DNA from: Lytechinus pictus
Lineage: Eukaryota
DNA length: 64,000 nucleotides
NCBI RefSeq assembly: GCF_037042905.1
Contig: NC_087252.1
Coordinates: 5,706,001 to 5,770,000, forward strand
Direction of reading: 5' to 3'
The translations under genes were made by a program, and so were the position numbers. Position 1 is the first letter of the stretch; each line of letters begins with the position of its first letter. The notes under the pieces were generated by a model. That model saw only the letters and a list, made by a program, of their open reading frames with translations, was not told where the DNA came from and did not search any database. Below are positions 1 through 64,000 of this stretch, piece by piece.

Positions 1-1889
1 CCATACTCGTAGAATATTTTTGGTATTTTCTGAACCATCCAATAATAATATAAATATTTATGCTGTTTGACCTGCGACCGATCGCATGCGATGTTTTTAA
101 ATCGGCCATGAATAGTGACGTGTGAGGAAATAGATACTGGCTCAAAATCAACAATTTAGAGGATAACCAGAGGATGGACACGGAGTGAAATACGGGTGAA
201 GAGTAAGAAATTAAGCCATTTTTCTTTCTCTTTATATTTTTTGTTATGATTTTTACAATAAATAACATTTCCATCGGCCACCCCACCTTTGTCACTCGGA
301 ATATCCGATCGAGATCACCGTCCCGAAGTTTGGGTAGGTGGAGTGTAGTGTAGCGGTAGTGAAGTGGAGTGGAGCCTGCACGAACTTCGCTCGAGGTATA
401 CTAGATCTAACTAACTGTAGTTGACATTGGGTGATTTCAAGTTCGGTGTTGGTGTTGAGAGCGTAAAAAGGCCGCTGAACCGAGCTCCAACACCGAGCTG
501 GGACTGGGTTCAGAAGAATGATACCAATTGCGTTATCGATAGCACATGACGTCACGCCTCTGCGCTGCACTGCTAAATCATCTCAACTTCACGTGAGAAG
601 TCTCGACGACGAAAATGAAATCGGAAAGAAATGCATTAAATTCTCATCGTACAGAATACATGTATACCCAGTGGTTGTGTGTCCGGACGGGTTGGGTGTC
701 CGGACACATGACTTTTACTCTCAATTTTGAAAAGTTTACAAGCAATGTCTTTAATTCTTTTTAGCACAGAATATAAGAAAATATTATAAAGAACAAATAT
801 TGATGGTGAAAAAAAACTATTCAACCTATATTTTTGGTTTATTCCTGAGATAAAACAAGGCTTCATTTCTGTTACGTGTCCGGACACCCAACCCCCCATC
901 CTACCAATGTTTTAATTAATTCAAGAATTCGAAAGAGTGAACATTATTCTTTATCAAAATATATAGGCCCCTACAGCTCAAATGATTTGTTCTACTACTA
1001 CTAGTACTAGCTCATCTTAACTGTAAAAGCTAATTTTACGGGGATGTTTCATCGTGTTTGCCGCCTGTTCACGAGCTTGAGATTGCCAACACCAACACCG
1101 AACTTGAAACCATGATTTTCCCAATCCCTGGGGGTTGGTGTTGGTGAATGGGGAAATTGCACGTAGATCGTCAACACCAGCCGCAGTGCTGGGTTCAGCA
1201 GACGACATTCAACACGAACTGCCGGAAATACGTCATATTTTCCGAGGTCAATCCCAACACCAGCCCGATTTCAAGTACGGTGTTGTCACAACACCAACAC
1301 CAGATTTCAACACCGTCACCGTACTTGAAATCACCCATTGACATTGTCATTGATTTGATTTAGATCTAATCTAATCCACCCCTTTAAATAAGTTTAATTG
1401 CACAAATTTAATATTTTGAGGTTTATATTTTCATCTTGACATTTACAAATGAAGATACAAATGAATATATAAATGGCATCATAATATAAATATCCTTGTG
1501 AAGCTCATAAAACAAGCTTGGCCCACGGCTTCGCACCTTCGATTCAATTCGTTCAACCACAGTGTCAAAATATCCAACACTCAAATGCACCAATGGGACT
1601 GTAGCAGCGCGTACGCGACGATACATTGCATCGTCTGGACTTGTCAATGCCAAAACCTTGTTCGTAATCATGAAAACCAACACTATTAATTTCATATAAC
1701 TGCATAAATTGTATCAATATATTCCAGAGAAGCACAGCAGAAATTTCTTTTACGAATTCAAAGCAAAATACTTACGAATTTCTGATCAAGAAGATCACTT
1801 GACACATCCAAGACGTCAAGGAAAATTCTCTTTGCTTCGCGGGCTTTTCACAAACTTCTCAAGTGCGCATGCTCGAAAAAGAAAACTTA

Positions 1890-3144
1890 TCATTAACCTG
1901 ATTTTTCTGTAAATTTTACAAAGTTTCCGTAGAAATTGCACTTTGCACATATTACGAATTAATCTGTTAAATCGTGTCTGTAAACTTACATCTACTTTAC
2001 AGTAAATTTACAAAGATGTATCGTAAACGTCTAACGTCAGTAAATTTACCATTATAACCTGATTTTTCTGTAAATTTTACAAATTTTCCGAAGAAATTGC
2101 ACTTTACACATATTACAAATTAATCTGTTAAATCTTGTCCATAAACTTACATCTGCTTTACAGTAAATTTACAAGATGTATCGTAAACGTCTCCTTTCAA
2201 TAATGATCTTCACTACAATTACGGACAACGTCAGTAAATTTATCATTAACCTGATTTTTCTGTAAATTCTACAAAGTTTCCGTAGAAATTGCACTTTATC
2301 TGTTAAATCTTGTCCGTAAATTTACAGCTACTTTCTAGTAAATTTACAAAGATTTGTACAGTAAACCACTAAATATCTCCTTTCAAGTTTACGGATAAGA
2401 TAAACAGATTTATTTGTAATATGTGTAAAGTGGAATTTCTACGGAAATTTGTAAAATTTACAGAAAAATCAGGTTAATGATAAATTTTCTGACGTTGTCC
2501 GTAAACTTACATCTACTTTACAGTAAATTTACAAGATGTACTGTAAACGTCTCCTTTCAATAATGATCTTCTGTACAATTATACGGATCAAAACGTTTGT
2601 AAAATTGATCATTTACCTGATTTTATGTAATTTTTACAAATTTTCCGTAGAAATTGCACTTTACACGTATTACAAATTAATCTGTTCAATCTTGTCCGTA
2701 AACTTACAGCTACTAGTAAATTTACAAAGATTTGTACCGTAAACCACTAAACGTCTCCTCAGTTTCAAGAATGATCTTCACTACAATTACGGACAACGTC
2801 AGAAAATGTATCATTATAACCTGATTTTTCAGTAAATTTTACAAATTTTTCCGTAGAAATTGCACTTTACACGTAATACAAATTAATCTGTTAAATCTTA
2901 TCCGTAAACTTACATCTACTTTACAGTAAATTTACAAGATGTATCGTAAACGTCTCCTTTCAATAATGATCTTCTGTACAATTACAGAAAACGTCTGTAA
3001 ATTTGATCATTTACCTGATTATTATGTAATTTTTACGGATTTTCTGTAGAAATCCGTAAATTTACAATTTTATTCCGTATTTTATCGTTTACGGACGATT
3101 TCTGTTAAATTTTGTCCGTAAAATTACGGCAATTTTTAACAGTG
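1890..3144. mobile_element. One end of a CMC/EnSpm-like element: tandem array (units roughly 165-190 bp) ending in ...TTTTTAACAGTG
   Basis: Repeated unit (aacctgatttttctgtaaattttacaaa...gtaaacttacatctactttacagtaaatttacaag). The terminus reverse-complements to CACTGTTAAAAA and is followed by TA. The partner end was not found in the window. Confidence 0.65.
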
Positions 3145-3408
3145 TACGTACAATTCTCGAAATCTAAACCATGATTTGTCATGAAACACGAATTATTCGA
3201 ATTTTATCAAGACTGTCACCATAGAAATTGTACGGTTGTGGGATGAAGTATTAATTTCAGTTAATGTTTATCAAGGAAATGCTAATTGATTCTTTTGTAC
3301 TGTGTTTTCATGTATTCAGCCTGTGATGTTCAGTTCAGTGCCGAACAGACCTGCTATTGCGCCCGTCGTACCGGCAAGTTTGCTTTCTGCGGAGGTAAGG
3401 AACTAATA

Positions 3409-3727
3409 ATAGAGAGTTTTCGAGCCCAACGCACGACGGATTCAAGAAAACAGAAAACGTGTTTAAAATACTTCCAAATGGCAAAGAACTGCTGGAGGGC
3501 TTTTGTCGAAAATGGAAGAATCAAAACGGCAGTTTCGTCCTGGACTCAGGACCAACGACATATTTGGAATTTTAAGTCAGGTTCGAAATTCGGACAAAAC
3601 TGCCGTTCCGGTTAACCAATTTTCGACAAAGACCTCTCAGATGTCATTGTTATTTGACGGGCAATTTCAATACATTTACTGTGTCCTTGAATCCGTTGTG
3701 CGTCGCGGATATCGGACCAATCTCCTA
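3409..3727. mobile_element. MITE-like element with imperfect inverted ends
   Basis: acgcacgacggattcaagaaaacag near the left end versus ctgtgtccttgaatccgttgtgcgt near the right end. Confidence 0.55.
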
Positions 3728-5055
3728 ATAAGTTACTTTAAACGATGATGACACTCGGTACCATATCCCTGCATCTGAACAATAAAAAAAATCACAACGA
3801 AATACTTCCACTTAAATATATTCAAATGGGTGAAAGGTATAGTTCCTTCAATGCAACTGTTATGAACAAAGGAGTAGTGACGGGTTAGTCTGCAAGCACA
3901 GACCCTTTCTTTGCGTATAGTGCACAATAAAGAGTCTTAAGTATTGAGACTAGATTCACTAACTGACGGTGGCTTGTTGGCACACCCATATGGTTTGGGG
4001 TCTACTCTCCATTCTCTAGACACGATGTTATTTGGTAAAATATCAAATTTGGGTCTGTGTTTTCAGACTATAGGTAAGCAAAATATTTACCAATTGTTGA
4101 CGCCATTCTTATTGTTCGAGCATTCGGACCGTCGTATGTAGAACAGTGACTTTTTGTTTCCAGATCACGCGAATGGTCGAAATTATCATAGGAGGTGATC
4201 TGGTTTAAAAACTCATTTTTGTAGAGGTGAAATTGCATATGACTGTTATTTAGATATATAAATAAATATATTTATAACTGTTTTGTGTAAAATAAGCGAT
4301 CATTGTTTTAATGTTATAATACCATTTATTTTGATATTCAATTTCGATAAATTATCAGCGTTTTGCGCATTTTCTTTTATTTTTTAAAATTTCAAATCAT
4401 TTTTGTTTGCTCGGATGGATCACCCGATAAATGAGTTTTAGACTGACATATTATGTATAATTATCATTCCTTACTGGGATTTTTTAATCTCATTCGTTTC
4501 CAAAGGCGCTGCTGGTGGCGAGAACATGTAAACGTCACGACCTCTGACATCTCATCTCCGGCCCTCGAGACGTAATCGATAGTTCCATGTCCAAACCAAT
4601 GATAGCAGCTATCATCAATAAATTCATGAATTAAAAATATTTTTGAGTACAGATAGAAATAAATGGTATACCAAAACATAATTATATTTGTGTTTTAAGT
4701 GTTTCACATGCCGTTTAAAAATTCGAAGTATGAACACATTATACGAGAGAGAGAGAGAGAGAGAGAAAGAGAGGGTAGGGGCTGGCCATTTGAAAATGGG
4801 GTGATGTAGGTGATGAAGCAACCCAAATATTTTTTCTGGGGATGATGCGTATGTATAGATTATAGGCAGCACCCCTAGAAATCAGGATGGTAGCTAAAAT
4901 GCTGTATTTTTAAAAACCAAAAAGGGAACGAAAGCCCAGTTTGATCGTAAAACATTTTCTTTATCAAAATCACCTTCGTTTCTGGAACCACCTTCTTTTT
5001 TCCTTAACCAGCAACTCCTCTTCAAACATAATTCCAAAGCCCATGAAGAGAGATA

Positions 5056-5127
5056 GATATATAGATAGATAGATAGATAGATAGAAAGATAGACAGATAG
5101 AGAGAGGGGGTATAATAGGGGAGAGGA

Positions 5128-5164
<37 letters not shown>
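5056..5164. repeat. (GATA)n and (TA)n microsatellites
   Basis: Directly visible. Confidence 0.9.
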
Positions 5165-5169
<5 letters not shown>

Positions 5170-5341
5170 GTCGCGGAACGGTTTTCAAAGTGGGGGGGTT
5201 GAGCCAAAAGTGGGGGGCTGACCATGCTAAAAATCACAATCATATGGTCATTTTTACATTTTTGTACACGGTTTTGGAAAAAAAGTGGGGGGGGGGGCTG
5301 AAGCCCCCCAGCCCCCCCCCCCCCCGGTTCCGCGGCCCCTG
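5165..5341. mobile_element. Short GC-rich MITE inserted in a TA tract
   Basis: TIR taggggtcgcggaac / gttccgcggcccctg, with tatata on both flanks. Confidence 0.7.
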
Positions 5342-7803
5342 TATATAGGGCGAGAGGGGTGGGGGCAGAGAGAATAAAAAGAGGACGGTCAAAACTTGTC
5401 AATACCAGGTCTTTGAGAACAAGGGAATTACATGTCTGTGGGATAAGGTTACAATTTCAGACGCTAGAAATCAATGACCCGGATATTGTTTCTGCGCTCA
5501 TTTGTGGTGAGTGTAATAACATGTCCGTTGGGCCTCAGTGCTGTAAAAATAATCATTGCTTTTTGTCAAAATGCAGGGCGTCTTTGGAAAGCAGTTTTGC
5601 ATAACTGAACAGGCCTACCCTGCAGTATAAACTAGATAAAACCAATGAATAAATAAATAAATTTCGATAAAAGCTCTTCTTTTTATGAAGGGATTAGCCA
5701 CAAGGAAATAGATATGGATATCATATCGTAATAACACGTTTTAAACTCTGCCTACTGATTTCTGCAGACTTCTTTAGATTAGCGCTGTCTCGTCGTAGAC
5801 GGGGTAGTTGGAGTATGGAAATCCGAGAGATAAATACTGAATACCATAGACAAAAAACCCGATTCTTTTGGACTGTCGATACCCCACCTACGGCGAACTA
5901 TAGACATTTAAGAACATCTGCACTGAGGCGGCTCCGAGGACGCCTTTACTTACAAATCTATTAAGTTCAAGTGTTTGGCTTTGATTTACTTCTTCTTTTT
6001 GTTTTGGATAAGATGAACAAAATACAGAGTAAAGAATAAATAAACTAACATATTCCTAGGGCCATGGGAACGATTTTTTGGTTGTTGTTTACTGAGTGTG
6101 CTGATGCAAATTGGAAAAAAAAAGGTTTCCACTACAAAATGAAGGTAATCATGGTAATTTGGTTACATTTTCCTATTTTTACACATCTTCCAGAATACCT
6201 GGGGGTGCTGCCTATGGAGAATAACACATGCAGCACCCCTAAGGATTTTTTTTTTTTGGGGGGGGGGTTCTTCAGCACACCCGCACCCATGAATGTGCAG
6301 TCACATTTTCCGTAGAGCCACTCAAAAACAGCTACATAGGTGGTTTGAATAAAAAGGAATAAAACGGCTGTTCCGACTTGCTGTATTGGAAATGTAACTG
6401 CAGCATAATGTTGGAATATTTGATCATCTAACAGTCTAAGAGGGTGTGGCAAGAAAATATTTGCAATCAATAGCTAATTTCAGGTGCAAGTTTTTAAGAT
6501 ATTGATCAATTGAAACTGAAACTTTTAATTACTGATGCAAGGAGTAGACTAGCAATCAATTGAAAATTTACAATTAATTGTAAGACTTATAATTAATTTT
6601 AAGAGCTAAAATTGAATGGCAATTTTTATGCAACAACCAGTAGATTCCAATATTTGGTTCATCGGACATGACTCGAGAAATTACAGTAGTTCTAAGGGTT
6701 ATTGCGTTATCTTTTTAAATAGCTAGGATAATGTAGAAAATTTGTTGTATTTTCAGCGTGCTTATTTCAAATAATTATGTCAAAGCGTTAACATAAGATG
6801 ATAACATTGGACAAACAATCTAAAGTTGAAAGCCTATATCACAAGATTTTATGTTCTGATTGAATTATGCAATTATTAATTTATTACATTTTGGATCCAA
6901 GTTTGATACAGCTGTAAAAATAACCTGAAATCTAAAGTAATGCATTTGTCCAAAAAAATATTTTGTTCTAATACTTTTGTGCTATTCATGCACGGCGAAA
7001 GCATCAGATGTTGTTCTGAAAAGTTCCGAATGAGTCTGCATTTATTTATTTATTCATTTACTTATTTATTTATTTGTTCATTTATTTATTCATTCAATGT
7101 ATTCATGCAGAATGAAAAAAATTGGAATCAGCAAGGCTGTTTTTCATCGATATCCTGTTTCACCGATGTCCTCGTTGTCATGTAAACATAATATGTTTAC
7201 ATCTACCTCTAAGCAATTGACAATTATCAAAAATGAACAGTATAATATAGCACATTATACAAAGAGTTTTATATTATTATCACCTATTATCATTAGTATT
7301 GATTGGTTAGTATTGATTACTGTCGGGTGTGGGAGTTTGGAGGCCGCCCGAATGCTTATTGGCAGAAATATAAAAGGAAGAAAAGACATTGGACGAAAGG
7401 AACTACTTTTTTCTAGATATGTAAAATCTGTTAAAAAATAGATTAAAATTATTTGGGGTTAATTACCTCGCTTCGTTCACTCTTCACTGTTTAGGAATCA
7501 TCTGTGCACGAGTGTCTTCATGTGCTCATAATTTATTTTTTGGTGAACATGAAAGCATTTTAGAACACAATCTCCTTGCTAAAAAAAGTGCCTCTTGAAT
7601 TTTACATTTCATGTCAGAAATGGATTAAAGTCAAAAGTTGTTTCAAGGAATGCCGGTATTCTATGTTGAAATAAACAGTTTTTTATATCCCTTTATGTTT
7701 TACAATGTTTTAAAATTACCGAAATCAAAAGAAATACTGCCTATATCTCGGTCAAATGATTTTAAAAGAATAACTTTTCCATATAGTGGAAAGTGATTTA
7801 CTA

Positions 7804-8187
7804 TGGTTAATTTCCAATGTGTCTAATGCCAATTCGTCCTATTGCCAACTCGTCTATTTTGGTCTACAATCAGTTCATCCACTCACCACATGGTCTACTT
7901 TCATTTAGTGTAATGCCATTCCGGCTAATAACCAGTTGGTCCAATAGCCATTTAGTCCATATACCATTTGGTCTAATTGGACTATGTGTTAAATTGTGCA
8001 AAATGAATTAAAATAAAATGGATATTGGACCAACTGGTTATGAGACGAATTGGTGATTAGGCGAAGTGATGATTGGACCAAATGGTTGTGAGACGAAATG
8101 TTGATGGACGAAATGGCATTTGACTAAATGAAAGTAGACCATGTCGTGAGTGGACGAGTTGGGAGTAGACTAATTGGCAATTTACCT
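7804..8187. mobile_element. Foldback-like MITE built from short (about 15-20 bp) internal repeats; partial second copy at 19204-19345
   Basis: Arms gccaattcgtcc...actcaccacatggtctactttcatttagt versus actaaatgaaagtagaccatg...taattggcaatttacc; the same left arm occurs at 19204. Confidence 0.7.
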
Positions 8188-9679
8188 TATATGAATTGAT
8201 TTTGAAACAATCAGAAAGTCTTTAGATTTTAACATTAAAAAAGATCTTGTTAACCAAATCATGGCTTAAACATAAGTAAACAATAAACATCCATAAACTG
8301 ATATCGGTTGAAGAATGACACTTTTTTTATTTGACATGACAACATTTACTTTTCGTCTTGATTTCAACTTCAATAAGCCATACATACTGTTCATAGACAT
8401 GCAACAAATTGCACTTCAGCACTGCACTGGTATACTATTGACATTTCAATTTAACATTCAGTAACGGTTACACATATAATGTGAGATATCAGAGGATGAA
8501 ACGATAATACAAAAGGCACTTTTATCATTAATAGCAAAAAAGAAGTATTGAAAGTTTACAAAGTATTGCACTGAAATTGAACACGATTAGACATGCATCG
8601 CGAGTGAACACCAGAAAGTTTTTTGCTTTCACCTACTTATCCAAGTCAGGAAAGCTCACAGCAAATATCCTTACCTCCGAATATTTCTTATATCATCTAT
8701 CTACGAATAAAAACTTCTGATAATTCAACCATCTTTAAGCTAATGCTTTGACACATACAACATGTACAAAGTGCATTTCAACTTGCATGGCTTCCCCATT
8801 CATTAATACTATATCAACAATTGCCATTTAGTCTATATACTTTTCGCACATAACTTGGGAGCGAAAATCCATTTTCATCGTCATTATCAACAATGAAATA
8901 CCTACTTTTGATATGAAATAAGGAAGGGTTTAAAAAAAGAACAACTTCGAAACATAAATGTTGCTTTGCGCTATACGCCCGTCTGTGTATTTTAGTAATG
9001 GAAACACTAGTGCGATGTTTATATTTTGCTTTATGTTACCGAATGCATTATTAGTTATTATTCATAGCTAGTGTTCATTTTGGTATAACGTTATTTACAT
9101 TCATAATTTTGATTTATCGTCAGAATTGATGCCACATTATATCATAAAGCACATCTCACCCTAAAGGGTCGTCAAAAAATATTCATATAACATATTGAAA
9201 AGGAGAATATTGGATAATTTGTTAATTTTTCGTCGTAGGTAAAAAATTTAATGCAAGAAAGGAAACAAAACTGTCATATAAGTCGCATAGTCAAGGTTAA
9301 TAGATGCAAAATTACATAATAATGATAATAATAATGTTAATAATAATAATGATGATAGTAATAATAATAATAACAATAAACTAGTTTGCTTCGACGTGTT
9401 TAAGCTTTAAAATATGCTGTGTACATTATGAACAGTCCAAAAGGAAAATGATATTAAAAAAGTTCCAATATACTTGGAAAAAAATTCGGAAAATGATTAG
9501 GGGCCTATATAATTATAAGTAGTTTGTATCGCACATATATAAAATAATAAAACCAATAACTATATATAACCAGTTATAAAGATACAATAGCAATGACAGC
9601 ACCAATATTAGTTTGTACATTGATGATAATAGTAATAAAACTTATGATTATCATAATTAATAACCATGCTGTTAGTTTC

Positions 9680-9800
9680 ATTGGCGTAAATCCGAGATGT
9701 CATTCTATTTAAGTGGGGGTGGGGGAACAAAACAATATATCATATCCCCAGCCCCCCCCCCCCCCCGAACTACAGGTTTGCCGCTCGGATTTACGCCAGT
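9680..9800. mobile_element. Short MITE
   Basis: TIR cattggcgtaaatccgag / ctcggatttacgccagtg with internal G/C runs. Confidence 0.7.
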
Positions 9801-10160
9801 GATTACTTTAGTTTACGATATAATTCTTTTCGCCAAAAATCACCACGCCAATAGCCAATCGAGTGTGCTTTTCGGGTGAACAATTATGGTTAAGTAAATA
9901 CCCTCATCACATTTTATCCCGCTTTTAAATAAAAACATAGTATTTACCCAGTATACGTCCATTTGTATCACCCTTAGAAAAAAAGATCTACACTAAGACT
10001 AATTTGTACTCCTACAAACTACTTTATAATTCTTTGTATATACAATGTTATAAAAAAAAATTATCATGAATAGGCAAAATGTTAATAAAATAGAATTGAA
10101 TTCCACACGCAATAGATAAAGGGGGGGGGGGTCATTTGAAATCAACTCCAAATTAAACAA

Positions 10161-10163
<3 letters not shown>

Positions 10164-10223
<60 letters not shown>
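10164..10223. repeat. (TA)n microsatellite
   Basis: Directly visible. Confidence 0.95.
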
Positions 10224-10229
<6 letters not shown>

Positions 10230-10384
10230 TATAATTATGTATAATTATATTGATATATTGATAATGGACGGTGGCGACGAAAGAAAAGATGGGGCACAAG
10301 ACGAAACAGCTAACGTCGATATTTAAAAATTGGTTAGAAGAATAGGTAATATAGAAGTATGTGGTGTCAGATCTTTATTCTTAT

Positions 10385-10740
10385 TTCATTCATGTTATTA
10401 TTTTTTTTATGACCCGATGGACTCTCCTCTCGATAAAACAGTGATGGGGGGAGGGGATGTCCAGGTGGACTACTCTACCAGGGTTTTTCCTACTCTTGTA
10501 CCAATAGTGCAGCAGGTTCTTAACGTGAAAAGGCGGTGACTCTCCTCTTCAGGCGGCCTCCAATTAAAGTCCTATCCGAGGAACATATTGTTTTCCTCTG
10601 TATCATAGCCATACATTTATGCAACAAGGGAGGGGCAGTTTTACACACAACGCAGACTTCATTCGCCGGCCCGGGGTGGATTCAAACCCACGACGTTAGG
10701 TTCGACATGCAGACGCTCTAACGACTGAACTAACTCGCTC
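10385..10740 (-). mobile_element. tRNA-derived SINE with a Nin-domain-like core
   Basis: Minus-strand head gagcgagttagttcagtcgttagagcg...gggtttgaatcc (A/B-box-like); core ttcctcggataggactttaa...cacgttaagaacc; A-rich tail. Confidence 0.7.
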
Positions 10741-10817
10741 ACTATTCCTTTCCACGTCCCTTCTATATCTTTTCTCCTCTTCTTTCCTTTTGTTTACTAT
10801 ACTAAATCATAGTGCCA

Positions 10818-11056
10818 CACTGCAAAAACTCCGGTGTTGATTTAACACCAGACCGGAATCTATATATGTCCACACCAGAGAAGTATTGAAACAACATCAG
10901 TTTGGAATCAAACCGATGCTGTTTTAATACTAATTGGTGTTGTATAAACAGCTATCTGGTGTTAGACCAAAACCAAACTGGTGTTGTTTAACACTTCTCT
11001 GGTGTGGAATATATATTCCAGGCTGGTGTTAAATCAATACCTGAGTTTTTGCAATG
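10818..11056. mobile_element. CMC/EnSpm-type MITE
   Basis: CACTGCAAAAACTC...GAGTTTTTGCAATG termini, long inverted arms, 2-bp TSD CA. Confidence 0.85.
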
Positions 11057-11366
11057 CACCTTCGTTATATTAAGTACGTAAAACGACAGTTGTATGCAAC
11101 TAAGCATCTGCCCGGCCCACACGCAGAGTAGGTGATTGGTTGAAACTTTCTATACCACACAACACGTGGAGTTTTGAAGAAATAGATACATCATAAAAAG
11201 GCAATCACCTTTAAGAAGAAGGTAAATTTTTAAGTATATTTGCAACACCCACCTAACTAAATGTACCATTCACATACTGATTGTATTTAGTGATATCATG
11301 AACCTTTTTTCTTAAGATAACATGCCCTACATGTATTAAATACATTGAAATTTCTTGCTTGTAATG

Positions 11367-11550
11367 CACTCTAAAAATGAAGTGCCAACTTACATGTAGC
11401 ACTTACTAAGAGCTTGTATAGCATGTATAGTGAGTGCACTTCGGAGTGCTCATTTTCTAGTTCAAATTTACATTACAAACTCAGCACTCCGAAGTGCAGT
11501 CACTATACAAGCTCCTTTGGTGCTGGATTAGCACTTTACTTTTTAGAGTG
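11367..11550. mobile_element. CMC/EnSpm-type MITE
   Basis: CACTCTAAAAA...TTTTTAGAGTG termini, palindromic interior, 2-bp TSD TG. Confidence 0.85.
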
Positions 11551-11995
11551 TGGTTTTGCGTTCTTGGGGAATAAGATAAGTTGGCGCGTGCGTGCGTGAG
11601 GGTGTGTGTGTGCTCGCGCGCGCGGGCACATGATTTGCACTTCACGATAGCCTAGCGTTCTCACTCACGCCACCCCATTCCCAAAGGTACATAGTGCTAT
11701 ATATTATCGGGATGAGAGGAAACGATCATTTCTATTTGATGAAATATCACCAAAACAATGTACGTTTAAGTATTAGCATAATTCTAAGCAATGCTGTTTG
11801 AACCTTCTGCCACGGAATATCTTAGTAAAAAAAACTCCCTTTATTTGTTACCCAATTTGTACATGCACAAAATTTAAAAAGTAAAGGACAAGAAGATAAT
11901 GGTCCAGGGTTGCCATCGGTATAAACCACAATGTAATATGTCTACCATGACAGTATAAGGAAGATATATTGGTGACAAGGTTGAATTAAATAATA

Positions 11996-12141
11996 TTAAG
12001 GTTTATTTTCCTCCTTCTCCTTCTTCATTTTCCGCTTATTGAGGCATAGTAAGATGATGAGCAATGCTGATGCGAATGTCTGTATGATCCCAAGGAGGAT
12101 AAAGGATTGGTCATAACTTCCAAAGTGATCAAACAGCCAAC
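11996..12141 (-). CDS. SLC16-family last coding exon (GWLFDHFGSYDQSFILLG...KEENKP*)
   Basis: Acceptor ctgcag|GT TGG (AG at 12143-12142); last TM helix, charged tail, TAA at 11998-11996. Confidence 0.93.
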
Positions 12142-15100
12142 CTGCAGTTAGAAAACAAGTTTGGATATCAAAAGTCATCAAAATTCATTTTCGTGGAGGA
12201 AAAAATAAATATATTTTTCAAATAGGAAATAATTAATTCATGAATTCCTAACAAGTACAAATGAAGAACAAAAAAACAAATCCGCTACAAAAATCTATTG
12301 TGTACGTAATTTTTTATTGTTTTTTATTTTTCTTTATGTATTTCTTTATTTCATTTTTTTTCATTGTTTTTTCAACATAATTTATCGGGGACATTATTTC
12401 AGTCTTAAATTTCATCAAAAGAAATGACTGTTGTCGCTAAAAGTGATAATGATTATTCATTGATGAATTTTGTACTTTCTTCGTACATATACGTTTTTCG
12501 GTCTGACATGCACTTACATAATGTTGCATAATTTCGTAGCCGCATCACAAATCTGGTCTCAAAGTTACGCGAGACTCTAAAGTAAAAAGTCAGCGAGCGG
12601 CGCAGTAAAAACATTTCGCGAATCGGATATATCGCAAAACATGTCGAGAGGGAGCAAGGGAGGGAGGGGGGGGGGTGAAAAGACCACCGGTCTAAGTTTA
12701 TGCAGTAGTTTGGATGCGTATATCCATTTCATATAGTTGTGACGATCCCTACTTTAAGTTAATATGCAAGGCCCTTAAAGGCAAAGTTACAATTATGTTC
12801 TCGTAACCAAGATGATTTAAGAAGAATGGTTGCGTACACATTTCATACACCTGTGAGGAGTATATGATTTAGCATTCGGATGACAGCAGTTATGTGGGTG
12901 CGTATACCAATTTTGATTTACCTGTTAAGATCTCTAAAGTATTTTTGTAGTATTTCAGGGCCCCATAACACAAAGAATAGCGATTAAAAGCTATTTTGAA
13001 AGTAGATTTCTGATTGGTTCCTAGTCAGTGTTTTGAGCAAAATGCGAGTGCAACGATGGTCTTGATAGGTCATTTCATTTAGAGATTAATCGAAAACCCT
13101 AGTGTTACGAGGCCCTGATGATTGGAGAAGTATGTATATACATATTTATATACCTGTGAGGAAGCCAGCCGACATCCGTCCGATCCCAGCGAATCCGTAC
13201 GACCAGCCAAGAGCATTAGGAAACCTTTCCATACCTATCGACTGTTTGATAACAACTACGGCAATAGGGAAGAACACACCACTAGCAGCTCCATAGGTTA
13301 GAGAGGCTGCGATGAGGACACCATATGTATTCAACGCAGGGTCAAGCAACATAGGCAAAGCTGACATGAAGGAAGCTATAGTAAGAAGTTGAGCAGCAGT
13401 AAGTAGTTTATAGTCAACTATCAAACCGTGACCGGCCCGAGCGACAATGTTTGAGACACCGGCGACAGATGCTATAAAGGTGGCTTGGAGAGGAGCAATC
13501 CCCTTTTCCTGGGCATGTGGAACGAGGTATATAAGCCAACCCATATAGACAAATCGCCCACAGAATTGCACTATCATTAGTATGATAAAGTATACGTCCT
13601 TGAATAGAGATAGGCCAAGAAGTGAGTGGCAACGTTCGGCCCTTGTCTCCGAAGGCTCGTTGTCGTCGTCATCGTTACTTTCTATATTTGCACATTTTTC
13701 GACATCAGTTACTGATCGTTCTTCACCATTGCCTAAACACCCCTCGCTTTCCTCGTATGTGTTTCCTGTTTCGCTTTGCTTTATATGTTTTAGCTCAAAA
13801 GATTCGTTAGATTGATACTGGCTCTCTTTAAAACCATTGTTCATCGGAATAGGTCTATCATCATCTTCGTCTTCATCATTATCCTCTGGGCCGAGATCAC
13901 ACATTATTCCTTTCGAAACATATTCTTTTTCGTCAACACAGTCGTCGGATTCAACCTCAACCGATTTATACTCCATCTTGTCTTTTCGCCGTCTATCGGA
14001 ACGTCTGACTTTGATTGGACGCAAGAGGGCGCCACACACACTGACATGGAAGCACAACGCCCCCATAATGAAGAGACCTCCTCGCCAGCCATATGTGTCT
14101 ATAAGGATCTGTGCTAATGGCGCTAGTACCAGGATTCCAACTCCAGATCCTGCGTACGATAGACCGTTGGCGAGACTGTATCTTTTTTCAAAGTAGTGTC
14201 CGACCATAGTTAGACTTGGTGTTAAAGCAAGGCCAAGCCCGATACCTGTGATCAAAACAAAAGTGTGGTATAATTTCAAGAAAATCGTATAACAGCATCG
14301 ATGATATATTTTGTATTGCTTTTCATAAGATCGAGTAATATTAATCTAAGTCTTATTTGCTGTAATATGACATTCTATGCAATTGTGTTACTATCTTAAC
14401 TATTGCACCCGCTTTATATCCCACAGTTGAGGTCAGTAATTAAAGAAATGACAATTCGTGCCTGATGAAATAGCGATTGGTATGAAGAAAAAAAAAACAC
14501 TCAACATTTCTTAAGCAACTCACAAACAGCAAATGGCACATCTTTTTTTTTCAAACATAAGTTATGCTTGTTCTTTGTCATGTAGGGAATTGACAACATA
14601 TTTTCATTGCTTTCGGACCCTCCGTGCATGTTCATCGAGGAGCGCAAACTCCCTAACGCCATTACGCGGAGGACGCGACTCAGACTTTTGCCGTGGTGCT
14701 ATGGTTTTTTGGTGAGAGATACGACCTTGATAGCTGTAACTACAACGCTGATAAAATAAAGCACCGCTTACAAAGAAGAGGCACGTATGCAACATCAGTA
14801 TGCCCCTCTCCTTACAAACAGGTATTGCAATTTCCAGTTACGAAATGTGATGCCATCAAAACTTGCATTTCAACATTTTTCATGTCTCCATTTAGGTAGA
14901 ACACGATAAATACATCCATCTATCAAATGTGACATGAATTGGGGCGCATGGTGGCTGTTTGGTGGATGTTTTTCATCATAAACTTTATAAACAAGTTTAG
15001 CAATTTCTAATTACAAAGTGTAATGCCATTAAAAGTGCATTTCAACATTTTTCATGACTATATTTTGGTAGAACACGATAGAAACACCCATCTAACAAAT

Positions 15101-17979
15101 ATGACATGAATTGGGGCATAGCGACTGTAAGGTGGATGTTTTTCATCATACTCCGCCGACATATGGTTACAAAATGCTGAAATACCCTTATAGGGCATTT
15201 TTTGTGACGTAATCGCTTCCGATCTCTATGTCTGTGTGGATAGATTTATTTGCACATTTTAGCATCCACTTCGCAGACGCTTTCTGAAACGTTAAGAATT
15301 ATATTGAAAAGGCCCGTCAAAACACAATGGACGGATAAGAGGTCATTGCCAAAAGTTGTGGACCCGAACAGCACATCGTCTTAAGATTCAGAACAGACGA
15401 AAAATTGCAAATATGTCAATTTTTAGAGTCCATGACTACAATGACTACTATTTTGATTCATCGATTTTCAACAAAGGCTGCTTTGTTAAAAGGGCTTTTT
15501 TTACAAAATATAATCGGCGTTATAGAAAGCGCAGACGAAGTGATTGCTAAAATCCCCTATTACCTGACAGTGATAGACATAATGATAGCTGACTGACTTC
15601 AGTGGTACCAGCTGCCAGTATGAGGCCAGTGCCACCAAAGAATCCTCCAGCCATGGCGATGGGACGACAACCAAACCGTCTGCATAACGGACCACTAATC
15701 AAACCTGTACGAAATATGACACCATTAAGATAAAAAGAACCAATGAGTTAACGGTCCCCAAACTGCGTGAGTAAAACAATTTAACGGATTTTTTCGAGGA
15801 AAGCAAAATTGAAGGAATTTCACGGAAAATTCAATTTTTAACCAAGAAATATTAAATTACGGGAAAAATTTATGGAGTGAAAATCATGAAAATCAAAGCA
15901 GTTATAATTGAACGAATTTGCGTTTTTTTCAGTAAAAAAGCTGCCAATCAAAGACATTTCCATCTACTTTTATTTTATTTCTACTTTGGCATATATTTGC
16001 CACACTTTATCTGCCTGTAATTTACGCTTTCCTGAGCTTATCCCTATATACAATTGTTTTATCACTTGTCACTGGTCAAGAACACAGAAGAACATGGATT
16101 AAGCCTTTCAGAAAACAGAAAACTAGGGTGCCTAGAACAAGTAGAAATTACCAAATGATACCGAAAAATGTACCTTGACCATTCTTAGCAATAAAAAGAG
16201 AAAATGCATGCGTTATCCTTTTCCTACATATTTTACACCGCTTATCCACGTTGTCTGTGTGTGATTTTTAGAGTAAAGGCTAACATGTGCCAGAATCCAC
16301 CGAGTTTAGTTAGGTTTATGGCAAGAACAGTGTTGACTTTAGCGAATAAAGCTGAGAATACAAGGAGAAAAAGGGAAATATTTTTTATTTACACCCCGCT
16401 TACCCTCGTGGTCTGTGTGTGCTTTTTAGAGCAAAGGCTAGCATGTTCAAGTGGGGTAAGAGGAAATCTAATGCTGAATTATAATTCACTGAGTTTACTT
16501 AAGTTTATGACAAGAACAATTGACTCTAGCAAAAATAGCTGAGAACAAAAGGAGAAAAAGAAGATATGTGATAGGGATATATTCAAACGTTATTAGAAAC
16601 GACTTTCTGACGATTTATTTGAGCAAGGTCGTTTCTGAATTGATGACCAAGAAGCAGAAGAGGAATCTGAGTTTTTTTATGGGTAGCCAATGGAGGGATT
16701 AATCCCGGGGGTTGCAATGATTTTGATAGGAGGGGGGGGGGCGACCTAAAATTGGCTTTATTTTTTTCAATTGCATAATATGGGTTTTGAAAAGTTAAAC
16801 CACACAAAAACTCCCTCTTTTAATTATCTTATTTTGTTCTTTTGTTTTCTTTCCCCGTTTCATCCCCTATCTTGCCTGTATGATTATGATGGCTGCCTTC
16901 GACACTTTACATTATTTTGACAGGACACCTTTCTTTTGTACCTGTAAAATCAGCAAACGTGACGCAGAGAGAACTAATCCAACCAATCAGAGACGTCGAC
17001 ACATCGAAATATGTTCGGAAAGTTGGCAGGAAAACACCAAGGCACTTAGCAATACCTTCTCTGAAGATGAGCGTGCAGTGAGCTGCCAACAAGATGAACC
17101 ATCCATAACCTAACCAACGAAGGATGAAATAGAAAATAAATCTTTAGATAACGTTCACAGGCCACATCTGAACACAATTTGTTACATTAACATTTAAAAT
17201 TTAAGAGCAATCTTACAAATTTTACAACCAATTCTATTGAAATCCATTAATGCATTATGAATCATTTTACAATTATGTTGGCGTGTATCCTAACTGCTAT
17301 TCAAAAGTTCGACTAGACTAGATCTGGACGTCCTGCTAGTAGGACGAGGTGAACAGAGAGAGGAAGATAAAGAGGACTGATGAGTTGGTGCATGAGTGTT
17401 GGGCTTTCAAGCAAATAACTACTAACGTATAGATCTAAACTAAAGTTTGAAATCCTTTAAAGACCAGAAATGTAATTTTAGCCTTTGTTCAATTTTAACC
17501 CCTTTTGCCAAAATGTAGCCACTAATAGCCTATGTGGCGATAAATGTCCTCATAAAATAGTTTGAAAAATAAAAAAAGTACAAAATGTTGTCAAAATCAT
17601 GTTGAAACTTTCCAAAAATTAAAATCTTCCACTCATTATTTGTATAATATAATTTAAAGAATGTATGGATTATTAAAAACTATATTCGTTCCCTATAAAG
17701 TTACCATATTTCATTTTAAATTCCTACCTCCATCAGTAGCCGGAGGTTTATTTGCGGATGACCTCGGATCCTTCCCTGACGGCCTTTGAACTCTGCTCCC
17801 GTTCTGCGCGTGCTGACTGACTTCCTGTGTTTTGGAATGACCGTTTGTGATTGGTTCAGGCTCCTCTTCATGGTAGGGGACAATATCTTGCGAGGAATCG
17901 GAAGGCGGGAGTTTGGAGTATTTGGTGAATCCTCTGAGAAGAAAAAAGGAAAGATAAGTAAAAAAAAACATATATATAG

Positions 17980-18017
<38 letters not shown>

Positions 18018-21000
18018 AGGTATTATTGGAGGATTTCACACACAAAGAAAATTGAAGTTTGGATCGTGATCTACTTCTTTTATCAATCATTCGCACGCAG
18101 CGAAATAAGAAAATCGCAAAGCAGCAACGCGGGAAGCTTGCGACCGGAGATTGACTCCGATTCAAAGAGCGTGCATACACGATATCACTTATTTATATTG
18201 CACACATACAGACACAGTTGTTCTTACATAACTTTTCTTTTATTCTTTGGATTATATGAATTATTTTAAATTTATAATTTACTTAATTTTGAGGCATTAG
18301 GAACTGTTATAATCTGTAGGTTATTTTAATTATTATTCTTATAAGAATAATAAAAGACTACAGATTATTGCAGTTCCTAATGCCTCAAAATAAAGTAAAT
18401 TGTCAACTTAAAATAATTCATATATTATTATATTGTTTCAGATTCTGCAAGTTTCACGATTATACGGAAATGCAATGATTCAAAATATAACGAAGCTATG
18501 TTTCAGTGTATAAAATTAACATTATAAAATGTAGACTTTAGTCATATTTTTCAATGAAAACATTGAACTGATGATACAACAGACCCATATAACCGACCAG
18601 CACACAAGTGAGATATCTTCCTCAGGATATACTTCCACCCTCTATTGGCTTAATATCTAGGCATGTATTACATTGGTATTTTAATTTGGAGCTTACATAT
18701 GAATTACACAAAACTGAAAGGGAATAATAGTTGTCGGTATTCAAAATCAACTCTCATTCTAGCAAGGCAATCCCCGCCTACATGCATCAACCTTACCAAG
18801 GGTTCACTCAGCTTTTCCTCTCAATCTGCTGTTTTTTTTTTTATATATCAGCCGAATCCACGCGTGAACTTTGTCCATTTTGATGCCATGTGTACTCACA
18901 CAAACCACAATAATATTAGGAATACCATCAATTCATATCACCAGCAACGATCATTTTTGGTGTTCATCGATGCACAGGCGTAGTGATCTCCTTTTGTTCG
19001 TTTCGATTTATGATCATGTTTGATAGAAGAAGAACAGGGATGACGAATATTCGAAACATGGAATCATACATGGACGGAGGTGTTTTTTTTTAAATAATAA
19101 ATATTGTTGCTTGTCATGACACGCATGATAGCAATTCCACCTCATTCTTCTGACCTTGGACGTGGTAAACATGAAAAATATAGAGTCAATGAATGGAGGT
19201 GAAGGTAAATTGCCAATTCGTCTACTCATCACATGGTCTACTTTTATTTAGTATAATGCCCTCCGTCCATCAACGTTTCGTCTAAAAACCATTTGGTCCA
19301 ATCATCATTTCGTCTAATCACCAATTTGTCTATGACCATTTTGTTTCATATTTTTTTTGGTTTACCACATAATTATGCCTTGTTGCTAGAATTAAGGTAA
19401 AATAATAAATAATGTAATTCCACTAATATTCATGCCAGACTAGCAGGAATAATGTTTGTTGTGCATTTTACCCAATGGAAACGAACAGTCTGATCATGAA
19501 TACACAGGCCAAAAAAAAAACTGTGAAACAATAATGTTTCACACGGTTTTCACGCGTTTATTCCACTGCACTAAATTGGACAAAAATATTTCAAATAAAA
19601 ATATCAAGACATATATATACATTAATTTATGAATGATTAGATCAATAACTTAATGGACAACAAAGCATTGATTTAAACGAACAAATATATGCACAATTAA
19701 ATAAACAAGTACATAGAATAAATGAAAAGAAATTAGCAATAATAAAAACAAACAGAATAAGATTTAAAACGCCAGCACGTCTTGATTGTAAAATGAAATA
19801 GGCCTATTACAATTGCAAATGAAATAGCCATTGGTTTTATAAAAGTTATTCATAATAAATTGAGAATATACATTTGTTATTACATGGAGGTCTATATATT
19901 ATAAACTAACTCATTTCGTGTTGTGAGATTAACAATGCAATGAAAAATATGATCAACCATCGCAAACCACCAAAATGTGTTAACATAACAAATATGTGTA
20001 TATAGTGTATTTTGCTGGTAAGTTCATTTTTTTCAGAGATGGATGGATGGATAGATAGCTGCATGGCAAGATATATATTTAGATAGATAGATGTGTATAT
20101 TTTTCCTTATTATATTGTGACAGTTTTTACCATTTACTTTTCTAGAATTAATACTTGAAGATGAGGCTTTTGATGACCAACACTGCACAATTTTTTATGT
20201 GTTCTCTTTTGTTCTTTGATTTCTTGCAGTAAGAACTTCAACGATGACAATACCCGATCCCTTCAGAAGTTTTCTCCTTTTTTTATTTGCAGAATGTCTT
20301 TCCTTTTTCGTAGGATATATTAGATAGTTCATTTGAGGATGATTGGACGTGAGGGCAAGCGTATACAATTTTGCGCACCGGTTTTTTTGCTCACCGGTTT
20401 TTGCGCACCATGTATTTGCGCACTGGATTTTTGCGCACCATTTTTTTTTTTTGCGCACCGTTTTTTGCGCACCGGCCCAGAACAGTTTAAATAAAGATGT
20501 CCTTGGTGTGCAGAACAGCAGACGAAAAAAATGTATTAATTGTATGTAATTAAAAAAAATGTCGTTTGTTCAGAGTCCTGAATGATACTGCTGTTTTGAT
20601 TTACCAATTGTCATGATTGTTGACAAAGACATTTTTGTTGTTCATTGCCATAAAGGGCATTTGCAAATACATTTTATATGTCCCTACAACAAACAATCCT
20701 TAATAGCTCTGACAGAAGAATCTGTAACAGATCATTAAGCATGCTGAACATATCAAAGCGAGCCTAAAGAAGGGACTAGACTAGCCACTGCTCAAAAGTG
20801 TTATAATGTCTTAGCTTAAAAAGATGTTGGGATGAGGTTATCAAGTAGGATTTCACACTTAATTAATCTTGTTCAGAACTGGTAAACAATGATATTACAT
20901 CCAAGTAAAATCCCTCAAAACAGTTCTGCAACTCAATTTTCAGGGATGATATATTTTTGGTTACAGAGGTATAACAGTTGAAAGTGGTATCATTTAAAAA

Positions 21001-24000
21001 CTTGATTATTCTTCTTTACAATGATGTGCCATCTGCTGTGATTAAGAAATCATGGAATGTGCTGTTACCCTGAATATAGGGAAAAATAAGAAGTTGAATA
21101 TTTATAGTCAAGCAAAACCAAATTCTGTCAAAATTATATGTCCCCAGTTACAATGTACATAATACTTTTAGGGCATATGGCAGCCATTCTGAATTACAAA
21201 AGACAGCATTCATTACACCCATGACCAATATATGATTTATTTAGTTAGAAATCATGTTAAAAACAATATTTTTACTCATACATATCAGTTACATGCATTT
21301 TATTATTCTCACTCTTGTGAAAAAGTGTCCCTATACGCGTGTTACGTATTGTAGTTAGGAATTGTAACGGCTATTCTGAATATCAAAATACAGTTTGTAT
21401 TACCTCCATGGCAGAATAAATGCTATATCTCACAAAAAGTCATGTTTCTAACTAGCCAATTGTCGTGCAAAAACGTCAAGATATTTTGGAAAATAGTTTC
21501 GTGTCTTATAACCCGATTATCATAGGATATGACATACTGTAGGGTACCAAAAAACAAAACTTGTTTATGCCCAATTTACTCTATATAAGAATTCTGTCAA
21601 AGAATGCAATGATAAAAAGAAACATGTGTTACTTGGATACTACCTATTGAAACATTTGGAAGTTTACTAAGTTTGAAGTATAATCAGAAAAGATTAAAGG
21701 GCCCAGCCACTGACAAATCATGGGGATATTGATTCAGTACGAAATTTGCAAAAGGCCAATTGACTTGCTTAATATAATCTGTCCGTCATGAGCGCCAGTC
21801 GGACTAATGCGATAAAAGTTCGTACAGCACGAATTTGACCGAACTCTTGATGGTTATTTACTTCGGATCATCGCAGTTCCAGTTTCCAACAATCCCAATT
21901 CCTAGACTCATAGCGTGTCTCTTGATTGCAAAACCAAACTAAATAACCTCTGTGATGTTACATGTTTCAAAAGTGAAAACAAGCAATTTACTTCTGGTTG
22001 GTTAGTCTACTAACTAATTGCCCTCCTCTCCTCGCCACAACTCGCCCAGTTGCTCGCCACAACTGGGCGTTGTGGCGAGCGCCTGTAATCCAAGCTATGT
22101 GGGGAAGTTACAAATTGATGCAGAGGTTCGGGGTTCGAGCCCTGGTCACGTCTCTCGGATGGTGACGTTAAAGGTCGGTCCCAGACGTAAATAATCATAT
22201 CTGATTGATACACGTCTGACAAAACTCAAATACACACACACACACTCCTATAGACCTCGCAGACATGCCGGCGTCTATTACATAACACCCCAGCCATGCA
22301 GCCAAGTGAAAGACTTTAATCCCTTCTCTGTTCCGAGATTAGCTTTGATTTCCCCATGATTTGCCAATTAAAGGTCGCTTTAAATGAAACTGAATTGCAG
22401 AAGATGCGCTATTACTTCGAGTGTAAACTCTACCGGTCACGGTTCTTTGGTTCGTTGTTGGCTGGCCTGTTGGAGCCGGATAGCAATGGATTCAGTCCAC
22501 TGAATCTATGGTTCTCTGGTTTTCGACGGGTGATAGCGGGCCGAGGAATTGTGACTGGTAGTGTAAGAAGCATTTTTTATTGGATTTTGTTTTGTAAAAA
22601 ATTGTTGAGCGATATGATATGAATTTTGTTCATGTAAAAACTTGTATATTTTGATTTTTTTGTGGACAACAAAGTACCTCAATTGAGGATAAATAGAGAA
22701 AAAAAAAACATTTTTTACAAATATACTTTACCCATACAACATGATTATTTTGATTTCATAGTTAATCAAAATCCAAATTCTCACAAAATTCCCCATTTAC
22801 ATTGTAGATAGTACTGTAGGGGCCTATAGGGGCCATTTTATATTTCACAACCCTTACAAAAAATTCCTGTAGTACTCTGTGATATGTACTGCAGGAAGTA
22901 TCGCAGGAAAGTACTGCAGGAATTACGTGCACGTAATTTGGGACGGTACTACAGAAATGTACAACAGGAGTACAACAGGTCCGTGTCCTGTGATACTTCC
23001 TGTGGTAATAACCGCATAAGTATGGCAGGAAGTATGACAGGACACGATCACCACAACCGCTACAACCGCTACAACCACTACCACACTACTATTAGTACTA
23101 CAGGACAGTATCACAGGATAGTATCACAGGATAGTATCACATGATAGTATGACAGGACAGTATGACAGGATAGTATGACAGGACAGTATGACAGGACAGT
23201 ACTACAGGAATACCGCAGACCAGTATCACAGGGAAGTACTACAGAACAGTATCGCAGGACAGTACTACAGGAGTACCGCAGGCTTCTGGTACTGTGTCCT
23301 GTAGTACTGTCCTGTGATACTGGACTGGTATTCCTGTAGTACTGTCCTGTGATACTGGTCTGGTATTCCTGTAGTACTGTCCTGTGATACTGGTCTGGTA
23401 TTCCTGTAGTACTGTCCTGTGATACTGGTCTGGTATTCCTGTAGTACTGTCCTGTGATACTGGTCTGGTATTCCTGTAGTACTGTCCTGTGATACTATCC
23501 TGTGGTGATAAATAGTATCACAGGACAGTATGACAGGACAGTACTTTAGGAATTCCGCAGACCAGTATCACAGGAAAGTACTACAGAACAGTACTACAGG
23601 ACAGTACTGCAGGAATACCAAGAGACCTTACCGCAGGACAATTCCTGCAGTACTGTCCTGTGGTATTCCTGTGATACTGATCTTTGATATCTTCTGTGGC
23701 ATTATTGGTCTCATCCTGCAGCCTTCTTGTGATACTTTACTGTGGTAATCCTGCAGGGGTATTCTTGTTGATTTCCTGTGACAATCCTATGGTATTGTCC
23801 TGTAGTAGTCTGTGCGATTTTCTCACGACACCGTCCTGCACTGGTTTGTTAGGCGTAGTAGTTTGTAAGAATTTCCTGTGATCCAGCACAACAACTTTGA
23901 CATCTTGACTAATGAAAAGAGGCGTGAAAAAACCCACAAATTTGCAAAGACGTTAAAAGCATATTCACATACCTTTATTATGTATGAGCTGTATTATGCA

Positions 24001-27000
24001 CAGTATAGAACATCTTTGATATCATAAATGACTGCTAGAATAATGCAGTAACATTTCATCTTTAGGATAAGACATGTACAAAGATTTATATCCATGAACA
24101 TTGAGATGCCACATGAACTACTTTCACTATTCATACATTGCTGCCATTTTGAGATCACATAAAGAAAGCTAGATTCGACCCAGAATCCTTCCCTCTAACA
24201 CAACAATAAGCGATTATTATTAATACCTTGGTCACATTCCTTGACCGGTTGCCTTACGGCGAGACAAAATCAGCAGTTTTAGGTATTCCTGTACAAACCA
24301 CCCACGTGTAGCTGGTAGTAGCTGGTACAAGGATGATTAAGACTGTTAATTTTGACTCGACGTAAGGCCACGAGCCGGCGAATGTAACCAAGGCTTAACC
24401 AGTATTATGGTTGCAAAAAAAACTGTAATAGCTGAGCAATTGCATTTTCCCCTTCTTGTCAACACCCGATTGGCTTAATACTAAAAGCAGAACATCCTTT
24501 ACTCAACCATGTTATGAAACAATGGATAACCACTTCTGCATGTACAGATAATGCATGGTGCACATACAGTAAGGGATGAAATTATGATGTGTTGATCACC
24601 AGTATAAACTTAAAGTACATGAACGTAATCATAATCACTTCATTTTGCTCAGAATTCACTTAAGTCCATAAATACTGAAAGATATTTTTGAATGAATTTC
24701 ACATGATTTAGAACGTTCACCATAGGTTAGAAAAAATATGAACATAAGATTACTTTGCCAAAACGTAGATCAAATCTATTGAGACATTAACCTTTTTGAC
24801 ATTGAATAGGCATATCATTTTACACAGTCTTCTTGTCTAAGAATTGCTCCAACTACGTATTGAAGGGTTATATATGAATGTAAGCATGAGCCCATCATAA
24901 ACACGAAATTGCGGCATGTAATTTGATTTGCTACATGTCATAATTGATAACTAAATGACGTTCAATACTTGATGTTGCTACATAAAATAATTAAGGTCAT
25001 GTGGCAATGTGAATTCATACCTACTCGAGTCATTTAGTAATTTCAATTAGTATATGACCTAATTAATTATGACATATAGCTCAAAATTGACTTGAATAAT
25101 TATGACCAATTTGATTGACCTCAATTATTTGAAGTAGCAACATCAATTATTTAACATAAGCACTCTCAATCGAGGTGGAGTAACTCTTCTTTAGGTCATG
25201 TTACTATTCGAATTGGAACATGTCATTGTTTAGGTCATGCAGCAATTCAAATTACTTGCTCAAGTAAACAATTACAATTGTAATATCACGCAAAATGAAT
25301 TAGCTGTACATGACATAATTCTGTTCTTTGATGGGCTTATGCTCCCATATATTAAGTAAATGGCTTTAATTCTTAATGATTATCCAAAAATTCATATACA
25401 TAAAATAAACCAATATGAAGAGCATCATATCCAAAGTGATCACCAGTTCACCCAATGTTACAGTACAAAAATAAAAAGCTGATTTTCTTATGTACTTTCA
25501 CACATCTTATACATGTGCACTGTATGTCACTTGACCCTGGCAGACAATAGAATTGACAAGCAGTGAGTCCTACATGTACATGTAGCTGCCTGGTTTGCAT
25601 ACTTTAATGTTATATGAATTTCAATCATGGCCATGTGCTGTTTATACACTAAATGGAGGGATCTTGTCATAATGTTATGTCAATTAAAAACTGAATAAAA
25701 TCCCAATTATCCTGAATAGCTAGACTAGCCCCCTTGCAATGGACATTGTAATCTTGTTTTCTTTTACCTTTCATTATTTTTGAAAATTTTCATACAACTA
25801 GGGCTGGGACTAAAACCCGGGTACCCGAGTAGAAAAATCAATACCCGATACCCGAAAATTGCTCACCAGTATAATGTACATGTATTTGATTTGTATTGCG
25901 TAGTGTAAGACATGATTGTAACTCATTACAAAAGTACACAAGCCTCATTTTGAATTTCACCAATTACCCTCTAAATATCCATAAATATACAAGTTTTCAA
26001 GTGATGATGATGTGACCGAGATCGTTCAATCATCGCCATGTTTCTTTTGCAGCGCAGTGACGTCATCCAGCCACTGCGACGCAAACCAATTTATGAATGA
26101 AAATATAGTAAGCATGCGCATTGCAAGCCTCAGCCCCACGCAGTATTACGTCAAAACAAGTCTGCAATACTCTGTCACCTCATACCAAAATCGACCTACG
26201 AAGCACCAGCCAATCACGTTCTTGTTACCATTTTTAGTTCATCATAAACCGAAAATGGGAACACGATCGTGATTGGCTGGCGCATTTGACGCTCCGAAAC
26301 CCGGAAATCAATTGACTTTGTTCACGTAGCGATACAAACTCACGAACACGATGTAATATCGATGCTACTTCGTAAGATTTTGACGGAAAAGCAAGAATAA
26401 AAATTTGCTTACCTGTGCAGTATCGGTGAGAAAACCTTTTATAATTCATATGATATATAGGAAAGTGGAATTCTAGGTCGATTTTGGTACGAGGTGACAG
26501 AGTATTGAAACTTGTTTCGATGGAATACTGCGTGGGGCACGGGAGGCTTGCAATGCGCATGCTTACTATATTTTCATTCATAAATTGGCTTGCATCGCAT
26601 TGGCTTGATGACGTCACCTATGGGGTTTTTCCACCAGTCATATTTCAAGTGACATGATTTTCAGGTACCCACCCGAAAATTACCACGGGTACCCGAAGAG
26701 AAAAAACCCGAAAGTCCCAGGCCTACATACAACTCTTTGTTTTTTTTTATACTTTATCAAAGCTTTTATGATTATAAATGTAATTAAATAATTTGACTTG
26801 ATAAATGTATATTACTGGTATACTAATTGTGAATTTTTAGCAAGAAACAGTATTTGTGTTGGATTAATACATAAAAATGTTGCGAAATTTCGGAACAGCG
26901 TACCCAGGCATCACAAATTTGGTCTCAAAAGATGTGCAAGACTTGAAAGTAAAAAGGCAGCTAACAGCCTCCCAGTTATTAACCCTTAGTTAAATTGGAC

Positions 27001-30000
27001 CAATTTGACCCCCCCCCCTTCCAAAAATTTTGCGACCATGCTGTCGCACAATTTTTTTAAAACATGCCTCTTTCTAGTCTTGTGCATCTTTTGAGACCAA
27101 TCTTGTGTCACCCGGTACGTGGTTCTGTAATAACGTGACATTATGTAAGTACATGTCATACCAAAAATTGCTCAAAAACGTGATTTTGTGTACAAAGTCA
27201 ATGCAATAGAGGAAAAAGTATGATATTGTATTCTAATTACGCATAAATTAGTATTATCACTTACTAACAATTTGCGTGAAATAATTTACAATTTAATTTT
27301 GTAAATTATGCCCTAGACAACCCATGTGCCAATGTTAGACGCGATTGTGCGGTCAAGATCTCAAGGAAGGGGGGGGGCCCTGGAAACCCCCCCTCCCCCC
27401 TTCCCCGGCCATATCAACTCCCAAAATACCCTGGCTTTAGTTGACTTTCTGGCTCCTCTTGAGTAGTCACCATTCATTGGACAGCTTGTTTTTATCCAAG
27501 TCTGTATAGCACGAGGCAGCTTAATCTGTAGAAAAAAAAACACATACCATTACGATAACATGAACAACATAAAAATACAAGAAATAAAGTGTTTTGCCCC
27601 CATCTAGATCTCTTTTCACAAGTACACATCTATCGGATAATGAGGTCCTTGCGGCTATCTCTCTTAGCATATTCTTGCTTATAAAAGCAAACTAAGCCGA
27701 AGAGTGACAAACAATTTATAATGCAAACAAATTGTCATAAGCACATATTGAAACTCTTTAATAAAACAATGAAGAATAAATCTACATCTTCTAACAAGGA
27801 TTACACTGTATGCCACTGCATGAATACAATCTGCTTAATTTTGTAATTATAATATCTACTGAAGTGAATGCCTATATAATCACCTTTTATGAACTCCAAC
27901 CGTGTCTTGTACAAGAACATGGCCTTTTCTGTGTACACCTGTAGTATCTTTCCCACATAATGCTGGACTTGCTGCTCGATCATCCAGAGATCCCTCTTTG
28001 AATCTTTAATGAAATGAAATGAATTTGAGTGACATAGTAAAATTTTATTTGCAGGTTAATACAAATACATGATGTAATAAAAATACATGATAAAACTTCT
28101 TCATTTCCATATTTCAGTGTTACAATTCAGGTGCAAAGAGTCATATTCTTTAATAATATTCAACATAAAATCAATGAAAACTAGTGCTGTTGTCGATAGG
28201 CCTCATATCGACATTGATGTCGACATACGAAGGATTTTCAAAATTCCGACATGTCGACATGCACGCACCCACATCGACATGTAAACATAAAATAAAAAGG
28301 GGTCTAGCCTACAATCACGAGTGTAAAGATTAGCTGAAAAGTTAGAAGCATTTATCCACAGTAATTGGCGCGATTAAAAGGTTTATTCAGCTTAAAGAAT
28401 ATCTGCGAGCTGTGCGGCAGTAGAAATACGTCAGTGCAGGGCCGGCCTGCCCGATCGAGCCGCCCTCGATATCCCGTTATAGCGAGAGTAGCATTCACCG
28501 TACCCATCCACGGAAATATGTACCCATCGCGCGCTATTCACCGTGCTTGATAATACGTTGCTCCTCAATGCATTACTTTTCACATAAACGTGAGCAGCAG
28601 CGAACACGTGTTTTTGTCAAAGTTGTGACTGCCGCAATTGAGCGCTTACTTCATATCACGAAGTCACAGAAAACTTCCCTTCATTCGTTTGGAGATCGTT
28701 GCACGGATCGCCGCGGAAGTGATACTGAAATTATCGGTCGATTTTCATTACTTTTCATTGTCAAATTGAGGAGCTTGCGTTTGCAGCAATGATCACTGTT
28801 GTAATTGGTGATTCTCAAATTGGCTACGAGTGTTATTGAGCAATGCTTTCGAAACCGGATCCTGGTACAAAAACTTGATTCTCCAGAAAAAAAATGTGGA
28901 TTAAATCGGTGATTTTGGAAGCTCAATTCTTGAACTGAGCCTGTATTATATAGATCTAGTGTGGGGATATCACTCGTGTCAAGGTGAATATATTTGATTG
29001 AGAGTGTTGTTCCACGATCGAATGCTTTTTTTTTATGTTAGGGAGCCCAGGCTAAATTACGGTCCCTTTTTCATGTCGACATTGTCGATGTCGGGATTAA
29101 TTTTTAAGCGACATGTCGACATGGATTTTTGTTCCCGACAACAGCGCTAATGAAAACATTAAAAGTAGAGGAGCAACCTTACTCACAGTCTGTTATTGTC
29201 GCTAAAGTCTTTACAATAAGAAGATTGGGCACTTTGCCGACATCGCGTAATGCTTTGCATCGATTTACATGTATAATAGTCTTTGTGCCTAGTCTTTTCT
29301 ATGTAGTGTCTTTAATATGTAGATAAAACATGCGTCCTTTAGCTAGTTAGACGAACAATTTTGGAAATTAAAGACGGATCCATATTTTATCAACCGGAAG
29401 AGAAATTAGTGCTTAAATGAAGCTATTTGAGGGATATTGATGATATTTAGGGTGAATTGACTTCACATCTTTTCGTAAGTTTGTCATGTTCATAGAAGGC
29501 CGGACTTGATTTTATAGAAACCTCTTTTAAATTTGTGGGATTGCCTACCTCGAGTGAAGTTTGTGCAGGCTCTACTCCACTTCACTATTGCTACACTACG
29601 CTCCACCTACCCAAACTTTGAGACCGTGAACTGGATCTGTCTTATTCCGAGTGACAAAAAGTGGGATCTTATGGGGGGGGGGGATATCAAATTCATGCAA
29701 CATCACGCTCTTTAAAAAAATTAAAACTAATATTCTTCCTGCACACAAAGTTTCAGTTCTTCTCCATGCCTCTATCCGTCTCAAAATTGATGATTTAGAG
29801 CCAACATGAAGTTTCTCACACGTATCAATATTCAATACATCGCATGCGTGTGAGGTCGGTCGGGTCAGACCAGGCCCGGTATCTCGCGAATATTGCATCC
29901 GCATGCAATGTTTTGAAATCGGCAGCGAATTATAAATATGTGTGAGGAACTTCATGTTGGCTCTAAATCACCAATTTTGAGACTGATAAAAGCATGGAAC

Positions 30001-33000
30001 TAAATGAAACTTTGTGTAAAGTAAGAATATTAGTTTTAATTCTTTTTAAAAATCAAGATGTTGCATGAATTTTATATTCCCCACCCCCATAAAATCCCAC
30101 CTCTGTCACTCAGAATATCAGATCGAGTTCATGGTCTCGAAGTTCGCGTCTGTAACGTTGGCGAAGAACAATAGAAAACAAGATGGCGGCGTAAACATCG
30201 GGCAAGTCTCTTCCGTCTAATCATGATATTTTTCGCATTTTTTGGAATGAATTTCTTCTTCAAAAATAACGACGAGAGCGTAGAAATGTTGGAAATTAAG
30301 TTTTATCCCATGTACATGATTTAGGTCTAACGTTAGGCTAGATCTTTTAGAACTATAAATAGAAGGAAAGTAGAAATCTCGGGGCCGGGGGTGAAAGTTT
30401 CAAGTTTTGGCTTCCTCTGTGTGGGTATATGAGAAAGGATCCCTGGCTTCATATGAGAGTGACCTTACGAAGTTACGTTAGTAAATGATTTTCACTCTCT
30501 AGAAGCCGCCTGGCTAGGCCTACAGCCATTCCCGATCACGATATTTTGAAAAGTGGTGGATATATTGACTTCAAATGTGACTGAGTCTGAGAGACTTGTC
30601 ATGACATTTGGGAACAAATATTGGTGATGAGGTATGCTGGTATTAATCGGCCGGTGCGAAACTGCATTAGCGCCCACCCCTGACCTGGCTACAATCATGA
30701 CAATACAAACATCCTCACCGCCGCCATCAATATACTACTAACTTAGCCAGCCGTTGGCCGTCCCCGGCCGCGCACACCGCAGATCAGCCCCCACCCGATA
30801 AGCGATCGGGAACAACGGCAGTGCAGTGGCCGTACGGTAATGATTAAAAAGTCGAAGAAATTTAAGTGCATGCCGCGCCAAACTACGAAAAATGGATCTA
30901 ACTTACTGTTTAGCCTGTTGTGTGAATGTCTTAAGAAGTCGTTGTCCGAATCTGATCCATATTCTGTTAGTTTTTGTTGAAATATTGACGGCCTTCTTCA
31001 TCAAGCTTCGGGTTCAGCTGAGCAGTTACGAACGTTTTTTTTCAAATGGCGGAACCGGAAACACGTATACGGTACAGTCCGTGCGTTTGTACGGGGAGCT
31101 CGGAGGGGGGGGGGGTCTTACTTTTTACTTGGCAACCAGACAATTTGACTATTTTCGCCATCATTTATATATCATATTATTAACGTAAAGGAATTGAATA
31201 AAGTAAAATTCAAATATTTATTTCTTCTTCCTTTCTTTTTCTTTTCTATGTCTTTTAATTTTTTTCTTTCTCTTTATTCTTTTTTTTAATATAAGGATAG
31301 GATTTAAAAACATGTCTCACAATTTTACTGAAAATATGTTATATAGGCCTACTAGTATGCAAGTAGGATGACAAAGAAAGCAATGAGGAAAATCACAGCT
31401 CCAATCCTATGTATTTTTAATTTTATTTCTTTTCAAAAACACACATTTTATCCTTTCTTGCGATCGAAGGAAAGATCCCTTTATAAGGTTCAAGTAGTAA
31501 AAGAAAATAATCTTAGATCAAGTGCCGGCAGGGTATTTTGATAAGGGGTGGAGGAGCAAGACAAGCAAATATAAAGATACCATTTTGAAGCGAAACATAA
31601 GAAAAGATAATAACTTTGCCAACGAGGTAAAAAATAATATGATATCGGTTGTGACACTTTAAGGATGGAAAATAGTTTGAAAATATATAGATACAAACTT
31701 CATACAAATTAGAAAAAAAGAAGCAAAATAAACTGCCATCAGATGTGAACAGAGATACAAGATTGTTCTTGCAATTAAAAAACATATTTACAAACTATAT
31801 ATAGCTTCGCATCATAAAAATAGATTGAAAATATCCAATTTTATTTGATTTAAAAAGAAATAGATATAAACCAGCCTGGCTAACATATTGCAAGGTGGCA
31901 AAGATATAAACCGGGGATATAAAGCAAAAAATAGGCCTTAAAATGGAAATTAAATATCCTATTTTTAGTTTATCCTATTCCACCTGTAAAAAATATTGTG
32001 AATAGGAGAACAAATATTGAAGTAATTTTATTTATAATAATATATTTGTAAGAAAATAGGTCCTTTTTACTAAAAAAAAATAAATAAAAAAATAGATGGG
32101 AAACTTGGAAAAATGTATTTTCTCGCAATAAAAACTTTAAGGGGCCAGAATCGCATTAAAACTTGGTTATGAAACGTGTAAAACAAAATCTTAGATAGCA
32201 TTTTAACTGAGATTTATTTTTTAATCAACATTCAACGCTGAACTTTCTTATGTTAATTGTTTATCAATATTTTGTGAAAACAGATAGTGTGCACATCGTC
32301 ATGAATATTCATTTGGTGGGCTGATGATGTGACATTCCCATTTTTCTTTTTTAATGTTAGATATGAAATTATGATTATCTATTTTTTCAATACATGTGTA
32401 AATAATGTGTCCCCATTGTAAAGTTGCTGCATTAAATAACTAATGCGGTTAATTAGTCGTCATTCCAATTGTTTAAGTTCTTGGTAGAAATATGTTGAAT
32501 AAATCTAATTTCATATATTGTACAAAAGAACATGGGATATGACATCATCAGCCCACCTAATGAATATTCATGAGACATGCCTAAATAAAACTGTTTCATG
32601 GGAATATTGCAAATCCTTAAAATTCAACTTAACTTCGTTATTTGTCATCCGATTTTGAATAAATTTTAAGCATTTTGTTTTGTGAATTTTACTCTATTTA
32701 TTGATTATCTCTAGCGTTGACCTCCCCTTCAATTATTTTCTTGTATTGTTAGAAAGAGATGGATGAAGTAGAATAATACGTTCATGCTTATATTTTTATT
32801 CATTACAATATCTCTTTGAAATTCAACCCGGCTTCCTCACAACCATTAAGCTCTAAGAGTGTTAGGTGTGTCCTGTATATTTCAACACGTACCCTTTTAA
32901 ATATAGTCATTTTTTTATTATTCATCCTGTTTTTTATGAAAAATAAGTGGCGAACAAACAAAACAAAAATGATAATTGAAATTTAAAAGAGCGCATGAAA

Positions 33001-36000
33001 AAGAAATAACCCTGAAAACGAACAATAGTCCTCAAAATATAAGTTGCCCATTTTGGGGTCAATAATTTTTCGCATTTTTCAGTTCGCGCTTTGCTCCTAG
33101 TTTTGATCTAGTACGTATAGTACCCTTTCTCGTAGAAATAGAAGCTATCAAACTTAAAACCTCTGAGTCTCAGTAGGCATAACCCCCCCCCCCCCCCCCC
33201 CCCCTCGCTGATATAGACCTACACAATGGGACAGGGTGAAATATAATTTTGAAATAGGGCCTATATGTCACAATCTAGCTATCACAAAATTAAATTTTCA
33301 TATAAAAAATTGTACTTTTTAAAATGAATGGTGCCCTTTTAAGCCATATGGCCTTCTAAAAATATAAGACTCAATACGCTACTGACCTCTCCCGAAACTG
33401 AAAAAAAAGATAAATCCCTCACTGGAAATAAAAAAATTAGTCTGTGGTACAAACAGGGCTTCCATACAAGTACTGAAGGAAACTAATTTTTTCATGTACT
33501 GTATACACAGAAAATACACCAGTAGCGTCTGTGATACAGTTTCAGTCATATTTCTGGGGTGGCTGCATGAGAAGTACCGCAGGAAATTTTGAAAGTATAG
33601 CACTGGGGTTGCCATAGAATTTTAGAAGTGCCTATATTGAGTCCTGCAGGAAATTTCAAAATTTTCATTTACCACAGAAGTATCACAGGGTTTTCATAGA
33701 AGTGTCTTTAATAGGATCGAGTACTGCAGGAAATTTCAAAATGTTCATGTACCACAGAAGTATCACAGGGTTTCCATAGAAGTGCTTAGTAATAGGAGTA
33801 CTGCAGGAAATTTAAAAAATGTTCATATACAACAGAAGTATCGCAGGGTTGTCATAGGAGTACTGCAGGATATTTTAGAATTTTCATGTACAACAGAAGT
33901 ACGACATAACTATCACAGAGTGATATTGTATACAGTTATGTACAACAGAAGTATTACACAGGTACGACAGAGTACCATTAAGGTATTGCATGAAATTTTC
34001 ATATTTTTATGTACCACAGAAGTAGAACTATCACAGAGTGATACCACAGGAGTCCTGTAGTAATTCCTTATACAGTTTTGTACAACAGAAGTATCACACA
34101 GGTACGACAGAGTACCATTAAGGTATTGCATGAAATTTTCATATTTTTATGTACCACAGAAGTATGACAGAACTATCACAGAGTGATACCACAGAAGTCC
34201 TGTTGTAATTCTATATACAGTTTTGTACAACAGCAGTATCACACAGGTACGACAGAGTACCATTAAGGTATTGCATGAAATTTTCATATTTTCCTGTACC
34301 ACAGAAGTATGACAGAACTATCACAGAGTGATACCACAGAAGTCCTGTTGTAATTCTATATACAGTTTTGTACAACAGAAGTATCACACAGGTACGACAG
34401 AGTACCATTAAGGTATTGCAGGAAATTTTCATATTTTCCTGTACCACAGAAGTATGACAGAACTATCACAGAGTGATACCACAGAAGTCCTGTGGTAATT
34501 CTGAGGTACCGTCGTGTATGACAGAAGTATCACACAGGTACAACAGAGTACCACTAAAGTACTGCAGGAATTTTTTGTAAGGGAATGCAGCATTTGTATC
34601 ATGCATGACAAAGAAATAATATATTTCGATAAAAACATGTTTTCAAACAATATTTTACTCGTAGATCACAATTACATACATTTCATGGTTCTTACTCTTG
34701 TGAAAATTTGTTTCTCCAATCGCATTGTACATAATAAGAATGGGGCCTATGGCAGCCATTTTAATTTCAAAATACAGCATTTATCACATACATTGCGAAT
34801 TGTATATCATATTTCGTTAAAAATTATGTTTTTATTCAGTATTCCACTCGTTTATTTTAATAATATACATTTTAGTACTCACTCTTGTAATTTTTTGTCC
34901 CCATTAACATTGTACATGATACTGTTAGAGGGGGGGGGGGGGTGGGGGGTGGTTGCATTTTGAATATCAAAATACATCAATTATCATATACATTACATAA
35001 TAAATGATACATTTCGTTAGCAATCATGTTTTTATTCATTACTTTACTCAAAGAATACAATTACTTGCAATTTAGTGCTCACTTTGGGAAAATAAGTTTT
35101 CCCCATTCATATTGTAACAGGGGTCTATGGCGGCCATTTTGAATATATAGCAACTAAATAGTTTGTCACAAATCCTTTTTAGAGAGTATTTCACTCCTGC
35201 ACCACAAATACATACATTTTATAGACAATGCGCGGGCAATTTTATGATTTTCATGGGTAATTTACATATTTTCCTCATCATCTCTCCTCGTTATTTTGCG
35301 TACAGTCATCATTTCATGTATTATGTGGTTGATTTCATTTTTGTATTTCTTCCTCTCTGTTCGCCACTATCATTATTTCAAGTATTTAATTGACTATCAT
35401 TTGGTAATTTCATTCGAGGGTCCACGATGTACAAGTACAGCTTCACAGTGGACCTTTTTTATTTCACTTTCACATACATGTATACGGCACAATTATATTA
35501 ACGTATTTTCTTAAGGTTGTCAAATGTATTCATTGTATGTAAAATATGACGACTGACACTTGTAAAGGTAAATTACATTCACGCCTGCAAAAGATAAATT
35601 AAATGGAATTACGGTTATGACTTAAATTGGGTTTTTTAACTGCATAGGAATATACATTGTTCCCAAAATAATGAGGCTTTGAGAATTATGAACTTTGTTC
35701 CACGTTAATATTAATTATTGATTTAGTTGAAATGTTGTAAATATATAAAATTTGTCCGTAGATCTTGTTGTATGGTGTTTGATGAGTACTGGAAGGAATG
35801 TCTTAATTTGGTAAATAAACTACAGTACATGTAAGAAAATTGTTGTGATATAATTTTACATCCATAGGAACAATTGAAATCACTGTACGACACTCTTGCT
35901 TGCTTGCCTAATATACCCATATAACAAATAAGTAGAGAATGAAATAATTGAAAAGGTGGAATGACTGGTAGGAAGAGAAATACGTCTGTCACAAATGTGC

Positions 36001-39000
36001 GCCCAATCCTCACCAAGCCATAATCGGCTCCAAAATGGGGGGGGGGGGGGGTAAATGCAAGGGGTAACAATTTATAAATATATACACAAAAATAAATAAG
36101 ACGAATACAACAATATACAGGGTTATGACCTTTCCTCCCCCCCCCGAAAAAAAATAAAAAATAAAATAAATCTATTAATCAAGGGTTTCAGCAAAGTTGT
36201 TAAACAATAGGGACCGGGCCAAAAATGAATACAGCTGTTGGTAGGAATGGGAAAGCTGAGTGACAGAAATGCGGACATTGGCTCTTGTACACGGACAGCT
36301 GAACTACCTATAGGGACGATTGGTTCCAATCTGTGGACATTAAGCCTGGAAAAGCTGTATATTTGTATATTTGCGGTGTGTGCCGTACTACCCCATGCAG
36401 CCTGGATGGTTTCAGTAACTAAATGGATAGCATATCACAACTATGCATCAAAAAGAAGAAAAAGGGGGTTAGTGAAAAGTATGTGTAGTCTGGTCACATG
36501 GCTGATACAATCATGAGAAATAGGTACGTAAAAGAAAAAGAAAGACATTTGATGCTATTACTTTGAAATAAATAATGCGGAATATCAACTTCTTCTGTGT
36601 ATCATCACTCTTCATGTCACGAAACTGACGTGACTGATTTGTCCCCGTCTGTTCTAATTGCGTTTTAATGAAGAAGGGAAATAAAGGAGAAGGGGAGATG
36701 TCAGGAAAAAATCTAATAATAGTAATAATAAGGTCAAGAAAATTATGAAAATAATGATCATTATACACAATTTCATAAAACGAAACGGTGAGAGAATATG
36801 AATAAAATTAAACAAAAACGCAGTGAAAAAATAAGATTAATTATATAACCTACTCACCTACGCTTATTCCGCATTTTAAGGTAGAAAAATAATTACGTCC
36901 GTCTTATTTTGTACAGGAGGTGCGGATTGTGCTTTGACATAAGAATGCTTGATACCTACACTCAGCGAAGATATCATCAGTGTGGTATAAAATTCATGCT
37001 CAAGAATAATATTCAAATTCGTGGCATTATTTCAGATAGAATACTAACTGCTTGTGCGCCTGCGCGTTCATCACACAATGTGCAGGTAGTCCATTTGCAT
37101 GATATCATTCGTTATCAGAATATTTTCCAAATAATACTTAGATTTGGAAACCAATTGCCTCTTCAAGGCACATAGGAAATATTAACGTTCGATAGCCATT
37201 GGCGGCGGAGCAGAGGATTATCTTCTTTTTTTTTTTTTTTTTTTTGGGGGGGGGATCGACGTACGCAACACCCCCCAAACACAAAAGATAATCCTCTGCT
37301 CCGCCGCCAATGTCGATAGCACACTTAAAGGAGAATCCAGCCTTGGCCATTAAATGTTATGTTGGGAAGGAGAAAAATAAATTAAACAGAATAGTGAAAG
37401 TTTGAAAGAAATCGGACAAGCAATAAGAAAGTTATAGCTGCTTTAAAATTGAGATCACTAATGGTATGTAGATTTCAAATTGGCAACTGGGTAAGTAAAT
37501 TATGACAAGGGGCAAGGACAACTTTCCCATATAGGCCATGTACTTTATTATCAGGGATTTGTGGTTTTCTCCTAAGTACCCATTCCCCTGGGGCAGTAAT
37601 CTAAATATAACCCAGGTAGTATATTGTTTTATGTCCTCATGAAAGAAAAATATAATTTGAAATAAAACTTTTGGGGAAAATGACATTTTAGCCATAATAT
37701 GTATTGGAGTACATGGAAGAGTAGTCCTTGCCTTACATCACTATGACATCCCATGTGCGGCCAAATTGAAGTCTCCATGGGTATAGTGATTACCTATATT
37801 TACAACTTTTAAAAATTCATAACTTTCTTGTTGTTTGTCCAATATTGTTCAAACTTTCACCTATCAACTTGTCTGATTTTTCTTTTCCTTATAAAATTAA
37901 GTTTTTATTTGGGTTGGATTCCCCTTTAACTCTTTATATGAATACGATGAAGCCTGCAATGTGTAGGCGTAGAATGTGGTCTGAGATAGTGAGAAATGGA
38001 TGCAATATAACAAAGGATATACTATCAGGTCATTGATGAAAAACACATTTCTGCTGACATTTTGAACCTGACTAGATATATTCTGGTAAATAAAAATAAA
38101 TAAATAAACAAATTTGTGGTACACGAGCTTTGGCAACTCTTTTTTTTTGTTTAGATATGTCATGAAAGAAATGAACCCGGGGGGGGGGGGCAGTCAATAT
38201 ATTGCTGAACACACGCGTGACCAAAAAAAAACGTATAAAGGGGTGTTTTTTTTTTCAGGTTTGGACGCAGTCCGCGCGTGGACTCGTTAAGGGTATCAAA
38301 AACACCGATTTTCAAGAAAAAGGTTGGTTTTGATAGACTGGTCAACGGTCAGTCGGTGGGTCAGATGTATTCAGGGTATGTTTTTTCCCCAAAGCTTTTT
38401 TTGGTAAGAAACGCCAAAACGTGTTTAGGGTATGTTTATTTTCCCAAGCTTTTTCCCCGAGGTAATATTTTGGCGATAACTTGTTTAGGGGCCAAAATGT
38501 CTAAATAAAGCCCGCGAAAAACTTGTTTAGGGGGTTATTTTGCACACAGAGAAAAACTCGTTTAGGGGGTGTTTGGAAATTACTCGGTCACGCAAGTGTA
38601 CAGCAATATATTTGACTGCCCCTCCCCCCCCCCCCCCGGGAAATGAATATAGAGTACAATGGTACGCGTAGCTTGTATAAAATTTCCCAAGAGCTATCCT
38701 CCATTTTGGTGAGGCCTTAAAGGTGAATGAAACCTTTGGAGCAAGTAGGCTTGTGTCGAAACAGAAAAATCAAAGAATAAGAACAAAGAAAGTTTGAGAA
38801 AAATCTGACAAATAATGAAAAAATTATGAGCATTTGAATATTGCAATCACTAATGCTATGGAGATCCTCCAATTGGCAATGCTACAAGAATGTGTGATGG
38901 CACATGTGAACAACTTTCCCTTTGATGGACTATAAAATACCCCCAAAATGTCTCTTTTTGCATTTTCTTATTGTGATACAAACTCTTTATCCATGATGTA

Positions 39001-41711
39001 TTCTTTAAAAATCTGTAATATATGCCCTCCCATAGAAAGAATATATTCTCTACTGATAGATGTGAAAAAAGAGGCAGTTTTAGTGAAATATATACTAAAG
39101 TAATGGGGAGAGTTGTTCACAAGTGACATCACACATCTTTGTCGCATTGCCAATGTAAGGATGGATATCCATGTCATTAGTGATCGCGATATTCAAATGC
39201 TCATAACTTTCTCATTATTTGTCCGATTTTTCTCAAACTTTCGTTGATCTGTTTCTTTGATTTTTCTGTTTTCACACAAGCTATCTTGTTCCAAATGTTT
39301 CATTTTCCTTTAACTACTGGACTGGGCTCCGTCCACCGATTGTCACTGGGGTTTTGAAAATTGTCACAGCACCCCAGTAACAACAGATAAACCTCCGTGG
39401 CTAGGTTCATGCTACTGGACCACATAGACGTAACGAGTTAGTGTCTAAAATAAATATAGGGCGATCCCATCCGATTGCCGACAGTTAAACAGATTTCCAA
39501 TCCAACCAAGTTTATTTTCTCTGTGTGGTGTCTGATACCTTAATCTCATTAGATCTACGACACCGTACCACGAGTCGAAAACAACAGTTTTAACATTTTT
39601 TTTGTACCAGCTACATACGGGCGGTTTGAATAAAAAATGAATAAAAAAAGGCTGTTTAAAGCCCCTTTCACAATTGACGTACGACCATTTGCGACCTTTT
39701 GGTCGTGCGACAGGCTGCAACAGGCATCAATCGCTAGTCATCTCATAAGATCGCACAGAGGCTTTCACAGTTGCAACAGCTGTCGTACAACAAAACAACC
39801 AGTAAACCCCGATGCACGAGTAAGTCGCATATACTCTTATTGTGCTCGTGCGATCACATGCGAGTGTTGCACGAGGGATTGCGAGTGGAACGGTCGCATA
39901 CATGCGAATGAAACGGTAGTGCAATGTTGTAAGCCGTTGCGATCGGTCTTGCAACAGTCTTATGGCCCATATTATTATCGCAACCAGTCGCAAGACAGGT
40001 CTCTGTACATGTAGGTCGCTTGCACATGTGCAAGTTTTGCACGACCTCCAGTCAAGTAAATGCGACTACTTAGTTGTGCCACCTCTCGCACCAAGTCGTA
40101 CAACGTTGAACGACACTCGCACGATGATCGCCCGACCGATGGTACGACCCCGGGTACGGTCTGATGCGAGTGAATCGATCGTATTTGATCGCGTTCGGAT
40201 TTTGAACATGTTCAAAGTTCAGATGTGACCAGTCACGACCACCTCGAGTTCGTGCGACCGTCTACAACGACTGCGAGTGCTCGCAAGACACCAAGAGATC
40301 GATCGTGCAACAACAAGAAAAAACTGTTGCAGGCAGTCGTAAACTGGTCGGACGTCAATTGTGAAAGGGGCTGAACGGTCGCATACATGCGAATGCAACG
40401 GTAGTGGAATGTAGTAAGCCGTAATTTCGATCGGTCTTGCAACAGTCTCATATTATCGCACCCAGTCGCAAGACTGGTCTCTGTAGGTCTCCAGCACATG
40501 TGCAAGTGTTGTACGACCTCCAGTCGACTAAATGCGACTATACTTAGTTGTGCCACCTCTCGCACCAAGTCGTACAACGTTGAACAATACTCACACGATG
40601 ATCGCCCGACCGATGGTACGACCTGTTGCGAGTGAATCAATCGTATTTGATCGCGTTTGGATTTTGAACATGTTCAAAGTTCAGATGCGACCAGTCACGA
40701 TCACCTCCGACCACCTCGAGTTTGTGCGATCGTCTACAACGACTGCGAGTGCTCGCAAGACACCAAGGGATCGATCGTGCAACAACAAGAAAAAACTGTT
40801 GCAGGTGGTCGTAAACAGGTCGTACGTCAATTGTGAAAGGGGCTTTAGTCTCGCCGTAGGGGAAATGTGACTGAGGTATGAGTAGTTTTTAGCAATGACA
40901 AGCCGGTACGACATGTACGAGGCGTCTGTGGTAAAAGTAATTATAAAAATATTTATGCCATTTTCATTGATCTGGCTATTTGTTGTGATAGGAAGTTACT
41001 ACAGGGTAGGATAGAGAGAATATTCAAATAATTTACTGATCGTATAGTAGGCATATAAATTCATATGAAAGATAAAATAATAATAGAACGCGATCCGATC
41101 CACTTTCTACTAACTGAAAAGCACTTCTCTTTTAATTTAAGATGTGCATAATGTGTCAGAAAAGCGTATAGGGTTTCGCTAATTCATCATGCACGGTACA
41201 TATGTGCGGGTAATATGACATTATGACCTTAATATCGCAATAATAATAAGCGTTTAATAAATCTTGATATTTCCATATCGTATTGCAACAAAAAAAATCA
41301 ATAACGACGACTACAACAACTACTACTACTACACTACTACTACTACTTCTACTACCACCACCACCACCATCACAACTACTTCTACTAGTAGTACTATACT
41401 ACTACTACTACTACTACTACTATTACTACTACTACTGCTACTACTACAACTACTACTATACTACTACTACTTCGATACTACTACTACTACGATACTACTA
41501 CGATGCTACTACTAATACTACTTCTACTAATACTACTAATACTACTACTTCTACTACTTCTTCTTCTTCTACTACTACCACTACTACTTCTACTACTACT
41601 ACTACTACTTCTACTACTGCTACTACTGCTACCACAACTTACTACTAGTAGTAGTAGTATAAATGTGTATGCTAATAATTCTGCTACTACTGCAGCTACT
41701 ACTACTACTAT

Positions 41712-41746
<35 letters not shown>

Positions 41747-41779
41747 ATACTACTACTACTACTACTGCTACTACTACTT

Positions 41780-41816
<37 letters not shown>

Positions 41817-44800
41817 AACAACTACTATTACACTCTTAAAAATGTTGGGCAACATACGGTCCACACAACAATTGGTTAAAACTTTATCCAATTCTGGGTA
41901 GTTTTCAACCAATACTGTGTAGTTTTCACCCAAAGCACACATTATTGGTGTAAAACTACCCAGAATTGGATAAAGTTTTAACCAATTGTTGTGTGGACCG
42001 TATGTTGCCCAACATTTTTAAGAGTGTACTACTACTACTACTACTTCTACTAATACTAACTGATACTACTACTACCATGACTACTAGTAATGTCAATGCT
42101 GCTGCTGATGCTACTTCTGATATTACGACTAATACTGTACCGCTACTTGTTTTGTTACTCCTGACTCCAATTGCGGGGAAAATATTGAAATAATTTGATA
42201 AAAATGAATAACATAATAAAGAATGCGGAGAAAGCTCATAGAAAAACACTGTGTAATAGATGATGTACCAATACATATACTTTGGAATGAGTTTTTATTG
42301 TATGTAAGAGATGGCCATTGACTCCTTTGAACCATTTAATATACATTTTTTTATCAGTGTTCGTCCATGATTAACATGTCCGAATGGATGATTGATACGT
42401 ATTAGAATATGTCTTTTTGAACCCACGTATTAATCCCTGCGATCCCCACTTTGATACTGGTTTTAACTACAGTCATACCATGGATCATGGGGTCTGTCGT
42501 TATATACTGTATGCGTCATGGAGAGACACGTCCTTGAAGTGAACTTCATTTTCCTACGAGCTTTTTGTCATTGTTCTTTCTTTCTGTACAAAAAGCAACC
42601 GTTTTCAGCCTTATTATTAATCATACTATATTTCATTTATAGCGCCTTTCCATTAAATTACAAAGCGCATTGAACAAAGAACGACATTAAGAAAATGAGA
42701 AGCGTAAATAGAGTGTCTATAAATACAAAACTATCATTATTTTCACTTTATATGAAATCATTCATGTATATTTAAATATTATTTTGTAAAGCCCCAGAAC
42801 AAATTTCATATGGACGTAATAAATTGAATTCAATTGAATCGAATAGAATATGAAAACTGAACAGAAAATTGAATAGGTAAGTTGTGAGTATGGCTACAAG
42901 TTTTCGACCTTTCTTCTTTGAAAGTCACGATAAAATACAATACACTACAACTTAAGTGTTTGTCAACAGTTCGAAGATATAATCTTTTTACAAGAAATGC
43001 AAATATAATAATATCCCGTTCACGTTACGAGGAAGAGTTAAAGGCCCGGTCCCACTGCACTTACATATGCAAAGCGGATGGAAAACATAAAAAGAAACTT
43101 GTCATCCGTTGGAAAACGCTGTGATCCCGTTGTGTACTCATTGTATACGTGTTACATACGCTCTATCCATCGAGCATCCGTCCACTGCCATTTCATCCGT
43201 GCAAAAATAGAAAAATATTGTTTTAACTGCACAAAACCTTTAGAACGGATGAATTTACCGCCGTCTTTGATGTAGATCGGCAACTTAAACGAACAACAAA
43301 AGACCCAACTCATATCAAATCATATCCACTGCAGCTGCAACAACGGAACGAGGTATGAAAGTACATGGTACGTCAAAACATTGTTAGTAGCGCGTAAATA
43401 AACAAGGATGTAAGCGTACTCATCTCATATATAAAGTATTCAAAACCCCCGGTAACCCCTTGAGGAGCTGCCACCCACTTCAATCCGCTTTCATTCACTA
43501 GGCTCGGTCCCACTGCAATTACGGATGCAGAGAAGATGTAAAACAGAAAAGAATCATGCCATCCTTTGCAAAACGCTATGTCTCCGTTGTGTACTCTTTG
43601 CATACGTCTTTTATACGCTCTATATCCATCGATCATCCGTCCACTGGGATTTTATTCTTCTGCCATTTTGTCCATTGCCATGATTGTCTGGAGCGGATGA
43701 AAACGGATAGAGCCACCCCAAAACTTTGCCTGTCCGCTGTATTCGTAATGAATACGTTTTGTAGCCATCGGCCAGTGGAACCAGGCCTTAACATCCCCAA
43801 TAAATACTACTATTGTCCGTTATTTTCCGTTACGTTTTCGAAAAATTTTAGCTGATTTTGTCAATTTCTGGAGCGGACGAAAACTGATGGATCCACCCCC
43901 GATTTTGCTTTCGTCCGCTGTGTATTTATGAATGAGTATTGCATCCAATCCGCAGTCAATTATACTTTGGCTTTACAATATTATTCATAACAAGAATTGC
44001 AATAGTATGTAGCATTTATCAATCCTAATATCTGCCAAGTTGAAGTTGGAAGGGCTCCGCTTCTATAATTAAGAAGTACAAGCGGGTTAAAGCTGTTTTG
44101 ACAATATTGTGCATTTTTTTGGTGTATTTTGAGATTTTCAGGAGCATTTTTTTATAGATATTTAGTCTGTTATAAGGTACATATTTTTAACAGTTTCTTG
44201 AAAGGGCATATTTTGAAGAACCAAAATCCAAGAAAATTGACAAAATGGCACCTGGATGGCCACGCTTGAGTGATTTTGGATAACGGAATGTCAGGTGCCC
44301 AATTGGGTATCCTAGACAATATTCCTACCAAATTTTGAATTTTGATGAGCGACGGAGGCTGAGCAGGGCGATAAAAAACCATGTATTAAATGAATAGGAT
44401 TTTTTGCAGAAGAAAAAGAAGAGTATGGAATAGGAATATGAAACGAGAACAAAGCATTGCCATTGCAATGATACATGGTTCCATAGCGCATCACAAATAG
44501 CAGATGTGGCACTAATATGCGCTAAAGGTATAACACGGAGAGTAAGAATAAAATAGAAAGGAACATATACATGTACAGGTACTTGCGTAAACATATAACT
44601 CATCGGACACTGAGGTCACTGCCAAACGATTGAAGTGCCCGGTTGAAGTGTTAAGTATTTCTTAAAGATGCTTAAGATACTTCCATACTTAAGATAATTC
44701 CATAGGATTCGTGCTTATGAACATCCATGATGTGCAATCTAACTGCATGAACCCAATCTTGACGCCGGGAATAGAATCTACTCGGAAAAATAAATATATT

Positions 44801-47800
44801 CAGCGTCATGGACACATGCAGGAAGCATACTACATATTATGTGTTTTTATGTCAAATATTTTTTAATGAACTTTTTACCGACAGAATGGGACTACCCTGC
44901 TTTTTTTTATAAAGAAAACATGAAAAAAAATACATAAACTCGTCAACATTGTTTGTCCTTTCTTTGTCTGATTGCCATCCGGTAAATGAGCTCAAGTACT
45001 ATGAAAATCATGATGATAATATGAGTCTAACTAAAGGTTCAAGGATATTAGATTGATATAAGATCACGTTGAGAATTAGAAAATGGTTAATGTGAATTTA
45101 TCTCAAGGATATCAATGGGAGGAGGAAAGATGAGCTTCAATCAGCTTATGGTAGTTGCTGGTAAGTTTGAGATTTATTTTCAACCACATGATTGATAATC
45201 TTAACCAAAATCATGAATAACGATGAAAAGGTTAAATGTAACTATCGAAAGTGCCACGAAAACAGGGTGATATGTATATGAATTTATTCAGTGGCTTTCG
45301 TTTGGCCAGATGCACATGTTTTGTACACACAATATACAAATAGTGCCTATATGCATGTAGCAAACAAAGGCAATTTCTCTTGATTTTACATTCATTTGCT
45401 GTCTTTACTAAACAATAAATCAAATAACCGATGTTATTTAGCATATTTTACTATATGAAGTATTGAAGTTATGATGGCATTTTAAGAGTAATCTAAATGA
45501 TAAGAATAATATGAAAAAAACCACTACCGGTACTTTATGGATATTACCGGTCTTGGTGGCTCAGTGGTAGAGCGTCCGCCTCATGAACGGGAGGTCGTGT
45601 GTTATAAAAAAAATGGTACCTTCTGCCTTCTTTCTAGGCGCTCAGCATTTAGATTGGAAAAGGGTAATAATAACATGTTATGTTATGCAGGGCCCGCTGG
45701 TGGAGCAGTTTCCTAACTGAAATGGCTACCCTGTGTAAATAAAACGTTATTACTATCATTTATGGCTACTATAGCACGGGGACAAAAAATACACTGACAG
45801 CATTAATGCATATATTATATGCATTATTTTATGTCATAAGGATACTTACTTTTTAGTATTTGTTTATGACTCTTATCGAAAAAGGATGTATGCTAATTCA
45901 TAAGTTTTTCATGATGCTATTAAAAAAATCATAATTAAATGTACTCTAATATTACACAAGAATAAGTACATACATGTATAGACACTCATTATTTTCATGA
46001 ATTTGCCATATATCTTCTTTTTTTTATTACAAAAGAAATGTTTAAAAATTAATGATTATATTTTTTTAATGCAATGTAACAATTAAAAAGCGATTAGAAA
46101 AGTATATTTTCTGTAATTTATTGAAATCAATATGAAGAAGGATAATCTGGATATTAAAAAACTACCACATTCACAATCAAATGCATCCTATTAACCACTG
46201 TATAAGTAAAAACAAACTTAATATTTTCATAAATTGTACATTGTCATATCTCTTTTTTTCTAAAACAAAATAAATATTTACCTATATATATTATTGTATT
46301 TGGCATGCAATATAAAGGTTACCATCAAAGAAGAAACTCATAAAAAAATACCCTGGGCCAGATTGGCTGTATGCCGCCATCTAAAGGTTCGAATCGTTTA
46401 ATGATCTTTCCCCAAACAACATTCTATACAGCAGCAAGTTCAGAAGACAGTAAGTAAGAATGCACTGCTTGTCAATGATTTGTGTGAACTGGGCTAAAGC
46501 TGAAGAAAGAAAGTATTAAAGTCAATTAATCGTTAAACATGTATTTCGTTTATTAAGCCTTTATTTACAACCCAATTGACGTATATTCGATTGACTGATC
46601 TCCTGCAATATATATATATATATATATATTAATATATATTGTCATGCCTGTGTAAAGAAACACACACCAGGCTGTAAGCGAGAGTGCAGAAGAAATCAAC
46701 ACAATCACTTGTGTAGCAATACGTACATGTTTATATGTGACAGGTGTATTGGCCATTAAATGGCGCAGGCAAAGTTTACCTACCGCGGCCGCGGTGAGTC
46801 GGAAGCAGCTATTAATTTAGCCTCTTGTCGAGGCCCTGGCGGCTGCTTCCCGAGCGAAGCGAGGGATTTCCTAATTCGCGAAGCGAATGAGGCCTGGCGC
46901 GAGCCAGGGCCTCTTGACATCTGAGCTGAATTATATATTCATGAGGAACGTCTTCCTAATTAATATACATGAGTCATGATATTACCGGTCACCTAGTAAA
47001 CCAATGAAATGTCAAAGCCGTTTCGTCCGGGGTTCGGAATACTATAGTAGTCCACTATTCTACAGGGGATTCAATTTATTGCGGGACACTAAAGGGGATA
47101 TAACCAGCAAAATGCTACAAGTAGTGGTACGACTACTACTACTACTAGTACTGGCCGTAACAGACCCATCACCGCCCCCAAACTCCACTCTAGCTTCCCT
47201 CACTGCAAAGCGGAGATCGATAATCGACGCATAGCGGAATCGCATGAAATATTACATTTTTTCCATATCCTGTGGGTAGATTTATAAAAACATATCGTCC
47301 TTTCAGTGCAGATTTAATTTCATCGACTTGCAAATCCTTAAATCGGTAAATATTCATCATTTTAGAGGCATATTCAATGCTCTTCGATATCTCGTCGTCA
47401 CTCTTCGCCAAGAATCCAGTCAAGATGAGCTCATGAATAATTAATATGACGTCATAACAGCCCGCGCTCTCATTGGATGATTTTTACCGACCAGTTTTTG
47501 GTCGGAATATTGGTAAAAACAATAAAAAAAATAAAGAAAGTCGGTGAAATTCGGCTCAGATGTCAAGAGGCCCTGTCTCGCGGCGCTCTGCTTCGCCATG
47601 TTCGCTCGGAAAGCAGCCGACAGGGCCTCGACAAGAGGCTACCATTTATTATGTTTTTTCGTACCAGCTTCATGTAGATGGTTTCAAAAAAAAAAGAGAG
47701 CGAGAGAGAGAAAAAAAAAACACCGGCTGTTTTCGATTCGCCGTACGGCCGCCGTAGGGAAAATGTGACTGTCAATAATTACCATGCCTATGTTATGCTA

Positions 47801-50800
47801 AGTCCTCTCAATAAGTATGTTCATACATGACATGAAATCTATTAAAATACATTTTATTGAACTGAAGACCTGGGAATGTGATTAGAAACTTTACTGATGT
47901 AGTTCTGATGAAGGGCTATCAGCCTGGGCTCACCATACACCAGTACACCAATCTGTACGTTTGCAATATAACGGGTACCTTATGAGTTAAACCTCTGCGA
48001 AAAAAAGACGTCGTGTGAACAATGCCTCACGTACACCATTCAACTATAATCTAATTAAGATGATGGCAAGGGGTGATTCATTTAAGGTGCGCAAGGGTAT
48101 GATGAGCTATGCTTAATTAGTTCGAGGCTGATTCGAGACGCTTTCTATAACCATGATAACGCAGATAATCTTTCGTCAAAAGCCCTTCACAACAATGCAG
48201 TCTTTGTCGCAAAATCGGTGAATCAAAACAGCAGTCTTACTGGACTGTGGAAAAATATAAATTTTGTTCGTCCAGTCCGAATCTAAGATGATGTTCTGTC
48301 CCGCTGCACCAACGTTCAACAATGACTGTCCATTGTGAATTGACAGGCATTTTCAATAGATTCTGAACGTTGTAGAAAGCGTCTTTGAAGTAATGTTGAC
48401 ATATGTTTATGGTGTCCATCCAGCTGAAATTGGGGTTACAAACTAATTTAAGATGTTGAGGGTCCCTTGATCGAGCCCCTGGATCATGTACTCGAGTTAA
48501 AAGATTGATCAATGGACATGACCTGGGTCCAGACTTACAAAGAGTCGAGATAGAACCAACCAACCTCAACTGAATGGAAAACCATGAGTGTCGTAATTCA
48601 TCTTACAGGAAAATTACAAGATGTCATTGATATACAAAAAGGAGCACACTGAGTTGTCAAAGCAGCGATGAATGTATGAGTAGTTCAAATTTCAAGTCAA
48701 CATGAAATATATTACACAGTTTGACAAAAACGAGAATAAGACATGAAAGAAAACACTTTAAAGAAATATCCATTTTAGAAGTTGACGTTTGCTGGGTTTC
48801 AATAGTTGTGGTTAATCGGATCGATCGTATAATTCTTTGTAAGTCGGGAAGCATATCCGATTGTTAAAGAACGCGAGTAAACGAACATAAAGGGTTTTTC
48901 ATGGCGTCATCTTGGAATTCAAGATAACAGATGGCCCAGTGGTCAGATGGCATCTATATTTTTTAATCAGCCCCCAAACACCCAAGACTATCAAATTTCA
49001 CATTTTCTGCCTCATCCGATAAGCTCGACCAATAACTGTTACATATCTGGCCTGCTTCCATGTGCAATAGAGGACCCACTCTCCGTGTACAGCGAGCAAT
49101 TGAGGATGTTTTTTGTATGTGTATGAGAAAACCACCAGAATTCGGTGACATCAGCGGCCCACACAAATCTGGGGGTGGTGTCCTTAAGTCTTTAGCGCCA
49201 GCTACGTCCAATTCACGCCTATTTGAGGTAGAACAAACTGGGACCATTCCCTACTTTTGAAATATCCCTGGTAAGGAAGTGTTACACTTACATAAATTAT
49301 AAGGTGATCACTGACGTATGCTACACACACAGGAAAACCCCTGATGTCCTGTGAGTCTTTTCATTGACTATCATCTATCTATCTTATATAATTGTAAAAA
49401 CAGACAGGGCAGTATAAAACTAAGCCATTAAGTAATTTGTAGGTGTCTAGTGACAAAAGCTTGTTTCTGCTGCTTCGCTAAGCATTGCTCCTTCAAGCAG
49501 AACGGTGTTTAAGGACAAGTCCATCCCAACAAAGAGTTGATTTGAATAAAAAGAGAAAAATCCAGCAAGCATAGCACTGAAAATGTTTAATCAAAATCGA
49601 ATGTAAAATAAGAAAGTTATGACATGTTAAAGATTTGTTTATTTTCACACAAGAGTGACAAGCACATCCTGGTCGGTATGCAAATGATCACACTGATGAC
49701 GTCATCCACTTATTATTTCTTTTGTATTTTGTTATATGAAATATGAATTATTCTAGTTTCTCCTCATTTTCAAGTGAAACAACGAATAATTCCTCCCTGA
49801 ACATGTGGAATTAGCATTGTATGATACTATATGGTTCAGTCAACTTGGTCCTTATTGTCAAGTCTGTAAAAAACATGATATATTTTATAATTCAAACAAT
49901 AAAAACAAGAAAATAAATATTGAGTGAGGGACATCATCGACTGTCTCATTTGCATGTCACTGAGTGGTGCATATAACTGTTTTGTGAAAAATAAGCAAAA
50001 CTTTAAAATGCCCTAACTTTCTTATTTTACGTCCGATTTTGATGAAATTTTCAGCGTTATGCTAGTTTGATTTTTCTCTTTTTATTCAAATCAACATTCT
50101 CCTGGGGTGAACTTGACCTTTAATCAGCATTCCGTCTTATGATCGTATGCCAACTCAAGTTTATTTCAGCATGTTGAGAGGCAACGCCAGGTAGTTAAAT
50201 TACAACGGGGAAGACGGTAAGGTAGTGTGAAAAGATGTTCGATTTTCTCTTTGCCCTGTCAACGAAGAAATTAATTACATGACTCCGCAGGGTGCTAGGG
50301 TTTATACTCATCTTTCTTATTTTGTCTTAATCGACGGAAAATCACGAGTGGTAGTGATGGGGAGGAGGGGGGGGGTACTCCCATGGCGCTACCATTCAGT
50401 GTAATATGTTTAAAATTTAAGCACATTTATGAAGCCAATCACTCTAACAACCATTGCTTAAAGTTTTAAACAAGTTATTTTAAAGTGTTTAAACATTAGT
50501 TCAAAAGTGTGAACAATAGGTGTGTCGGGATCAAACAACGTGCTTAAAGTTTTATTTTTTTTCACAATGCGTGAAATGTCCTTTTCAAATTTCAGGACAT
50601 ACGATTAATGGTCGATAATCCTTTTTATTTCCATGAAATATTAATCAATTTTCAGTTTTATTATGATGAATTTCACAGCATCGTAAGCATATTACAGTAT
50701 TTCCTTCTTAATGATAATACTAATTGTGCTTCATACGATCCTTTTAAAATCTGCTATATGTATGCTACTATCGAATATTTTCTGATGCGTTTGAAATTTG

Positions 50801-53800
50801 TGTTCTTTTCTGTAACTTTAACAAAAATCATACCAGTACACCAGTGCATTAGGGGTATGAACACATTTTTTATCTAACAGCTTAAAATGATTCATTAGTA
50901 ACAGATATGTTAAACAAACAAAAAACCTCGTTACCCCTCTTTCAATCTTTTCAACGAATACCGTATCTATCAAAAAGACCAACATCTCTGAAATACTGAT
51001 TATATAGGTATCAGAAGAGAGGCATGGAGAAATGTACATTCTTAGGGGGTTTATTTGATGATGTAATGAGGAAAAGAGTTCCATAGTATACATCACTTTG
51101 ATTTTATAATCTAAAAATGTTCAGTTTCCTTAACCCTTTGCGTGCGACGGGCTTCCACAGAAGCCCAGCGAGTCGTTCACTTAGCTCCGCCGTAGGGAGA
51201 GGTATCCGGATTCGAGTTAAAAGATTGATCAATGGACATGACCTGGGTCCAGACTTACAAAGAGTCGAGATAGAACCAACCAACCTCAACTGAATGGAAA
51301 ACCATGAGTGTCGTAATTCATCTTACAGGAAAATTACAAGATGTCATTGATATACAAAAAGGAGCACACTGAGTTGTCAAGGCAGCGATGAATGTATGAG
51401 TAGTTCAAATTTCAAGTCAACATGAAATATATTTCACAGTTTGACAAAAACGAGAATAAGACATGAAAGAAAACACTTTAAAGAAATATCCATTTTAGAA
51501 GTTGACGTTTGCTGGGTTTCAATAGTTGTGGTTAATCGGATCGATCGTATAATTCTTTGTAAGTCGGGAAGCATATCCGATTGTTAAAGAACGCGAGTAA
51601 ACGAACATAAAGGGTTTTTCATGGCGTCATCTTGGAATTCAAGATAACAGATGGCCCAGTGGTCAGATGGCATCTATATTTTTTAATCAGCCCCCAAACA
51701 CCCAAGACTATCAAATTTCACATTTTCTGCCTCATCCGATAAGCTCGACCAATAACTGTTACATATCTGGCCTGCTTCCATGTGCAATAGAGGACCCACT
51801 CTCCCGTGTACAGCGATCAATTGAGGATGTTTTTTGCATGTGTATGAGAAAACCACCAGAATTCGGTGACATCAGCGGTCCTTAAGTCTTTAGCGCCAGC
51901 TACGTCCAATTCACGCCTATTTGAGGTAGAACAAACTGGGACCATTCCCTACTTTTGAAATATCCCTGGTAAGGAAGTGTTACACTTACATAAATTATAA
52001 GGTGATTACTGACGTACGCTACACACACATGAAAACCCCTGATGTCCTGTGAGTCTTTTCATTGACTATCATCTATCTATCTTATATAATTGTAAAAACA
52101 GACAGGGCAGTATAAAACTAAGCCATTAAGTAATTTGTAGGTGTCTAGTGACAAAAGCTTGTTTCTGCTGCTTCGCTAAGCATTGCTCCTTCAAGCAGAA
52201 CGGTGTTTAAGGACAAGTCCATCCCAACAAAGAGTTGATTTGAATAAAAAGAGAAAAATCCAGCAAGCATAACACTGAAAATTTTTAATCAAAATCGAAT
52301 GTAAAATAAGAAAGTTATGACATGTTAAAGATTTGTTTATTTTCACACAAGAGTGACAAGCACATCCTGGTCGATATGCAAATGATGACACTGATGACGT
52401 CATCCACTCATTATTTCTTTTGTATTTTGTTATATGAAATATGAATTATTCTAGTTTTCTCCTCATTTTCAAGTGAAACAACAAATAATTCCTCCCTGAA
52501 CATGTGGAATTAGCATTGTATGATACTATATGGTTCAGTCAACTTGGTCCTTATTGTCAAATCTGTAAAAAAAACATGAGATATTTTATAATTCAAATAA
52601 TAAAAAAAAGAAAATAAATATTGAGTGAGGGACATCATCGACTGTCTCATTTGCATGTCACTGAGTGGTGCATATAACTGTTTTGTGAAAAATAAGCAAA
52701 ACTTTAAAATGCCCTAACTTTCTTATTTTACGTCCGATTTTGATGAAATTTTCAGCGTTATGCTAGTTTGATTTTTCTCTTTTTATTCAAATCAACATTC
52801 TCCTGGGGTGAACTTGACCTTTAATCAGCATTCCGTCTTATGATCGTATGCCAACTCAAGTTTATTTCAGCATGTTGAGAGGCAACGCCAGGTAGTTAAA
52901 TTACAACGGGGAAGACGGTAAGATAGTGTGAAAAGATGTTCGATTTTCTCTTTGCCCTGTCAACGAAGAAATTAATTACATGACTCCGCAGGGTGCTAGG
53001 GTTTATACTCATCTTTCTTATTTTGTCTTAATCGACGGAAAATCACGAGTGGTAGTGATGGGGAGGAGGGGGGGGGGGTACTCCCATGGCGCTACCATTC
53101 AGTGTAATATGTTTAAAATTTAAGCACATTTATGAAGCCAATCACTCTAACAACCATTGCTTAAAGTTTTAAACAAGTTATTTTAAAGGTTTAAACATTA
53201 GTTCAAAAGTGTGAACAATAGGTGTGTCGGGATCAAACAACGTGCTTAAAGTTTTATTTTTTTTCACAATGCGTGAAATGTCCTTTTCAAATTTCAGGAC
53301 ATACGATTAATGGTCGATAATCCTTTTTATTTCCATGAAATATTAATCAATTTTCAGTTTTATTATGATTAATTTCACAGCATCGTAAGCATATTACAGT
53401 ATTTCTTTCTTAATGATAATACTAATTGTGCTTCATACGATCCCTTTAAAATCTGCTATATGTATGCTACTATCGAATATTTTCTGATGCGTTTGAAATT
53501 TGTGTTCTTTTCTGTAACTTTAACAAAAATCATACCAGTACACCAGTGCATTAGGGGTATGAACACATTTTTTATCTAACAGCTTAAAATGATTCATTAG
53601 TAACAGATATGTTAAACAAACAAAAAATCGTTACCCCTCTTTCAATCTTTTCAACGAATACCGTATCTATCAAAAAGACCAACATCTCTGAAATACTGAT
53701 TATATAGGTATCAGAAGAGAGGCATGGAGAAATGTACATTCTTAGGGGGTTTATTTGATGATGTAATGAGGAAAAGAGTTCCATAGTATACATCACTTTG

Positions 53801-56800
53801 ATTTTATAATCTAAAAATGTTCAGTTTCCTTAACCCTTTGCGTGCGACGGGCTTCCACAGAAGCCCAGCGAGTCGTTCACTTAGCTCCGCCGTAGGGAGA
53901 GGTATCCGGATTCGCGGGCCCGCACGCAAAGGGTTAAGCACTGCATGTTATTTTGCATAATGTTTTTGATCAAGTGAAATGAATGTTGAAACGACTTTAT
54001 GTATCTTATTTGTATCTTGTTAGTCGAAAAATAATGATATTGTACTGTTGTGTTGAATGAATTGAAAAAAAAACTTAAACGAACAAATATATATCATTAA
54101 GAACGGCATAATTAATACAATCATCAATAGCGCCAAATGCACAGCAGAGGCCTTTAGTGAGCCAATGCGAATGTGCAGTAAGAGTCCAAAAAGCTTTATC
54201 CGCGTGGAACATAAGGAACTGGCTTACAAGAAACTTAGCAAGAACATAATTGTGACTACTGCCAGCGGAAACAACTAATAAACAGCACTTACGATTGGTT
54301 TAATCTATCAATAGGGCCGAATATAACGGTATCCTTCGAGCCAGGTAGATCCAAAACACTGAAAGGTCATTACAGCAGATTTTTGGTTATGAGAATGGTG
54401 TGAGGTGAGGAAGTGAACATTGGAAATCGTCAATAATAAAGGTAATATATATGAAAGATACGGGAAGAAAAATATGAAAAGCTTTATAATTCGATTGCTT
54501 GCAAACTAAACTAATTTCACCTATTCTATTCCCATCGAAACTTTCCTCTTCTTATAGTTATTTATCTGTCTTTGCTGTGTTTAGTCCAAACCAACACAGC
54601 GTAACTATTGCCCCTATGCATTCTATAGCGAACCAATTAATAATTTGTATCATATTCTAGTCATATCATATACATATACCATATCAATAGAGACACAATA
54701 GCATCACCCGATGCCACATCACCACACCTCAATAGTCTAAATACGAAGATTCTTGTCCAACTTCTCTATTCCTTTGAGAAGACCAATCCATTCACTTATA
54801 CATTGTATTCAGTTCTCGTACCCAAGGATAGGAATTCCGTATTGAATTTACATTCCAGAAATGACGTATACTGAAAATTCAGATACAAAATTAAACCGCA
54901 TTCCATCCTTTTACACCAAACGCAAAGCAGGCACATGAAAGCCCACGCGCACCCAAAAATACACACTCACACCTACTCATGCCCAACAACATAAATGTGC
55001 CCAAATGAACAAAGTCAAGTCCGCTAATTTCAGATCGTAGAACTGCCATAATTATTGGGGAGAGGTGACAAAATTTAACACGGAGATAGTTTAGAAAGTA
55101 ATTTGTGAAGTGTGTATTCTGCACTTGTTATATCGATACAGATGCGGAAGATTTCTAACTTTATATTTACAATTGAATTGAGCCGAATATTTCCAGTTTT
55201 ATTTGAATTACATCGACGATGAAAAAAAAGTGAACGATGATATGCATCGGTTTTTTTTCGTAGGTAGTGGTAGTTGAAATTCAACTTTATTTCCACAATA
55301 AAACTAATCATATGTACAAATCATTTACATTCAAAATTAGTTCACATGCGGATGGGTCAAGGGAAGCACAACTGCTAGTCAAAAGTTGGCACACTATCCA
55401 GATATTAGGTAAGAGGAAACAGCAGCCGCAAATGAGTCTAGGTAAACATGACAGATATTTTACGAAGTCATAATTAGATGAGCCTGAATGAATCGTTTGT
55501 ATACCACTCTCATAATTACTTACGATGCACGAAGCAGACGAATACAGAAAAACAAATAAATCATTATAAACCAATCATTATTCTTCATGTTCTATAGCTT
55601 TCGCAAATATTGACATTATAGTCAAATAAAGTTCCACAGCTGCACAGACTCCCACACATACAACTGATGAAACTTATCTTATTTAGATTTTTTCCTGCGT
55701 CTCTCTTGTCGTCTTTTCGCTGGGAAACTAATCGGCCTTTCACACGGGGAAACATAAAATCGTATTTTGAATAATGATTCCAGTGAAAAATACGACTAAT
55801 GACGAATATTTAGCACGTGTAAAACCAAACTAGAACATGATTTGACTCACGAACGTCAATCACAGTCACGATAACAATAGCGATCATCATTACAATGATG
55901 ATTCAAGATTAACGTGTGAAAACTACCCTAAATTGCATTGTATTTCTGGGTTACTAACATTTCATAGAACACAAATGTTCTGAGATTTTGACGCAATTTT
56001 ATTATTAATTTTAAGGAAACTTTGCATTCTGAAAGTTACGATGGTGTTTGAAGGAAGGCACAGGAATTCCAGCGTAAAAAAAATGCATACCGTGTAATAT
56101 TTTTGTTAAATGTGTCTATATCATATTTTTTTTAAAACAATAGAAACTATGTTGTAGCATAAACAAAAAAAATATCCTGAAGTATTATCACGTTGAATTT
56201 ACTTATCATCACTCAGTAGGAAAGGCCGTACGCAGATTGTTTTTTTCCTGGAAGGGGGGGGGGGGTTATAATGGGTTATAGGATGCGTAAAAAGCTTCGA
56301 AAAACGCGAAAACGAGGGAACGAAGCCACCCAACTTGTCATTTGGTCGCTTTATGCTTTTTTTTTAAAGTGAAATTAAAGGATTTCCTGCACACTTTTGG
56401 TGAATTTAGGTTCAGTACATACCAAACAAAACGATTGCCGTTACCGACATTACGTGTTGTTTTACATCGACTTTCACCTGCCAAAGCCACGAAACCACAT
56501 GTCCACACTGTTGTCAGCTTGACTGATCAACTAGGCCGGTTTATCACTGAATACTAAAATAATGGAATTATAACAATGCATATTTGAGCCATCTCTTATG
56601 GTTATGATACTGATATTCTCAACCTATCCTACACCCAATTCCTAAAGACATAATCAAGGAATTAGTTATTCACATACCAAATATTTGAAGAATTATATAT
56701 ATAAAAAAAAACGAAATACGCAACATGTACGTTCTTAACCCGATTTGGGTTATAAAAAATTGCAAATTACGACCCTGGGTAAAATATAGATATTTTATTT

Positions 56801-59800
56801 CGTCAAGGTCGTATTGAAATTCGAAGGATATTGTTATAAAATGATACAGATGAAACCGTTTTCCATTCATGCATTACCAAACACTATTCGTTTTTGTCCA
56901 TGATATAAAAAATTGGCTTATGCTAAATGGTCACGGTAAAAGCAGTATAGTCCGAACCAAATACGCCGAATCAAGTGATATCAACTTCATGAAAAAAAGA
57001 AGAAAAAATCTTATGCTTGGCTTGAGGGAATCATTGACTTTCATCTCTCTGGACCTAATACAAGTCCATATTATAATTTTCCGGTATATCAATTCATTTT
57101 AACTTATATCAATTTTTGGTTCCCGTTTCCTAATGAAATCTTGTGTCAAAGAGAAGATAAAACACAAACATGAACTAAATACCTTGCAAAGGGGTATCTG
57201 GTACCAGCAAATTAAATACAAAAGCTAGATTACAAATTAGATTTAGATATTCCAGGATTAGAGCAACCTTGAACGTGACCTGAATTTCAATTATACATTA
57301 TACTCTATTATTATACTATATATGATAACACTACAACTAGCATGGTAACTGCAACGTCTTCTAATCAAAGCATTACTACTATTGATATTCATATAACTAC
57401 TAATGTCACAACTTTTCCAGATAAATGATAATAAAGACAATGGTCATGGTAATGATATTGAAAATGATGATAATATATATAACAATATAAATCATGAAAA
57501 TAATAACTATACTGGTAATAATAGTAATAATAATAATAGTTACAATTTAATAATAATACCACTTATAATAATATGGAACATTTATATAGCGCTGAAAACA
57601 ATTGAGTATCTGAATATAAAAACGGCCCAAGTCCATTTTTTCTGCGAAATAGAGTTAAATATGGGAAATTGTTTTTTATGAAATGACTCATCTTGTGTAT
57701 AAATGATGAATCTCAAATCATCTCAGAATGCCTTAAATAAAGGGGAAAAAGGCATGGATGAATGTAAGAAAAGCCCAAACCAAGACCTGGGCTTTTCTTA
57801 CATCCATATGATTATTCTCTCATCACATTCAACTCCGTACATACACTACTGCCTCTATCAGTTTTTGATTGATAAAGAGATGTTGTTGAATGTTGTTGAA
57901 GTGGAATCTTTTTTTGTTTTGGATCTGGTCTAAAAAGTTAAAAAAGAAGAAGTGAATTTGCAGATGTGTGTGCTTCTGTGGTATTTGAGTGTGTGTGTGT
58001 GTGTGAAAGAGAGAGGGTGTGTGAGGGGTATTTGGGTGGGTGTCAGTCAATATTAAAAAATAGCTCATCAAAAAAATTATTAAAAAAATATGTGCGTATG
58101 AGCGTGTGAGGATGTGGGGCATACAGGGTCGGATTCGGGGTTGATGATTTCTCAAAAAATTTGCTCACAACACAAATACAGTTTTACTTTATTGAGAACC
58201 ACCCCCCCCCCCCTCCCATTTACTGGCAAGCAATAAAATGAAAAATTCTGCCCATTTACAAAAGCATTTTACCCCCAAATCGCTGGAGAGCATGAAATGA
58301 AGGTCCTTGCTAAGGGAAAGTTCTCACTCCATTTACACCCCAACCTGAGCTTAAGTGGGGAGGCCCTCTATATTTCTTTTTTTTTCTATTAAATAATAAT
58401 AAAAAATAATAGGTCCAATATCCCCCCCCCCCCCCCATTCTTGAACTGTTATGTGTGTGCCTATGACTTCTTGATGTCATGGATGGAGGAAGAAGGAACT
58501 TTAAAAGATGAATGATACGTCATTTTCCAAACTATGTTATTTTTTTTTTAGTATTTGCAACTCACATGTCCTCACCTTTAACACACTCACAACCGCTCTC
58601 TCATCCCAAAACACATCAGCTATGAAAACCCCAGTCACATATAGACACGGATCCTCACGGATCAACAGGGCAACGCCGGCATGATCCGGGGAGGTCCGGG
58701 ATCGTTTTGCCCCGGATTAAGCGTTGATGACTGTAAACACGGCATCTACACGGCATCTTCACACGGATCTACACGGACCATGCCGGCAGAGCACGTCGTC
58801 AACACGGACCTACACGTCAGCAACACGGACCTACACGTCAGCAACACGGACCAACACGTCAGCTACACGGACCAACCCGTCAGCTACAAGGACCAACACG
58901 TCAGCTACACGGACCAACACGTCAGCTCAAGGACCAACACGGCAGCTATATTGACCAGCACGGCAAATGAAAATCTGCTCATAATAATGAGCTGATATTT
59001 ATTTATTTTTCTCATCCTTGTCGCAACATTATATTATGTTGTTTTTAAAAAAGATATCAAAACTTAAAACTTCCTTTTTAACCAGTAAAAACGCTGTTTT
59101 TTTATACAACGCAGTTTACAGTTTTAACAGTAGTTGTTAAGTACTTTGAATGTTGAACGACAAATTTAATTTCGATTTGATTTGATATCACTTTATTGAA
59201 ATCACAGTAAAGGAAATAAATTTACAAAGTCAATAGAAAACATAATAAAAATTAAAATAGGCCCAGGTCATGACGCATAACTGTCGATGCAGGGCAGTGG
59301 TATAAAACTTAATGTACTATTTTGATGTAACAGGTACATAACATTTATTTTAAGAAAATGAAATGTGAAATAGTAATAACAGACAAAGTTGGGGTAAATA
59401 TTAAAAAAATATATATATATTGATACATGCACTAAGTTTACAAATATTAGGTTGGGGCCAATCTCCAAAGCGTAAGAAAATATCCTGAATCGTTTAATCA
59501 TCCATTTAATCATAAATAAATTAAGCATGTTTGTGTCAACTGTTTAACAACTCCTGAAAAGTTCATAAAGTAAATAGCGTTGTAAAGATTTGATGGGAAA
59601 AAAGAACACGGACTGCCAAGGATACTCCAGGCAGCCACACGGACCTACACGGCAGCTACACGGACCTACACGGCAGCCACACGGACCTACACGGACCATC
59701 CCGGATGGCTTTGCCAACCCGGCAGTCCACGGATGACGCCGGATGTTTTTGACAGTCAAAAACTGCCGTGTTGGCCTCCCGGACGTTCAAGGACCAACAC

Positions 59801-60644
59801 GGACCACCCCGGACCTCCAAGGATGCCCAAGGCGCCAACACGGATCTCTCCCCGGACCACCCCGGATCAGATCCGGGATGGTCCGGGGTGGTCCGGGATC
59901 TATATGTGACTGGGGCTTTAATACAAAACGATAAGGCGCACCTTTTGTCCGATGTATAAAACAACATCTTGTGTATCATTGTCATACATTCAGTACTACA
60001 GAAGTCTATATAATGACCCAAGTCCACCAGACAGAAATCCCCGCCGACGAGTAACGTAAATATTAATGCTCACAAAAAAAATTCGCTTGAATTTTTTTAT
60101 GATGTTCTCTAATGTCTTTTCGCCAAATGTGCTTTAAATTGCCCAAATTAAAAAAAAAAAATCAAATTTGATCGAATTTCTCGAAATGACCTTCCATGGA
60201 ATTGGGCCTTTTTAAAATTCACACTCTCAATGTTTATAAGGGCTGCATAATATTACCCTGGTTTTGGCATGGCTACCCACACCGGACGCTTGAGCATTCA
60301 ATGAATTTTCCCCTACCGGTACCCATTTACTACACCTGGGTGGAGAGTGACATGAAGATGAACACCTTACCAAAGGACATGAGTGCTGAGGTGGGATTCG
60401 AACCTCGAACATTCCGAATAATTTAATATCCAAAGAGCCATAAATATTTAAAACTATATCATTGTTCCACTAGCGTGAGCAATTAGGGAAAACAAACTTA
60501 CTCTGACTCTGATGATTGAGGTGGTGACGAATCGATTGCAGGAGAATCATTTTGAGATGGAGACGATGCAGATGATGCTGCTGCTGATAATGATGGTGGG
60601 GGTGGGGGTGGGGATGACGGCATAGATGCATTTCGATGGCTCAT
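11996..60644 (-). CDS. SLC16/monocarboxylate transporter family (MFS) gene; joined CDS 60644-60502, 17933-17728, 17109-16942, 15704-15564, 14245-13154, 12141-11996 (631 aa)
   Basis: All introns are GT-AG with consistent phases, and the exons sum to 1896 nt (632 codons including the stop). The N-terminal motif PPATDGGYGW matches the SLC16 PDGGWGW motif. Also present: RRFGCRPIAMAGG loop, YFEKRYSLANGLSYAGSGVG, YGWRGGLFIMG, a long acidic central loop, and C-terminal GWLFDHFGSYD. The paralogue cannot be assigned by eye. Confidence 0.85.
13154..14245 (-). CDS. SLC16-family large exon (about TM4-TM11, including the acidic central loop)
   Basis: Lies in the 377-aa ORF 13146..14279; acceptor ttttgatcacag|GT ATC and donor ACA G|gtatat; 1092 nt, phase 1 at both ends. 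Confidence 0.96.
14813..15150. repeat. Two diverged tandem copies of a unit of about 175 bp
   Basis: gcatttcaacatttttcatg...ggtagaacacgata...gacatgaattgggg...ggtggatgtttttcatcata occurs twice. Confidence 0.8.
15564..15704 (-). CDS. SLC16-family exon (GLISGPLCRRFGCRPIAMAGGFFGGTGLILAAG...)
   Basis: Acceptor tttcgtacag|GT TTG and donor TCA G|gtaata; 141 nt; MFS motif-A-like loop. This frame is not in the ORF track. Confidence 0.93.
16942..17109 (-). CDS. SLC16-family exon (GYGWFILLAAHCTLIFREGIAKCLGVFLPTFRTYFDVSTSLIGWISSLCVTFADFT)
   Basis: Acceptor tcgttggttag|GT TAT GGA TGG and donor ACA G|gtacaa; 168 nt; TM1-TM2. Confidence 0.93.
17728..17933 (-). CDS. SLC16-family exon, cytosolic N-terminus ending PPATDG
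   Basis: Long polypyrimidine tract then ctcag|A GGA TTC (phase 2); donor GAT GGA G|gtagga joins to GT TAT GGA TGG to give DGGYGW. The exon has no in-frame ATG, so an upstream coding exon is required. Confidence 0.9.
18252..18424. mobile_element. AT-rich palindromic MITE
   Basis: tatatgaattattttaa...ttttgaggcattaggaactg / cagttcctaatgcctcaaaa...ttaaaataattcatata. Confidence 0.75.
20366..20477. repeat. Short tandem array of ttttgcgcacc(gg)
   Basis: About seven copies of an approximately 15-bp unit. Confidence 0.8.
22062..22245 (+). mobile_element. SINE-like element with a 7SL/SRP-RNA-like head, Nin-like core motif and (CA)n tail
   Basis: ACTGGGCGTTGTGGCGAGCGCCTGTAATCCAAGCTA matches 28 of 36 nt of the human 7SL 5' end as recalled; B-box GGTTCGAGCCC; ctcggatggtgacgttaaa core; acacacac tail. 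Confidence 0.7.
22870..23880. repeat. Left subterminal array (acaggacagt-type 10-mers; about five 35-bp tandem units at 23291-23500 in inverted orientation)
   Basis: tggtattcctgtagtactgtcctgtgatactggtc repeated; orientation switches visible. Confidence 0.9.
24224..24395. mobile_element. Harbinger-like MITE
   Basis: taccttggtcacatt / aatgtaaccaaggct ends with TAA on both sides. Confidence 0.7.
24885..25344. mobile_element. MITE-like element
   Basis: agcatgagcccatca...catgt / acatg...tgatgggcttatgct imperfect inverted ends. Confidence 0.55.
25799..26725. mobile_element. Non-autonomous hAT-type element
   Basis: TIR TAGGGCTGGGACT / AGTCCCAGGCCTA; perfect 8-bp TSD CATACAAC; subterminal TACCCG motifs; internal inverted repeat of about 140 bp (26056-26197 vs 26473-26617). 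Confidence 0.9.
28182..29149. mobile_element. Non-autonomous hAT-type element
   Basis: TIR TAGTGCTGTTGTCG / CGACAACAGCGCTA; perfect 8-bp TSD ATGAAAAC; subterminal GTCGACAT motifs. Confidence 0.9.
29611..30148. repeat. Long inverted repeat (arms of about 210 bp, GC-rich spacer of about 120 bp), MITE-like
   Basis: 29611-29820 is the reverse complement of 29940-30148 (e.g. tttagagccaacatgaagtt / aacttcatgttggctctaaa). Confidence 0.8.
33640..34570. repeat. Right subterminal array of the 11.7-kb element, including 145-bp tandem units
   Basis: tacaacag recurs at 34081, 34226 and 34371 (145-bp period). Confidence 0.9.
37197..37312. mobile_element. 116-bp hAT-type MITE, probably recent
   Basis: Perfect 28-bp TIR CATTGGCGGCGGAGCAGAGGATTATCTT; perfect 8-bp TSD TCGATAGC. 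Confidence 0.9.
37329..37925. mobile_element. Kolobok-type non-autonomous element
   Basis: TTAA|AGGAGAATCCA...TGGATTCCCCT|TTAA. Confidence 0.8.
38176..38640. mobile_element. MITE with CCCGGG/poly-G termini, superfamily unassigned
   Basis: cccggg(g)n-cagtcaatatattgctg / cagcaatatatttgactg-(c)n-ccggg; 7-bp TSD AAATGAA. Confidence 0.8.
38721..39309. mobile_element. Kolobok-type non-autonomous element
   Basis: TTAA|AGGTGAATGAAAC...GTTTCATTTTCCT|TTAA with long imperfect inverted arms. Confidence 0.8.
39660..40844. mobile_element. Harbinger-like element with a duplicated right half, nested in a smaller MITE (39536-40878, TSD TGA)
   Basis: TIR AGCCCCTTTCACAATTGACGTACGACC; TAA/TTA flanks; 39888-40372 repeated at 40373-40844. 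Confidence 0.8.
41306..42130. repeat. Long imperfect (CTA)n microsatellite
   Basis: Directly visible; source of the poly-T/L/Y/V ORFs. Confidence 0.95.
41831..42026. mobile_element. CMC/EnSpm-type palindromic MITE inserted in the (CTA)n tract
   Basis: CACTCTTAAAAATG...CATTTTTAAGAGTG; perfect arms of about 75 bp; 2-bp TSD TA. Confidence 0.9.
43042..43788. mobile_element. Harbinger-like element(s); second left end at about 43500
   Basis: TAA|AGGCCCGGTCCCACTG...CAGTGGAACCAGGCCT|TAA; aggctcggtcccactgca repeated internally. Confidence 0.7.
45549..45760 (+). mobile_element. tRNA-derived SINE with an internal deletion
   Basis: ggtcttggtggctcagtggtagagcg A-box head; B-box region missing; aaaatggtaccttctgcc...gcgctcagca core; aaataaaa...ttattactat tail. 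Confidence 0.7.
46818..47641 (-). mobile_element. Non-autonomous AcademH-like DNA transposon carrying a RecQ helicase fragment
   Basis: TIR TAGCCTCTTGTCGAGGCCCTG, extending imperfectly for about 100 bp; flanks ctattaatt / ccatttatt (7 of 9); internal RecQ motifs. Confidence 0.75.
47080..47423 (-). pseudogene. Truncated, frameshifted RecQ-family helicase N-terminus
   Basis: FKDLQVDEIKSALKGRYVFINLPTGYGKNVIF (motif 0 plus Walker A) in ORF 47190..47423; SILLVISPLVS (motif Ia) in the overlapping frame 47060..47245; no DEAH motif follows. Confidence 0.8.
48492..53914. repeat. Near-identical tandem duplication (48492-51211 and 51212-53911)
   Basis: Colinear copies of 2720 and 2700 bp with scattered substitutions and a 23-bp indel (49158-49180 absent from copy 2); TCG microhomology at the junction. 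Confidence 0.97.
49509..50123. mobile_element. Kolobok-type MITE (second copy at about 52207-52824)
   Basis: ttaaggacaagtccatccca...tggggtgaacttgacctttaa with inverted arms. Confidence 0.75.
53834..53933. mobile_element. 100-bp piggyBac-type MITE (truncated copy at 51134-51214)
   Basis: TTAA|CCCTTTGCGTGCG...CGCACGCAAAGGG|TTAA. Confidence 0.88.
58627..59917. mobile_element. Harbinger-like element with internal minisatellites
   Basis: TIR ccccagtcacatataga / tctatatgtgactgggg; 21-bp units cacggacctacacgtcagcaa at about 58790-58950 and related units at 59605-59700; TSD not clear. Confidence 0.7.
60226..60415 (-). mobile_element. 5'-truncated tRNA-derived SINE
   Basis: Minus-strand B box ggttcgaatccc followed by ctccacccaggtgtagtaaatgggtaccgg, a conserved SINE core-like motif. 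Confidence 0.65.
60502..60644 (-). CDS. Probable first coding exon of the SLC16-family gene (MSHRNASMPSSPPPPPPSLSAAASS...SES)
   Basis: AAACATG start context; Ser/Pro-rich open frame; consensus donor GA|GTAAGT in phase 2, matching the phase-2 acceptor at 17933 (GA+A=Glu); upstream acceptor tttgcag at 60656-60655. Confidence 0.7.
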
Positions 60645-60906
60645 GTTTAATTTCCTGCAAAGCCAACGCGACTCGCCAGTCAAACATTAAACACTTAGAA
60701 ATTAAAAAAAGCTCAATATCACGTTCCAAGGCGCCGGACCTAACATCCACAATGAAGCTTAATGGCAAGGGTAACTTTGGAGGTACCCTTTTCGTTCTCT
60801 CAGTCCCCCTGACTCATCCGCGTGCTCTATCTATTTGGGTTTTCTTGTTTTAATTACGTTAAAAAGCGTTTTGCTCATCGTTTTCAAACCCCGTGCACTG
60901 ACTCAC

Positions 60907-61050
60907 CTATCTCTCGGCCTCGTCAATCGTTGGCCATTAGATATTCCCCTCATCCCATAATCCACGTAAACATAATGAGCTCTTGACACGACGATGATGC
61001 GTTCTCATTGATAAAGTGGCTGCCTCAATCACACACGACACAGTGTTCAT
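60907..61050 (-). other. Candidate 5' UTR exon of the SLC16-family gene (5' boundary approximate)
   Basis: Consensus donor AG|GTGAGT at 60906 gives a 252-bp intron to the acceptor at 60655. Confidence 0.4.
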
Positions 61051-62649
61051 TTAAAATCTGTATATTGTTCCATCGTGCAAAGTGATAGCAATATACATTT
61101 GTTTGTGTTATTTCATTCTGAACACATTACAAATCCATCTATACGATATTCAATCGAAATTTACAAATGTTTATTAATCTAATCTTACAATATACAATGT
61201 CTATAAATCTCCATGATTATTTTTGGATGCAGTTAATGATTACATTTCATAATGATATCGCTTCGTACAGCCTTTATTTATCACATAAAAAACAGCAACC
61301 AACACAAAAAGATGGAACAGGTGCAACTAATTCATATTATGTAATTATATATCCGTAAATATCAGCGACAGAGCTCGTCAACCGCAAAGGCCTAGTCCTA
61401 AATGGCGATAATCATTAAATTACAACATTGCACCCGGGACATTGCATTTATAGGCCTACAAAGATAAGTCTTATTCTGTCAATTAATCCAAAATCTGAAA
61501 TGTATAAATTACATTAATCAATGACATTATGTCATTAGAAAGTACATGTACATCTGTTACTCTGAATATAAGTGTATATATACATGTACTTATGTGTCCT
61601 AAATTTGTTGCTCGCCATGCATGATCTGATAATTGTTTATGTTGAGTGTCTCTCTAGTAAAGTTCCCTGGTTGGCAATGGAAACTCAACGTTTTATGTTT
61701 TGCCTCAGATAACACACACCATACGCGGTCATCTCTTCAATGAGAGAAATGGCAGGTGATCCTATTAACAAACCAGCATGAACTTCTAAATTCTGTAAAT
61801 CTCTTAAATGAAAACATGGATAGGGGGCCCGGATGAGCAGGAAGTCGAAATCTATCGTGGCTTAACATATCAGAGAACGTTACTTTAATCAAAGAGGAAA
61901 TATTCCTTAAACGATGAGTTCTAAAACTGGTCTATGTGTCAACCTAAGCGCGGGAGATCGCCGGCCTGGTGAGAAGGGTAAACGCATTTGACCTCGTGAG
62001 GGCATTTGGTTCATTATCTGTATTGAGCAGGACAGGGGATCAAATAAACCAAACTCTCTGATTAAAGCTTGTTTTAAAATGATTGATACAATAAATGGTG
62101 GATTCAAAATGGGAAAGGAGTGAATGAGCCAGAATGATAGGGGGAGATGCAACAGGAGAGAGCGAAGAGGGAGAGAGAAAAGGGGAAGTTTTGTGGGTGT
62201 GTGTGAGAGAGAGAGTGGGGTGGCAACCATGAAATACTTGGAAGAGATAACAGCGCGTCCCACACGCACATTAAAACGAAATATGTTCTAACCTTTGCTA
62301 GTGGTATATATATGCTCACTTTTGCTGGATAATGTACAGCCTAGATTACTTCAGTCAACATGGAAGCCAAGGTGAATTTTAATACGTGTGTAGACTTGCG
62401 GAATAATTTGTGGGTTAACATGACTCCCGTTTCTTTTATTAATCTATGCATAACTAATTCATTTGTTTATTCTAATTCCTAAACTTATATTCTCTTCCTG
62501 TTATACGCTTAATGTTATTTTTTTTTCACTTTACATATTTAGTTAATATCCTTAGTTACTATCCTTTATAGTTGAAGATGCACTCGCGCGTATGTTGCAA
62601 GTTTTATGTAGCAATTAGCAGTCAGAGAGTAAATCTATGCTTCATATCA

Positions 62650-63423
62650 ACTGGGTTCCAAAAGAAACTGATTAAACTTTACAAGGGCACTGCACAAATT
62701 CGACTCTTTCAAAACGAAAAATTGATTTTTAAATGCAGGCTAACTTCAATAATATTTTCTGAGCACATGTCAATAATTAAGAGATTGTTTCAATCAAAGA
62801 GAGGCTACAACCCCTACATTAATTGATTTCAAAGTCACTAATTAGCAAAAGAAAAAAAAATACAAATAAAAGGGATTAAACACACTTTCGTTATTTACAC
62901 ATGTACTACAAAGGCATGTTTAAGTGATTGGCCTGATCATACTTGAACTATTACACAGTCACCTAAAGGTCCCCCGGAGGGGGGGGGGGGTGTCCCGGTA
63001 AACAGGGAATAATCTGAACACGGCTGACTGAGATACACAGTGACACACGCTGTGGTCAGATTATCCCCCGCTTACCGGGACATGCCAGGGGGGGGGGTTG
63101 TATGTGGGCTGTGCGATTGTTCCAGTCATTTAATCGTCTTAATGTTAATTTCCTGTAGCTTCTTTTGTAATTGACTCAATAACTTAAACATGACTGTTAA
63201 CGACGTGTGCAAAAACCAGTAAGTTTGTTTTAAAATGCAATCCCGTTTTCATTGGTCTTCCTTTAGACATTTTGTGACTTGAGATTATAAAACCATTTCA
63301 ATTATTAACATGCGATTAGTCAAGACTATTTAAACTAGCCTGTGTTAAAATATTGTTCATTTTGACTGAGTCGAAACTGTGCAGTACCCTTGTAAAAATT
63401 AATCAGTTTCTTTTGGAACCCAG
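62650..63423. mobile_element. Inverted-repeat element with a nested palindromic MITE (about 62971-63097)
   Basis: ctgggttccaaaagaaactgattaa...caggcta versus tagcctg...ttaatcagtttcttttggaacccag; inner tgtcccggtaa / ttaccgggaca. Confidence 0.65.
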
Positions 63424-64000
63424 ATAATATTTTGCAGGTAATTATGCACGAGTTTCCTAAAAATTGGTCATATCCTCCAAAACTGTCCTTTCGTATCCGG
63501 TCAAAGTATATGCTGCGTATGGTTATTAGCGAAGGAAGGATAATACTAAGCTTCTCGCTCATCCTTGTCCAATATTGCTTAAGGCGACGGTTACAACCTA
63601 ATTCCACCTCCTTCCATCCAAATTATTACTAATTGCAGCAGAGGTAGACAGTCAATTAGGAAATTATTTAGCTCGACAGCTCATTTATTTGATATGAGTG
63701 TATATGAGCACTTTGTATTTCCGCCATGGAAAATGTATTTAATTTCATGAGAAATTAACACTTAAAATATGTACTACATAACTAAAACAAAATAATAAAT
63801 AGACTTACTTTCTTCTTGGGTTGAGATATTTCACGTTATCTCCACGTTGTGCCATGGTTTTCTTTCGCAGGAATTGGTTGTTCACCCGTTTTTATTACAA
63901 AAACAATGATCCAGTTAAAACTAAAGCTTCCGTTCAAAGATTTAGACATGTTAGAAGGAATGATGTATAGTCTCTTCTGAATAGGCCTTTAACAATTTAT

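Follow-up and report, generated by a model that had tools for sequence, protein, structure and literature searches.

A candidate 7SL-headed SINE family in the sea urchin Lytechinus that joins a minimal Alu 5′ domain to the body and hairpin tail of tRNA-type SINEs

A short stretch of the Lytechinus pictus genome raises the question of whether SINEs with a head derived from 7SL RNA also exist in an invertebrate. In the parts of the literature available to us, a hagfish element is presented as the first clear SINE1 outside Euarchontoglires (PMC7245038), 7SL SINEs are listed from primates, rodents and hagfish (PMC10886601, 2024), and three origins of such elements are recognized, all of which keep both 5′ and 3′ parts of 7SL (10.1101/2024.08.25.609555). 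The first-pass annotation of the 64-kb stretch of DNA analysed here (the window) proposed an independently evolved, chimeric 7SL-headed SINE at positions 22062–22245. Our reading, to which we assign a probability of roughly 75%, is that this locus represents a full-length copy of a Lytechinus SINE, one that is young and present in many copies and in which a 47-nt 7SL-type Alu 5′ domain precedes the B box, body and hairpin tail of tRNA-type SINEs. The RNA is likely transcribed by Pol III, carried to ribosomes by SRP9/14 and copied by a LINE that recognizes the hairpin. The features on which the argument turns are as follows.

22031–22061, no strand assigned: the element's first ~18 nt in inverted orientation, present twice and abutting the head on its 5′ side
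22062–22108, plus strand: 7SL-derived head, a 5′ Alu domain by Rfam Metazoa_SRP alignment and pair check, forming a three-way junction (pairs 1–3/45–47, 4–11/16–23 and 28–30/42–44)
22066–22075, plus strand: A-box position within the head
22109–22131, plus strand: linker of unsettled origin, with low alignment confidence to 7SL
22132–22144, plus strand: Pol III B box (22132–22142) in a tRNA T-arm-like setting
22145–22186, plus strand: conserved body, the 5′ block of a Deu/Nin-type domain only
22182–22218, plus strand: 3′ hairpin (7-bp stem, internal loop, 6-bp stem, 4-nt loop)
22219–22245, plus strand: A-rich spacer and (AC)7 tail (22232–22245)
11999–60644, minus strand: monocarboxylate transporter gene (MFS_1), whose first intron fills most of the window
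17932–17726, 17110–16940, 15708–15562, 14252–13152 and 12154–11999, minus strand: transporter exons
60644–60531, minus strand: transporter first exon (weak E-value, 74% identity, clear N-terminal match)

The genomic setting is that of a sea-urchin gene. An exon at 13149–14246 (minus strand) carries the MFS_1 domain and is 97% identical to a monocarboxylate transporter of Lytechinus variegatus, as against 42–66% for other echinoderms. From the exon map, the element lies antisense in the first intron of the transporter gene, which spans ~42.6 kb. The window is rich in other repeats. Long palindromic, MITE-like or fold-back repeats occur at 10818–11056, 23087–23640, 29614–30144, 38717–39313 and 41823–42034. 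A tandem duplication of ~2.7 kb (48492–51214 and 51212–53914, 98% identity) is either young or an assembly artefact, and each of its units holds an inverted-repeat element of ~620 nt (49508–50123 and 52206–52824). When the whole window was searched against Rfam with E-values up to 1 accepted, 22 matches resulted. One of these is Metazoa_SRP and the other 21 are to microRNA models, all below their cut-offs; we attribute the latter to the hairpin repeats and rejected those elsewhere in the window as microRNA candidates.

Evidence for the origin of the head comes from covariance models and from pairing. Metazoa_SRP matched 22062–22209 with 32.4 bits (E 1.2e-4 for the 64-kb window); when only 601 nt were searched, the head's E-value was 1.1e-6, and this stretch gave four model matches in total. 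The score lies below the model's gathering score of 70, since the match is limited to the start of the model. By contrast, no tRNA model matched the element in either Rfam search, whole window or 601 nt, and ARAGORN called no tRNA anywhere in the 64 kb. A pattern for tRNA-type A boxes likewise found no match at the element's A box, which by eye agrees at 8 of 10 positions with the box that PMC7245038 prints for human 7SL. A better fit to tRNA than to SRP models had been named in advance as a possible refutation, and the outcome was the reverse. The likeness begins at 22062, exactly where the 7SL 5′ end had been placed, and extends to 34 of the first 44 model positions (hand count from the alignment).

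The substitutions within the head were said to keep the Alu-domain fold, and by alignment and pair check all seven changes in stems do preserve pairing. Pairs 1–47, 3–45 and 10–17 are changed on both sides and pair 9–18 on one side; the sole non-pair in the stems, 11–16, is a non-pair in the Rfam consensus too. The two loops of the Alu domain pair with each other, and in both loops of the element the four bases involved are those of the Rfam consensus. The folding energy of the head alone is unremarkable (z −0.61; 44 of 200 shuffles equally good), and helix 4–11/16–23 has a pairing probability of only ~0.44 in the full-length fold of this copy. The compensatory changes may have come by descent from a host 7SL gene, with no part played by selection on the SINE.

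A chance resemblance to 7SL in the head of an ordinary tRNA-derived SINE would explain the tRNA-like B box and the SRP score under the gathering cut-off. It would also explain an overlap of 47 nt, when SINEBase, in the portion of its description available to us, asks for at least 60% identity over at least 60 nt to tRNA, 5S or 7SL RNA (PMC3531059). We nevertheless regard such a coincidence as very improbable, given an SRP-model E-value of 1e-6, the lack of a tRNA match and three double-sided stem changes. Even less credible is a vertebrate source, be it primate Alu DNA as a contaminant or a 7SL SINE acquired by horizontal transfer. The likeness of the head to Alu suffices for a weak match to the mir-1268 model (E 0.03), an Alu-derived family, but the body is not derived from 7SL, poly(A) is absent, this copy sits in a sea-urchin intron and the family is abundant in sequencing runs of three coded organisms.

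As judged from the alignment, the 7SL-derived part is only about 47 nt long (22062–22108). Alignment confidence to 7SL is high until ~22110 and then falls to 3–5, so that the likeness originally seen around the B box is unsupported and this part of the proposal was given up. A substitute helix 5 between the linker and the tail was rejected, as alignment confidence there is 3–5 and the helix is absent from the predicted fold.

Beyond the linker, the element has the organization of a tRNA-type SINE. Together with the A box of the head, the predicted B box completes an internal Pol III promoter; it shows no substitutions against the B-box consensus, in agreement with its initial identification. 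The body can be aligned with the start of the Deu domain of AmnSINE1, where 30 of 42 columns are identical by eye (PMC7245038, from the supplement). Matches are confined to these first 42 columns of a central domain of ~130–140 nt. What the first-pass annotation called a Nin-type body is thus a Deu-like domain of which the first ~42 nt are present and the remainder is absent. The 3′ hairpin has a folding energy of −12.6 kcal/mol that none of 1000 shuffles reached, and is the predicted recognition signal for a partner LINE. A search for the tail pattern of such a partner gave no loci in viral and prokaryote contig collections, which are not where a host LINE would be expected. The (CA)n tail noted at the outset is an (AC)7 run at 22232–22245. 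No run of more than two T residues occurs inside the element, and the first T4 lies at 22520.

If the head was exchanged, relatives with the same body and another head might be found. The core pattern of the body occurs at four loci in metagenome contigs (L001–L004), all with body and tail, and at none in prokaryote genome contigs. Three further loci in viral contigs (L005–L007) were dismissed as chance matches, with identities of 3/25 and 14/45 outside the pattern, and the four supplementary files of PMC4758252 that were searched contained none of the body motifs. Over 22156–22198, identity is 43/43 in L002 (body and tail at 601–690), 43/43 in L003 (275–370) and 41/43 in L001 (601–682), a decayed locus that ends at a contig edge. 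L004, which has no head-like part at all, was excluded from this comparison and from the register counts. The hairpin has the same fold in L002 and the same stems in L003, and is weakened in L001; L002 ends in the same kind of tail, and L003 in (AACC)n.

The heads of these sister elements are unrelated to that of the urchin element. Gap-free identity of their upstream parts to the 7SL head is 9–10/47 for L002 and L003 and 19/47 for L001, and their local scores were reached by 258 (L002), 323 (L003) and 945 (L001) of 1000 shuffles. L002 carries a perfect B box and L003 an A box. As neither Rfam nor ARAGORN called a tRNA at any of the four loci, the label 'tRNA-type' is based on these boxes and their spacing. 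The B box of the urchin element stands in the same register as those of L002 (9/13) and L003 (6/13), and likely derives from a tRNA-type parent. The linker has 6–9/23 gap-free identity to the sisters. A sequencing run labelled as a sea urchin metagenome (X15) covers the element only from 22131 onward, with other letters before, and its contigs join the window at 22131–22132. Unrelated sister heads and this onset of coverage place the join within 22109–22131. The occurrence of one body and tail behind tRNA-type heads supports a head swap, and with it the chimeric, multi-copy SINE that the first-pass annotation had envisaged.

A particular relative had also been suggested, a tRNA-type SINE at 10385–10740, on the strength of a shared motif. 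In this SINE (10385–10745 in our delimitation, minus strand), A and B boxes occur together with a Deu-like motif at 10564–10580; neither Rfam nor ARAGORN calls a tRNA in it. The common motif exists, at 15 of 18 columns, but 115 of 2000 shuffles score as well, and self-BLAST of the window shows no match between the two elements. Since the motif is not significant, this SINE was rejected as the donor, and it is at most a distant relative.

As a separate observation, marine metagenome contigs that are unrelated and differ in their heads share 95–100% identity in the body and tail over 43 nt. Such conservation points to either a strongly conserved short SINE domain or horizontal spread of the putative tRNA-headed parent.

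Whether this locus represents a family was assessed from 24 sequencing runs, 14 of which, from three coded organisms, hold at least half of 20 sampled words. Contigs of X2 (2858), X14 (3494), X7 (93) and X15 (128) were mapped to 22099–22500; X16–X24 were not used. In X2, summed depth is 8.2e5 in the body and 2.8e5–4.9e5 at 22099–22126, a stretch with the linker and the strands that close the head, compared with 27, 27, 5.9 and 44 in four bins of unique flank (22393–22448). Summed contig depth is no copy number, since short overlapping contigs lead to overcounting. If every base is assumed to be overcounted 31-fold (31-letter words were used), the head-side bins give a floor of 204–578 copies, an estimate and not a count, from a raw ratio of 6,000–18,000. 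SINEBase asks for at least 100 copies (PMC3531059, in the portion available), and this floor exceeds that number. Among the X2 contigs, 614 are at least 99% and another 892 are 95–99% alike (together, 1506 of 2858 at 95% or more). The family is thus young, many-copy and abundant in the runs of three coded organisms. The prospect that the sequence might be single-copy, which was raised as a second possible refutation, is contradicted by thousands of contigs and by the copy floor.

Variation within the family was also evident. At 22131 and 22154, this copy departs from the majority letters. With the majority letter at 22131, positions 22123–22136 become a perfect 7-nt tandem pair (22123–22129 and 22130–22136), of which the linker holds the first unit. 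A variant with one unit, that is, with a 7-nt deletion, makes up 14% of depth in X2, 0.7% in X14 and 28% in X7. At 22154, X14 has another majority letter (71%), which is a sign of lineage-specific subfamilies.

These data also bear on whether the element is a one-off chimera, or a truncated 7SL retrocopy that came to lie in front of a tRNA-SINE fragment by chance. Self-BLAST revealed no second copy in the 64-kb window and there is no clear target duplication, as that explanation would have it. However, depth across the junction region 22099–22126 is 53–59% of body depth in both X2 and X14, and 85 X14 contigs have head-like loose ends (58 before 22100 and 27 before 22101, with agreement of 0.47 and 0.54). 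The mapped region starts at 22099, so this link between head and body in other copies is a loose-end consensus from one run; none was seen among the X2 matches listed, and 250 and 233 contigs extend past the two ends of the mapped stretch. The accidental origin is already largely refuted, and we give it hardly any credence.

Two further repeat signals lie near the element. A second, lower-copy repeat lies directly behind the (AC)n tail at 22255–22384, with a summed depth of 2e3–7e3 in X2; it is present in X7 too and nearly absent from X14. Within it, 19 nt (22348–22366) have an inverted partner at 21711–21729, so the SINE may sit within an older inverted-repeat element. A low-level signal at 22462–22500 (X2 summed depth 350–820) overlies a hairpin with 21-bp arms at 22476–22519.

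The 5′ boundary of this copy is unusual. None of the 1519 other 42-nt tiles of the window scores as high as the inverted head copies at 22031–22061, and the longer of the two ends at the complement of base 1. They look like a snap-back 5′ junction of this insertion. For R2 insertions, the available text of PMC11204384 describes snap-back junctions that are mostly templated by the cDNA itself. The junction supports both a reverse-transcription route of insertion and a transcript that begins with base 1 of 7SL. Only 5-bp candidates for a target-site duplication were found, and the 5′ junction is rearranged.

Comparison with known SINEs, drawn here from the available portions of the sources cited, sets the design of the element apart. 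Its closest counterpart is SINE1-1_EBu of the hagfish Eptatretus burgeri, in which a 7SL head was likewise placed on an older tRNA-SINE body by chimera formation. That family, too, is young and has a simple-repeat tail (PMC7245038), and 27 of its first 30 bases are by eye the same (PMC7245038 supplement). The hagfish element, however, keeps 96 nt of the 7SL 5′ part together with the 7SL 3′ end, and so the whole Alu domain with its own B box, and its tail is RTE-derived and bipartite. The urchin element has 47 nt of 7SL, a B box of tRNA type, a Deu-like block and a hairpin tail. Alu, FLAM and B1 of Euarchontoglires and the shrew-mole element Urop share with it a 5′ Alu domain that starts at base 1 (10.1101/2024.08.25.609555; PMC7245038) and an internal Pol III promoter with similar A–B spacing. 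Whereas these elements are wholly 7SL (5′ and 3′ parts with a central deletion), end in poly(A) and are mobilized by L1, the urchin element is a chimera that lacks the 7SL 3′ part and poly(A) and ends in (AC)7.

Deu-SINEs such as AmnSINE1 and EbuSINE1/2 have in common with it the first ~42 nt of the Deu domain, and a subgroup of them provides a precedent for the fusion of a new small-RNA head onto a tRNA head, in that case with a piece of 5S rRNA in front (PMC4758252). In the urchin element the remaining ~90–100 nt of the Deu domain are absent and the new head is 7SL, not 5S. The same extent of 7SL is present in a laboratory construct, the engineered minimal Alu domain SA46/AY46, which binds SRP9/14 and supports retrotransposition (PMC11760393). 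That construct depends on a CMV promoter and human L1 ORF2p, while the urchin element is natural, predicted to be driven by Pol III and served by another LINE. SINE1 elements are characterized by both 5′ and 3′ 7SL parts with a central deletion; here, the 3′ half is instead the body shared with tRNA-type SINEs. The element works like a SINE1, but it lacks the 7SL 3′ part and falls short of the 60-nt overlap of SINEBase.

On these grounds we propose the following mechanism. Template switching or recombination would have replaced the 5′ half of a tRNA-type head and retained its B box, so that the A box would now come from 7SL and the B box lie 56 nt downstream. Pol III would read the element from the 7SL-type A box (22066–22075) and the tRNA-type B box, without meeting an internal T-run stop. 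The 47-nt head would then fold and bind SRP9/14, and the RNA would be placed at ribosomes, by analogy with the 46-nt minimal Alu domain. A hairpin-recognizing LINE protein would bind the 3′ hairpin, and target-primed reverse transcription would proceed from the (AC)n tail. For this copy, the cDNA would have reached base 1 and folded back on itself twice before being joined to the target.

Ribosome targeting guided by SRP9/14 is the likely use of the head by this analogy. In the available text of PMC11760393, a 46-nt 5′ domain equals the 86-nt one in SRP9/14 binding and, in HeLa cells, yields ~86% of Alu activity, a result obtained with human L1 and a poly(A) tail and not with a hairpin-recognizing LINE. 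The main rival accepts the 7SL head and the family, and holds that the head does no more than provide a promoter part at the 5′ end, with its A box and start site, and has no SRP9/14 role, the LINE finding its RNA by the 3′ hairpin alone. Consistent with this, sisters with tRNA heads and the same body and tail have spread without a 7SL head, a young family would retain the pairing of its donor without selection, and the Alu domain here is missing its 3′ strand, which every 7SL SINE described in the available sources retains. A promoter, on the other hand, needs only the first ~15 bases for its A box, whereas the likeness to 7SL extends through the closing helix and ends immediately behind it, at base 47, the boundary of the minimal active domain in the available account of it. 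We consider a purely passive head unlikely, and prefer the reading in which the head acts as an SRP9/14-binding domain.

No invertebrate 7SL SINE was found in the accessible parts of the literature searched, which included PMC4758252, PMC5786205, PMC11481361 and PMC3531059; the sequences of the repeat libraries Repbase, Dfam and SINEBase and subscription journals lay outside this search. A stronger claim would be that this is the first invertebrate 7SL-derived SINE, of a fourth independent origin and uncatalogued, and that its reliance on the bare 46–47-nt SRP9/14-binding domain is natural proof of a portable ribosome-targeting module, one that gave an advantage to a tRNA-type SINE working with a hairpin-recognizing, non-L1 LINE. 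We see about equal weight for and against this claim as a whole.

Given that reports of 7SL-derived SINEs come, in the sources available, from three vertebrate lineages only, the sea-urchin case extends the class to invertebrates. Its design differs from theirs, in that the urchin element retains only the minimal domain that assays in human cells had delimited. This copy adds the snap-back junction, the spread of its family across three coded organisms and the 7-nt variants. The finding serves an open question, namely whether the Alu domain aids SINE spread via ribosomes, apart from its promoter role and from L1. Sister elements in which tRNA-type heads precede this same body and tail offer a ready-made controlled comparison and, as Lytechinus is an experimental model, the question can be tested there.
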